This document shows positions 1 to 64,000 of a stretch of DNA of 64,000 bases, piece after piece; within the stretch, counting starts at the first letter, position 1; every line of letters begins with the position of its first letter. Below the pieces are notes generated by a model. It was not told where the DNA came from, searched no databases, and worked only from the letters and a program-made list of their open reading frames with translations. Source of the stretch: Podarcis muralis (Eukaryota); assembly GCF_964188315.1 (NCBI RefSeq), contig NC_135667.1:25296001-25360000 (forward strand), read 5' to 3'. The position numbers were made by a program, and so were the translations under genes.

Positions 1-344
1 AAAAGGAGGCACTCAATGCCACCAAGAGCATGGAAAAAATATATTTGGGTAAGGCAGTTCTTGAAGGATACAACATTCTTTTTTCTAATGAGATCAACCA
101 ATATTGTTGGGGCTGTGACGGAGGTAAAACAGATCTCCAGCAAGGAAAAATTTCCCAGGAAGAAGTACATGGGGGTGTTAAGAGAATTTTCATACCTGGT
201 GATGAATACTATAACCATGTTTCCTATCACTGTTAGTGTGTACATAATTAGTACTAGCGTAAATATTGGAAATCTGCTTTTTTCCAGGTTGGGAAATCCT
301 GTGATAAGAAATTCACTCACTGTTGTATGGTTTGAGAGATCCAT
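1..344 (-). CDS. Olfactory receptor, class II (OR6/10/11-like), 5' part only; runs off the left edge
   Basis: Reverse-complement translation from ATG at 344: MDLSNHTTVSEFLITGFPNLEKSRFPIFTLVLIMYTLTVIGNMVIVFITRYENSLNTPMYFFLGNFSLLEICFTSVTAPTILVDLIRKKNVVSFKNCLTQIYFFHALGGIECLL. It has the N-glycosylation site NHT, GN in TM1 and PMYFFL. Absent from the ORF track because it has no stop in the window. Confidence 0.93.
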   Translation of the reverse strand, partial: MDLSNHTTVSEFLITGFPNLEKSRFPIFTLVLIMYTLTVIGNMVIVFITRYENSLNTPMYFFLGNFSLLEICFTSVTAPTILVDLIRKKNVVSFKNCLTQIYFFHALGGIECLL

Positions 345-2258
345 ATTATGATTGGTTGTTCTTTTGTGGAAACAAAAAAAGAACAGTTGTTTGCCCTAAA
401 GTGAAAGCATTCTGTGTACTTCTTATGATATATCAGCTGAAGAGGTTTAACCTAGAAAAGGCTTCCGATGAATTTTTTCTAGGACAGAACGTCAGTCAAA
501 GTGAAGAAATCTATGACAAAGAAAAGAAAAAGAATCTATGAAAAATCTATGAAATCTATGAAAAAGAAAAGAATTCTATGATCACTAACCTTCACAGCAG
601 TCAAAGGAAATAACATTGCCAGTGTGCTTAAGAAATGTTGTAGTCTTGAGTGGTGGAAGGGGGAAAGGAGTTTCTTTGCATTTATATCTATTGATAATAT
701 AAGGTCATTATTTGGAGAGTAGACTTGGGGACTTGGAAATGCCACTAAACTTACAGCGTGCATTACTATGTTCATGTAGAGTAATGCATGCTATCACTGT
801 ACCTCTGCTATTGATTCCAGTGGAACTTGTTAATTGCACACAATTGCTGCCTAGTGCTGTTACTCTATGAATGCTTGGTTAAGAGGAAATCATGCTAAAT
901 TGAGCACCACACTCCAGATGAGCCATCCAGACCATGAGGATTTGTCATATGTGGGATATGAACCTATGCTTCCAATCAGAGACCAGAAAAGATAAAAGAT
1001 AAAACAGTAAAATCAAGGGGGGGAAACACAGCCACACTTTAAAACATACAAATGTTAAAATACTAAAACAGATTAAAATTACCTCAGCTTTCTAAATATC
1101 TGGGCAGGCTCGTCTAAAGAATAATGGTTTTTTGCAGGTGCTAAAAAATGTGTGTGTTTGCATTTAAAGTGTGAGCCAATATTTAGACAGCTCACCTATA
1201 AATTTAAGCCAACCTGACCTGATTTCTGCCTGAAGAATAATCCAGTGGTTTCACACATACCCCACACTTCTCAGCTGAATGTTTCTCCCAGTATTAAGAA
1301 TAACAAATATAATCCTTCTGGAGTTCTACATTCCTCTCAACTCTCAACATTCCTCCTCATAACAGTTTATGTGCTATTACATATATAATCTCCAATTTTT
1401 CTTTGAAAAATTTAAGAAAGAACAAAAAAGCATTTCTTTCTCACATATCCTGGCAATGTGACATTTTTGTCAGTAGAATTAAAATCAATAAATTATATAC
1501 ACATTGAACTACTTCATTAAAGAAAAACCCTGAAAAGAAAAGAAAAGTACATATTTTAAAACGTTTTGTCCATTTTCATTCTGCAATGTGGCTATACTCA
1601 CAAATGATGCAGATCATGCATTTGAAAATAGTTGGTCCCATCATGACTGCCATGAGGACTGGCCAGGTGTTGGGACAACATGATGTGAAAAGAAGACCTA
1701 AAGATAAATTATATTATCTTTTCATGGGGAGATTTGCATGTGTACTTTATACATTGAACCTATTTCATCAGCATACCTGTATTCAAACTCATGGGGACCT
1801 GATCTCCAAGGGATCAAACCCTAGAGCTTAAAGTTAGACAGCCTTATCAGTGAGACTCTGCAAACTGTGCTGATGAAAGTGGTGGAAAATATTTCACCAT
1901 CTTTAATTGATCTGAGAAACCCCCCAGCAGCTAAATGAAAATGTTGGAGTGTGATTAATGAGAAGAGGACAGACCACTATTTAATAGGAGTTGATTCAAG
2001 CTACGTGTTAGGATGTGTTCCTTAATGTTAGGAAGTGCTATTGCCTATTAACAATGCACTGCAGAACATCATGAACTGCCACAATCATGTGTATGATATA
2101 AAATACAAGAAAAGTGAAACTCATTTGTATGCATATACACTCATTTTTAATCCCCCCCCTTCTAAATGTCGTAGTAAAGGTTATGCAAATAAGGTGCATG
2201 TACATACAAAGGTGGACAAACTTCAGAATATTTCTCTCTTCCCCAGAGTTTAGCCTAC

Positions 2259-2277
2259 TAATGAACTAATCCCAGAG
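2259..2277 (+). promoter_or_regulatory. Candidate homeodomain (Lhx2-type) + O/E (Ebf)-like composite site; duplicate at 4144-4162
   Basis: TAATGA-ACTAA-TCCCAGAG, with a second O/E-like TCCCCAGAG at 2240-2248. These motif classes are established in mammalian OR promoters and enhancers. Function here is inferred. Confidence 0.45.
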
Positions 2278-2820
2278 TAGAGCCTCTGTGGAACGCAAAT
2301 TCCACAGAGAATTGAGATACATAATGAAACCTGTTATATTTACCATAGCCCTTTTTGCCTCATAGAATGAGATTCAGTAATTCTTTGCAACAATCCTCTG
2401 AAAAATCATCTTCAATTATCCATATTCATTAAGGAAGAACTATCCTTAGACTACAGATATATCTGACTGCCTTCCAGAAATGATCAACACTTTGTTGCCT
2501 CTTTAACAATACTTTAAATGCTTTGACTCAATTCCTTTAAATGCTTTGACTCAATTCATTGAAGTCCTTGTGTCAAAGATGGATGGTCAACTATGTAGTT
2601 GATGTAACACATGAAAAAGTGCCATAGTACCGATTTCATGCAGATCTATTTCTGTGATTTCTCACCACCAGCTCTTTTTATCTACTTACATAGGTGTAAA
2701 CCCAACTGAACTTAATGTGACTTACTTCTGAGCATGCATGTATAGGATCACACCATAAGACAGAAAATATTGCACATGTGGAGTCTGTCTACAGGGAGGT
2801 GGACAAATTGCAGTGCCTAC

Positions 2821-2839
2821 TAATTAACTAGTCCCAGAG
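2821..2839 (+). promoter_or_regulatory. Candidate homeodomain + O/E-like composite site; duplicate at 4706-4724
   Basis: TAATTA-ACTAG-TCCCAGAG, same 5-nt spacing as the 2259 site, within a diverged paralogous block (2798-3043 vs 2211-2490). Confidence 0.45.
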
Positions 2840-3119
2840 TAGGTCCTCTGTGTAATAAAACTTCCAGAGAGAATTGAGGTGCATGATGAAAAATGTTATA
2901 TTTACTATGTCCTTTTTTCATTTAGTGGAGATAGTTCTTCATGACTTTCTCTTAAACATCATCTCCAATTATCTATATTCATAAAGGAAGAACTGCTCTG
3001 AGTCTCCTGAGCTATCTGACTGCCTTCCAGATATGATCAGCACAGTCTCATCTCCTTAGCAGCACCTTCCACTTCAGCTCTTAAAGAAAGGAAACAGTGA
3101 GGTTTCAGCCTTCTTCAAA

Positions 3120-3135
3120 TTTAAAAAAGGTAAGT
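3120..3135 (+). other. Candidate splice donor of a non-coding 5' exon of the OR at 5715; duplicate at 5005-5020
   Basis: Consensus AAG|GTAAGT (GT at 3130-3131 and 5015-5016). A matching acceptor tttttgtttcctgcttcatAG ends at 5696, 18 nt before the ATG. Confidence 0.45.
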
Positions 3136-3566
3136 TTCAAATTAATAAAGTAGCTCCTAAAATGCTGCTACTGTAGTTGTGTCCCTGAATCATTGGCCAT
3201 CACTTCTAAGTGGAATTTGTAACTTCCAAAGGGAACTTCAACAGTAGAGCTAAATTGAAAAAATCGCAAATGGTCATTTAATGAGCATGGGTCATTAATC
3301 CATGAGAATATCCTATCACCTATTGAAATAAACAGAAAACCCTGAACATAATAAGCATTGAACCAAATGGAAAGTATACATTAGGATACTGTAATAAACA
3401 AATCAGTGAGACATAAAACCTTGTGCTCAAATCCTGTCTCAATCTTGAACATACTGCAAAGTTTTTGGGAAGCAGTTACCATTCAGGTTCACCTCCCATC
3501 TGAAATTTCAGAGTACTTACAACATCGTGAATTCCACCTTGAAGAAGCAGGCAACAAATGTGAAAA

Positions 3567-5443
3567 GATGTGAAAAGAAGACCTAAAGATAAATTATATT
3601 ATCTTTTCATGGGGAGATTTGCATGTGTACTTTATACATTGAACCTATTTCATCAGCATACCTGTATTCAAACTCATGGGGACCTGATCTCCAAGGGATC
3701 AAACCCTAGAGCTTAAAGTTAGACAGCCTTATCAGTGAGACTCTGCAAACTGTGCTGATGAAAGTGGTGGAAAATATTTCACCATCTTTAATTGATCTGA
3801 GAAACCCCCCAGCAGCTAAATGAAAATGTTGGAGTGTGATTAATGAGAAGAGGACAGACCACTATTTAATAGGAGTTGATTCAAGCTACGTGTTAGGATG
3901 TGTTCCTTAATGTTAGGAAGTGCTATTGCCTATTAACAATGCACTGCAGAACATCATGAACTGCCACAATCATGTGTATGATATAAAATACAAGAAAAGT
4001 GAAACTCATTTGTATGCATATACACTCATTTTTAATCCCCCCCCTTCTAAATGTCGTAGTAAAGGTTATGCAAATAAGGTGCATGTACATACAAAGGTGG
4101 ACAAACTTCAGAATATTTCTCTCTTCCCCAGAGTTTAGCCTACTAATGAACTAATCCCAGAGTAGAGCCTCTGTGGAACGCAAATTCCACAGAGAATTGA
4201 GATACATAATGAAACCTGTTATATTTACCATAGCCCTTTTTGCCTCATAGAATGAGATTCAGTAATTCTTTGCAACAATCCTCTGAAAAATCATCTTCAA
4301 TTATCCATATTCATTAAGGAAGAACTATCCTTAGACTACAGATATATCTGACTGCCTTCCAGAAATGATCAACACTTTGTTGCCTCTTTAACAATACTTT
4401 AAATGCTTTGACTCAATTCCTTTAAATGCTTTGACTCAATTCATTGAAGTCCTTGTGTCAAAGATGGATGGTCAACTATGTAGTTGATGTAACACATGAA
4501 AAAGTGCCATAGTACCGATTTCATGCAGATCTATTTCTGTGATTTCTCACCACCAGCTCTTTTTATCTACTTACATAGGTGTAAACCCAACTGAACTTAA
4601 TGTGACTTACTTCTGAGCATGCATGTATAGGATCACACCATAAGACAGAAAATATTGCACATGTGGAGTCTGTCTACAGGGAGGTGGACAAATTGCAGTG
4701 CCTACTAATTAACTAGTCCCAGAGTAGGTCCTCTGTGTAATAAAACTTCCAGAGAGAATTGAGGTGCATGATGAAAAATGTTATATTTACTATGTCCTTT
4801 TTTCATTTAGTGGAGATAGTTCTTCATGACTTTCTCTTAAACATCATCTCCAATTATCTATATTCATAAAGGAAGAACTGCTCTGAGTCTCCTGAGCTAT
4901 CTGACTGCCTTCCAGATATGATCAGCACAGTCTCATCTCCTTAGCAGCACCTTCCACTTCAGCTCTTAAAGAAAGGAAACAGTGAGGTTTCAGCCTTCTT
5001 CAAATTTAAAAAAGGTAAGTTTCAAATTAATAAAGTAGCTCCTAAAATGCTGCTACTGTAGTTGTGTCCCTGAATCATTGGCCATCACTTCTAAGTGGAA
5101 TTTGTAACTTCCAAAGGGAACTTCAACAGTAGAGCTAAATTGAAAAAATCGCAAATGGTCATTTAATGAGCATGGGTCATTAATCCATGAGAATATCCTA
5201 TCACCTATTGAAATAAACAGAAAACCCTGAACATAATAAGCATTGAACCAAATGGAAAGTATACATTAGGATACTGTAATAAACAAATCAGTGAGACATA
5301 AAACCTTGTGCTCAAATCCTGTCTCAATCTTGAACATACTGCAAAGTTTTTGGGAAGCAGTTACCATTCAGGTTCACCTCCCATCTGAAATTTCAGAGTA
5401 CTTACAACATCGTGAATTCCACCTTGAAGAAGCAGGCAACAAA
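3567..5443. repeat. Tandem segmental duplication, copy 2 (1,877 bp)
   Basis: No mismatch to copy 1 noticed by eye, including the C8 tract. The copies are separated by 8 extra bases (TGTGAAAA, 3559-3566). Confidence 0.97.
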
Positions 5444-5714
5444 ACTTTGTAAACAGTAAAGCATCAGCAATTATATTATATATATATTTCCACATTTTTA
5501 ACTATACCCAGTGACTGTTAGCATCACTTTCTCTGTCTCCCTTTTTCTCTTCTCTTCAGATAACATCATAGAAATGTGCTTAGATGCACATCAGGTGTGT
5601 TTAGCATCAAAAATTCTCTAACTTTTTTCACAATGATCATTATTCTATGTCAGAAGATTATTTGATATATGTATCTTTTTGTTTCCTGCTTCATAGATCC
5701 ACAAGTACATCAGC

Positions 5715-6692
5715 ATGTTGATTGGCAATCAAACTGCAGTAACCCATTTTATCATCTTGGGCTTCCCAAGTCTGAAGAATCTTCAGCTTCTCCTCTTCTT
5801 TGTGGGGTTGGTTGTCTACATCTTGACCTTGTGTGGACACCTCATCATTATCACCATAGTACGTATTGACCAACATCTCCAAACACCCATGTACTTTTTC
5901 CTCAGCAATTTCTCCTTCCTGGAGATATGGTACACCTCCAACATTGTTCCAAAGATGCTAGAAGTATTCCTAGATAAGAACAAATCCATTACATATGCAG
6001 GCTGCATTACTCAACTCTACTTTCTTATTACACTTGGTACTGCAGAATGTTTCATTCTGGCTATCATGGCATTTGATCGCTATTTAGCCATATGCAATCC
6101 TCTTCGATATCCTACACTCATGAATGACAAAGTTTGCCTTAAGCTAGCTGTAAGCTCTTGGATTGGTGCCTTCATAGTTAACATCCCTCCATTAGTTGCG
6201 CTTTGCAGGCTGCCATTTTGTGGCCCAAATGAGATCAATCACTTCTTTTGTGATGCACCACCTTTACTGAAACTCTCTTGCACAAGCCCACATGAAGCAG
6301 AACTGTCCAATTTCATAGTGGCCACAAGCGTCATTGTTAGCTCCTTCCTCCTCATTCTGATATCGTACATCCTCATCCTCATCGCTGTTCTGAAAATCCC
6401 TTCATCGACAGGCCGCCAAAAAGCCTTCTCAACTTGCGGTTCCCATTTAGTTGTAGCGACCATTTTCTATGGCACTCTAATGTTCATGTATGTCCGCCCA
6501 ACATCAAATTTCTCTATTGATTCAGTGAATTTCAACAAAATTGTGTCCATGTTCTATACTGTGGTTACTCCCATGCTTAACCCAATTATATACTGCCTGA
6601 GAAACAAAGAGGTCAAAGATGCTCTCCGGAAAGCAATCAGTGGGAAGCGTGTGCTCCAAACAAGTAGGATTTTTAGTGGCATAGTTAAGTAG
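5715..6692 (+). CDS. Olfactory receptor, class II, OR6/OR11-like (325 aa)
   Basis: Intact ORF with NQT, LQTPMYFFLSNFSFLEIWYT, MAFDRYLAICNPLRY, FCGPNEINHFFCD, KAFSTCGSH, PMLNPIIY and LRNKEVK. Confidence 0.97.
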   Translation: MLIGNQTAVTHFIILGFPSLKNLQLLLFFVGLVVYILTLCGHLIIITIVRIDQHLQTPMYFFLSNFSFLEIWYTSNIVPKMLEVFLDKNKSITYAGCITQLYFLITLGTAECFILAIMAFDRYLAICNPLRYPTLMNDKVCLKLAVSSWIGAFIVNIPPLVALCRLPFCGPNEINHFFCDAPPLLKLSCTSPHEAELSNFIVATSVIVSSFLLILISYILILIAVLKIPSSTGRQKAFSTCGSHLVVATIFYGTLMFMYVRPTSNFSIDSVNFNKIVSMFYTVVTPMLNPIIYCLRNKEVKDALRKAISGKRVLQTSRIFSGIVK

Positions 6693-8319
6693 ATGATAAT
6701 AGTATACATACCTCAATTGAGTGAGCACAATTAATTACCTTGTATAACTGTATCCTTACAAATTCAGTAGTTATTTCCCTCTCATGTTTAAGAACATCTA
6801 TGATATTGCATCCAAATTTTATCCACGTCTTCTGAAAAACTTTTTTTTAAAGACTGAACTTTCTGTACACATCACATTCCATAGGAGTTGCATTGAAAAT
6901 GCACTAAATGTATTTTACAACATTGTGTGTTTTTGTGTTGTTGTTTTTACTGATCCTCCACCACTGCAACTCAGGCAGAAATTGCATCCAAATGGCACCC
7001 TTTTGTCATTTAAAGCAAACAAGTAGACAGGGCATCACCTCCAGTGATTCCTCCTTTTGGAAGTATTAGAAGCATTGGCATCCAAGCACTGGTGAAGGCT
7101 GGTGATAACTAAGCACTTTTGGAGTGACAGGTAAGTTCAGGGAAGGAAGAAGGCTGGCAACAAGCACATCAGTAGCAACATGTGCTCCTTTGTTTTGCTA
7201 CTGAGCAAAGACAGTTGGCTGGTTGTGGCCAAAAATGTCTGATTGCAGGCAGGGAGGCAGGGTTCCTCAGCAAGACAGTGTTTAGAGCAGTGCAGATAGC
7301 TAAACATTTCATCTATATGCAACTCTCACACATGGCAATGAGACGAGGAGTGAGTGTGAGAATACATGGAGGAACTGGGACGCTATAAGTAGAGTGAAGG
7401 TCAATGGAACAAATGTGGATATGAAGAAGTGGGTTGTGATGGACAAGGGCATGCAGTGTAAGGAAAGTCTTGATGGGCCAGGTTTCTTTAAAGATTACAA
7501 GGGCAGTTTGCAAAGGGATGTTATGCCCCTGCCTGGTGGTTTTGTGGGTAATATGCTGTATTCCTTGTTATAGACATAGAGAAAGTGGTAAGACTAGTAC
7601 TGCTGTATGTAGCCACATGCTGGGAACATTTGAATGGGTTTAAAATAATGTAAATATACAAAATAGTGCTTAATGCATATTATTGTGGACAAAGACCCAA
7701 ATCTCCAAGCCGTATGAGATTCTAGGGGTTCCAGGCACTCACCCAGGGTCCTTATTTCCTTTGGAATGGAGACAGTGGAGACCGTGGTGGTTTAATTACA
7801 CCTATATACAACCTGAGCCTATGATTGGGGGGGGGGGCTCACAGCATTAACACCCCATGCGGTTCTTGATTCTCCCATAGCCACAGCCTTGGATTCCAAC
7901 AGAAATCAGGTATAGCCTTGCCTCCCAGCTATCCAGCCTGCCAGTGTCTAGTTTCTAGCTTACAAAACTCCACTTTAGGGGCTCAAGACTACAGCCTGCC
8001 CCACCCGCGCCCCCCGTAAAAAAAATTCATAACAGTGTATAAAATGATGTCTGTTTTTAAGAATGCTCCCTGCCTCAGAGCACCAGCCTCCATAGTCTTT
8101 TAGGTAAAGGGTATGAGTTTGCATCCTTCTCATTACAGGTTTCAGAACTTTTTTCTCTTGCTGTTGTTGACTATATGTACACTTTGGATGAAGAAGAAAA
8201 TGTAGCATGGTTTTTGTGTTTGTGATACAAATGCATTTTGTTTTTTTTAAAATCTGTTTTTTTCTGAAGCAAGCATTGGAAATGCATATATGGTGTTTAG
8301 ATACAACCAGTTTGTATGG

Positions 8320-8422
8320 TCTGACCAAACTGTGGGAGGCAGTGGAAGACAGAAGTGCCTGGCGTGCTCTGGTCCATGGGGTCACGAAGAGTCGGACACA
8401 ACTAAACGACTAAACAACAACA
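8320..8422 (+). mobile_element. 5'-truncated BovB/RTE LINE 3' end with 11-bp TSD
   Basis: ctgaccaaactgtgggaggcagtggaagacag...ggtccatggggtcacgaagagtcggacac followed by a (CAA)n tail. Flanked by AGTTTGTATGG at 8309-8319 and 8423-8433. Confidence 0.88.
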
Positions 8423-9830
8423 AGTTTGTATGGACCAAAGACTGAAGACCATTAAACCCAATATGGTCCTACATTTATATGCTGTAGTAGTTTTCTCACA
8501 AGACTTTCTATGGGCAAGCAATATGGTATTAACTTATTGAAGTTTTTGGAACATTAACACTTTAGCATTTATCAAAGAGAAAAACATCAATTTTGTTCAA
8601 TGTCTAAATCCTCACCTGAGGGGCAGACATATTGCTTGCAGTCTGTAAAAACACTAATCTTTGGCTGTGACATTCTAAAAACCCATTCAAGTAAACTCAA
8701 TGCTTTTATTTGTGAAATCAGTGAAGGACTCTTAAGACAGTGAGGCGGCCCTCCTAATTTCTTAGCAGACATCACTGGGAGTGAAAGAACCTAATGTAGA
8801 TCCTACTCCTCATTATGTTGTTATTGATTTACTTGGCCTGATTTGAAGCTCTAGATTTATAACTGGAAAATACACAACTGGCTGAACTCATCTCTTTATT
8901 CCCCTTGGGAAATGTGACCCCCTGAAATGTTTCTTCAACATGTCTGTTTCCACACCATGTTCCTTTGATCCTTTATTGTCTTAATGACCCATTAGCCCAG
9001 GCTATCACCTCATGGGAAATTTAATTAGATTTTAACACATGCTGATTCCAGAGGACAGAAGTATCTAGTACAGAGCTTAATACGCGTGTATCTGGCACTT
9101 AGTTCTAATGCATGAAGCCTTAATTAAATTCTAGCACTAGCTTGATCCAGAGATTATATTGGTCTTGCACCCACAAACTCGTAACAATACACAGTGCCAG
9201 AGAAGAAGCATTATGAAATTAGATGAAAGATACCATGGTGGAGGATTAGCAAGCTGAGTAGAAAACAGACTGAAGAGGATGTGTTGCTGAAGAAAAAAGA
9301 GTCAGTTGATGGAAGCAACATTGTCAGAGAAAAGAGGCTTAGAGAAATAGGCATTGATGAGTCTGTGTTGAGGAAAGGCATAGAATGAAGGTAGCCAAGT
9401 TGTGGACTTTGGTATGTTGTTGAACTGCAACTCTCATCAGCTCAGACCATGTTGTCTAGGGGTTATAAGCATAGGAGTTCAAGAAAATCTGCAGAACACC
9501 ATGTTGGCATACATAATAAAGAACAACGGCTGCTTATTAGAAGAGCTGGCATGGGAATGAGGTGGGGAGTAAATCTGAATATGACATATTGATGAATATT
9601 GAACTAAGCTCTGAATTTTGCGGTTTACAACTGTAATGACATAAAACATCCTTTCACTATAATGTTTAATTATCTTACCCAAATACAATGAAATATATCA
9701 AGCTAGTGTCATGTTCATACTAATAAACTACAGCTGCAGTCCTATACTTACTTGTCTGAGAGTAAGCCGCCATTTAACTAATGGGACTTGCTTCTGAAAC
9801 AAACTGAATAGTATTGTAGTGTTAAAACAT

Positions 9831-10751
9831 TTACTTTTTCCCAAATATTCTCCCAAGAGCTCTCTTCACTTCCTTATTTTTCAAGCTATAGATAATTGGG
9901 TTCAACATGGGGGTCAAAATGCTATACTGAATAGAGAACAGCTCATCAATTGTCATGGAAGACATGCTGCTGGGTTTCATGTACTGGGACATTCCTGTCA
10001 TATACAATAAGCCAACCACAATGAAGTGGGAACTGCAGGTAGAGAAGGCTTTGCTCCTTCCCTCTGGGGAGCGGATATTCAGGATGGTAGAGATGATTTG
10101 GAAATAGGAGACAAAGGTTGGCAGGAAGGAACCAAGTCCAAAAATCACAACAGAAGATAGAAGAATCATATTATTGAGGAAGGTATCAGAACAGGAGATT
10201 TTCAAAAGAGGTGGCAGCTCACAGCTGAAGTGGCTGATTTTGTGAATGCCACAGAACTGCAAACTTAATGTGGGCACTGTGTTTATTATTGCAAAAAGGA
10301 AGCCCATTATCCATGCCCCCATCACCAGGTAAGCACATAATGTTTTGTTCATGATCGCTATATAGTGAAGTGGGTGACACACAGCAGTGTATCTATCATA
10401 AGCCATTGCTGAAAGAATAAAAACCTCTGTAACACTCAACAGGAGGCTGAAAAACATTTGTGTAAGACAACCAGTGAAGGAAATTGTCTTTTTCTTCATT
10501 AGCAAGTTCATTAACATCTTAGGGACAATGTCAGTTGAATAACAGATATCAACGAAGGACAAGTGAGACAGAAAATAATACATGGGTGTATAAAGGGAAG
10601 GTTCCTTCCTTATCACCAGAATGATGGTGACATTTCCTGACAGTGTTAATAGGTAAATGGTTGAAAACACCAAGAAGAAGAAGATATTCAGTTGGGGATT
10701 ACTGGAAAGTCCCAAGAAAATAAACTCTGAACTTTCAGTTTGGTTTTCCAT
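9831..10751 (-). CDS. Olfactory receptor, class II (family 5/8-like, tentative; 306 aa)
   Basis: Intact ORF with MENQT, PMYYFLSHLSFVDICY, MAYDRYTAVCHPLHY, KAFSTCSSH and PMLNPIIYSLKNKEVK. Acceptor ttgttttatAG lies just upstream. Confidence 0.97.
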   Translation of the reverse strand: MENQTESSEFIFLGLSSNPQLNIFFFLVFSTIYLLTLSGNVTIILVIRKEPSLYTPMYYFLSHLSFVDICYSTDIVPKMLMNLLMKKKTISFTGCLTQMFFSLLLSVTEVFILSAMAYDRYTAVCHPLHYIAIMNKTLCAYLVMGAWIMGFLFAIINTVPTLSLQFCGIHKISHFSCELPPLLKISCSDTFLNNMILLSSVVIFGLGSFLPTFVSYFQIISTILNIRSPEGRSKAFSTCSSHFIVVGLLYMTGMSQYMKPSSMSSMTIDELFSIQYSILTPMLNPIIYSLKNKEVKRALGRIFGKK

Positions 10752-11233
10752 TTTTGTTTAGGAACCTATAAAACAAGCAAAAAAAATTTGAAAGGAACAA
10801 TTCAGCCCATTGTTAGCCTCCTTGATCATGCAACTCTGTAAAAGTCTACTCAAAATTAATTTCAGTTCAGTTCACTGTGGCTGGTAAGTGCGTATGAAGT
10901 TGCAATCTTAATATATAAATTCTCTCATTGTACCCGATGTTCAGCAATCATACTTGAGATGTTTCACCCTGGGTGATTGATGCGAGGATCAATATTAGCA
11001 TGGACCGAAAGCATGATGAAATATTGAATTCATGTGTAAATTAAAGGGTCAGTGTGACTTAATAATATAAGATACAAACTGATGAAATATATCAGTATAT
11101 CTTTTAGAACACATACTCACACATTTTGCACTATTTCTTTTGAAACATGGTCAAAAGTTTAGTTATTATTCTTTTTTAAAAAACAAACATTTACTTAAAT
11201 TTGAAACAAATCTATAGCTATAATCATCTATAT

Positions 11234-11368
11234 CAGGCTTCCTCAACCTCGGCTCTCCAGATGTTTTGAGACTACAGTTCCCATCATCCCTGACCACTGG
11301 TCCTGCTAGCTAGGGATCATGGGAGTTGTAGGCCAAAACATCTGGAAGGCTGAGGTTGAGGATGTCTG
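11234..11368. mobile_element. hAT-type hairpin MITE with perfect 8-bp TSD
   Basis: Near-palindromic body (tcctcaacctc...gaggttgagga; ccagatgtttt...aaaacatctgg), flanked by ATCTATAT at 11226-11233 and 11369-11376. An 8-bp TSD is typical of hAT. Confidence 0.88.
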
Positions 11369-11753
11369 ATCTATATCTATCTCGATCATTGCTATGTTGA
11401 GATTTGAAGGATTTCAATGTAATTCTGCAGTTCAAGTGCAGAGCACAGAGAAAGGGTTTGATGCACATACAGAGTTCTATGTCCTCAAAAAGCTCCTTCC
11501 CCATTACAAGCTTCAGGAAAATTTCTGCATGTTGTTCCATGACCCAGAGAAAAGAAAGGGATGGGCACAAAGTTCTTTCACACATACTTTTGGGTCATGG
11601 AGGGGGAACACACTCCTGCCTCTGCCACTAGTCAGATGAGTGAGGACCATTAGGATTCCTCTCGTCCAAGACAGATATCAAGGAATGGAAAACAAAGCAC
11701 ATAATGATTTCTGTCACCTGGCAGAATGCTGTTGCGGGGGACTGGGGGCGGAA

Positions 11754-11946
11754 GGCCTGTGTAGTTTAATGGTAGATCATTTGCTTTGCATGCAGAAGGT
11801 CCCAAACTCGCCCCCTGGTATTTCAAGATACAACTGGGATAGACCCCTGCCAAAAATTCTGGAGAGCTATTGGCAGTCAGTGTAGAAATACCAAAACAGA
11901 TGGACCACCTGTTTGACTCAATATAAGGCTGCTTTTTGTGTTCCTT
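11754..11946 (+). mobile_element. tRNA-derived SINE (Squam2-like), diverged
   Basis: tRNA-like head gtagtttaatggtag...tgcatgcagaaggtccc; body ctggagagc...cagtcagtgtaga...gatggacc...actcaatataaggc. Confidence 0.6.
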
Positions 11947-13629
11947 TGTACGTACTTTGCTCTTTGGTTTTATATTCATTTTTGTATCCTTACTTGTTGC
12001 TTGTAAGCTTCCTTTGAACTAATTTGTTGGAAACACAAGGTATAAATATTCAAAACAAACAAACAAACAAACAAACAGGCAAACATCAGTCTTAAATGAT
12101 ACATAAAAGTTGAGCTACCCTACAAAAGAGATAAAAATAAAACTATGTTTTAGAAATAAGATGTTTATGAGGAGTATGAGTTATACTATTGCAGTGGCTT
12201 TCAAGCTGTGTTCTGGGGAAATGTGGAGTTCCTTGAAAGCCTGTTGTGGTCCCTAAATGAAAAGGTTAATATAATCAAGTTTCTGAAACATAGGTTGGCC
12301 AGCACAGTGACTTTCACCATTAACATGTTCAGCCAGTACCCTATGTGAATAAAGTGTGTGCCCTGAAATACCTCCAAAATCGTCTGTAATGTTCAAGGCA
12401 AATGCACTGACATTCTGCAGCAGAACTATCAATATGGAAACAATTAGACATTATCTATTAGATTCAATGCTTCTTGTAAATGAAGAGGAAAACTAAAGCA
12501 GTTCAAAATTGGGTCAGTGTGGTCAGATGGTGTGCATAAATATGCACATTTCTGAAAGACAGATGAACTTACCAGATATGTCACAAGAAACAGAGCAAAA
12601 TAAGATTTGTCCTGGAAGGAATGTAAAGCAGAGTGAGCAGAGAACAGAAGACCTCCACTCATGTGCCCTTTTGATAAAATAAAACAGATCCTCAATTCTT
12701 CCAAGCACAAATCTGTTGGCTAAATGTACTGTAAGCGTATAATTATCCATTTTATATGAAGGATACATTAATTCCCAAACCAAACAAATATTTATTCTGG
12801 TGGGATGACTATTCCCACCTTGGAGCTCTTTGCAAATAATTACCACTATCAGAACTATTTTTTGTTTCCCATGTTTTTAACAGTGGGAAATGACCTAATG
12901 CAAATACTTGTAAGGCACTGTCATACGAGGTGCATTCCCATGTCAGCCCAACATCACCTTTCTTCACCTTGAATCACAGTCATTTTATTGGTCAGCAATT
13001 TATTTGGAAAGCTGAGACATGTTCTAGCCTAGAATTAGGCAGAGTACCCAGGCACAGATAAAATTGCTAGTACCAGTCTACAAAGCTCAGGACAAATTTA
13101 TCTAAATAATTGCCCCACCCTGTATATACACAGCTGATCAGTGTGCTCTGCAGGAAGGAGCCTCCTGTAGATACATACCATCAGCAAATCCATTCCATAT
13201 GAAATAGAAATTGGGCTTTCAGTGCTGTGGCACCCAGACTTTGCATCTTCCACCTGTTATATATTAGGCAAGTTCCATCTTCATTGCATTTTTGGCACCT
13301 GTTGAAGACCTTCATCTTCCAACAGACCATTCAAATGGATTTTTAAAATCCCAGACTATCTGTATTGACGCAAAAAAATCATATGCATATATTATACATT
13401 TTTATTGTTGAATTTACTCAATATGATTCATGAAAACTGATTCATAAAATTAAATATGTCAACTCAAAACAATATGCCACTGATTATCTGTGGCAGCCTT
13501 CCAGGGCTATTATAACACTGATGGCAAGGGCCAGGAACAAACAAAGGTGGAGTAACCAGCACAACTATCTTTTCACAGTAGCATATTTTCATATGTAAAA
13601 GTCTGAGCTCTCTACTTCTCTCAACTCCC

Positions 13630-14510
13630 TGCTCTTGCGGGGGCCCAATTAGTGCCATTGCCTTCTGTTAAGAGTTTGGGTGTAATCCTTGATGCCTCCC
13701 TTTCCATGGAGGCGCAGGTTACAGCAACAGCCAAGGCGACATTTTTCCACCTTCGCCGCATCAAGCAGTTGGTCCCTTACCTTTCACACCCCGACCTGGC
13801 CACAGTGATCCATGCGACGGTCACCTCCAGGATTGACTACTGTAATTCGCTCTACGCGGGGCTGTCCTTGAAGCTGTCCCAGAAACTCCAGCGGGTGCAG
13901 AATGCTGCAGCGAGGCTCCTCACAGGGTCTCTGCTATGGGAGCATATTCACCCAGTGCTTTTCAAGCTGCACTGGCTACCGGTGTAGTACAGGGTCAGAT
14001 TTAAGGTGCTGCTTTTGACCTTTAAAGCCCTTCACGACCTAGGACCCTCGTACCTACGGGACCGCCTCTCCCGGTATGCCCCACAGAGAGCCTCAAGGTC
14101 CATAAATAGCAACACCCTAGTGGTCCCGAGCCCTAAGGAAGTTAGATTAGCTTCAAACAGAGCCAGGGCCTTTTCAACTCTGGCTCCGGCCTGGTGGAAT
14201 GCTCTGCCTCATGAGACCAGTGCCCTGCAGGATCTGATTTCTTTCTGCAGGGCCTGTAAGACAGAGTTGTTCTGCCTAGCCTTTGGCTTGGAGCCAATTT
14301 GATTCCCTCCCTCTCTTTTTTCTTTTCCTTCTCCTCCTGCGATGAGGCTACATTTTAATATTTTAATGTTTCAATATTTTAATGTTGTATTTTAATTTTG
14401 TTTTTAAGTTGTAATCATTCAACTTGTTTTTATTATTGCTTGTAAGCCACCCTGAGCCCGACCTTGGCTGGGGAGGGCGGGGTATAAATAAAAATTATTA
14501 TTATTATTAC
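13630..14510 (+). mobile_element. 5'-truncated L2-clade LINE (RT C-terminus, 3' UTR, (TAT)n tail)
   Basis: ORFs 13652 and 14006 share one frame, split by a single TAG: SVKSLGVILD...SRIDYCNSLYAG...LQRVQNAAARLL...LHWLPV*...RAFSTLAPAWWNALP. These are L2 RT C-terminal motifs. Confidence 0.93.
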
Positions 14511-15183
14511 CTAAACTCTCAAACATTTCTCCCTCTTCCACCTCTTCTATCCAGGGAAGCAAGAGGTATAATCAGAATTCAATGACTGGCAAGCCCCTTG
14601 TTCTCTGTTATTTGGCTTGTGAGAAGTGGCTGTGCAAATCTGCTTCAGCCATTTTCCTCCCTTCCTTAAATGACCGAACTATTCAGCTCTAAGCAGAGTT
14701 GCTCTCCAAAGGGACCATGGGAGCTGAGGGCACATTCCTGATCTCTGTACTACATCTTCCTTTGGCGGCGGCGGCAGGGGGATTCGCAAACCTCATGGCT
14801 CTGACTTCAAATTGAGCCGCAATACGATTTTATAATATCAGGAGAAAAGTTGTTTGATGACTTTCAGAAGAGCATATGGCAGGGATGACATCATCCAGTT
14901 TCTTCCCCTGCCTTCCAATATATCACATCAAGACTTACATATGGTTCTTCTGAACCAAATACTACATCATAGCCTGGGGAGATACAAGGTAATATTCCCC
15001 CCAACAGATCAATTTAAAGGAAGAAGATAAATATAGATGAGTTTTCCCCACAGACACTTTGCCTCCTATTAATATTTTATGACGAACATTCTGTGTGGGC
15101 GGAAGTTTATTTCAACTTGAGGTGTGATCTTAGGTATAGTGATAGTGGATGCACTTGTGGATTAAATGCTGGGTAAGTGACAA

Positions 15184-15333
15184 CTTTTATATGCCTGTTG
15201 TCTTTGTCCATGGAGTTTTCTTGGCAAGGATACTGGAGTGGCTTGCCGGAGGACAGAGGTGCCTGGCGTGCTCTGGTCCATGGGGTCACGAAGAGTCGGA
15301 CACGACTAAACGACTAAACAACAACAATAACAA
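15184..15333. mobile_element. BovB/RTE mini-insertion with inverted 5' segment and 9-bp TSD
   Basis: 15184-15247 reads on the minus strand ggcaagccactccagtatccttgccaagaaaactccatggacaaagacaacaggcatataaaag (BovB 5'-region-like). 15248-15333 is the forward 3' end with a (CAA)n tail. AAGTGACAA flanks it at 15175-15183 and 15334-15342. Confidence 0.75.
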
Positions 15334-16206
15334 AAGTGACAAGTCATTTCTGGTCTGTGCAGATGGATTTAGTGGTAGGGATGTACAATGTTGTAGCATA
15401 GTGAAAGAATTATAACCTGTTGTATCATTGGTAAAGGGTGGCAGGAGAGGGTCCCTAAGCATTTACCACCTGATCTGACTAACCACATAATGGAAGTTTA
15501 GCTAACTGAAAAGTTGAATTAGCTTCTTAGGCTGCTTCATAATAGATAATTGAAAACAATAAAATTAGGATGCAGTTTGAGCTGAGATCTCAAAAGAATA
15601 TCTAGAAACTAATTCCTTCGAAACTGCAATTAGTTATTATCAAAACCATTTTTTCTTTGCTTTGATGTGCCTCAGATATCTTGCCCAAGTAGCCCTAATT
15701 TTTCCTCTGAAGTTCTGCCTTGGGTGAGATCTTGTCAGTTTGCTTCCCAATACTCATTAAATTTTCTCAATTTATGGAGTGTCTTCAGCAGACATGGTCT
15801 CCTCAAAACATATATTTTAAGTGGCATATGGCACCCATGGAGAGTGTGAATAAATATGCTGATCTCCCCACACCATTTTTACCCGAGGTAGAACTGTTAG
15901 CAATCTTAGTGTGGAGGGCATTCATTTCCTCAGCTTTCCTTCAGTATTTTGCCTTTTCAGAAACTGCCATAATCACTCTACAACAGTTGTTGAAGTTAAG
16001 CTTTGTAGCAAATCTATTACTATAATTTTTTTATAAAGAAAACTTTATAGTCTTGTTACTTAAGATATCAGTTGCGAGATTACATTCAAGCACAATCCCA
16101 GTCCAGATAAATCATAATTGTTTATCTCTTGAGATGTTCATGTTTGTTTCTTTACTAAAAAACCTCTGGTCATTTTTTTAGATGTGCATCCTTCAGATAA
16201 CTTTCA

Positions 16207-17130
16207 ATGGGAAACCAAACTACTGAATACTATTTTTTTCTTCTTGGCCTCTCCAACAACCTTCAGCTCCAGATCTTCTTATTTTTCCTTTTCTTGTTGA
16301 TTTATCTGCTAACTCTGTTGGGGAATGTAATAATCATGCTGCTTGTAAAGACCAGTCCACCTCTTCAGAGTCCTATGTACTTCTTCTTGAGTTACCTCTC
16401 TTTCCTTGATGTGTGTTATTCAACTGTCACTGTCCCAAAGATGTTGGAGATCATCATTGCCAAGCAGAAGACCATCTCTGTTGGTGGATGCTTCACTCAG
16501 GCATTCTTTATTTTGTTCTCGGCTACTGCTGAAGTTTTTATCCTCTCATCAATGGCTTATGACAGATACTGTGCTATATGTAAACCACTGCATTATGTGG
16601 AAATCATGAATGTGGCATTCTGCCAAAAGCTAGTGGCCAGTGCATGGATGATTAGTTTTGTTTATGCACTTGCAAACACATTGCCACTGTTAAGGCTACA
16701 GTTCTGTGGCTCAAATATCATAAATCATTTCAGTTGTGAGCTCCCTTCCATCCTTTCTCTCTCCTGCAATGATACTTTCTTCAATAAAATGCTGTTCTTC
16801 ATTTCTGGGAGCACAGTTGGGCTTGTATCCCTGTTCCTCACTGTGCTGTCTTACATTCATATCATCTCCACCATACTGAGGATAAATTCATCTGAAGGGA
16901 GACGTAAAGCTTTCTCTACCTGCAGCTCCCACCTCACTGTAGTCAGTCTCTTCTATGGAACAGGTTACTTCCGATATCTGAGGCCAAGCTCAGCTTCGTC
17001 AGTAGTTTTGGATGTAATATTGTCCATAGAATACAGCATTCTTACCCCTTTGTTAAATCCCATCATCTACAGCTTGCAGAACAAGGAGGTGAAAGCGGTG
17101 CTTAGGAGGATATTGAGAATGAAATATTGA
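16207..17130 (+). CDS. Olfactory receptor, class II (HFSCELP subgroup; 307 aa)
   Basis: Intact ORF with NQT, LQSPMYFFL, MAYDRYCAICKPLHY, KAFSTCSSHL and PLLNPIIYSL. Confidence 0.97.
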   Translation: MGNQTTEYYFFLLGLSNNLQLQIFLFFLFLLIYLLTLLGNVIIMLLVKTSPPLQSPMYFFLSYLSFLDVCYSTVTVPKMLEIIIAKQKTISVGGCFTQAFFILFSATAEVFILSSMAYDRYCAICKPLHYVEIMNVAFCQKLVASAWMISFVYALANTLPLLRLQFCGSNIINHFSCELPSILSLSCNDTFFNKMLFFISGSTVGLVSLFLTVLSYIHIISTILRINSSEGRRKAFSTCSSHLTVVSLFYGTGYFRYLRPSSASSVVLDVILSIEYSILTPLLNPIIYSLQNKEVKAVLRRILRMKY

Positions 17131-18622
17131 TATTAATTCCCAATTCAAATCAACAGAACAGTGTGAATGAGAAGATCGTGTCCCATTGGTTGTATGACCC
17201 CAATCTTTTATTTCATAAACCAGTTGATTAACATGGTTGTCAATAATTTCCCCTTCCATTACACGTCACAAACATTGCAAATTTTAGATGCACACATGTC
17301 CAATTCTCTTTAGCTTTTATCCATGCATCTGTAAAGCAAATAAGCAATCTCATGGAAAAGGTCCACAAGGTTTGTATTCCAGCAGGTAAAAGTGGAGCCC
17401 ATCAACCAGATTCAGTTTAGTAGGGTCTCCTCATTGGTCTGGCTGATTGGGATTGCAAATATGTCAATGGTAATTATGCATTGCCCAGTACATGTCAGTC
17501 CACACTACATGATTGATGGGTTATATTCAGCTTTACTCAGCTGTGGGGATCTATGACTGCTGATTTTTAAGATGAACAATATTTTATAGAATTTCTTATT
17601 TGAATTGGTTTCAGAGAGAGGGTTTTATTATGTCATAGGCAATTTTCTTTTAATCTGTAAGCATGCCTGCCAACTCATTCACTTGCCAAAATCAGAAGAG
17701 CCTAGCTTTGGCACTCCCGCAGTAACACCATTGCTCCTGCTCTGAAAAATAGTTATGGAACTTCATTCCCTAGTGTCCTCTTTCTACTACATGACTGGTC
17801 AGCAACATATGCCCTTTTGGCACTAAAATGCATGGGAAAATACACAAACAACTATACAAACAACATTCCAACCAAATTCTTAGTGGCTATACGATCAAAA
17901 TGTACATCACCTGACTCTAAGGAAACAATGAGGCATTTCAGATTGGCAAATTAGGCCAAATATCTACAAAACTTTACTGGGCATATTTTAGTCAGCAGTA
18001 CTTTCTCAAAATAGACACAAGAGCTACTTTTGTTATTATTATTTTCTAAATGCTTGGAGCAGCTAGAAAGCACAATGCTTGCAGCACTCATTGAAACGAC
18101 ATCTAAAACTGACCTGGAAGTGTTTTTACATTATGGTGGGTAATCCCTTCTTTGTGCCCACTAAGGAAGCTCCTCTAAATCCTCAAGGGATGTTATTGTT
18201 CATATTTCCCACTGCCACTATTGCAGAGGGTCACGTAATCGGGTGATTTCATTTCTAACTACTGTGTGTGTGAGTGGAAGCCAAGCTGACAAACTTCCGC
18301 TCTTTGTTCTCAGTCCAGCTAAGGGCTGGAGAGGATGTTTGAGAAGGAGCTCACACAAAATGCCATGTTCCTTTTGCTGTAAATAATAAAATACTTGATG
18401 CCACAATTCCTACACAATTTTGCTTTTGCTGACTCTGCTTTATATCGTGCACATGTCTCTTGGATGTGTGTCGATGCTTTCTACGGGACTCCAGCAAGAG
18501 GCACCTCCCACCAATTATATGGGGGGGTATGTTTCGTAATAAAGTGTGATGATTTAAATACATTGTGAATGAACTTGACATTCCAGTTGCTCCAAACAGC
18601 TTAAAATTGGGGTTATTATTAC

Positions 18623-18624
<2 letters not shown>

Positions 18625-18679
<55 letters not shown>
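18625..18679. repeat. (TAT)n microsatellite
   Basis: Uninterrupted TAT/ATT run of ~55 bp. Confidence 0.95.
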
Positions 18680-19008
18680 GAAGGAGAAAGCACAACCTTC
18701 AAACTATCTAGAAAGTTATACACACACAAAAGAGAGACAGGGAGAAACAGTTAAAGAAATGCAGATTTCACAATAGTTATTTCCTAAAAACCGCAAGGTA
18801 GACATGGAGCAGAGTGGGCTTTGCCAGTAGACATATACCAAAATGGACACAAACTCAAGCAGATTCATTCTGCCCATTCCTGACTGAAAGTTGCAGTTGT
18901 TGAAAATATGGAGTAGAATATGTGGCCCTGGTCTGTCTCATTGTAAGGCATCTCTATATCTAAAGGAGTCTATTACACCTTAATGTTCAACTGACTTGTA
19001 AAACCTAT

Positions 19009-19792
19009 TGTCAGAGCTGCCTCAGGTCCCAGCTCACAAAGGACCAACGCCAGTATCTCTTTATATACAAAAGTCTTTATTGAAGTTCATTGTTGGTTTT
19101 ACAGCCGTGGCGCGCAGCCCTACGTCTGTAACTCTAGACCGTCGAAGCTCCGTCTGAGTCTCCTCCCCCCAGACACCAGTTTAAGACCCTAGCCTTGCTC
19201 CACCTCTTCCTCTGCTCCCTTTTCCTCTGGGTCCGCCTGTCCGCCGGGGTTTTCCCCTTTCTGGACTCTTCTGACGCTGACTCTCCCGAGTCTTCCCCCT
19301 CCCTCCGGCGGGCTTTAGGACCTGGTTCCCAATCCGGGCTTTCTGCTGTCCCACGCGCCTGTACATTTGAACTTGGCGCGTGCGCCCAGCGTCCCACCTT
19401 CCTCCTAACGGCTACACTGCTCCTATCACTGCTTCCCCCTTCGGGGGGGCTGGCTGGAACTGACCTCCCCTCCACTCCTCCACTCCCCGACGGAGGCGTG
19501 GTCAGTCCTGACTCACTCTCCCTCCCCGCTGGTCCTGATCTGTGGGCTTCTTCCCCCCCCGCTACGCTCTGGTGGGGAAGTTGGCCCTGATCTCCAGCTG
19601 CCGCTTTGAGCCTCTCTGCTGGCCCCCCTTGCTCTGACCCTGGGCGCCTCCTTCTGGGAATCTTCTGATTCGCTGGAGAGGCTCATGGAATCTCCCGGGT
19701 CACTCTCATACCCTCCTATGCTTCCCTCAGATCCTTCCTCTTCGCTCTCCATCTCCTCTTTCCCCTGTGGCTCTGTCCCTGAGCCCCTGACA
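19009..19792 (-). mobile_element. Solo LTR (Gypsy-like), 784 bp, 5-bp TSD
   Basis: TGTCAG...CTGACA termini; CCTAT at 19004-19008 and 19793-19797; AATAAA on the minus strand near 19076-19081; GC/CpG-rich interior. Confidence 0.9.
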
Positions 19793-20784
19793 CCTATAAT
19801 AAATGTATTGTTTTTTGGAAGGAAGAACTAATACTGTTTCATTTAATGAAAAAGGCGTCCCTGGAGAAAGTCATTTGGCAGGATAAATTTCATGGGATTA
19901 ATTCCAGAAAAATGAGCATGACATCACATCACCATCCTTTCTATACCACCTTGCTCATTTAAAAAATTGTCCAGTGCATAGGCAGAATGGACACTGAACA
20001 ATGCACATTAAAAAAATCAGGCTTTTGTAGAGTTGGCAGTGATTTCAATCATTCCCTTTCAGTGTGCACAGCAGGGACCCTGAAATATTTTTCCTTTCTG
20101 TCACAGATGAAAAAACTTTGACCAGCTAGATGATGTTTGGACTAGAGGTCACATTCAGCCCCAGATGACAGGGCCAAAGGTCATGAACTGAAAACCAGCA
20201 ACCGGTTCCCCAGCCATAATCTAAATGAGCAATATGACAATATGAGTGAGATTATTTTCTTTGGGGATTTCACCAAGATTTGTTTCAAATCGTCATTTTT
20301 TAAAGAAATTGTAAAGTGGATGGAGATCTCTTTGAAATACAGCTCCAGTCAAACCTAAGGGCAGTGGCAGTTGTTGCGCATCTGGATTAGCTACCAGGTA
20401 AGTGGCAATCTCTTTCTGATATTTATGAATAGTTTAATTCAGTGGGTTTTATGTGTTGGGCAATCTTAAATAGACAGTAACCAGTACATGCTATCCATTT
20501 GCAGAATTATTCAATATTTTCCTTAAGATTCCAGTATCTTGCACTTGGAAACACGAAATCACAGTAAATAACTAAGATTCACAAAGAAGCCGAACATATT
20601 TGCTAGTCTTCTGACAACTTTTTAGTACTTTCTAATCCTCCCAAATGTTTCAGCAGTTTAAAAATTCTACAAATTTGCCTCAAAATTTCACCCTTAAAAA
20701 ATGAAAAATGTAGGCTGTTCTAGTATATAAAAACCAAAAAGGACCAGTGTCTCCTATATTGGCTAAAGAGCTAAAAGCCCTTGT

Positions 20785-20875
20785 ATTTCCAGGTCAGGCT
20801 AGACTTATTCTTTTCAGAAATTCTGGAGAGCCATTGCAAGTCTGTGTAGACAGTACTGAGCTAGGTGGACCAATA
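20785..20875 (+). mobile_element. Partial copy of the Squam2-like SINE body
   Basis: attctggagagccattgcaagtctgtgtagacagtactgagctaggtggacc matches the body of the 11754 element. Confidence 0.5.
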
Positions 20876-21808
20876 AAGGACCAGTACCTAACCTAAAATC
20901 ATGATCAACATATCCATAAATCTGAAAATATATCTTTTTCATGTATGCCAGCAGAATTGAGCTGACATTATTGATCTTACCAAGTAATCATGGGTCTCAA
21001 AATTGAGATCGAATAGTTTCCACATTCAGAGCAGAATGATTAAGTTTGATCCATGAGGACAAATCTGGAAATAGAAGGGGGCTCACATGTTCTCAGAGCT
21101 GCTTCCTTTTTTATAATAGGCAGATGTACAACAGGTCGAAGTTTTCCAACCACCAAATGTGTTCTAGGAAATAGTTTTACTTTTTATAGTCTTGCTTTTC
21201 ATGCACAAAAACCTCTCTCCATTTATTTTTTTAAAAAATCCCTCCCTTCCCACATTTAACATTCTGTCTAGAACTTAGAGTTTGGAATTACATGGCCTTG
21301 TGCCCAGTATGGAACTATTGGGTCAGTAGTCTCCCTTTTCCCTGTCAGGTATGTAAAAATGCTATGTGTACACAGTTTGTTTTCCATCCATTCAGGTCAA
21401 ATAAACCTTACCCCCCCCCAACATTAAACATAACATGCATATTGACCTCCACCTTAAAAAAGAAAGAAACAATCTTGAAGTGGTTGCACATGTGTGTGCA
21501 TCCAATTTCCTTTTGTGCAGTGAGTGTGGAACTGCAAATGTGAAATCTCTACACAAACAATTAGCGCTTGAATCAACAGTCTAGTTCTTGGCTGCATCAA
21601 AACAATCATAACTATGTCCAGGTAGAGATACGGTAGATCATATTGAATTCAGCAGAGCTTACTCCCAGGTAAGTAGAGTTAAAAATTCAGAAAATACTTC
21701 CCCTACATTTATACATTTATTAATCATTTTTCAGAGCTTTCTACAAATTGAATAAATTCTATTTCTTTTTTAATTTGTACAGATGTTAAGGCTTTTAAAT
21801 TCATTGAG

Positions 21809-22741
21809 ATGGAAAATCAAACTGCGATTACAGAGTTTATACTCTCAGGACTCTCCAGAGATCCACATCTTCAGGTGTTTCTCTTCTTGGTGTTCCTAAT
21901 ATTTTTTTTGGTAACATTGTTAGGAAATTCTGCAATCATGCTGGTGATCAGAACTGAGTGTAGCCTTCAAACCCCCATGTTCTTCTTTCTTAGTCATTTA
22001 GCTTTTGTTGACATCTGCTATTCATCTGTCACTGTTCCCAAGATGTTGGAAAATATCATAGCAAAGCAGAAAACGATTTCCTGGGAAGGATGCATTGCAC
22101 AGATCTTCTTCTTTTTCCAGGTTGCTTGTGCTGAAGTATTCATCCTCTCAGCAATGGCTTATGACAGATACATTGCTATATGTGATCCACTGCATTATAC
22201 CACAATCATGAAAAAAGAAATCTGCAGACAACTAGTGGGTGGCTCTTGGGCTATGGGTACCTTCTATGCTGTGTTGAATGTTCCACCTTTGGTGAATTTG
22301 CATTTTTGTGGGAACAATATTATTGACCATTACAGCTGTGAGCTTCCTTCAGTCTTGGCCTTGGCTTGTACCCAGACCCTCATAAATTACATTGTTCTTC
22401 TTATCACTGTGTTGGTGTTTGGTCTTGGCTCCTTTCTCCTTACCCTCATCTCTTATGTTTACATTATTTCAACCATCGTGAAGATTCGTTCAGCAGAAAG
22501 CAGGCATAAAGCCTTCTCCACTTGCAGCTCTCACCTCATTGTGGTGGGACTGTTTTACATTGCAGCTTTTTTCCGGTACATGAAGCCAAGTTCAGAATCA
22601 CTCACCTACCTGGACAAATTAGTGTCGGTACAGTACAGTATCTTAACTCCCATGTTAAACCCTCTCATTTACAGTTTGAAGAACAAGGATATAAAAAATG
22701 CTCTGTTGAAGAAGTTTGGAAAGTGTAAGTTTCTTCAATAA
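21809..22741 (+). CDS. Olfactory receptor, class II (HFSCELP subgroup; 310 aa)
   Basis: Intact ORF with MENQT, LQTPMFFFL, MAYDRYIAICDPLHY, KAFSTCSSHL and PMLNPLIYSL. Confidence 0.97.
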   Translation: MENQTAITEFILSGLSRDPHLQVFLFLVFLIFFLVTLLGNSAIMLVIRTECSLQTPMFFFLSHLAFVDICYSSVTVPKMLENIIAKQKTISWEGCIAQIFFFFQVACAEVFILSAMAYDRYIAICDPLHYTTIMKKEICRQLVGGSWAMGTFYAVLNVPPLVNLHFCGNNIIDHYSCELPSVLALACTQTLINYIVLLITVLVFGLGSFLLTLISYVYIISTIVKIRSAESRHKAFSTCSSHLIVVGLFYIAAFFRYMKPSSESLTYLDKLVSVQYSILTPMLNPLIYSLKNKDIKNALLKKFGKCKFLQ

Positions 22742-23053
22742 AATTAGACTCAATTCTAGAAAAGTGTACAGTGTGACAAGCTATCATTTAAAATGGTGTA
22801 CATGTGTATATATCTGCCAAACATCTTAAGGGCTCCCTGTTTTTAAAATGTCATGCTTCCCTTGATACTGGAGTTAGACTAAAAAAGACCCCAAAACAAA
22901 GCTGAGGCATAAGATTAGTTTGAAGAAGACAGAACTGGAATCAATTTGCTTTCATGGGGGAAAGAGACCAAGGGGACATTTAACTAATGGGGAATATGGA
23001 AGGGTTCTTTTTTTCTTAATGGAAATCTGGAGAGAGAAAATGAATGATATGAA

Positions 23054-23530
23054 TTATATAGGAGAAATGGAGTGAAATTTGAGTTCTGTGTTTATGGTTT
23101 GGATCCACTGCCTTGCATTTAGCTTCTGTTCTGGTGGACATCTTCTGCCTTCATCTAGTCCAGCCCTCTGAATCCAGCCAATGGTCATCCAGCCCAATAC
23201 CTCTTGGAAGCTCAGGTAGAAGGTGAGGAAGCTGAACTTTTTCTCCAGCATCCAAGTCATATGCTTAAACTGCCACTGAACGTAAGCATAGGAATGGGGA
23301 ACCTGATTGGTCACTTGGGCTTGCAGTGATGTAAACAACTCTTGAAGGGCCAGAAGATTCCTGTTTATGCATGAGGTTATTAGGAGTGAAGATGTGTTAT
23401 ATGAAAAAGGAGAGTTTATCCATATATTGCTGAAGAAATGTGTTGGAGGCATGCCTAGGTAGGATTGGTGAGATTTGAAGCTAAGAATGGGTGGACTAAT
23501 ATAATCTATATCACTTTCTTGTGTGTTCAT
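23054..23530 (-). mobile_element. Degenerate L1-like ORF2 (RT) remnant
   Basis: Minus-strand reading has a YLG motif followed by NLLALQELFTSLQ...WQFKHMTW..KK, resembling the L1 segment after RT domain 7. Heavily diverged. Confidence 0.4.
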
Positions 23531-24678
23531 TCATAAATCCACACTTCCAGGATTGCTGAATTGATCACACTAATGTATCTGAAGCACCATGACCTTGTCT
23601 CTCCCACTCACCTTCCCAGTACACAGCAGAAACTGATATTCATAGGCTCTGAAGATAGCTAATATTAGCCAATATAGCTAATATTTGTTGTTAGCTTCCA
23701 CAAGTATTTAAAGTGACCTAACTGAGAAGCAATCCCCACATCATATAGCAATGAAACCCCACTAGTTAGTTAAGTATGTATTGCTTGAAGACTACAATTT
23801 TGTGGTATATTGCCACTCAAATTCATAATGTGAACCCTAGTTCTAGTATTAGCATTATCAGCCACTAAAATTATTATTTTTATAAAACAAAATGCAATTT
23901 TGTGCCTGAATGACATATTTGTAACCCAGCTGTCATCAGTCTGTATGGTTATGTGCTTGCTTGTTTGCTTAAATGGTGCTTAATTGGTGAATTGTAAAAG
24001 CAATGAGTATATGGGATCTTCTTTGTTACCTTTTAAGGGAGCTATTCCAATCTTTTTTGTTTGTTTGTTTGTTTTCAAAAGCTGTGCTGAATTTTAATAT
24101 TTTACATTCTTGCTGGACACATCTCTTACAATTAACAGGATGTTCAGGGTTGTTGTTTTTTATTAAAAAATCACTATCGTGTTTTTTTTGTAATTATAGT
24201 TCTATTACTTTTATGTAATATTTGTTTAATGGCTTTTAAAATTATGTGTGTTTTTGTTATGTTATTGTAAACCTGTTTGAAAGTGGGACATGATAGTGAA
24301 CAAATAAATGTGCCTATTCACCAAAACAGTAGTAAAGTGAGATTTAACTTTTGTCATGCTGAAATCAATGTTGGACCAAGACATTTTGCTGTCTGAAATG
24401 GAGTTTAAACGCTCCTCACAAGGATAAATATTTTAAAAACTTTTGCTGCATGATTCAATAAACTCCTGCTTGTAATCTATCTCCCTTTCAGAATTTTCAC
24501 TGATGCCTGTTGCTTCACCCTCCTGAATGGCAGGGTTATCCTTGGATGAAATGTAAACTCTCATTTACGTTTGCCTTAGCTAAATTTCATACAGTTGCAC
24601 TAGGGGTGCTCACACATTATAGTAAACAAGTGTGCAATCAGTGTTCTTGTGTACATGAATAACTGCAGTATCAAAATA

Positions 24679-24919
24679 CAGTGGCACCTCAGTCTACAAA
24701 CAGTCCTGTTAACGAACTATTCGGGCAACAAACTCTGCAAAAGCAGAGGTAGGTGTTCCGACTAGTGAACTTTGCCTCGGAAGCCGAACGGAAGTTGAAC
24801 GGTGGAATGGCACCGGTGGTGGGAGGCCTCAGCAGGGAAAGCGCACCTCAGTTTAAGAATGCTTTGGTTTAAGCATGGACTTCCGGAACAAATTAAGATC
24901 ATAGACCAAGGTACCACTG
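24679..24919. mobile_element. Tc1/mariner-type MITE
   Basis: TA|CAGTGGCACC...GGTACCACTG|TA; ~240 bp. Confidence 0.8.
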
Positions 24920-24972
24920 TATACAGTATGCCAAAATCTGGTCCTTTATCTCATGAACTGTCATGTCAAATT

Positions 24973-25255
24973 CGGCAACGATATCTCCAGAGGCATCCAA
25001 ATTGTTGCAGTTTGGAATGTTTCATTGGCCATCTTGAATGAAATAAACTTAGATGAAGCCTACATCCTTCACTCTGTAACAGATAAACAAAAATACGGCA
25101 ACAATATATTTAGAGGCATTCAAGTTGCCACAGTTTGGAATCACCATGCCAAATTGGGTGAAGGCACACCAACTGAGCAATTACATACTCATACATATTC
25201 AGAGGCACAAGAACCCTAATTGCCACAATTTGGAACCACCATGCCAAACTGGTCC
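24973..25255. repeat. Diverged tandem triplication (~95-125 bp units)
   Basis: Three copies of agaggca...ttg(t/c)..cag/aatttggaa(t/c)caccatgccaaa near 24990, 25113 and 25201. Confidence 0.65.
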
Positions 25256-27129
25256 CAAGCTACCCTCTGCTTGTTTATCTATATTTGCCACCATGGCAGA
25301 AAAGCTTCTCCCACTAAAACAAAACACAACAAAACTCACAGGCGTTTGCAGGAATGCACTACTGATGAATTTAATTATCCTCTTGGGATGAGTATTTCTA
25401 TATAAGTTGCTACATTCCACACTGAAAGTTATATCCTCCAGGGTTTGTTATAGCAAGTATAATAACATCATGGCAAACACTCCACACGGTCTTAGTGAGC
25501 AGGGGGACCATTCTTACTGACACATAAAAGGTACTTTTTCCAATTCATTCCCTCCTTTTCAGTCAGGTAATTGTATACAAAAGTTTGAGTCTCTGGTCCA
25601 AGGCAAGGTCCGCCAGAAGCTTTTTGCATGTTTCTTGATTTCCTCTTTCCCTCTGTTTTTGCTGATCAGATTGGTTTTTCTTAGGCCTTTTTAAAAGAAA
25701 AAAGAAGAAATGAAAAGAAGAGATATGTTTACGTATGATTTCATTGTGTTTTAAGGCAGAAATCCTTGCTTATGTGAGAATGAGCAGGAAGGAAAGAAAG
25801 AAAACAGCATTTGAAATTTCTCACTCACTAGACATAAATTAGAACGTAGGAAGTGGAGCCATTACAAGGTAGTTTTTGTCGTCAGTGCAACCAAATTACA
25901 AACATAAGGCTAAAAGAGTAAGAAGTGCTCCCGCAAATGCACATGTGGGCTAAATATGGGTTCCAGGTTTGAAAAGAATGAAGACTACTGTTCTAATCCA
26001 CTCTTAATAGTAACATGGCATTTATTCCTTTTACATCTCTCTCCCTCCTATATTTTAAATTGCAGTATTTGTTAGGAAGAAGAGTAGCCCTACTGTGGTG
26101 ATAGTCTAAATTTCAGTTGCCATTAATTTCCTTGCATTTCACTTCATTCTGTGTAAGAAAGTAGCATTGAAGGAGCACTTCTAAAGGCTGACTCACGCAC
26201 ACACTAAATATTTCCACATGATGATTTCTGCATATTTAGAGTGAGCAAACCGCTGCAAATGGGAACCTTCAGAAACAGAAATGAGATGCAATGTGATTGC
26301 CTGCTGATTTTATTATTGGCATTCAGCTCTTAAAGGGACAGAAAGTCTTCCAAGGAAAAGGTGGCAACCCTGGACGTTAAATTGTACCAAACAGTCCTTA
26401 GGAAAAAAGGCTTGTGAGCCACTGATTTACTAAATCAATTCATTTTTTGTTAATCTTCAGTCCTTATGGAAGTCAAGCAGACTTTTAGAAACTGGTGAAT
26501 AAGGCTGAGAAATGTTGAAAGATAGCAACTTCCCAACTGTGTGATCTCGATGATGGCAGCTGCTTTTGTTATTAGACCAGTTAGGATTTAACGAAAGATC
26601 CATATTATGGGTTTGAATATGAAATGATGCTCCCAGCATATTGAGGAAATTTTGATACTATTTATTTAAAATGTGTTATTTATTATATAAGAACATCTCA
26701 TTTTAATAAGCTTTCTAACATTGATTACAGGCAAGTAAAAGGCTGAAATGTCATGCATAGCTTGCATGGAATTATGTCCCACTGAGACCAGCTGGACTTC
26801 ATTTCAAGGAAACATGAACTGGATTGGGCTACAATGGCTGTTGGTTAATTTTGCTGTCTGGTCTATGACCGCAATAAAGATTTATTGATTGGTTGGTTGG
26901 TTTCAATGATGCAGAAAAATTGAGCGTGGAAATTGACTTCTCAGTGGAGGTTAAAGCTGCTCAACATAGACTGAATTCAGCTCTTAATTGATATAAGTTT
27001 TTAGAATTATGGTTCCCATCTCAACAATAGTTCAGATGCTGTAGTCTACTATTCAGGAACAACAGAACAACTTTGCTGCAATCAGATGTTTGTTTGTTTT
27101 TCAAAGGTTACCTTTTTGTTGGAAAGGAA

Positions 27130-28068
27130 ATGGAAAATCAAACTACTGTGACATATTTTCTTCTTGTGGGATTTTCTTACAGTTTTCCAGTCCGTATTTG
27201 CCTCTTCCTGGTGTTTTTACTCATGTATGCAATAACTTTGGTAGGGAACACGATCATCATGATGGTAATAAAGAAAGACAGTAATCTACAGAGCCCTATG
27301 TACCTCTTCCTAAGTCAACTGTCTTTTCTGGATATTTGCTACTCTTCAGTCACGGTGCCTAAGGTTCTCCTGAATTTCTTCCACAGCCAAAGAATTTCTT
27401 ACAGTACCTGCATCATGCAAATGTTTTTCATCATCCAGACAGGATGCACTGAAATCTTCCTTCTTACAGCAATGGCTTATGACCGATATGCTGCCATATG
27501 CAAGCCACTTCATTATGTTGAAACTATGAACATACCGTTCTGTAAGCTGCTGGTGGGAGGTGCATGGGCAATAGGTTTTGTACATGCATTGATTAATACA
27601 TTTCCTGTTCTGAAGCTGGTGTTCTGTGGTCCAAACACTATCAGGCATTTCAGCTGTGAACTCCCATCTCTTTTGGCCTTATCTTGCACAGAAACCTTTG
27701 TGAATGCGATAACATTCTTAATTACAAGTAGTGCAGTAGTGCTTTCATCAGTCTTTGTCATGCTGGTGTCATATACCTACATAGTCTCTATGGTCCTGAA
27801 GCTTAATTCAGCAGAAGCTAAAAGAAAGACATTCTCCACCTGCAGTTCCCATCTCATTGTTGTCATTTTATTTTATGGCACTGCCTGCTTTAGGTATTTG
27901 AGGCCAAATTCAGCCTCGTCTGTACTACTGGATGAACTCTTTTCCACCCAATATAGCATTTCAACCCCCATGTTGAACCCCATTATTTACAGTCTGAAAA
28001 CCAAAGAAGTGAAAGAAGCCATCAAGAAACTGATGGGGTACAAAAAAGTGATACCTCCTTCTGTATAA
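27130..28068 (+). CDS. Olfactory receptor, class II (HFSCELP subgroup; 312 aa from first ATG)
   Basis: The track ORF starts at TTG 27073; the first ATG is 27130 (MENQTT). Motifs LQSPMYLFL, MAYDRYAAICKPLHY, KTFSTCSSHL and PMLNPIIYSL are present. Confidence 0.96.
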   Translation: MENQTTVTYFLLVGFSYSFPVRICLFLVFLLMYAITLVGNTIIMMVIKKDSNLQSPMYLFLSQLSFLDICYSSVTVPKVLLNFFHSQRISYSTCIMQMFFIIQTGCTEIFLLTAMAYDRYAAICKPLHYVETMNIPFCKLLVGGAWAIGFVHALINTFPVLKLVFCGPNTIRHFSCELPSLLALSCTETFVNAITFLITSSAVVLSSVFVMLVSYTYIVSMVLKLNSAEAKRKTFSTCSSHLIVVILFYGTACFRYLRPNSASSVLLDELFSTQYSISTPMLNPIIYSLKTKEVKEAIKKLMGYKKVIPPSV

Positions 28069-28400
28069 TTATTATTATTTAAAAAGAGTCACATATAGCA
28101 GACCATTCAAAAATTTGTCATGTGAGTATAGAATTAGTTGTATTTATAGGAATTACTTTTCTGTGGTCATTTAAACTATAATAAAGCCATGCTGATTAAT
28201 TCTGAATCAATTTTCATCTCTCTAATTTGCAATAAGATTTCTGTCTGTCTGTTTCTCATAAAAGAGAATAAACACCTAATAATATGTGTATCAAATCTGA
28301 ACATTTCCCAATCAATCATAATATTTGAAGGACCACCTGTTTCCATATTAATGTGCCCATATATTAAGAACTTCATGTTGCAATCATGAACACATTTACT

Positions 28401-28753
28401 AGTGAGTGGCACTGTGGGTTAAACCACAGAGCCTAGGACTTGCTGATCAGAAGGTCGGCGGTTCGAATCCCTGTCACGGGGTGAGCTCCCGTTGTTCGGT
28501 GCCTGCTCCTGCCAACCTAGCAGTTTGAAAACATGTCAAAGTGCAAGCAGATAAATAGGTACCGCTCTGGCGGGAAGGTAAACTGCATTTCCGTGCACTG
28601 CTCTGGTTCGCCAGAAGCAGTTTAGTCATGCTGGCCACATGACCTGGAAGCTGTACGCTGGCTTCCTTGGCCAGTAAAGCGAGATGAGCGCCGCAACCCC
28701 AGAGTCGGTCACGACTGGACCTAATGGTCAGGGGTCCCTTTACCTTTACCTTT
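28401..28753 (+). mobile_element. Sauria SINE (Squam1)
   Basis: Head gtggcactgtgggttaaacc...gatcagaaggtcggcggttcgaatccc; body ataaataggtaccgct...; (TTTACC)n tail. Confidence 0.92.
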
Positions 28754-29263
28754 AAGTCCCATTGAACTCAATTGAATTTACTTTTGAGTAGGCCCATTTG
28801 TGCAGGATTGTGTTGTCAATGGAGGTCTTCTATGGGTGACTATGCCACTATGCAGTGAGATGTTTTGTTTCCAGAAAGAGATCCTTCTCAGTGGTGATGT
28901 CTCAGTTGTTGAAAGTTCTCCCCAAGGAATTTTCATTATTACTCAATTGACTGTCCTTTCAACACCAAAATCCTTCTTAGTTTCCAAGGATCTTTTTGAT
29001 TGTAATAGTAGTCCTTCTGGATGTTTTATGCTGCCTTTATGATAATGTTGTATTACAATTGACCTTGTAATTATTTTATTACATACATAAACCACTATGT
29101 TTATATAACCTTATAATAATAATAATAAAAAATAGGATAATAAATAATAATAAATACCTTAAAATGGACCATGCATTCTTTAGCTTTATCCTATTTATGG
29201 TTGCAATCATTATTTTTCAACTTTGCTAAGAATAATGCAGATTACATTAGTGAAATGAATGGG

Positions 29264-30322
29264 ACTTCCAGTCAGGAGCTGCCATGGCGAACAGCAGTTC
29301 CTATGATAGCTGATGCTAGGTGTGCAGATAATTAAGGATAATTTGGGAGTAATTATCCTTGCAAGCCACCGCCCCAGGTCGGAGGAGGGGTGAGCTCTCA
29401 CTTGCAGATCGTCTGATACCTGCTTCTTGTTTCTATGATGTGGGGCAGGGGACGCAGAGTGCATAGCACTGCACGTATCGGTAACTCTCCAACACAGTCA
29501 CCATGAGCAGCGGTTCCTCTGTTTTTTAAGATAGATATGAATTTGGACTTAAAAAACAGACACGTTCTGGAAGAAGGAGACAAAATAATCTGCTAAATGA
29601 TTCAGCCACTGAGTGCCAAGGTCTTCATCTGGAGAGGACTATCGTCGTAACCGGACTGGAAGGTGGGTGGAGGGAAGCCTTAGTTTTTTCTCTATACATG
29701 CACTACGTAGTTGTATGATTTGTCAACCCTTCGCTGAAGAAAGAAAAATAATTTCTAATGGAATATAATTATCAATGGATTGCAATTAGTAATGGAATGC
29801 AAGAGGGAATCAACAAAAACTTTATAATTTTTACGGACTAAGTCAGCCTGGAGCAAGGCTAGAGGCCAAAGAAAGATGGTGGAGAGGATTGCGCAGTAAG
29901 AATTAAGTTCTCGGAGTGGGGTGGGTGGGAATGCTGGAAATAATGGATTGTAACAGGAAAGGAAAGACAAACATTAAAATATATTACACAAAGAAAGTTA
30001 GAAGATATAACCCCCTCTGGCAAATTAACAGAGATGGAACAGTTAAAAATACGAACAAAAGTCATTACGTCAGTGGCTGCAAAGATAAAGGAATAACATC
30101 GGAATGGTATTATTCGGATTAAATAAGAATGGAAGCAGCAGAAAGAGCAACAACAGTATCTCCACAAGACCAGAACATAGGAAGTCACCTAAAAATGTTT
30201 AATTTGGAATGGAATAATTGGTTTTTTAAAATTGTTTTATGATTTGGTATTGTATCAATGTGGCTTATACTGGATTATTATTAATGAAAAATTAATATAA
30301 ATTATTATAATTAAAAAATTAT
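29264..30322 (+). mobile_element. ~1.06-kb internally deleted L1-like element with 19-bp TSD
   Basis: Starts gacttccagtcaggagctgccatggcg (L1-type 5' end). Ends with degraded ORF2 C-terminus-like sequence (ECWK...EWKQQKE...FNLEWNNW) and an A/T-rich tail. CATTAGT(G/A)AAATGAATGGG flanks it at 29245-29263 and 30323-30341. Confidence 0.7.
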
Positions 30323-31400
30323 CATTAGTAAAATGAATGGGTTAGGAAAGGAAGGGAAACTCCATGGTGTCCCATAACTTTGGCATATGAAACCATATTC
30401 TTGCTCCTGTTGGAAACATGGCAGGCAAGGACATTTAAGGAATAGCTCCAATATTATGAAAAGCCTTCCCTACAGAGCTCTCTCAGCCCCCCTTGTCTCT
30501 TTCCAGACCAGTGGTTGTCACGGCTAGATGCAAAGGTTGGTGTGGCTTGTTTCTATATATACTCACACACCCTTCTAAATCATTACCATCCATCCAAGCA
30601 AGAGGCGTTATCAGAGTTCAAAGACACAAAGTTGGTCTGCCAACAGTCCTGGTGCCTGAAGCCAGCTCCCCACAGAGCATGCCCTTGGAGATCCTGCCAT
30701 CTTCTATTGTGTGGACATGACCAAGATAGCATAGATGTCAGTCATTGAGACAGGAGTGTTAACTTGCTTGGAATGTGGTCATGGGAAAGCATCTTTATCT
30801 CATACTCTTTGGGAAGACGATCCATTTCCATTGGGTTAGGTAACAGGAGTGAACATTTTTGTAACATGCAAAAAGAAAGGCTCACAGTTTCATCAAATTT
30901 TTCTTGAAAGATGGCCAAATGATAGGCCAAATTCCAAGGAGCCCAAGATGAGAATAAGATCATTCTGGCTGGAATGGTCCTTTAAACTCTTATCATGTCT
31001 GATGGAGGACACAATGTCTGTGAATGTGTGTAGATGCTAGCCTATTGTATGAAGGCAACATATACATTCATTTCTTCACCCATTTTTGCCTTTGGCTCTT
31101 CCAACCATTCATTAATGAAGCTTGTTTTGTTACAGAGGTGCAAATGAAATTATAGATTTTAAATTGTTTATTATCAGTGCAGTAGAAACCCAAGGTCCAC
31201 TGGGATGAAAGAGTTTGGATTTGGCTGATCTTGGGCTTTCCTGGCAGAGCCGTGGTTATGGCAGCAAAAGTCCCTCACCAGTCTCAGCCAGGGTTCAGGC
31301 ATCAGAACTCCCACCGGAAGGGGCTTTCTGGGGATGTGGCAGGAGTGGGATGGAATAAGGGGAGACTTATACCTATTTCAAACTGCTTTCAGCTTGGTGC

Positions 31401-31480
31401 ATGACCCAGCAGCTGATGGTGGAAGTGCAGACTATATCCACCACAGCCAAATGGAACAGGAAGAAATGACCCAGCAGCTG
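31401..31480. other. Templated 50-bp insertion of OR coding sequence inside a 15-bp direct repeat
   Basis: ATGACCCAGCAGCTG (31401-31415) + 50 bp identical to 32512-32561 + ATGACCCAGCAGCTG (31466-31480). Confidence 0.95.
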
Positions 31481-31814
31481 GGCAGAACATATCTGACAAA
31501 ATTCCTCCTGAACGACATTTGAAATAGTGATAACCTACACCAGCCTAAGTGTGACAACCTACACCAGCTTTCTATAGTTAGGATTGCTCTGTACTGTATA
31601 TATCCTACTGGTAAAACTTTAATATTTCCCATCACCTGCAATATACTGTTTTTGAGTGGAGACATTTCACCCATTTACCTACAAATAATCAAATGTACAT
31701 TTCTTCTCATCTACACACATACCCAAAATAAACCACCCCAAAATCAAGAACCAGAGCTCTGAATATAATACTGCAATTCTGCTGGAGAAAAAGAGTAAAA
31801 TGTTGTTGCTTAAC

Positions 31815-32735
31815 TCATGAGTTGAGGAATACTTTTCTGAGAGCTGCTTTGACATCCTTATTTCTTAAAGTGTAGACTATAGGATTCAGAGTTGGCGTAA
31901 CCAGTGTGTATAGGGCAGCAACTACCTTGTCTCGCTCAAAGGAGTAGCTGGAGGCTGGTCGTATGTAAGTATAGATGACAGTCGAGTAATATAAGGACAC
32001 AACAATGAGATGTGATGAGCAAGTGGAGAAAGCCTTCTTCTTCCCTTCAGAGGTCCTGATGTTTAAGATTGCCTTAACAATGAAGCAGTAAGATAAGCAT
32101 GTTATTAAGAAGTCCCCCATAGCAAGAAATATGTCTGCTGTGAATACCCAGACTTCATTGATTCTTACTGGGCTGCAGGAGAGAGCCAGAAGTGGAGGAA
32201 TCTCACAGAAGAAGTGATTGATACCATTGGGGCCACAGAAAGTGAGCCGCATAATCAGGCCAGTGTGAACCCATGAGTTTGTAATGGCGATAAGGATCAC
32301 CACTGTGGAGAGTGCTACACATACTGTCTTGTTCATCATGATGCTATAACGCAAGGGGTGGCATATAGCTACATAGCGATCATAAGCCATGACAGTGAAG
32401 AGCACCATCTCAGCTCCCAAACACCACGTGAAGGAATAGAGCTGGGCTATGCAGCCAGAATAGGAGATTCTCTTGCTAAAAGTTGCTATGTTTGTCAGCA
32501 TCTTGGGAATGATGGTGGAAGTGCAGACTATATCCACCACAGCCAAATGGAACAGGAAGAAATACATGGGTGTGTGAAGTTTGGGATAAGAAAAGATGGC
32601 AGCAATGATTGCTGCATTTCCGATCAGGGCAACGATATAAATGGAAAGGAAGAGAATGAAGAGGAAGATCTGCAGCTTGGGATGCTCAGAGAGGCCCATC
32701 ATCATGAATGCGGTCACACAGCTCCTGTTCCTTAC
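31815..32735 (-). CDS. OR13G1: Olfactory receptor OR13G1-like; start codon unresolved (GTA where Met is expected; first in-frame ATG at 32705)
   Basis: Long segments match my recollection of mammalian OR13G1: GAEMVLF, TNSWVHT.LIMRLTFCGPN, HFFCEIPPLLALSCSPVRINEV, YTYIRPASSY.FERDKVVAALYTLVTPTLNP. No stops or frameshifts in the body. Confidence 0.85.
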   Translation of the reverse strand, partial: VRNRSCVTAFMMMGLSEHPKLQIFLFILFLSIYIVALIGNAAIIAAIFSYPKLHTPMYFFLFHLAVVDIVCTSTIIPKMLTNIATFSKRISYSGCIAQLYSFTWCLGAEMVLFTVMAYDRYVAICHPLRYSIMMNKTVCVALSTVVILIAITNSWVHTGLIMRLTFCGPNGINHFFCEIPPLLALSCSPVRINEVWVFTADIFLAMGDFLITCLSYCFIVKAILNIRTSEGKKKAFSTCSSHLIVVSLYYSTVIYTYIRPASSYSFERDKVVAALYTLVTPTLNPIVYTLRNKDVKAALRKVFLNS

Positions 32736-33837
32736 TGCAACTTGGCCACATGATCTGTTGATGCAAAAGAATGTCCATGATAGCTTCTCTGTAACACAAA
32801 TCAACAACTATGATAAACAAGTGTAGTTAAAGTAATGTTTTATATCAATAGACAGCTGCTTTCCTCCTCCTTTTCTAACAACATTGATTTCACTTCCTTT
32901 AAAGCTAACTGTTATATTGGAACATCTATATTAAAATTTAAGCATTTTGGCACTTCTGTTTTTTAAGCTCACATTTATTATTAAGAGTTCTAGCAGCATG
33001 GAATGGCTAGAAAGCACAACAGCTATCATAAACATTATTGTGATATATCACCAAATAGTAAAATTTCTACAACTCACAATATATTTTAGTGATGTGCTGC
33101 AAGGACTAAGACAAATGATTGCTTCTTATGAAAAGACCAAAAGATAGTATATTTACATGTCATCAAAGTACTGCATTTCCATGCTTGTGTTCTCTTACTC
33201 CTTAGGTTAGTTCTGTTACCATAGAACACAGATAATGCTACAATGCGCTCAGTGGGCGAGAACATGCCAATATGAATGTGTGGAATGATATATAGGTGAC
33301 TACAGAGAGAACAATTCCCAAAGCAACTCCATATTGGACCCTAAAGGAACAATTAAAATTTTAGTTTGTTTATGAAATGACATCACACAAATCCCCCCTT
33401 TCTCTTCAATTTATCATTAAAGTTCCTTGTTAAATTATATTTTATTGCAATAAGGATAACAACCCCTCTGAAGATTCATCAGAACATTGCATCATTTCAT
33501 CCCTGGTGTTCCCCAATCAGAGCAAATGAAATGAATGCAGCTCCTGGGACTGACCTACTCCCAATACTTTGCTCACGTTCTCCCCCCACACCACCCCATA
33601 TCACCATAACAAGTCTCTGATGGTGATGTCTGACCTATTCTACATGGCCAATGTAACATTAGAAAAGTTTTTGTGGCACGTTTTATTTTCTTATCATAAT
33701 GTACTACAAATTTTGAAAAATTGTTTTCTTTTTCTCAATAGGTTAGATAATATCTTTCAATATATTATCATCAAACTCAGCATGAGAGCTCCTGAGGTGG
33801 ATGCCAGGTGCCATTTAGAATCAAGATGGTGGACCAA

Positions 33838-34485
33838 AGGCGCCAACTTCCAAGGGAGAATGGGGGGCTGATGTCACAGAGTGTGTGATGTCAGAATGTT
33901 GGGAGTAGCCAGGACAGAGCCAAACACAGTGGCAGTGTATTGACAGTGTGGCTTCAATGGCCATGACGACTCGTCCTCCTGCTGCTGCTGCTGCCACCAC
34001 CACCACCAGGGGGCTGCTTTCCTGTTTCTTCCTATCTAGCAGGAGGAGAAGGAGCCAGCTGTGCCACACTTGGCTCTGTGCTTTTCCTCCTCTGCCCCAT
34101 GGGAGGGGGCACACCAAAAGGGCTTGGTCCTTAGGAGATGGTGCTCCTGTGGTAGAAAGCATGACTTGGGTATGACTTCACATGATTTGGGGCATGCAAC
34201 GTCAAAAACAAGTCAATTTTGATGCCACTGAAGCTATTGTTCCCCATTTGGTAGAACTTCACCAAATTTGATATATACATGTCAGGGGTGCCAACTAGAA
34301 TAAAATGGGGGGGGCAGCGGCAGGTAAGCCCTATCCTGCATAATTGATGACAAGACACAGCACACACACACACCATTTGGATGGCAATGCCCATCAAGTA
34401 TTGGGGGACCTAGCCAGCCCCTTCAAATGTTTTATTGGGGGGGGGGGGTTGAAGGGAGCTTGGCCGCTAGGAGTTGGTTCATATG
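33838..34485. mobile_element. Probable non-autonomous DNA transposon remnant
   Basis: Imperfect inverted ends (aggcgccaacttcc / ggagttggttc) and G-rich subtermini. Confidence 0.35.
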
Positions 34486-34629
34486 ATACACATACAGCCC
34501 CCAAACTCACAAATTTATTTTAATTTCCAGCACCAGGAACTCCCTCCAGTAGTGAATAAGCCAGGCAGCCTGTTTTGTATAAAAATAATGCCACCAAAGT
34601 AGTTGCAGGTCCAGACATTATGCTCCCCA

Positions 34630-35250
34630 ACCCCCAGATAAATAAAAAACGACTAAGTCTGGTTTGGATTGAAACAGGCCACAAATTTATTGAATTCTTC
34701 TGGTCCACCCACGGGAAATGATGCGTACGTCAACCCAGGCGTGGATTCCTAAAACTTACATGAAATAGGTGGACCCCTGCGAGGACTGTTGTCTGGGGGA
34801 GTACCATCAGCCTTGGCCCGACCTGGGCACACAGACATGACCACTCCTCTCAGATCCCTTTATCAGGATACCCCAGCGTTTGGAGGGGCAGGTGGAGACT
34901 ACAGCCTCCCCTCCATCGAAGGCAAAGGATTATCACAATGCCCCAACCGCCAATCAAGCAAAACAGTCACTGCCAAACCACACACATCTGCATTCAAGCC
35001 CTGATACTTCCTTCAATATCTGCCAACCAAATATCATTTCCTGTAGAGAAAATGTGCATGCCATCAGGCCTAAACAGAGTCTCTTCTGAGAATGTAATAC
35101 TGGGGTGCTGGATCACCCAGGCACTCGGTTGCAATATGCAGCACCTAACTGTGCGGCTAGCCCTTTTCCAAGCACAATTGATTCCCACTGGGTCTAGGTT
35201 GCACCACTGTTGTCTCTCAAGCATATCAGACCAGCCAAGGCATAAGCCAG
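34630..35250 (-). mobile_element. Possible LTR remnant
   Basis: aggccacaaatttattgaa resembles the ggccacaactttatt polyA-signal block of the 57.6 kb and 58.9 kb elements. Boundaries unclear. Confidence 0.3.
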
Positions 35251-36209
35251 ACAGCCTGTTTTCTATAAAAATACAATCACCAAAGTCATCGTAGTAAAAA
35301 CAAGAATAAGAGCAACAAGAATAAGAGCTCCCTTCCTCCATTCATTCATCAAAATGGGGACTAGATGAACCTGCCTTTGCCTAGGTATTTTAAAAATAAA
35401 CCTGTAATAAGTCAATTTATAAATTAATGGTATGACCGTTGATAAGATCTTTGAAGGACAATATAAATTTCTAGATTTCTCTCTCTGCAGATGGAGAGAA
35501 AACCAATCACGTCTGCTGCTTCTCTACGTCAGAACTTTGGTGTCAGAGAGTGTAAAAAAGAGGTGTGCTGGGAGAGGCTGTTTATACACAGAGTCCAAAA
35601 GTTTTCGATTCTCCTGATCTGTCGTTGAAACTATAACAGTCCTAGAACTGGTGTAGCTTATTTCCATCCCAGAGACATATAACTCTCTAAAACAAGGACT
35701 AAGTGAGCCTGGGCTTTAGATGTGATGGTTTGACTAAATTTCATTTCCCCTTCCTCAGAGTATTATTATTGCTCTGTTAGTTACATCATGTTCATTTTGC
35801 CTCCCCCCACCCCGAATACTCTATAGTACCTTGGAATGCACTGGGGTTTAAATGTGTTAATGAACACCTATCAATTCAAATGGGGGATAGATATGGGACA
35901 AGAGATCCCACTAGATACTTTGTGGGTTTGAAAGCATATCTTGAAGCAAAACATCTACAAAGTAAAATTTAGATGACACTTAATTCCTCCTATAATTAAT
36001 CTTATCTATAGGGATCAAGCAATGTATGGCAAAGGTTAAAAGCAAGAAGTGACAATATATTATTGCAGATATTACTGTTGTGCAGTTTGAAGTGAAAGCT
36101 GACTCCTTTTGGAAATGAAAACTGCCTCTTTTTGGAAATGAAGCATTGTCAACATTGAAATTTGAATTATAAGTGTATTTGAAAAATGGGCTAAATGTTG
36201 ACATCAGTA

Positions 36210-36440
36210 GAATGAATAGAACAAATCCTCATCATCTTCCAGGTGCCTCAGAGTTCCTTCTCCCAGTGGCACCATCACTTCAATTAAAGTAAGATTTAAA
36301 GGTAGCAGATAGCTTTCCTCGAAAGCCTGTCTACAATGAGATCAAACCAGTTTTCATCAGACATCCAACTTATAGAAGGCAATTGGCTCCAAGTTATAAA
36401 ATACCAGCAACGATACAAAAGAGCAAATAGGGATGAAGGT
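36210..36440 (+). other. Putative upstream exon of the OR at 37342, ending ATG AAG|GT
   Basis: Homologous to 41840-42093 (tcatcatct.cc...ttctcccagtggcaccatc...atcagacatc...attggctc). ATGAAG at 36433-36438, donor GTAAAT at 36439. Confidence 0.6.
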
Positions 36441-37341
36441 AAATCTTTCATGTTACTTAAGAGTTTCTTCATAATGTAAATTGGTTAATTATTAAAGGAT
36501 AATAAATGACTTGTGTGTTGCCAAACCCCATTTAAAGGGTTTGTCATATGTGGCTTGACATAGTATTTCACATAGCATTTTGCAAGCAATGATTTTTCAC
36601 ACAATCACTTAAATCTCTGAACTCTAACTTCTTGCACAAAAAATGTCAACTCATTTTCAGATACTCACATATATCTATATTTAAGGGCTTTGAAACAGCC
36701 CAGTTGGATATGAATGAGAATATTTTAAAAGTGGATATTTCTGGCTGAGTTATGATGACTGCATGTACGTGTTTTTAAAAGAAGGACACAGAAGATTTGA
36801 ATATAACTATTTTCTGATTAACCAACTCTTAGAGAAGAATTTGAATTATGGAAAACTTTCAAAAACTGGTGGAAAGATTTAGGCAGCCTATTCTTACTAA
36901 TGTTGATATTTACCGAGGATGAATATAAAGATGAAATTGGGTTATTTAGGCCTTATTTATTTATTATTTATTTATTTCAAGGCTTGGCAGTCCATAAGAT
37001 GCTATGGCTAATATTAATACAATTTAGGTTATAAAGATCAACTAACAAGTTATTTAGGCCATAGTAGATGCTGCTCTTTAATGAAAAGACAGCCAATTTA
37101 ATAATGAATGAAAGTATATTGTTAGCCATGAGACTCAAAAGAAGTTATGATTTTTTGTGTGTGTGTGATCTCAAATGAAAGAACAATTGCTTTACAAATA
37201 TTTGCCAGCTGAAGAAAGAAATTGCCAAATCTCTAGTGTGAGTGAGAGAGGGAGAAAGTGAATGGAAAAACTAAGTTTCTATCTGGATAACCAAGTTAAC
37301 ACAATTTGCCTGTCTAGGTCATCTGCATCAGAGATATTGAC

Positions 37342-38286
37342 ATGAAAAACCAGTCTACTGCTATGGAGTTTACACTGGTCAGCCTAAGCAGCTCCTTAGA
37401 ACTACAGACTCTTCTCTTTTGGGTATTTACATTTATCTATGCTACTGCTTTGGCTGGAAACTTCCTGCTCATCTTCACCATATGCAGTTGCAGAAAACTC
37501 CACACACCCATGTATTTCCTACTCATCAACCTGTCCTTAGTGAATGTGTTTTCCATCTCAGTTACAACTCCTAAATTGCTCCAGACTCTTTGGACTCACA
37601 CAAAGACCATTTCCTTTTATGGCTGCATCACACAGGTGTATCTATTCATATGGGCTTTAGGAACAGAGATTTTTCTTCTCTCATTTATGGCTTTTGACCG
37701 TTACGTTGCTATCTGCAATCCTTTGCAGTACACAGTCATTATGAGGAAGGAAGTGTGTTTTGGCATAGCAAGTGGTGTATGGGTTGCTGGAATGGGCAAT
37801 TCTGCCATTCACACTGTACTTGTGCTGCAACTGTCCTTCTGCAACTCCAACATCATCAACCACTTCTTCTGTGATCTTCCTCCACTTCTAGAGCTCGCAA
37901 GCTCTGACACCAGCCTGAACGAGACTATGGCTTTGGTGGCAGATGTGATATTTGGGATTGGAAGTTGTGGGTTAACCTTAATATCCTATTTGTTTATCAT
38001 GAGAGCTATCTTTAGGATTCGTTCCACTGAAGGGAAAAAGAAGGCTTTCTCTACATGTTCCTCACATCTCATTGTAGTCAGTTTTTACTTCTTCTCAATC
38101 ATATACACATATATCCGGCCATCCTCTGACTACTCCCCCGACAAAGACAAATTTGTTTCTCTCCTTTATACAGTGGTACCCCCTGTTGTTAATCCCCTTA
38201 TATATTCACTAAGAAACAAAGATTTTAAAGAAGCACTCAAGACATTTCGTGGAAGAAGCAGGCTGCTTCCAGTACTCCAAGAATGA
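37342..38286 (+). CDS. Olfactory receptor, OR13-related paralogue A (314 aa in main exon)
   Basis: Intact ORF with MKNQS, LHTPMYFLL, MAFDRYVAICNPLQY, KKKAFSTCSSHL and PVVNPLIYSLRNK. The third ECL2 Cys is replaced by Ser. Confidence 0.96.
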   Translation: MKNQSTAMEFTLVSLSSSLELQTLLFWVFTFIYATALAGNFLLIFTICSCRKLHTPMYFLLINLSLVNVFSISVTTPKLLQTLWTHTKTISFYGCITQVYLFIWALGTEIFLLSFMAFDRYVAICNPLQYTVIMRKEVCFGIASGVWVAGMGNSAIHTVLVLQLSFCNSNIINHFFCDLPPLLELASSDTSLNETMALVADVIFGIGSCGLTLISYLFIMRAIFRIRSTEGKKKAFSTCSSHLIVVSFYFFSIIYTYIRPSSDYSPDKDKFVSLLYTVVPPVVNPLIYSLRNKDFKEALKTFRGRSRLLPVLQE

Positions 38287-38784
38287 ACTCCATATCCTTT
38301 TAGAGCAGCATTCTTAAAAATATGTGAACTGAAAGAAAAGGTTGACAACAGGATATTGTTTATGTTTAGCTGACGTAAGATGTTTCAGATGACATATTTT
38401 GTACTTGAGAATCAAACATGGTGCTTAAATAACAAGCATATTTTAGGAAGCAATCTATTTTAGGAAACAACCTAAGTATAAGCTCCCCTGAACTCATTGG
38501 TATTACTGCTAAAAATACAAGTATAGAATGGCAGTATCCCAGTGTATAAACAGCTTCTTTAAAAAAAAAAAAAAGATACAGGGGGTTTCTGAGAGAGAGT
38601 ATACATGTACATCAGTGCACACAATTGGGGAACATGCCTTTTGCACATACATAAGCCTTTCATGTGCCTTAGCCTTATTTAGAACTGCAGAACTCAAGCA
38701 TGGAGGTCTTGGGTAGTTATTGCAGACACAATTCCAATCCACACATTGTGAAATGGTGTCCCATGGAATGTTTGAAATAGTCTA

Positions 38785-39016
38785 CAGTGGTACCTTGGTT
38801 TACAACCATAATCCGTTCTGGAGGTCTGGTTGTAAACCAAAACAGGTTGTAACCCAAGGCATGCTTTCGCCAATGGGTTCTCCCCCCCAAAAAAATTGGT
38901 TGTAATCCAAAAAAATTGGTTGTAATCCCCAAAAAGGGACACACACTTCCAGGTTTGACGTTGTTGTAATCCAAAATGGTTGTAATCCGAAGTGGTTGCA
39001 AACCAAAGTGTCACTG
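38785..39016. mobile_element. Tc1/mariner-type MITE
   Basis: TA|CAGTGGTACC...GTGTCACTG|TA, with internal ggttgtaatcc repeats. Confidence 0.85.
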
Positions 39017-39516
39017 TAATTCCTAATATTCTGCCTGTTTTTGTAACTTGGAACAGTGCATTATATTATCTAAAGTTCAATATATACAGATGATGTTGCT
39101 GGATCTCTTCAAATTGTCTAGTTAGCAATGAATATTAGGAGCACTTTGTGAGTTTGTGAGTTGTAAGACACACATAGTTGTAATTTTAAAAAAATAATAA
39201 TGATGATGAAATGTACAATTGTGTATGGATTTAGGAGTAAAGACAAGAACCACTGTAATTTTCTGTAATTCAATAAAAATATTACTCTTAAAAATGGACG
39301 TATCAGCAGCCAGTTGAAAGTTAATTTTGAATTATATTTAGCCACTGAACCCAGCATGAATATACGTAACTTAAACATATTGTTCCTTAACCTGACAGTG
39401 ACCTTGTTAAATGTGACAATTGAACTGAACTGAAATGATCTGAAATGATATTTGAACTGACTTGAAGTGGAACAAAAACCAAAGGAGTAATGGTTTATCC
39501 CAAACTGCTGAAATAG

Positions 39517-39730
39517 AGAGTATGAACTAGGGATGAAGGGGGAATTCTATTCAGTTTGCATGTAAAGCTGAATCTACCTAATCCAAACTTTCCTAAACAA
39601 CATGCAACCCAAAACACAACCATAATATGGAGAAATATGCATATACTAGATAAAGAGTGCATAAAACGCATATGTTTCTGAACATAGCATACAAAATGTA
39701 TTATATTAGAGAAAATTCTTTGCAAAAGAG
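39517..39730 (+). repeat. AT-rich interspersed repeat (second copy inverted at ~52395-52736)
   Basis: tagggatg...gaattctattcagtttgcatgtaaagctgaat...aacacaacc...aaatatgcatat matches the reverse complement of the 52.4-52.7 kb block. Confidence 0.45.
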
Positions 39731-40034
39731 AGAGAGAGTCTGTAATAGGAAAGAAATGCTTTCAAACATGTATAGTAGGAGTAATCCACAGTAAAAGGTT
39801 GACAATTTTACATAAGAACTTTTTTAAAGACAAATGTGTAGAGCTGATTTTAGGTTTGGAAAAATGGGAAACCCAAAACTACAGAGTAATCCTTTCATAT
39901 TAGACATGGGTGTGTGGCAAGGGCAGGAGCTGTGGGGACAGAAAAGAACAAACAACAACAACAACAAGGTTTAACTTGCTCTTTCAACTATTGGTATAAC
40001 ACAGAAATCAGTGTCATGCCCTCCAGGTTTTGTT

Positions 40035-40423
40035 AGGATGCGGGTGGCTCTGTGGTAAACCACTGAGCCTCTTGGGCTTGCCGATCAGAAGGTCGGTGGT
40101 TCGAATCCCTGCAACAGAGTAAGCTCCTGTTGCTCTGTCCCAGCTCCTGCCAATGTAGCAGTTCGAAAGCACACCCGTGCAAATAGATAAATAGGTACTG
40201 CTGTGGCAGGAAGGTAAACAGTGTTTCCGTGCGCCCTGGTTTCTGTCACAGTGTTCCGTTGTGCCAGAAGTGGTTTAATCCTGCTCGCCACATGCCCCAG
40301 AAAGCTGTCTGTGGACACACACTGGCTACCTCGGCATGGAAGCGAGATGAGCGCCACAACACCATCATCGCCTTTGACTGGATTTAACCCTCCAGGGGTC
40401 CTTTACCTTTTACCTTTACCTTT
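40035..40423 (+). mobile_element. Sauria SINE with 38-bp TSD
   Basis: aggatgcgggtggc head and (TTTACC)n tail. TAACACAGAAATCAGTGTCATGCCCTCCAGGTTTTGTT occurs at 39997-40034 and 40424-40461. Confidence 0.93.
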
Positions 40424-40544
40424 TAACACAGAAATCAGTGTCATGCCCTCCAGGTTTTGTTGGAGTCCAATTCCCAGTTATGATAGCCAATGGTAACAGA
40501 ATATGAAGGGCAGAACATGGGCTGTTCCAGTTTTAACAACAAAT

Positions 40545-41279
40545 TGTCAGGAATGAGCTAGCTCCGAGTGAATGTTTGCAGCCAACAGCAGAAAGCAGCC
40601 AGGAACAGAGAGACTAAGATGTTAGTCAGGCAGGGAAGAGCCAGGGAGTTGCAGACTTCATCTCTTCCTGACCGTGACAGGCTGGCTGATAAGGCAGTGC
40701 AGTGGTACCTCGGGTTAAGAACTTAATTCGTTCTGGAGGTCCGTTCTTAACCTGAAACTGTTCTTAACCTGAGGTACCACTTTAGCTTATGGGACCTCCT
40801 GCTGCCGCCACACAATTTGTGTTCTCATCCTGAAGCAAAGTTCTTAACCCGAGGTACTATTTCTGGGTTAGCGGAGTCTGTAACCTGAAGCGTCTGTAAC
40901 CTGAAGTGTCTGTAACCTAAGGTACCACTGTAGCTGAGAGCAGGCTAGAACACAGGCCAAAGCTCACAGGAAGCACAAAACAGCGCAAAAAAACTCAGAG
41001 ACAGCCTCTCTGAAAAGGAAGAGGTTGGAGCTGATCCAATAAGTCCACACAGTCAGTGAATGGGAGGGCTGCTAGACAAGAAGCAAAACAAGAGATGTAA
41101 GGTACGAAAGTTCAATATATTCTGTAGACACTGGAAGGAGTCTTCAGAAGAGTCATCTTGAGTAATGATTCTGGAAGCTTTGTTAGAGCCATCTGGAGCT
41201 GTTTGTTTTGCAATAAAGTCTCCTTTTTAAATTATCTACACTTACTGTGTTAGCAAGCTGGAAACCTGGACTCCTAACA
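40545..41279 (+). mobile_element. Solo LTR with 5-bp TSD, interrupted by a MITE
   Basis: TGTCAGG...CCTAACA termini; CAAAT at 40540-40544 and 41280-41284; AATAAA near 41212. Confidence 0.85.
40700..40930. mobile_element. Tc1/mariner-type MITE nested in the LTR
   Basis: CAGTGGTACC...GGTACCACTG|TA; near-identical to the reverse complement of 48772-49012. Confidence 0.9.
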
Positions 41280-41839
41280 CAAATGAATTTTGTTTTCCTT
41301 CAACCAAAGAGCTGCAGTGTTTCAGGTGTTTACAATACTAGCTAGATGACTGCAATTGCTCTTCCCTGTTCCTGGTTCTTGTATTCGTTTATCTTGAAAA
41401 TAAAAATGTTTAGGGGTACACAAAATAATATGCACAAAATATAATGCTGCAACTGCAAAACAGCATACAAATTAATTCACCAAAATACTTTCCTTGACAT
41501 GCACATATTTTAAATATAGTTGTTTATTTCATTCATATATTACATGTGTATATATATTATGTCACCTTTACCTTATAATATTTCCAGGCAAAGACTTTTT
41601 GGTAGTGTTCATAGAAAAACCCAATTATATTAGGGTTGCATCATCTCACAAAAACAATAACTTTATTTGTAGAAATAGTAGTGGCATGATTCACCCAAGG
41701 TTAAGCACACTCATATTAATTTAAATTCAGTGGGAATGTGAATTTCGCCTCAGGTTTCTAAAAGTTGAATGATAGGAAGTGAATTTGACAAGTGTGCTAA
41801 ACATGGAAATGATGCAAATGTACATGTGCAATTATTTTG

Positions 41840-42093
41840 GCAACAGAATTAATCATCATCTCCCGGATGATACCTCAAATGTCTTTCTCCCAGTGGCACC
41901 ATCTCATCACTTAAAAAAATATTTAGCGCTGGTTACTAGCTTTGTCTGGATAGTATGCCTACGATGATATCAAACTGGTTATTATCAGACATCAGGTTGA
42001 TAGGAGGATATTGGCTCTACATTATAAGAAGGGGAAATAAATGAACAAATGAATAATAGGAACAAACAAGCAAATGCAAAAACATATGAAGGT
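41840..42093 (+). other. Putative upstream exon of the OR at 44544, ending ATG AAG|GT
   Basis: Paralogous to 36210-36440. ATGAAG at 42086-42091, donor GTAAAT at 42092. Confidence 0.6.
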
Positions 42094-42129
42094 AAATATT
42101 TGATTTCATCTAACTATTTCCTCTGAACC

Positions 42130-42600
42130 TAAATCGGCTGCATAAAATCAGGAGCATGAAAAACCCCTGGTACATGCGCCTGCTCCAAAAGGTTTCAGCT
42201 AGAGTCAAAGAATATATGTACAAAGTAGTGCTCCAATGATATTATTCATTGGTCAAGTTTGGAAAGATAAACTGAAAGCTGTTTATTAAGTTCTGGATGG
42301 TATGTTGCAGGCTGGGCATATATTATTCACATGTGGGGGTCTTGCCCAATAATGGCAGCAGTTTGGACTCCCATTTTCCAAAAATTCTCAGCAATTGTAC
42401 TACAGATTATCCCTCCCTCCAGAACTAACATTGGCACTGCTGTTGATTTCTCTAATGGAAATGAAGCCATTGATTTACAAAGAGCTCATTCTCGTTCTAA
42501 TGCCAGCTGCTATGTTAGAAATCTCCCATAATTGGTCCTCTCATTCTCTTCTAACATTAGAACGTTGGTGGAATAAAGTGTGACTCTTTGGTGAGAGGGA
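42130..42600 (+). mobile_element. L1/Tx1-like ORF2 3' remnant
   Basis: HMWGSCP (CCHC knuckle-like HMWWxCP) and LMPAAMLEISHNW...RWWNKV (AA..I...W....W..KV motif). Confidence 0.6.
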
Positions 42601-43513
42601 GCATTAACCGCATCATCAGTGACTGTGCAGGAAAATATCTGGAGCTTATTAGTTCAAAGGAAACATGGTGGCCACTTTTGGTGACCAGTAATAGGCCAAT
42701 TTGACCTTCAGATGTGCAATTCTGATTCTGAAGACATTCAGTTCAAGCATAGGATCACCCATGATGCTAGGTTTACCTGATAACATGTTTTCAGGCATTC
42801 TGTGCTCCTCTCTAATAATTACATCGTATTACCAAGAAGTTGCAGCCCTACTGTAGTTTTCTTGTTTCTATTCTCTATTGTTAGTGTTTTGTCTTTTTTA
42901 ATGTAATTCTTCAGCTAATTTTGGGTGGGGAAGAAATAAATACACAATAAATACATATAAATAAGAAACTGTTGTGCTTTGATAAACCCCTTTCAAACCA
43001 CTTTTTAAGGGGTTGTAAAATGAGGCTTTATATAGTATTATATTTTGATATGTATTTCATGTGCAGTGTCATGGAATGTGCCACCAAGATTGTCTGCTGG
43101 GTAATGTAACACTGAGGCTGAAAGAAATTTCATTAAGAGTAGAAATATGATTGTGAGTATGTCAGTCTCTGCTCAGGTACTGGTGGTTAAAAACTGTATT
43201 TGAAAGGAGAGATGGGGGAGCACCCTTCTTTAAAAGAGTGGCAAAGTAAATTACAGCACAGTAAATTATTAATACATAAAATAAGATATAAGCTTATTCT
43301 ATGAATGAATATGCCTCACCCCCAAAAAATGATTGGAACAGCAGGGCAAGTTTAACAAGAACAGAAATAATAAGAGTTGATATTTGAATGATAGAAATGA
43401 GGTGTTAGAAGTTGTATAACTGGATTTAATTAAACCACAATTGGATTATATCAATTCAAATTAAATGATGAAGAATAATAAATACATGATTTTTTGTCAA
43501 TAAGGAATAAAAT

Positions 43514-43587
43514 ATCAAACAATAATCAAACACAAATCATCAAATAGTCATTTAAATTTGATGATTTGTGTTTGATTATTGTTTGAT
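43514..43587. repeat. Perfect inverted repeat: 32-bp arms, 10-nt loop
   Basis: ATCAAACAATAATCAAACACAAATCATCAAAT (43514-43545), spacer AGTCATTTAA, exact reverse complement at 43556-43587. Confidence 0.95.
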
Positions 43588-44543
43588 TAAAGTATGAAGT
43601 ATAAAGTATCTCTCTTATTGAATGCATTTTTGTGTTGTTTATTTCACTAGTAAAACTTCCTTTTTAGTATAATTTTTAAAAATGCAACATCTCACAAAAC
43701 TGGTTTAACCAGATATCATGGTGAAATTAGTATATCCTTTATGAACAAAGATCCATGATATCACCCTAAACAGCACAATCTGATGGAAGTTTTCTTGGAT
43801 GAAAGCCTCACTATGTTCATTGGGCCTTGCTCCCTACAGAGCTGATGGGCACAAACAATTGTGCATGGTGAATTAGCCCTTGTCAGACTTTGCATCTGTA
43901 TCTGCAATCACAGGATCCTCCACCTGACTACATCCCCCTGAGTGGACTGATACATCTACCTATACAAATCCTGCAGCATTGCAGCAATACATTTCCACTC
44001 AGATATAGTTAATTAACCAGCTTAAGTATGAACAAAATGGCCACAGAGACCTTTTAAAAAGGAGGGAATAATCAGCATGTCTCAACAAATGTTGACAATT
44101 AACAAAAACTGATATAAACGAGGGTAAGCATTGTGTCATTTACTGAAACTACTTGGTGGTTCTCATCCTCACTAGGTAATACAAATGTCAGCAATTACTG
44201 CTAGCAGTGTTCTTTTTGAAAATTCCTGCATTTTCCTAAGCAGTGGCCATCTTTTGTGTGTGTGTTTTGGGGTTGCAGTGGGAAGTATTGTTTTAGTAAT
44301 GTTCAATGTCAATGAGACTATTTTCTGAGTATAGTGCAAGGGATAACTTCAGAGTCCACATTTTCTATGATGACAGACTAGCTTGCCACAATCTTAAAAA
44401 TGACTAGTGAAGTCAAATAAGGGCCAATTTTCTCCTTTTGGCACAAAAAGAGAGAAAGAAGGATGGTGTATGTATAAATTTGGATCATTAATTCTACTTA
44501 ATATAATTTATCTGTTTAGGACACCAGTGCCACAGTTCTTGAA

Positions 44544-45488
44544 ATGAAGAACCAGTCGGTTACTATGGAATTTATATTGGTTGGTCTGATCAGCTCCTCA
44601 GAACTCCAGACTTTTCTCTTTGGGTTATTCACATTCATATATGTTATTGCTTTAGGCAGTAATTTCCTCCTAATCTTTACCATATGCTCTTGCCGAAAAC
44701 TCCACTCTCCCATGTATTTCCTGCTTGTTAACCTGTCCTTAGTGAATGTGTTTTCCATCTCTGTTACAATTCCTAAATTGCTTCAGACTCTTTGGACCCA
44801 TGCAAACAGCATCTCCTTTTATGGTTGCATCACACAGGTGTATCTATTCTTATGGGCTTTGGGTACAGAGCTTTTCCTTCTGTCATTTATGGCTTTTGAC
44901 CGCTATGCTGCTATCTGCCATCCCTTGCAGTACACAGTCATTATGAAGAAGGAAGTATGTGTTGGAATAGCAAGTGGAGTGTGGGTTGCTGGAATGGTCA
45001 ACTCTGCTGTTCACGTTGGACTCATGCTGAAACTCTCCTTTTGCAGCTCTAACATCATCAACCATTTCTTCTGTGATGTTCCTCCACTTTTAAAGCTCTC
45101 CTGCTCTGACACTAGTCTGAATGAGACTATGGCTTTTGTGGCAGATGTGATTTTTGGGATTTGTAGCTGTGGGTTGACTCTAACATCATACTCATTTATC
45201 ATAAGAAGTATCCTCAGAATTCGTTCCACTGAAGGGAAGAAAAAGGCTTTTTCTACATGCTCCTCACATCTCATTGTAGTCATTTTTTACTTCTCCTCAG
45301 TCATCTACGCATATATCAGGCCCACCTCTGACTCCTCTCTAGACCAAGACAAATTTGTTTCTCTCCTTTATACAGTGGTAACTCCAGTTGTTAATCCAAT
45401 CATATACTCACTGAGAAACAAAGATTTCAAAGATGCATTCAAAACAATTACTGCAAGAGGAAGGCTGTTTCAAATTTCTCAAGGTTGA
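44544..45488 (+). CDS. Olfactory receptor, OR13-related paralogue B (314 aa in main exon)
   Basis: Intact ORF closely similar to 37342: MKNQS, LHSPMYFLL, MAFDRYAAICHPLQY, KKKAFSTCSSHL and PVVNPIIYSLRNK. Confidence 0.97.
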   Translation: MKNQSVTMEFILVGLISSSELQTFLFGLFTFIYVIALGSNFLLIFTICSCRKLHSPMYFLLVNLSLVNVFSISVTIPKLLQTLWTHANSISFYGCITQVYLFLWALGTELFLLSFMAFDRYAAICHPLQYTVIMKKEVCVGIASGVWVAGMVNSAVHVGLMLKLSFCSSNIINHFFCDVPPLLKLSCSDTSLNETMAFVADVIFGICSCGLTLTSYSFIIRSILRIRSTEGKKKAFSTCSSHLIVVIFYFSSVIYAYIRPTSDSSLDQDKFVSLLYTVVTPVVNPIIYSLRNKDFKDAFKTITARGRLFQISQG

Positions 45489-46189
45489 TTGATGTACATA
45501 CATTTATTATAAAGACTACTGGAACACTGGAAACAGTAAACTGTTTGATTTCTTTATGCATAGTCAAATATGCTCCAGTTCTTCAGAACACGATTGCGGA
45601 AGTTTCATGATTCTCTCTCTAATAGATAATAGATTTCATTAAAAATACATAAAAGTTAACACCAAAATCATCCTTTTCACCACTAGGATGGTTTTTGAAG
45701 AGGAAACTCTGTGATTTCATAGATAGAGGAGTCCTTCACAAGTGCATTAACAGGCAATGATATTATTGTAGGAATTGGTTTCTCCTCAATGTCATAGCTA
45801 AAAGCCTGCATCTATATTTACCGTGTTCCTTCTCAAGTAGGGGTCCTTTGAATGCTCTCAGACACCAACCTGCTATATTTTGTTCATCATTCTTTATTGT
45901 CATCTAAACTTATTTCTCACCATATTGGAGAATAATCTTTCTTTTTCGCAAACAGAAGATTATAGAGAAGCCAGAGCGAGTCAAATATTAAAGCTAAACA
46001 TGTTTTCCCGCATCTTTCCCACCACTGTTTCCAAGCCCATATGCCCTTCCTTATTCACACATTATGGAGAAACAGAGTTGAGTGTCACCAACATACGGAC
46101 AGTATGATAGTATTTTGAAACACACCACTAAACTGCTGCTTTAGGAGGCCTCGTATCAATGTTAAATAGCACTGGAGATAAAAATGGTG

Positions 46190-46400
46190 CCCTGTTGGGG
46201 CAGACAAGATGAACATCAAAGCCTTGCAAAAGGTGCCCCCCTCACCACATTAAGCGAAAGTGGGGGTGTTCTGGCATGTGGCATTGCCACTTGTCTTCCC
46301 TGCTGCTTGATTAGGTAATAGTGATGAGGTGGGATGCAGCAATAGGAATAGGCCGGGCAAGAGGTGGCTCATGGTGGATTGCCTGATCAGGAGAGGAAGG
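46190..46400 (-). repeat. Unclassified interspersed repeat fragment (second copy at ~48130-48315)
   Basis: Shared block gttctggcatgtggcattgccacttgtcttccct...gtaatagtgatg...ggccgggca.gaggtggctc.tggtggatt. Confidence 0.7.
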
Positions 46401-46563
46401 AAGCCCGACTATTTGATCAGTTTCCTCCCCAAATTGTCCCCTCTTATTTTAGTAGTAGAAGCTTTGCTAGTTGCTTGTTTCAGTGTTGAGTAGTAGTTCT
46501 GCAGGAAGGCCCTCATTGCTTTTGAGACTCCTCTCCACCACCTCTTTCCTACTGTTATGCATG

Positions 46564-46891
46564 GAAGAAGAAGAAGAAGAAGAAGAAGAAGAAGAAGAAG
46601 AAGAAGAAGAAGAAGAAGAAGAGGAGGAGGAGGAGGAGGAGGAGGAGGAGTTGGAGTTTGGATTTGATATCCTGCTTTATCACTCCCCGAAGGAGTCTCA
46701 AAGCGGCTAACATTCTCCTTTCCCTTCCTCCCCCACAACAAACATTCTGTGAGGTGAGTGGGGCTGAGAGACTTCAGAGAAGTGTGACTAGCCCAAGCTC
46801 ATCCAGCAGCTGCATGTGGAGGAGCAGGGAAGCGAACCCAGTTCACCAGATTACGAGTCCACCGCTCCTAACCACCACACCACACTGGCTC
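46564..46891 (-). mobile_element. tRNA-derived SINE (Squam3-like) with (CTC)10(CTT)19 tail
   Basis: Minus-strand head gagccagtgtggtgtggtggttaggagcggtggactcgtaatctgg; 3' ttagccgctttgagactcc. Tail reads (GAA)19(GAG)10 at 46564-46650 on the plus strand. Confidence 0.8.
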
Positions 46892-47864
46892 AATGGAGTT
46901 AATGGGATTGGTTTAATTGGGCTTTCCAGGCTGGAAATATAAGATCTTTTGGGGAAATAAGGGCACTCTGTGGGAATCTTACATTGTTTTGTCCTTCAGG
47001 ACCCTGGAGGGCCTTTTAAGCTTGGCATGCACACCACGGTAAAAGCTGAACCCATAAGTCCATGATGCACTTAACAGGTTCAGGTTGGAGAAAGGATTCA
47101 TTCCAGTCTTTTGTGATGAGGCTAATGATGGTAATTGCACTCTAGACCCAGAGAATGGAGGGAGTTATCCCTTGTGTTTTAGGGAAATTTATTTCAATTG
47201 GTTGTTTTTGCATATCTTCTTTACTGTTTTATTTTGAATAAATATGACCAATTTTCACCATAGTCTGGCTAATGAGTCTTTTTCCAGGGTGTGATGGCAA
47301 AGGAAAAAATGCCAAAAGCTTTAAAAAGCATATTTCAGTATATGCATATATTTCATACATTGAGATTTGTGTGCTTATGAACAATAATACATTAGCTATA
47401 TATGATGTTTCTGGGTTTTCTTTACCGGTAATTCTTCAACTAACATATAAGTAAAACAATACAACAGAGAGAAGTGGAGGTGTATCACAATTCCTTCAGG
47501 CTCACATTTCCCTCTTATGCACATGCCTGAGGATCAGGGCCTTTGGAGGATCTGCAGAGCTTTTAGTTCAGTGGACTCCACCTGCCAGCACCATAGCTGT
47601 CAACTTGCAAGGAATCCTATTTGGAAGAAGGTCATTTCCCTTAAAAAAAGGAAAACGTTGACAGTTATGGCCAGCACCCTGTCCCTGAAAAACTCGCTTT
47701 CTGCCTGCCACTGCCAGTGGAGACATTTCCAGCAAGAACATTTTGCCATCTTGGGTCCCCACTGATATTGTTCAGTGCAGGCAGGCACCAGTGCAGAATC
47801 ATAACTTGAGTTGATTGGAAGTAAAGGTGGTGCAGAAATGTAATAAACAAACAAACAATTTAAC

Positions 47865-48320
47865 TTCTATACCACTCTATATTCTTAAAAAAAAAAAAAA
47901 ACACCTCAAAGCGGTTTACAGCATATTAAATCAATAAAACAACAGGTAGGTAATGTTCCTCCAGCTTCATGAGGAGCCTCATACTAGGGCTGGTGAGTAT
48001 GGGCCTCGCCCCCCAGGCCAGGTGGAAAGGGTCTTGTAGGGAGCTTCCTTCACACTCATAGCTCTGCGATGTTCCTCTGGCCTCATGAGGAGTCTCTTCC
48101 ATAGGGCTGCTGAGTCTGGGCCCTGCTGGAGCAGACAAGATGAGCATCCAAGCCTTGGATTACATGCCCCCCCTCTCACCAAGTTCAGCAAAAGTGGGAC
48201 TGTTCTGGCATGTGGCATTGCCACTTGTCTTCCCTCCTCCTTGATGAGGTAATAGTGATGGGCTGGGATGTAGCAACAGGCCGGGCAGGAGGTGGCTCCT
48301 GGTGGATTACACAACCAGGA
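47865..48320 (-). mobile_element. Retroelement 3' end (L2-like tail), same family as the 46190 fragment
   Basis: Minus strand has gtaaaccgctttgaggtg...gagtggtatagaag, a typical LINE/SINE 3' terminus, joined to the shared repeat block. Confidence 0.5.
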
Positions 48321-48332
48321 GAAGAAGAAATA

Positions 48333-48470
48333 GTTGCTTCTGCCATTCACCCTTTACTTCTGCTACATCTGTCCTACTGCAATTCTAACACCATCAATCA
48401 TTTTTTTCTGTGAATTTTAAAGCTGTCATGCTCCAACATTAGCCTGAATGAAATTGTGGCTATTTTTGTT
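48333..48470 (+). pseudogene. OR13-related pseudogene remnant (TM4 end, ECL2, start of TM5)
   Basis: Reads VASAIHPLLLLHLSYCNSNTINHFF/CE---/KLSCSNISLNEIVAIFV with a +1 T frameshift and a ~10-bp deletion. Aligns to the NSAIHT...LSFCNSNIINHFFC...LSCSDTSLNE segment of neighbouring genes. Confidence 0.85.
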
Positions 48471-48474
48471 TGTT

Positions 48475-49200
48475 TGGTTTTCCCCCAAGTGAAATTACAA
48501 CAAAAATTACAAACATAAAATCCAAAAAAGGGAAAAAATGAAACAAAAAGAACAAAAAACAAACCTACAAAAACCCCATACCATCTTTATGTACAAACTT
48601 TATATACATATACACATACACATTGACTTCCTTCCTGTTTCGAGACCTCATAATTTTTAATCTTTCTGAATTGTTGTGTCTAATGTAAATTATGTCTATC
48701 TTTATACCTTTTGCACAATTTTTTTCAATTTCTTTCACCCTACAAAGCTTCATTCATTACATACCGATATACAGTGGTACCTTGGGTTACAGACGCTTCA
48801 GGTTACAGACGCTTCAGGTTACAGACTCTACTAACCCAGAAATAGTACCTTGGATTAAGAACTTTGCTTCAGGATGAGAACAGAAATCGTGCTCCGGTGG
48901 CATGGCAGCAGCGGGAGGCCCCATTAGCTAAAGTGGTACCTCAGGTTAAGAACAGTTTCAGTTAAGAATGGACCTCCAGAACGAATTAAGTTCTTAACCT
49001 AAGGTACCACTGTACTGACTCCAGAACAATGTTTTTTCATGTATTCTTTGACACAGTCCCATTCTTTTGCTAAATTTTGGTCTGATTGTCCCCTTCAGAA
49101 TCCTGTAAATGCTGCCAAATTTATTTATTCACAAAGTTTAATTTGCCATTCTTTTGTTGATGGGATTTCCCCCCCTTTTCAGTTTTATTCCTTCTGGTGG
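48475..49200 (-). mobile_element. L1 3' end (ORF2 C-terminus and 3' UTR), interrupted by a MITE
   Basis: Minus translation GEIPSTKEWQIKLCE*INLAAFTGF*RGQSDQNLAKEWDCVKEYMKK resembles squamate L1 ORF2 C-termini. Confidence 0.75.
48772..49012. mobile_element. Tc1/mariner-type MITE
   Basis: TA|CAGTGGTACC...GGTACCACTG|TA. Confidence 0.92.
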
Positions 49201-49818
49201 TCCCTTGGGGCCAGGGGGTCTCCGCCTCAGGACACAAATAATAGTTAAAATATATTTGGCAGCAGTAAACTGCTGAATTTGTTAATGTGCACTAAAGTAC
49301 ACTTCATATGGTTAGGAATCAACTGTGGAACATAAAACTCAGACTTCCCTAATTCTGTACGCATACAACACAGCTTATCGTTCTGTGCAAGTGATGTTTA
49401 AAACCTTCACTGTGATCACTAGAAGGCAATGTATATGAGGCCACATGTTTGCTGGACGAGCATGTGGATTCTGACATATATCTCCTAACAGATATTTCAA
49501 GTTCTTGGTAATGCAGGTTTAAATTATTTAATTGTGTCTATGTCTATATAAGCTGTTTTCTAATTTACTGATTAACCTGTCTTCCATCTATTAGTGATTG
49601 AATTTAACAATATGCACTCTATTGGCTCCAACTTTTGGATGATGAAGGTGTGAAGTAAGGAGCCCCCTTCCCCACAGACATGGCAAACATTTATGCTCAA
49701 TGAGATGGAGGGCTAAGAAGGAGAGTAGTGTGGGTTATATGCTCAACTCTAAATAATGCATGAAAGGGGTTAAGACCTTAAATTAAGCTGTCTGGCCAGG
49801 CTTAGCTAGGTCACACAC

Positions 49819-50305
49819 TGTGGCGTTTGCCTCCTAGGTGGGTCATAAGGAAAGGGTTAAATGAGTGTGATGTGATTGGCCAGTGGGAGCCCAAGGGGAG
49901 GAGTTAGAGTTAGAGTTGGAGTGGTTGAAAAGTCAGTTGAGAGTTGGGAGTTGGAGAAGGAAGAGGGAGGATAAGTCTGTGGGTTGGTCGAGTTGTGTTG
50001 TGAGAGAGTGAGAGAAACTGTTAGGTGGAGTCAGATGGATAGTTGGGATAATCAGTTTGAAGTTGTTAGGAACATGTAGGTCAGTAAAGAAACTAAGATT
50101 AAGAAACTGCCAAGAAAAATTAACTGAAACCTTAAACTTGTTCATGCTTATAAAAATAAACTTGATTAATTGTTAATGTTAACAACTGTCTGGACTCCGT
50201 GTGTACCCGAGAGAAACGGGTTGGTGGCAGTGAGGAGGCAATCACAGTGGTGGCACAGGGATCAATAGACCGTCAAATGTCCGGGGACCCTGTGTGATCG
50301 CCACA
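49819..50305 (+). mobile_element. Solo LTR (ERV-like), 487 bp
   Basis: Perfect inverted termini TGTGGCG...CGCCACA and AATAAA near 50155. No clean TSD. Confidence 0.6.
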
Positions 50306-50447
50306 CCCCCCCTCACCAAAGTGTCACCAAATTCTTTGTTCTCTCTCTTCTACCATCTGAACCCTAGCAGCGAGGAGATCTAAGCTGAGTACTGCAAGCT
50401 TAAACCCTATGGCCAAAGCAAGGCACCTTTGTGTTCCTATACAAGTA

Positions 50448-50700
50448 CAATGGTACCTTGGTTTACGAACTTAATCCATTCCGGAAGTCTGTTCTTAAAC
50501 CAAGGTGTTCTTAAACCAAGGCATGCTTTCCCATAGCAGCAAGAGACTCAATTTACAAATGGAACACACTCAACAGGAAGCAGAACATGTTCTGCTTCCA
50601 AGGCAAAGTTCAGAAACCAAAACACCTATTTCCGGGTTTTGCAGCGTTCTTGATCCAAGTTGTTCATAAACTAAGCTGTTCTTAAACCAAGGTACCACTG
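50448..50700. mobile_element. Tc1/mariner-type MITE
   Basis: TA|CAATGGTACC...GGTACCACTG|TA. Confidence 0.88.
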
Positions 50701-51187
50701 TAGTTTAGAAACACTGCCCATTTTAGGGCCTAAGTTATACTGCCTGTCTTGTAGCTGTATGGAAAAACGCATGAATCTGACCTTTGAAGAGTTTGTAAGT
50801 AAACTATTTTTAACTTACCAAACATGTGGTCTTTTCCTGTGCTAATAGAAGTAGGGAACTTTTGAATCAACTTAGAAGGGGATGTTTCAATGGTCTAGCA
50901 GACTATATTTCCACATTTTACTTTGCAACATATTTTGTAATTTTAAATCTTTGTTGTGGCTCTCCTACAGAGTACTTCCCAAAACCTGGATCTAGGCATC
51001 CAGGGAATTCTTTTTATTTTACCTAAAGTAATTTCCCTTTTTAACCAAATTACTAAAAACCAACATTTAGTGCACTCATATCTGCTGTGCTTTCTCAATA
51101 TGTAGCTTTTACATTTGAATGGAACACCTCCCTATGGCTATGGTATAATGTTATTCTTTCTTTTAAGACACAAACAATTTACACAGC

Positions 51188-51189
<2 letters not shown>

Positions 51190-51248
<59 letters not shown>

Positions 51249-51775
51249 TCACTGCTCTTCATCTGAGATCTCAGGATGGTTCACAGCCTAAAGATACAGA
51301 ATAAAAAACAAAAACAATCCCCCTTCTCACAAATACATTTAAAGGACACAGAATGTTGATCAGCAAGACACCTGGTTGAAGAGGAACATTTTCACCTGTT
51401 TCCTAAAGATGTATATATAATGAGGGTGCGGGGAGAGAATTCTACAGGGTAAGACCCACAGCAGAAAAGGCCCATTTTCATCTTTCCACCCTCTGGACCT
51501 CTCATGGGGGACACACACAAAGGACGGCGTCAGATGATGATTTCAGGGTCCAGGTCAGTTCATATCAGGAGAGGTGGTCCTTGAGGTATTGCTGTCCTGA
51601 GCTGTTTATGGCTATATAGGTCAAAATCAGCACTTTGAATCGGGCCTGGAAACTAATTGGCAGCCAGTGCAGTCAGGTCAGGTTTGGTGTAATATACTCA
51701 AACTGTCTTGCCCCAGTGACCAACCTGGCCACCAAATTCTGTACCAGCTGAAGTTTCTGAACCATCTTCAGAGTT
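51190..51775 (-). mobile_element. L2 LINE 3' fragment with (TTTC)n tail
   Basis: Reverse complement of L2 RT C-terminal coding (cagaaacttcagctggtacagaat...gccaggttg); (TTTC)n at ~51190-51250. Confidence 0.75.
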
Positions 51776-52394
51776 CCTAACCTAGAGGTTACAAGAGCAT
51801 AGATGAAGTTAGGCTATCCCTGCCCAGATAGGGACACAGCTGTCGTTATGGTTCTCATGAAATCTCAAATGTCTTTTGTTTTTCCCAATGGCATCCACAC
51901 CCTATTTAAGGAAGTATGTGGAGCCCAATTATACATGGTTATGCTTTTGTCAGATGAGCATCAAGGTAATACAATATTGGCTTGCCTAGAAATACATCCA
52001 AAGGATATCAGTAAATCTTTCCAGCCAGCAAATATAGTGAACATGAACACTGATGCATTTCAGGAGAAGACTGTGAAACTTTTCTTCAGAAAAAACTAGA
52101 ATTGAGGTGAGGGTTTGGTCTTTCCTTCTTTGTTTTAGATAGGTTTTGGTTAATTTGGTTGGATTATTTTGATAGCAAATTCTATAGTTATAATGTAATG
52201 AATACAACCTGTTCCCCATCTTTCTTATCTCAAGTCTTCTTGGGTGTGTTGGCAAAACAGGCAATGTAATCATTAACCAAAAATCAGACCAGAAAAGGGT
52301 AAAGTTGTAACTAAGGATGGGGGCACCTGTCAGTTGCAGTTTCTTGTCCCTCTAGTCTTAAATTGAGTTCTCCACATTTCTACATCAGTTTGCT

Positions 52395-52736
52395 TAAAAC
52401 AACAAAACAACTCCTAATGAAAATTTATCATGTATGTGAGAATTTCTCGAAATATACATTATTCTACACAATTCCCCAAATATATGTATTTTGTAAACAT
52501 TTTCCCTTCAAGTAGGGATATTTTTTGTATATTTTCACAAATATATGCATTTGTATGTACACTATATCCCAGTGTATGGATTTTTGTACACATCACTTGG
52601 ATGCAGAATTTCATTGCAAAATCTGGAAAGTGTAGATTTTGAAGAATGGCTGTGTTTGGTTTGTTGTTTCAGGTTTGTTGCAAATTTAAAGGCCAACCTT
52701 TAAATATGAACTGAATTGAATTTCTTCCAAATCCTA
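52395..52736 (-). repeat. AT-rich interspersed repeat (same family as 39517)
   Basis: Ends ctgaattgaatttcttccaaatcctag, the reverse complement of the start of the 39517 block. Confidence 0.45.
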
Positions 52737-53289
52737 GTTCCAATTTAATTTTTTTTCACAACAACATATATACAATAACTGCTCACAAGTAGCCAGAAAT
52801 CACATTAGGACCAGCTGTTTAAAGGTTTTTTTAAAAAAAGGGAATTGCAAATGACACTGGGCCTATTTAAGCTGTCTTGTGTGAGCTTCAGTTGCTCTTT
52901 AGATCCTAGTTTAAATATACAATTCTGCGTATAATAAAACTGCACTATTGTACATACTTAACTTAGATTAAGTCCTATTGAATTTAGTGGGTTTGTTTCT
53001 GAGCAGATGTGCATAGGATTGCACTGTAAGTTCCACTGTGTAGACATCTTGCCTGTGAACAGTATTTGCTGCCTAGCATTATTTTAAAACTTAGCAAGTA
53101 GCCTGTTACTCTTTTTTTTTTATTGCCCTTTACTTAAATGCGAACCATAATTTTCTTCATATGCTATTATTAATAAATCCAACGTGTGGAAAGTTTCCTT
53201 TTCTGAATTAGGCATCTCTCCTATCAACTGGTATGGTCTCTACATAGAGTGATTTATTTGTCTAGGTCTGCAGAGTCACAGTGTTGGAA

Positions 53290-54225
53290 ATGAAGAACCA
53301 TTCTACCATTACAGAGTTCATCCTGGAGGGTCTTTCCAGCTCCCCTGAACATCAGATATTTATATTTTGGGCATTCACCTTCATCTATACAGCAGCATTG
53401 GTAGGCAATGTCCTCATCATCCTTGCCATCTGCACGTGTAGCAAACTCCACACGCCAATGTATTTTCTTCTCATCAATTTGTCTATAATAAATGTGTGTT
53501 CTATTTCTGTTACAGTTCCCAAAATGCTGCAAACTATTTTTGCACCAAGAAAGACAATTGCACTTCCCGGTTGCATTACACAGGTCTTTCTCTTCACCTT
53601 GGCTCTAGGGACTGAGCTCCTGCTCCTTGCATTCATGGCTTTTGACCGCTATGCTGCTATCTGCCATCCTTTCCAGTACTCAAGCATCATGAGGACTGAG
53701 TTTTGCATTGGGGCAATGGCTGGACTGTGGCTGATAGGCTTGGTAAATTCTGCAGTACACACAGGACTGGTAGCACAGCTTTCCTTCTGTAACTCCAACA
53801 TCATCAACCATTTCTTCTGTGAGCTACCACCTATGTTCAAGATCTCTTGCTCAGACACAAGTCTGAATGAAATGATGGTTTTTGCAGCTTCTGTGCTAAT
53901 TGCAATAGGTAGTTGTGCCTTAACATTAACATCGTATGGATTTATCCTAAGAACCATAGTCAAAATCCGCTCAACAGAAGGGAAGAAGAAAGCCTTCTCT
54001 ACATGTTCTTCCCATCTCTTAGTTGTAAGCTTTTACTATTCCACAATTATCTACACTTTCCTTCGGCCTGCCTCAGCCTACTCCTTAGAAGAAGACAAGG
54101 TTATTGCTATCCTTTACTCAGTAGTAACTCCAGTCCTCAATCCACTCATATACTCTCTGAGAAATACTGATGTTAAAGAAGCTCTTGCAAAGCTAGTAGG
54201 CAGAAGGCTCTTCCAGAGAGAGTAG
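53290..54225 (+). CDS. Olfactory receptor, OR13-related paralogue C (311 aa from first ATG)
   Basis: The track ORF starts at GTG 53281; the first ATG is 53290 (MKNHS). Motifs LHTPMYFLL, MAFDRYAAICHP, KKKAFSTCSSHL and PVLNPLIYSLRN are present. Confidence 0.96.
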   Translation: MKNHSTITEFILEGLSSSPEHQIFIFWAFTFIYTAALVGNVLIILAICTCSKLHTPMYFLLINLSIINVCSISVTVPKMLQTIFAPRKTIALPGCITQVFLFTLALGTELLLLAFMAFDRYAAICHPFQYSSIMRTEFCIGAMAGLWLIGLVNSAVHTGLVAQLSFCNSNIINHFFCELPPMFKISCSDTSLNEMMVFAASVLIAIGSCALTLTSYGFILRTIVKIRSTEGKKKAFSTCSSHLLVVSFYYSTIIYTFLRPASAYSLEEDKVIAILYSVVTPVLNPLIYSLRNTDVKEALAKLVGRRLFQRE

Positions 54226-54496
54226 TTTTCTTCTAATAAATGTCTCGGTGGTTCAAGTGATCGCACAATGTAGGATGTGACTGAATCATTGCATAGATTA
54301 ACATTACCTTCCTATTAACAAGATAAATCTACAGACTCAAAACACAGGCCTGGTTCACACTTAATGCTAAGCCATGGTTTCAACCTGGCCTGGTGGCTTA
54401 AGCATCATTGATTAAGCATGAAGAAACCACACTATGAAGCCTGTTGTTGGTCTATAAACCTTGATTAATAATAACCATAGCTTAGCATCATGTGTA

Positions 54497-54790
54497 TTAA
54501 TTAATTAATTAATTAATTAATTAATTAATTAACTATACCGTTCTTCATCTGAGGATCATGGGGCAATATTTTTGTATAAAAATGCAAAAAATGCATACCA
54601 TCATAACAAAGAAAAACAACACCCACAGCCCAGCTTTAAAGGCCATTGATTGTTTAATTAGCCAAAGGCCTGGGAGAAGGGGAGAGCAGGGAGCTACCAC
54701 AGAAAATGCCCATTCTCATGTTGCCACCCTTTGATCCTCTCGTGGAGGAGGCACACAATCTGTGAATTGCCTGTTAGAACTGAATGACAG
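54497..54790 (-). mobile_element. L2-like 3' fragment with (TTAA)n tail
   Basis: ttcttcatctgaggatc terminus shared with the 51.2 kb element; (TTAA)n at ~54497-54533. Confidence 0.55.
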
Positions 54791-55459
54791 AAATATAATT
54801 TGTCAGACTTTTGCATTTGGTACATGAGCTTTGATGATTTATTTGACCCAGTTGATTATTTGAAGGGTTATTTGTTTTTAGGGAAGACAACAAATACAAA
54901 AAAATGTAGAGCTGAAGAGAGAAAAGAATGTTATTCAAAACTAGATACCATTAAAATATGCACTGCGTGTCAAACCTTGGTTTTATTGTATTGTATGAAC
55001 TGTGAAATCAAATAAGAGATGGGAAAGTGGAGAGACATTTTAATCCTATGTAGGCTGCCTGCATATAATTATGCAATCAAACACTGGCAAACCCAGGCCT
55101 ATCTTGCTTCAACAAGGTTGGTTTACTATCTGTATCCAGTCTTAGCCCTTTTGCCTGAAGACAACAAAAGCTATAATATGGTGCATCAGTGAAATAGTTG
55201 TGCAGATGTACAAATGAACATGGTGGCATCAGAGGTGTAGGAAGGTCAGGTGGTACCCGGTGCGAAAAATTTCTTGTCAACCCCCCCATTGAATTTTATT
55301 TATTTATTTATTTTGCCTGCAAAAATGGTTTTACGTTATTTCATAGTTTCTTACAAAGGAATGTGGATTCAGGGCCTCTGATAACAAGTAGGCGACTATG
55401 GACAGATACTTAAATCTACAGGATGGATTGTGTTTTGGCTTGTGTTATTTTATTTATAT

Positions 55460-55780
55460 TTAGTGTTTATTTATTTAATAAACTTTATTTTTAAATGCCT
55501 GCAAAGTAGTTTACCAAAACAAAAGAAACACCACAGCAGTAATTTTTTTTAAAAAAAAACCACAATCCTACTTTAAAACATACAAAAGCTAAAATATTAA
55601 GATTAAAATTACTTCAACTTCCTAAGCATCTAGGTATGCTTGCCTAAAGAAGAATGCTTTTAGCAGGTGCCCGAAAAGAGTCTAGCAAAGGCACGTGCTT
55701 TGTTGCAATAGGCCGGGAGTTCCAAAGTGCAGGTGCTGTCACAGTAAACAATGCAGTACAGATATTATGTGGAACCTGTA
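55460..55780 (-). mobile_element. L2-like 3' fragment
   Basis: tatgcttgcctaaagaagaatgcttttagcaggtgc...gggagttccaaagtgcaggtgc is the reverse complement of an L2 C-terminal coding segment; a similar fragment lies near 1000-1145. Confidence 0.5.
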
Positions 55781-56007
55781 GTAGTGCTTGAAACTACTGA
55801 AAGGGAGGTTTTATTTACTGTGATTTCACCATGCTCTGTAATATCTGAAAAGGAAAACATTTATTTAAAAAACAGGACTGCACAGCAGCAACCTAGTCTC
55901 ATCATGATCAGTGGGACTTATTCCTGAGCCGACGGTGCATAAGATGGGCTGCAATCCTATGCACCCCTTGCATCCAACTTGTACCTAAAACTCTGCACAA
56001 GCCTGCA

Positions 56008-56120
56008 CCAGAGAACTGTGGAGTTGGAAGGGACCCCTGAGGGTCATCTAGCCAAACCCCTGTGACAATGCAGGAATCTCAACTAGACCATCCCTGACCA
56101 ATGGCCACCCGTCTTATGTT
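56008..56120 (-). mobile_element. CR1 LINE 3' fragment
   Basis: Reverse complement of ...ggctagatgaccctcaggggtcccttccaactc..cagttctc. Confidence 0.65.
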
Positions 56121-57359
56121 TTTCCCCTCAGCCAGGACACACAACAACGGAGACTGGAGGTGGGGGGAAAGATAAATTTTGACAATGGGGCAGATTTGTC
56201 AGGCATGCGCAGGAACAGCTTGAAGACTTTACACAGAGAGGAACCCGACATGGGTTTCCCCGCATATAACGTAACAGGCAGGGAGCCAGCTCAGATAGAG
56301 AGAAAGACATTGGGGGAGGGAGGACAAAAGAGTACCAAAGTCCGCCCATTTTATCCTCTTTGGGATGGTGGCGCTAGGGCTCTGGAACCACCCTCCCCAA
56401 AATATTTACTTGTCTTCAATGTATTGTTATCACTGTTATTCTATAGTACAGATCCTTTTTAAATTAAACACTTTCTCTAAAATTAAAATGGCAGAAGTAA
56501 TCAGTAGCATAGATATCAAAAGAAAGGCATGAGAATAGTCCCTAATAGGTACAAGGGAGACACAGATACACAAGCACACAGAAGTAAATAATCCAGCCTT
56601 GGAGAGAGGGGTGAAAATGTACAGTTTGCTGTACTTAGCCTCGAGATGGGAGACTGAAAGGGCTTTAAAAATAAAAAACAAAAGTCTTGTGTCTAGGAAT
56701 ATTTTTCTGCAAAAGCATCAGACTGGTTGTCAAAAGTGTGAACTTCATTAATAGACCCTATTTAAAGGAATTGGTCACAGAATTGCTTTGCTGATTTTTC
56801 TCATCTTCTTTTAATTACACAACTGCTTTTTTGGGGGGGGGGTCCTAGCTTCATGCAGGGGAGACTGGCGGGGGTGGGGGATTTTATCATATGCATATGT
56901 ATTTTTAGATTTATTCAATTGTCTAATAAAATAATGAAGAGTCACATGATGAATGATAGATGATTCAATTCTAAATGGAAATAAATTTTATTACACTTAC
57001 TTCTCTAAGTAAACATGCTTAGATTGATATGTGCTCTCTTTCTTGTTTATTTAGTTGTTGTTGGAAATCTTTCAAATATATTTTCAAGGGGAGTGGGAAC
57101 ACCTTTGCTCCCTCGCTGCTTTTACAGCTTACAACACAAAACATTTGACAACAGGCTTGCTCCCTGAACACATTTCCTTTCCTCTCTCTCCCTGCCATGC
57201 CCTCCAACCCCCAAAACCAATCAGGTCCTTGACATAGATTCTGGTCTGTGTCTGGGATATTTTATGATATAAATTTATCTCAAATCAGACTGCTTTAAAA
57301 ATGTATAGGTGAAAAGAAAATCTGGGAGGCAGGAGATGTGTAAAAACAAAAACTATCAT

Positions 57360-57590
57360 AGTTGATTGGATGGCTTTAAAAGACAAATTCATGGAGAATA
57401 AAGCTATCAATGATGAATAGACATAAGCTATGTACTAATGTCATAGGCAGTATGTCTCTGAATACCAGCTGCTGGAAATCACTGGTCAGGAAAGCGCTGC
57501 TGCACTCAGGTCCTGCTTGCAGGCTTCCGATTGACATCTGGTTGACCACTGGATGCTGGACTATATGGGCCTTTGGTCTGATTTAGTATT
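57360..57590 (+). mobile_element. CR1 LINE 3' fragment
   Basis: gatggctttaaaagacaaattcatggagaataaagctatc...gatgctggacta..tgggcctttggtctgat. Confidence 0.65.
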
Positions 57591-58235
57591 TGTGCTTCGA
57601 GCCCCCAAACCCATCCCTCATGGAAATAAAGACACAGTGGAGACAGAATTTAGTTTAAATGTTAATGGGCAAATTTTGGCCACAACTTTATTGAATACAC
57701 AAATGTGACTGGTATTGACTTAGGCATTGATATCAAACTATATCTGGCTCCTGCCCCACCCTGCAGGAAGCCTGTAAGGGTAAACAACCAGCAGGGGGCT
57801 GTCCATCAGTGTATTTCGACTGGTCTCACCCCTGGGGTTCCCGGGGCTCCTGGCATGGCCCTGGCCCCTCTCCGGGCTTCGGACGAGATCCAGACCCACA
57901 GCCAATCTGCCACATTGGGAAAAATTCCTACCCGGCCCCTGTTCCAAAACAGGCGACCAACCGAAGTCCAAAGCAAGGCCAAACATGACCTAATTAATGG
58001 GTGGGTGGGTGGGTGGGTGTTCGGCAGCGCGAAGCAAAAGGAGGTCCCTACGTCGCACTGCCAAATAGATACCCCCAACCCCCAACCTTTGCCACGATAC
58101 CAATTGGCTAAAGGCCCGTGGCATGACTTTGGCACCACCGGCTTGGAGCGGGGCAAGCCCCGTCCACAAGCCGGTTGAGGAAGAGTTTCAGGGGCCGAGC
58201 ACAACATGGACCCTCTGTTAGGAGGATCCAACTTC
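57590..58235 (-). mobile_element. LTR-like element, truncated
   Basis: Shares aattttggccacaactttatt...cttaggcattg...ggaaaaattccta...ccctctgttag with 58895-59663. Confidence 0.55.
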
Positions 58236-58894
58236 CCAAATACTGCATGCTTTGCTGCTTCATCGTCCATTGGTTTCAGACAACCCAATCACTGTGTATA
58301 GCAGCATACAATATGGGACAGCAAAAATAGTATTGACAACAAGGAAAATAACTGGGCCTGCTCTTGTGCCTTTAACAATAAATCGATCTACAGGAGTCAC
58401 AGTTGAATCTTTTCACATTAAAGAGCCAAGCATCCCTTCTACAGCTGTCATTAAAGACCCAGGGATTGTAAAAAGAGGAGAAAGAAAAAGAAAATGTGGG
58501 GATTGGCAAGCACAATACTCTTATTTACTGTATTGAATGGGGTTTCTCTCAAGAAGGTGTGCACAGAATTGGCCTTAGTTTGCAATTCTGAACATAAGCC
58601 CTATTAAAAACAGTGGAATAGAGCTCTGAATTAACATGAACAGGATTTCAGCGTTAGTCACAAAACCTTTCCTGGAGCTAATTCTGTGTTACAATGGGCT
58701 TAGTCTGGGAGAAAAATAAATGCAATTATTCACCCCCAATAAAAATGCTGTTATAATCCAAGTAGGCCTTAATAACATCATAATAATGTAATTCAGTTGC
58801 TAGGTATGTCAGCTAGGGTCCATTTCTTATTCTATGCTGCCACCAAGTGTCCTGGTTTTAATCTTGTCAGTATTTGAATATACCATCCAGTGAC

Positions 58895-59663
58895 TGTAGC
58901 GCAGCAGCACCCAGAACCAGCAGTTGCGTGTTGAGGTCCCCAAGCCACCCCCTAAATAAATCACAATTCACACGGAATTTTTGTTTTAGGTTTTTGGCAT
59001 AATTTTGGCCACAACTTTATTAAAATACATAATGTGAGTGGTTGCTTAGGCATTGGTTACGACTATCTGTCCCTGCCCCGGGGCAGAACTGACTTCCGGA
59101 TTACAGTGAAAGCCAGTAAGGGAAAACAATGTTGGGGAGAGAAAGGGACTCGGCACCATACCGTCACCCCTCCCTGCATGCTCCCAGGGGCTTGCACGGC
59201 CCTAGCCCCTTGCCAGGGATGCGGACAAAAGCATGGCAAACCCCTGGATTCCTTCAACAGAATTCCCTTGCAGCAGCAGCATTGGAGGGGCAGGCACAGC
59301 CAACCCTTACCCCTCCACCAACCAAATTTTAATCAATGCCTAACAGCAACCTTACAAGTTGTAATGATTTGCTATGCAGTAGGCAAAAACCAAATGGTAC
59401 CAGCCAATCTGCCAAATGGACAAAATTCCTACCAGGTCACTGCCCCAAAAGCAGATGACCCCATGACAGGCATAGCAAGGTCAAATGCAACAGCCCTAAA
59501 TTAGGGAGGGTGGGTGGACGTTCCGATGCACGCAACAAAAGAGACTGAAAAAAGCTGCGTGCCAAGAATATATAACCCAAATTGGCCCAATCACAGTCAT
59601 GGCCATCCAAATGGTCCAGCCCAGTAACCAAGAGGGGGTGTCCTGTTAGACCCCACCGCAACA
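58895..59663 (-). mobile_element. Solo LTR-like element (~770 bp)
   Basis: TGTAGCG...CGCAACA inverted termini and AATAAAGTTGTGGCC on the minus strand. TSD not evident. Confidence 0.6.
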
Positions 59664-59973
59664 CGTGCTCTCCGTGAAGGAGAACATGCTTAATCAAAAA
59701 CTGCATGAGGACACAGTCTCAGTTTCATTCCTAAATTTGCCAGTGCTTTAAAACTGTCTGAAAATCAGTCTGACACATGAAAGAAAAACATACCTATTTC
59801 TAGCCTGCCTGTCTCTGATCTTGATTTGAAAGAGGTTTGTTTGGGGGGGGGTCAGCTTTCGCATTATAAAAGAGGGGGGAAGCACCCATGGCCAAAGGGA
59901 TGTTCCCTTCAGGCAGCTGGTAGTCAGGGGTAGATTGGGAAGCTATTACTTCACACTGAAGATGCCTCCGTGT

Positions 59974-60110
59974 CTGGGATAGGGAAGCTCTGGTCTCCAG
60001 ATATTGCTGGGCTGAAACTCCCTTCAGCCTCAGTCAGCATGCCCAAAAGTTAGGGGTGATGGGGTTTGTAGTCCAACAACACCTGGAGGGGCACAGCTTC
60101 CCAATCCTGG
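59974..60110. mobile_element. Hairpin hAT-type MITE, diverged
   Basis: ctgggatagggaagct...agcttcccaatcctgg inverted ends; interior like the 11234 element. Confidence 0.6.
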
Positions 60111-60479
60111 CAAGGGTTGACCAATGCCTAACTTAATTTCCACTCCTACTTATACTGCATGGCGCAAGAGATAGCTTAGTTACCTTAACCTCTCCTTTCA
60201 GTTTTTATGCCAAGCACTCTGTGTTCTAGATCTCAGAGGAAACTGCCACACCCACCCATGGAAAGATGAATTTCTGCCAAAAAAGCCAAGAAATTGTAGT
60301 TTGCTAAATATGCTGAGAATTATAGCACTGTGAGGTGGGAACTAAAGTTTCCATGATTCGCTGGAGAAAGCTAGTGTTTCTAGGGTGTTGCCAGACCATA
60401 CACACATACTGGTACAATTAGTGTATCAGTTTATTAGCTATGAAACTTGGTGTATTATCCTTGTTTCTGAGGCCTGGAA

Positions 60480-60690
60480 CTTGGAATGTGGGATTGCATA
60501 CTCTCAGTACAAGGCCTTGGGGAGAGTTGCTGTTAGTGGTCCCCCATGGCTCATGGCTCATATCTACCAGGAATCATGCATTTAGTATTGTGAGTCCAAT
60601 GATTTGGAATTCCCTACTGATTTGTATCCCCCTCCTTATTGAACAGTGTAGGTCTGGACCCCAGCTGTGGCGTTGAAGAAGGCAGAAGCT
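60480..60690 (+). mobile_element. L2 3' coding remnant
   Basis: TRNHAFSIVSPMIWNSL corresponds to the L2 RAFS..AP.LWN.LP motif. Confidence 0.55.
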
Positions 60691-60720
60691 GAAACATTTT
60701 GTCCATTTGTTTTGGCAGCT

Positions 60721-60845
60721 AGCTACTGTATATAGTACTGTATATAGTACTACTATCTACTGTATATATCTACTGTATCTATCTACTGTAGCTACTACTG
60801 TAGCTACTACTGTAGCTATCTACTGTAGCTATCTACTGTATATAT
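60721..60845. repeat. CTACTGTA-core minisatellite
   Basis: Repeated ctactgta/tactgtata/gctactactgta units over ~125 bp. Confidence 0.85.
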
Positions 60846-62289
60846 GCTGTAACCCACCAACCTTTTGGGGCCAATGGGAACATTTGCAAGATGGAACAAC
60901 TCCCTCAGCCCTGCCAACCAGGCACCCTTCCTCCACAATCTAGTTTATTGACTACAAACCTATTTTCAGTGGGGAAATGGAGACATTGAGGTCTATGAAG
61001 GAGTCAACTATAGGAATGTAAGTACCTGTAGTTCCTGTAGGCACCATGCTGGCTACCCCTGCCTTAGGATGAAGGGTAGAATATGAATTTAAACTAGGTA
61101 CCTACATAAAATTGTGTTTTTCAGCATCCTTTTTGGTTCAAGAGACTGCCTGCTTGAAATGCTGCTTGCTTGCTTTGTGCTCCCTTCCACCAAATTAGCT
61201 TGAATACAGGAACATTACAGAATCCACAGTGACTTTGTATAATATTCTAGTATGTTGACACTTCTGCAGCAGCCTAGACAGAAATGAATCATGCTAAAAG
61301 TAGAAAGGCCTTTCCTGCTGGGGAGATGCTCCTCTCTTTGCTCAAGCTCCATTGCTCAATGCAATGTTAATGCAAACATTCCTTCACTCTCTAGAAGTCT
61401 AAAGGAATTTATCAACAGTTGCTTTGCTGTCCTCAGGAGAGACAATTAAGTGACCTGACATCTAGCCTGCCCAGCTTTGCCTCCTAAATACGCTTTGGTG
61501 GTAACTGTTTTCCTTTTCTTTTCTGGTCTTGCTCATTCAAGTTAATTTCATCAAGCTGCTTTTCCTTTTTAATCACCCTCAATGGGATCCCGACTTGGAG
61601 CTAAGCTTTCCCCAACATTGTTTCCACTAATAGCTCCCAGTAGGGCCTATTACCATTGCACATAACTTTGTTTCTAAACTTACCTTTTATTTCATGAGTG
61701 GAATGGGAACATTCTAGGCTTCCAGCCAGTTTACAGCCCTCAGAAGGGAATTTACACGTAGCTTTCAATTAATTAATACAGTATGACTGTAAAATCGAAT
61801 TCATCAGCTACTTGTTGAAGCAGGGAGGTATTTTTTTATTTACCAATAATGTGTACATTTGCCTAGCCTCTGGCTCAACTAGCCCAAAATCATAAATATT
61901 TTTTAATCAAGTCTTGTTAACTAGTTGCTACTTAATTATTATTTTAAAAACTCCTCTGCTAGCTGCAGTTTCTTACTCAAGTAAATTACCTAAAAAGCTT
62001 TATCACATGAAAAAAAAATTCTAACGCACAGTTTCACAGTCAGGAGGATAGAGCGAGCAGAGATGTTTACATGAAGGAGTGGGGAAGGCCAGCTGCTGCA
62101 GGAAGAACTCCCACATTTGATGCTAACTTTCGAATCCTATTTGGGGTGTTACTGTCCCCATGTTCATTAACTCAGGGACCGTGATGTCCTAAGTAGTCAC
62201 CCCCTTCCCCATCTTCATGGAAAGAGTATGATTATCAATAACAATGGAGACATTGAGTGCACAGCTGTACATATGAAGGCATAGCCAAA

Positions 62290-62531
62290 CAGTGGTACCT
62301 CTGGTTGCGAATGCCCCTGGTTGCGCACGCTGCAGGTTACGAGCTCCGGTAACCTGGAAGTAGCCGCTCCCAGTTGCAAACTTTGCCCTGGGATGTGAGC
62401 GGAAATCTTGTGCTGGAGGCCAGTGCGCAGTGGGAGGTGCACTTTCACTAATGGTGCCTCATGTTACGAGTGGTTTCCGGTTACGAACGGACCTCCGGAA
62501 CGGTTTCTGTTCGTAACCAGAGGTACCACTG
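62290..62531. mobile_element. Tc1/mariner-type MITE
   Basis: CAGTGGTACCTCTGGTT...AACCAGAGGTACCACTG|TA, 17-bp TIR. Confidence 0.88.
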
Positions 62532-62636
62532 TAAATTGTTACACACTTAACATCAAGACTATGAAGCAGGACTATGTTTGTTTTCCCATATAGATGGACA
62601 CATAGGAACACAGAAAGCCTGTCATATCAGGGCATA

Positions 62637-63210
62637 TGTCAGGAACAGGTCAGCAACAACTCACAAGGTGTCAGTGAAGTTAACTATTTATTCAAAGAAA
62701 CAAAACAGCTCAGGCATATAGAGCACAATTCTTCTCAGTAGATCCTACCCCAATGAGGCAGTTGCCAGGACCAAAAGTTCCTGCCTTCCTACAGTTCTCT
62801 AAGTCTCCTCCTCTCCTGGGGCCTTCCCAATCTGTATGTTTCTGCTCCACCGTCTTCATACCTTTGTGGGTTCTGGGAGACCAGGGGGGAGGCCACAGCA
62901 GCTGGTAGAGACCCCCTGACTTCTTCAGCAGCCTGCCTCTTGTGTCCCCCCCTCCTCTTCAGCCTCTGATTCTGAACTGCTCTCTGCCACAGCCTCTTCC
63001 TGCTCACAACACTATTACCTCTTCAGTTTCTGATACCTCCTTCTCCCCAGTCTGCTCCCTCTTGTCCCTATGACTACTCATTGTCATCTCTCCACCAATC
63101 TCCTGGCTCTACGCCTTCTTCTCTTTTGGATTTCTTTGGAGGCTCCCTAGCTGGCTCTTTCCACTACTCCTCTGAATCCAGCAGTAGCTTAGTGCAAGGT
63201 TCCCTCAACA
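62637..63210 (-). mobile_element. Degraded LTR of the same general type as 19009
   Basis: TGTCAGG start, tttattcaaag polyA-signal block, pyrimidine-rich interior encoding purine-rich E/R/S text on the minus strand. Confidence 0.5.
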
Positions 63211-63214
63211 AATT

Positions 63215-63960
63215 GATGGAGTGTTGTCTGCTCTTGGTGGGGTTACACTCCCTCTGAAGGCCTGGGTATGCAGCTTGGAGGTACTTATGGATCCATTGAA
63301 TGTCGCTTGAAGCTCAGGTGGTCTCACTGGCACAGAGTGCCTTCCATCAGCTTCAGCCAAATTGCACCCCTATCTGGACAGGGATAGCCTAACTTCTGTT
63401 GTCTATGCTTTGGTAACCTCTAGGTTAGATTGCTGCAACTCATTATATTTGGAGCTGCTTCTGAAGATGGTCCAGAAACTTCAGCTGGTGCAGAATTAAG
63501 CTGCCAGGTTGCTTGCTGGGGCACAACATTTTGAACATATTGCATCAATCATGGCCTGACTGTAGTGGCTGCCAATTAGTTTATGGGGCCAAATTAAATC
63601 ACCGCTTTTGACCTATAAAGCCTTCAGTCTCTCAGGACCACAGTACCTGAAGGACTGCCTCTCCTGCAATAATATTCTGGGGCCCTTCTTCCTGTGTCCC
63701 CTCCACGAGGTCCAGAGGGTGTGGCTCCTTGTTTGTGGAATGCTCTCCCAAGGGAGGCTCATCTGACACCTTCATTACATATCTTTGGGTGCCAGGCAAA
63801 ACCATTCCTCTTTTACCAGGCCTTTGACTGATTAAACCATCTATGGCATTTAAAATATGACTGTGTGTGTCGGGGGGTTGTTGTTGTTAATTTTGTGTTT
63901 TTATACTGTGAACCTCCATGCAAAGTGAGGGGGGGTATATAAATTTAATTAAAAAATAAC
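63215..63960 (+). mobile_element. L2 LINE 3' portion
   Basis: ...LVTSRLDCCNSLYLELLLKMVQKLQLVQN..., tgtagtggctgccaatt and a terminal gtgaacctcc...ggtatataaat. Confidence 0.8.
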
Positions 63961-64000
63961 TTTATGGTCAAATATTGCTGGCTGCTCTGGGTTGGAGGTA

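What the first reader, a model, noticed from the sequence alone, without database searches (positions are those of the whole stretch)
36433..44546. Split-exon olfactory receptors: paralogous upstream exons end in ATG AAG|GT and splice in frame
Seen: the 5' flanks of ORs 37342 and 44544 share a diverged homology block (~36210-36440 vs ~41840-42093). In both it ends in exactly ATGAAG|GTAAAT (36433-36443 and 42086-42096). In all three OR13-related paralogues the acceptor AG sits exactly 24 nt before the ATG (exons start at 37318, 44520 and 53266), and all three leaders are stop-free and in frame: VICIRDID, DTSATVLE, VCRVTVLE. Phase-0 splicing gives MK-VICIRDID-MKNQS... and MK-DTSATVLE-MKNQS.... 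Knowledge: ORs are usually treated as single-coding-exon genes, though a minority of mammalian ORs have coding split over two exons. Inference: this clade has a conserved 2-codon coding exon end adding a 10-aa extracellular extension that single-exon pipelines would miss. I know of no description in reptiles.
Basis: partly seen in the sequence, partly recalled or inferred. Interest (0 to 1): 0.8.

Follow-up and report, generated by a model that had tools for sequence, protein, structure and literature searches.

The report
Two-exon lizard olfactory receptor genes
Three neighbouring wall-lizard smell-receptor genes keep a tiny upstream exon that ends in a start codon and joins in frame to the main exon; lizards, geckos and snakes share this layout, so it is real and old, but the same kind of gene is already described in mammals.

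Summary
ATGAAG|GTAAAT closes a homologous upstream block before two Podarcis muralis OR13G1-like genes. All three paralogues have a splice acceptor exactly 24 nt before the usual ATG, and the leaders are open and in frame.

Comparison shows this is not chance. The same promoter motif, the same ATG-AAG|GT exon end and the same 24-nt leader occur at DNA level in python, two geckos, Rhineura, a skink, Anolis and other lacertids. Among the 120 closest squamate proteins the "usual" Met is Ile in 50 and Met in only 22, so those genes need the upstream ATG. RefSeq already models many of them as MK + 8 residues + IKNxS.

The third gene has its own upstream exon, which I located at 51954-51965 (MSIK).

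Caveats:
- The one read-mapping call failed, so there is no RNA evidence.
- The leader shows no third-codon-position pattern; only its length and openness are kept.
- Genes that keep the internal ATG sometimes lose the upstream start: P. raffonei gene 1 (1-bp deletion in the ATG), P. raffonei gene 3 (2-bp leader deletion), one Anolis gene and one Tiliqua gene.

The layout is ancestral. Its use in P. muralis is likely but unproven. The kind is known from mammals (Barnes 2020), and this scan has already noted another split OR subfamily in this genome.

The parts
36246..36276 (+). Gene 1: conserved promoter-type motif (contains TTCTCCCAGTGGCACCATC, which resembles an O/E site), 175 nt before the upstream ATG
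   Evidence: 19/19 identical to 41885-41903, none expected by chance. The same motif heads the homologous block in python, geckos, Rhineura, skink and Anolis. The O/E reading is from memory and was not tested.
36433..36438 (+). Gene 1: upstream start ATG plus AAG, the last two codons of exon 1 (the 5' end of the exon is unknown)
   Evidence: ATGAAG is kept in Lacerta and Zootoca gene 1. In P. raffonei it reads AT-AAG.
36439..37317 (+). Gene 1: intron (879 nt), GTAAAT donor and a pyrimidine tract plus TAG acceptor
   Evidence: The RefSeq model XP_053218396.1 of P. raffonei uses exactly the homologous junction.
37318..37341 (+). Gene 1: 24-nt in-frame leader (VICIRDID)
37342..38286 (+). Gene 1: conventional single-exon OR reading frame (314 aa; 324 aa counted from the upstream ATG)
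   Evidence: 100% to A0A670JED4_PODMU; Pfam 7tm_4.
36336..36338 (+). Gene 1: out-of-frame upstream ATG. Its frame runs through the splice junction and stops at TGA 37338-40. It matters only if transcription starts 5' of it.
   Evidence: It becomes in frame in P. raffonei after the 1-bp deletion.
41873..41903 (+). Gene 2: conserved promoter-type motif
42074..42091 (+). Gene 2: end of exon 1 with two in-frame ATGs (42074 and 42086), reading MQKH-MK, then the donor
42092..44519 (+). Gene 2: intron (2428 nt), GTAAAT donor and TTTAG acceptor
44520..44543 (+). Gene 2: 24-nt in-frame leader (DTSATVLE)
44544..45488 (+). Gene 2: conventional OR reading frame (314 aa)
51848..51933 (+). Gene 3: diverged copy of the promoter-type block
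   Evidence: nhmmer E 5.5e-13 with the exon-1 profile; BLAST lead.
51954..51965 (+). Gene 3: probable end of exon 1, ATG AGC ATC AAG followed by GTAATA. The ancestral ATG is now ATC, and a new in-frame ATG lies two codons upstream.
   Evidence: The ATG is kept in four lacertids. This donor is less certain because a RefSeq isoform of P. raffonei reads through it.
51966..53265 (+). Gene 3: inferred intron (1300 nt)
53266..53289 (+). Gene 3: 24-nt in-frame leader (VCRVTVLE)
   Evidence: It is 22 nt long in P. raffonei.
53290..54225 (+). Gene 3: conventional OR reading frame (311 aa from the ATG)

Best explanation
These are two-exon olfactory receptor genes of an OR13G1-like subfamily that is shared by all squamates.

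Shown: a short first exon, downstream of a conserved promoter-type motif, ends in a start codon plus one codon (ATG AAG). It would join in phase 0 to an acceptor that lies 24 nt before the position where single-exon ORs start. In the squamate ancestor both ATGs were present. In many descendants the internal ATG then mutated to Ile, Leu, Thr or Arg codons, which is tolerable only if the upstream ATG is the working start.

Inferred: in P. muralis genes 1 and 2 (and gene 3 with MSIK) both ATGs are intact and in frame. A scanning ribosome should therefore make mainly a receptor with 10 (gene 3: 12) extra extracellular residues ahead of the N-glycosylation site. The 314-aa form would arise as a by-product of leaky scanning. 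The extension itself seems to need only the right length and no stop codon, not a particular sequence.
For: - **Same structure at DNA level elsewhere.** Liasis, two genes: ATGAAG|GTAAAT, acceptor TAG|GT or CAG|GT (one gene each), 24 nt, then ATA. Eublepharis: ATGAAG|GTAAGT, then AGA. Rhineura: ATGAAG|GTAAGT, then ATA. Tiliqua: ATGAAG|GTGA then ACA, and ATGGGC|GTACGT then TTG. Heteronotia and the Anolis gene-3 orthologue: ATGAAG|GTAA with an internal ATG. Lacertid genes 1, 2 and 2b also show it.
- **All six genes with DNA in hand that lack an internal ATG keep an in-frame upstream ATG.**
- **Two conservation islands.** In an alignment of 13 first exons only the promoter motif and the (A)ATAGNAATGAAG|GTAA end are conserved. 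Where the upstream ATG is kept, position -3 is a purine in all aligned genes but P. muralis gene 2, and the region between the islands is full of indels.
- **Leader length and openness.** Of the 25 full genes compared, 23 have a 24-nt leader (the exceptions are P. raffonei gene 3 and gene 4). None of those 23 leaders carries an in-frame stop. Among 15 lineage representatives, stops occur in frame 0, 1 and 2 in 0, 2 and 11 genes.
- **Residue at the 'usual' Met.** Among the 120 closest proteins it is I 50, M 22, L 7, R 6, T 6. Twenty-one models are exactly M-x plus 8 residues. There are at least 12 Met/non-Met changes on the tree.
- **RefSeq junction.** XP_053218396.1 of P. raffonei uses the junction homologous to 36438|37318.
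Against:
- NCBI's own P. muralis models are 314 aa, without the extension.
- The leader shows no third-position excess: diversity 0.41/0.54/0.41 by codon position, against 0.34/0.33/0.57 in the following coding sequence.
- Genes with an internal ATG have lost the upstream start or the frame: P. raffonei gene 1, P. raffonei gene 3, Anolis 10001 and Tiliqua 10001.
- In gene 1 an out-of-frame ATG at 36336 would override the MK start if it is transcribed.
- The gene 2 upstream ATGs have C at position -3.
Confidence: 0.65

Rival explanations
1. In Podarcis the upstream exon now works only as a 5' untranslated exon. The in-frame ATG is a decaying relic of the ancestral start, or a mild translational brake. 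The receptor starts at the internal ATG, as annotated (314 aa).
For: - P. raffonei gene 1 has lost the ATG by a 1-bp deletion.
- P. raffonei gene 3 has a 2-bp leader deletion that breaks the frame.
- Anolis 10001 and Tiliqua 10001, both with an internal ATG, have lost the upstream ATG.
- Gene-3 orthologues in 16 squamates and in turtles are all modelled from the internal ATG.
- The leader evolves about as fast as the intron.
- In-frame upstream ATGs occur in 13.6% of human and 21.5% of mouse OR transcripts without being regarded as starts (PMC7055050).
Against: ATGAAG|GT and the 24-nt open leader are still intact in P. muralis, Lacerta and Zootoca gene 1 and in every gene 2 and 2b copy. They persist although the surrounding first exon has diverged to 73-79% identity. 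A first AUG with G at -3 (gene 1) would normally be used by scanning ribosomes (textbook knowledge, not tested here).
Confidence: 0.3
2. Coincidence: an ordinary non-coding OR leader exon whose splice-donor consensus (AAG|GTAA) happens to follow an ATG in frame, inherited by two recent duplicates.
For: The 12-mer is not significant on its own. Eight codons stay open by chance about two times in three. The two copies are not independent.
Against: The same ATG, phase and 24-nt spacing occur in python, geckos, Rhineura, skink and Anolis, i.e. on both sides of the deepest splits among the squamates sampled. Dozens of relatives have no other start codon.
Confidence: 0.03

Closest known systems
Mammalian 'split' OR genes (Barnes, Ibarra-Soria et al., BMC Genomics 2020; PMC7055050)
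   Same: The start Met lies in an upstream exon and the intron falls in the extracellular N-terminus. Several have an intron after residue 1-3, e.g. Olfr1331, Olfr1333 and Olfr94/OR2I1P after residue 2. Some also have a single-exon isoform from an internal ATG. Introns are of kilobase size. The paralogues listed form families.
   Different: The mammalian cases were defined with RNA-seq; here the evidence is comparative only. No OR13 gene is in their list. Human OR13G1 has its whole CDS in exon 2, which begins 238 nt before the CDS start, so this looks like an independent squamate case.
RefSeq (Gnomon) models of squamate 'olfactory receptor 13G1-like' proteins that start MK plus 8 residues, e.g. 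Liasis olivaceus, Python bivittatus, Candoia, Protobothrops, Eublepharis, Varanus, Rhineura, Tiliqua
   Same: Same subfamily, same two-codon exon and same junction. I verified the DNA for Liasis, Eublepharis, Rhineura and Tiliqua.
   Different: In those genes the usual ATG is absent, so the annotation pipeline had to look upstream. The P. muralis genes keep it and are annotated without the extension.
Ordinary OR gene with a non-coding 5' exon spliced a few bases before the ATG
   Same: A promoter-type motif, a short first exon, a kilobase intron and an acceptor 14-26 nt before the ATG are also seen in the other ORs of this window.
   Different: Those leaders are out of frame or carry stops. 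Here the leader is fixed at 24 nt and open, and the exon ends in an in-frame ATG.
Another P. muralis OR subfamily with a hidden N-terminal exon (scan note s1-184744, about 1.37 Mb further along the same chromosome)
   Same: Same genome and same general layout; that follow-up also placed it as a further example of the mammalian kind.
   Different: It concerns different genes. I did not examine that locus.

Membership tests
Split (two-coding-exon) OR genes in the sense of Barnes et al. 2020 | Intact full-length OR reading frame across the two exons | tested here: met
   MK + VICIRDID + 314 aa, MK + DTSATVLE + 314 aa and MSIK + VCRVTVLE + 311 aa, all without stops.
Split (two-coding-exon) OR genes in the sense of Barnes et al. 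2020 | Start Met and splice junction conserved in orthologues or closest paralogues | tested here: met
   Conserved in lacertids, geckos, python, Rhineura, skink and Anolis. Exceptions: P. raffonei genes 1 and 3, Anolis 10001 and Tiliqua 10001.
Split (two-coding-exon) OR genes in the sense of Barnes et al. 2020 | Transcript (RNA-seq or cDNA) support for the junction | not testable with these tools
The only indirect support is that a RefSeq model of P. raffonei uses the junction.
Split (two-coding-exon) OR genes in the sense of Barnes et al. 2020 | Translation starts at the upstream Met | not testable with these tools
   Inferred for the clade from the repeated loss of the internal ATG. Unknown for P. 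muralis.
Vertebrate class II olfactory receptor (Pfam 7tm_4) | 7tm_4 / 7tm_1 domain, length about 310 aa, N-terminal NxS site | tested here: met
   Precomputed PF13853 and PF00001 on the identical UniProt entry, and on all hits. MKNQS/MKNHS is present.
Non-coding 5' UTR exon with an incidental in-frame uATG | The upstream ATG and the frame are free to decay in relatives | tested here: inconclusive
   The upstream ATG or the frame was lost in 4 gene/species cases, all with an internal ATG. It was never lost in the 6 genes without one.

The most novel reading that the evidence does not exclude
A squamate-wide OR subfamily moved its start codon onto a two-codon mini-exon early in squamate history. 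Since then it has switched repeatedly (at least 12 times) between 'both ATGs' and 'upstream ATG only'. If so, single-exon OR mining would miscount or truncate dozens of intact receptors per snake, gecko or amphisbaenian genome. The short extension might also have a role of its own, for example in membrane insertion or in glycosylation of the N-terminal sequon.
Probability: 0.3. Interest if true: 0.6.

Novelty: new member of a known kind. Interest (0 to 1): 0.45.

Why it matters
OR repertoires of reptiles are usually counted by looking for single-exon reading frames that begin with ATG. In this subfamily most members outside lacertids have Ile, Leu, Thr or Arg at that position. They would be called pseudogenes or be started at an internal Met that lacks the glycosylation site; about 20 of the 120 closest database models do start inside the gene. 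Recognising the conserved ATG-AAG mini-exon corrects those models. It also gives a clean natural experiment on start-codon turnover. For P. muralis itself the practical effect is small: 10 extra, poorly conserved residues on receptors that are otherwise correctly annotated.

Tried and rejected
1. **RNA evidence.** The look-up of sequencing runs listed six raw-read RNA runs of the species. No junction, transcription start or expression data could be obtained.
2. **More copies of the upstream block in the genome.** Only the two known copies exist.
3. **Coding signature in the leader.** The codon-position test gave none. I therefore do not claim selection on the peptide sequence, only on length and openness.
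4. **Turtle outgroup (Trachemys).** The acceptor is again exactly 24 nt before the ATG and the leader is open. No homologous first exon or in-frame ATG-donor was found within 10 kb. The one ATGAAA|GTAA at L047:1603 has no promoter motif and is probably chance. The age beyond squamates remains open.
5. **Fourth paralogue (chromosome C13 at 14.755 Mb).** The usual codon is CTG, a new ATG lies two codons upstream, and the acceptor AG is shifted by 1 nt. It does not fit the 24-nt scheme.
6. **TATA or CCAAT reading of ATTGGCTC...TTATAA before the ATG.** It is conserved only within lacertids, so I dropped it as a way to place the transcription start.
7. **Literature.** I found no paper on split ORs in squamates.
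Full report
**Observation.**
- ATGAAG followed by GTAAAT lies at 36433-36444 and at 42086-42097.
- AG acceptors lie at 37316-17, 44518-19 and 53264-65. Each is preceded by a pyrimidine-rich tract and sits exactly 24 nt before the ATGs at 37342, 44544 and 53290.
- The three leaders translate to VICIRDID, DTSATVLE and VCRVTVLE.
- The two 5' flanks are homologous: 36229-36399 vs 41853-42027, 73% identity, E 5e-22, with a second short segment over the ATGAAGGTAAAT.
- The block exists only twice in the 1.52-Gb assembly.
- Taken alone, the 12-mer is not beyond chance, and eight open codons are unremarkable. The case has to rest on comparison with other species.
- As a local control, the five other ORs of the window that have a canonical ATG carry leaders of 18, 14, 25, 26 and 23 nt. 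Only one of them is in frame and open.

**Identity.** The genome is Podarcis muralis: gene 1 is 100% identical to UniProt A0A670JED4_PODMU. The window is G000:C13:25296001-25360000. The three genes form a small subfamily, 'OR13G1-like' in RefSeq naming. A fourth member sits at C13:14.755 Mb, and the next ORs are only about 50% identical.

**Comparative evidence from proteins.** I sorted the 120 closest database proteins, all squamate, by their N-termini.
- The residue aligned with the Podarcis start Met is Ile in 50, Met in 22, Leu in 7, Arg in 6 and Thr in 6.
- Twenty-one models have exactly ten residues before it, twelve of them beginning MK. Examples are MKVTGIRVAE-IKNHS in Liasis and MKVINARFIE-RTNQS in Eublepharis.
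- The eight-residue leader has a loose consensus, V-T-G/S-I-R-D/V-x-E. Podarcis gene 1 (VICIRDID) still resembles it.
- On a tree of the receptor cores, the Met/non-Met state changes at least 12 times.

**Comparative evidence from DNA.** I fetched the loci behind several of these models.
- In Liasis olivaceus the model starts with ATGAAG|GTAAAT. The next exon begins after TTTCTAG with 24 nt and then ATA AAA AAC CAT TCA. A second gene in the same locus has the same structure, with a CAG acceptor.
- Eublepharis has ATGAAG|GTAAGT, 24 nt, then AGA. Rhineura has ATGAAG|GTAAGT, 24 nt, then ATA.
- Tiliqua has ATGAAG|GTGA with ACA, and ATGGGC|GTACGT with TTG.
- Heteronotia and the Anolis orthologue of gene 3 keep ATGAAG|GTAA together with an internal ATG.
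- All these first exons follow the same promoter-type motif, GATG..CTCAAA.GTCTTTCTCCCAGTGGCAC, about 175-250 nt upstream.
- In a 13-gene alignment only that motif and the (A)ATAGNAATGAAG|GTAA end are conserved. Where the upstream ATG is kept, position -3 is a purine in all aligned genes but P. muralis gene 2. The region between the two islands is riddled with indels.
- Of the 25 full genes compared, 23 have a 24-nt leader. None of those 23 has an in-frame stop. Among 15 lineage representatives, the other two frames carry stops in 2 and 11 genes.
- All six genes with DNA in hand that lack an internal ATG have an in-frame upstream ATG at the exon end.

**The third gene.** A diverged copy of the promoter block lies at 51848-51933. 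In the alignment the ancestral ATGAAG|GTAA corresponds to ATCAAG|GTAATA at 51960-51971. The old ATG is therefore lost, but ATG AGC ATC AAG (51954-51965) supplies a new in-frame ATG two codons upstream. It is kept in P. raffonei, Lacerta and Zootoca, where it reads ATG AGC ACC AAG. This donor is less secure than the other two, because a RefSeq isoform of P. raffonei (XP_053215889.1) reads straight through it.

**History.** Gene-3 orthologues are single-copy in 16 squamates. Their turtle relatives also start at the internal Met, as do all ordinary ORs. Yet the Anolis gene-3 orthologue already has ATGAAG|GTAAAT and an open 24-nt leader. The simplest reading is that the squamate ancestor had both ATGs. 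After the subfamily expanded, the internal ATG was lost many times. Such loss is tolerable only if the upstream ATG was already the working start. A turtle orthologue has the acceptor at exactly -24 with an open leader, but I found no homologous first exon there. Whether the layout is older than squamates stays open.

**What weakens the claim for Podarcis itself.**
- NCBI's P. muralis proteins are 314 aa.
- The leader shows no coding-type substitution pattern: diversity 0.41/0.54/0.41 by codon position, against 0.34/0.33/0.57 just downstream. Only its length and openness look constrained.
- Where an internal ATG exists, the upstream start can decay. In P. raffonei gene 1 the G of the ATG is deleted. 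This brings an ATG homologous to 36336 into frame, and RefSeq duly predicts a 356-aa protein that uses exactly the junction proposed here. In P. raffonei gene 3 the leader is 22 nt. Anolis 10001 reads ATCAAAG|GTACAT and Tiliqua 10001 reads TTGAAT|GTAAGT.
- In P. muralis gene 1 the out-of-frame ATG at 36336 would override the MK start if it lies in the transcript.
- The gene 2 upstream ATGs have a weak context.

**Mechanism.**
- Shown: the conserved exon end, the phase, the acceptor and the open 24-nt leader, and the fact that the upstream ATG is obligatory in many relatives.
- Inferred: the P. muralis transcripts splice 36438 to 37318, 42091 to 44520 and 51965 to 53266. Scanning ribosomes then start mostly at the upstream ATG, giving 324-, 324- and 323-aa receptors. 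Their extra residues sit on the extracellular side ahead of the NxS site, and the internal ATG serves as a second start.
- I put the structural claim at about 0.9, the clade-level start claim at about 0.85, and actual use in P. muralis at about 0.6.

**Comparison with what is known.** Barnes et al. 2020 (PMC7055050) described 13 human and 41 mouse split ORs. Several have an intron after residue 1-3, and several have an additional single-exon isoform. They also report in-frame upstream ATGs in 13.6% of human and 21.5% of mouse OR transcripts. No OR13 gene is on their list, and the exon 2 of human OR13G1 begins 238 nt before its CDS start, so the squamate case appears independent. RefSeq already encodes the MK exon in many squamates. 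I found no paper that describes it.

**Verdict.** The feature is real and old, and it is a new member of a known kind. It is of moderate interest, chiefly for annotating reptile OR repertoires and as a case of start-codon turnover.

Noticed in passing
window 31815-32807 (- strand): This neighbouring OR (about 50% identical to gene 1) has no in-frame ATG at the usual N-terminal position. It reads ...AVRNRSCVTAF-MMMGL after an acceptor-like TTACAG. RefSeq models of its orthologues span up to 10 kb for 309-322 aa, and in P. raffonei the range overlaps gene 1 on the other strand. It is possibly another split OR. The P. raffonei first exon sits in a SINE-like repeat (window 39874-40165) and looks doubtful.
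   Followed up: partly
L041:8590-10951 (P. raffonei) and L039:8560-10951 (Zootoca); window 45500-51800: P. raffonei and Zootoca have a paralogue 'gene 2b' (protein starts MDMKNQS, own ATGAAG|GTAAAT exon, leader ESNIR(E/D)MD). In P. raffonei it sits between genes 2 and 3. The P. muralis window has no such gene. The P. muralis gene 2 coding exon and 3' flank are 94% identical to the P. raffonei 2b region. That suggests a deletion or unequal crossover that fused the two.
   Followed up: partly
L041:10001-13959 (P. raffonei); corresponds to window about 51900-52106: RefSeq isoform XP_053215889.1 (372 aa) splices from the 3' end of the gene 2b coding region into the promoter and first-exon region of gene 3 and reads on to a stop at the next GTGAGG donor. 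This is a read-through transcript model between neighbouring ORs.
   Followed up: no
G000:C13:14754529-14755493 (L036:2030-2994): In the fourth paralogue (RefSeq MELKNQS, 315 aa) the usual codon is CTG, a new ATG lies two codons upstream, and the acceptor AG is shifted 1 nt downstream. A candidate upstream exon (ATG at L036:2030, donor CAG|GTATGT at 2063/2064, phase 1) would again be in frame with the shifted acceptor. This is speculative.
   Followed up: partly
L047:9977-10003 (Trachemys scripta): The turtle relative of gene 3 has its acceptor (GACAG) exactly 24 nt before the ATG, with an open leader (VRSSGDSE). The acceptor position may therefore predate squamates. No matching first exon was found within 10 kb.
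   Followed up: partly
window 36394-36400 and 42024-42030: ATTGGCTC (an inverted CCAAT-like element) followed by TTATAA lies 33-60 nt before the upstream ATG in lacertid genes 1, 2 and 2b. The TTATAA part is not conserved in snakes or geckos. It could mark a lacertid transcription start very close to the ATG.
   Followed up: no
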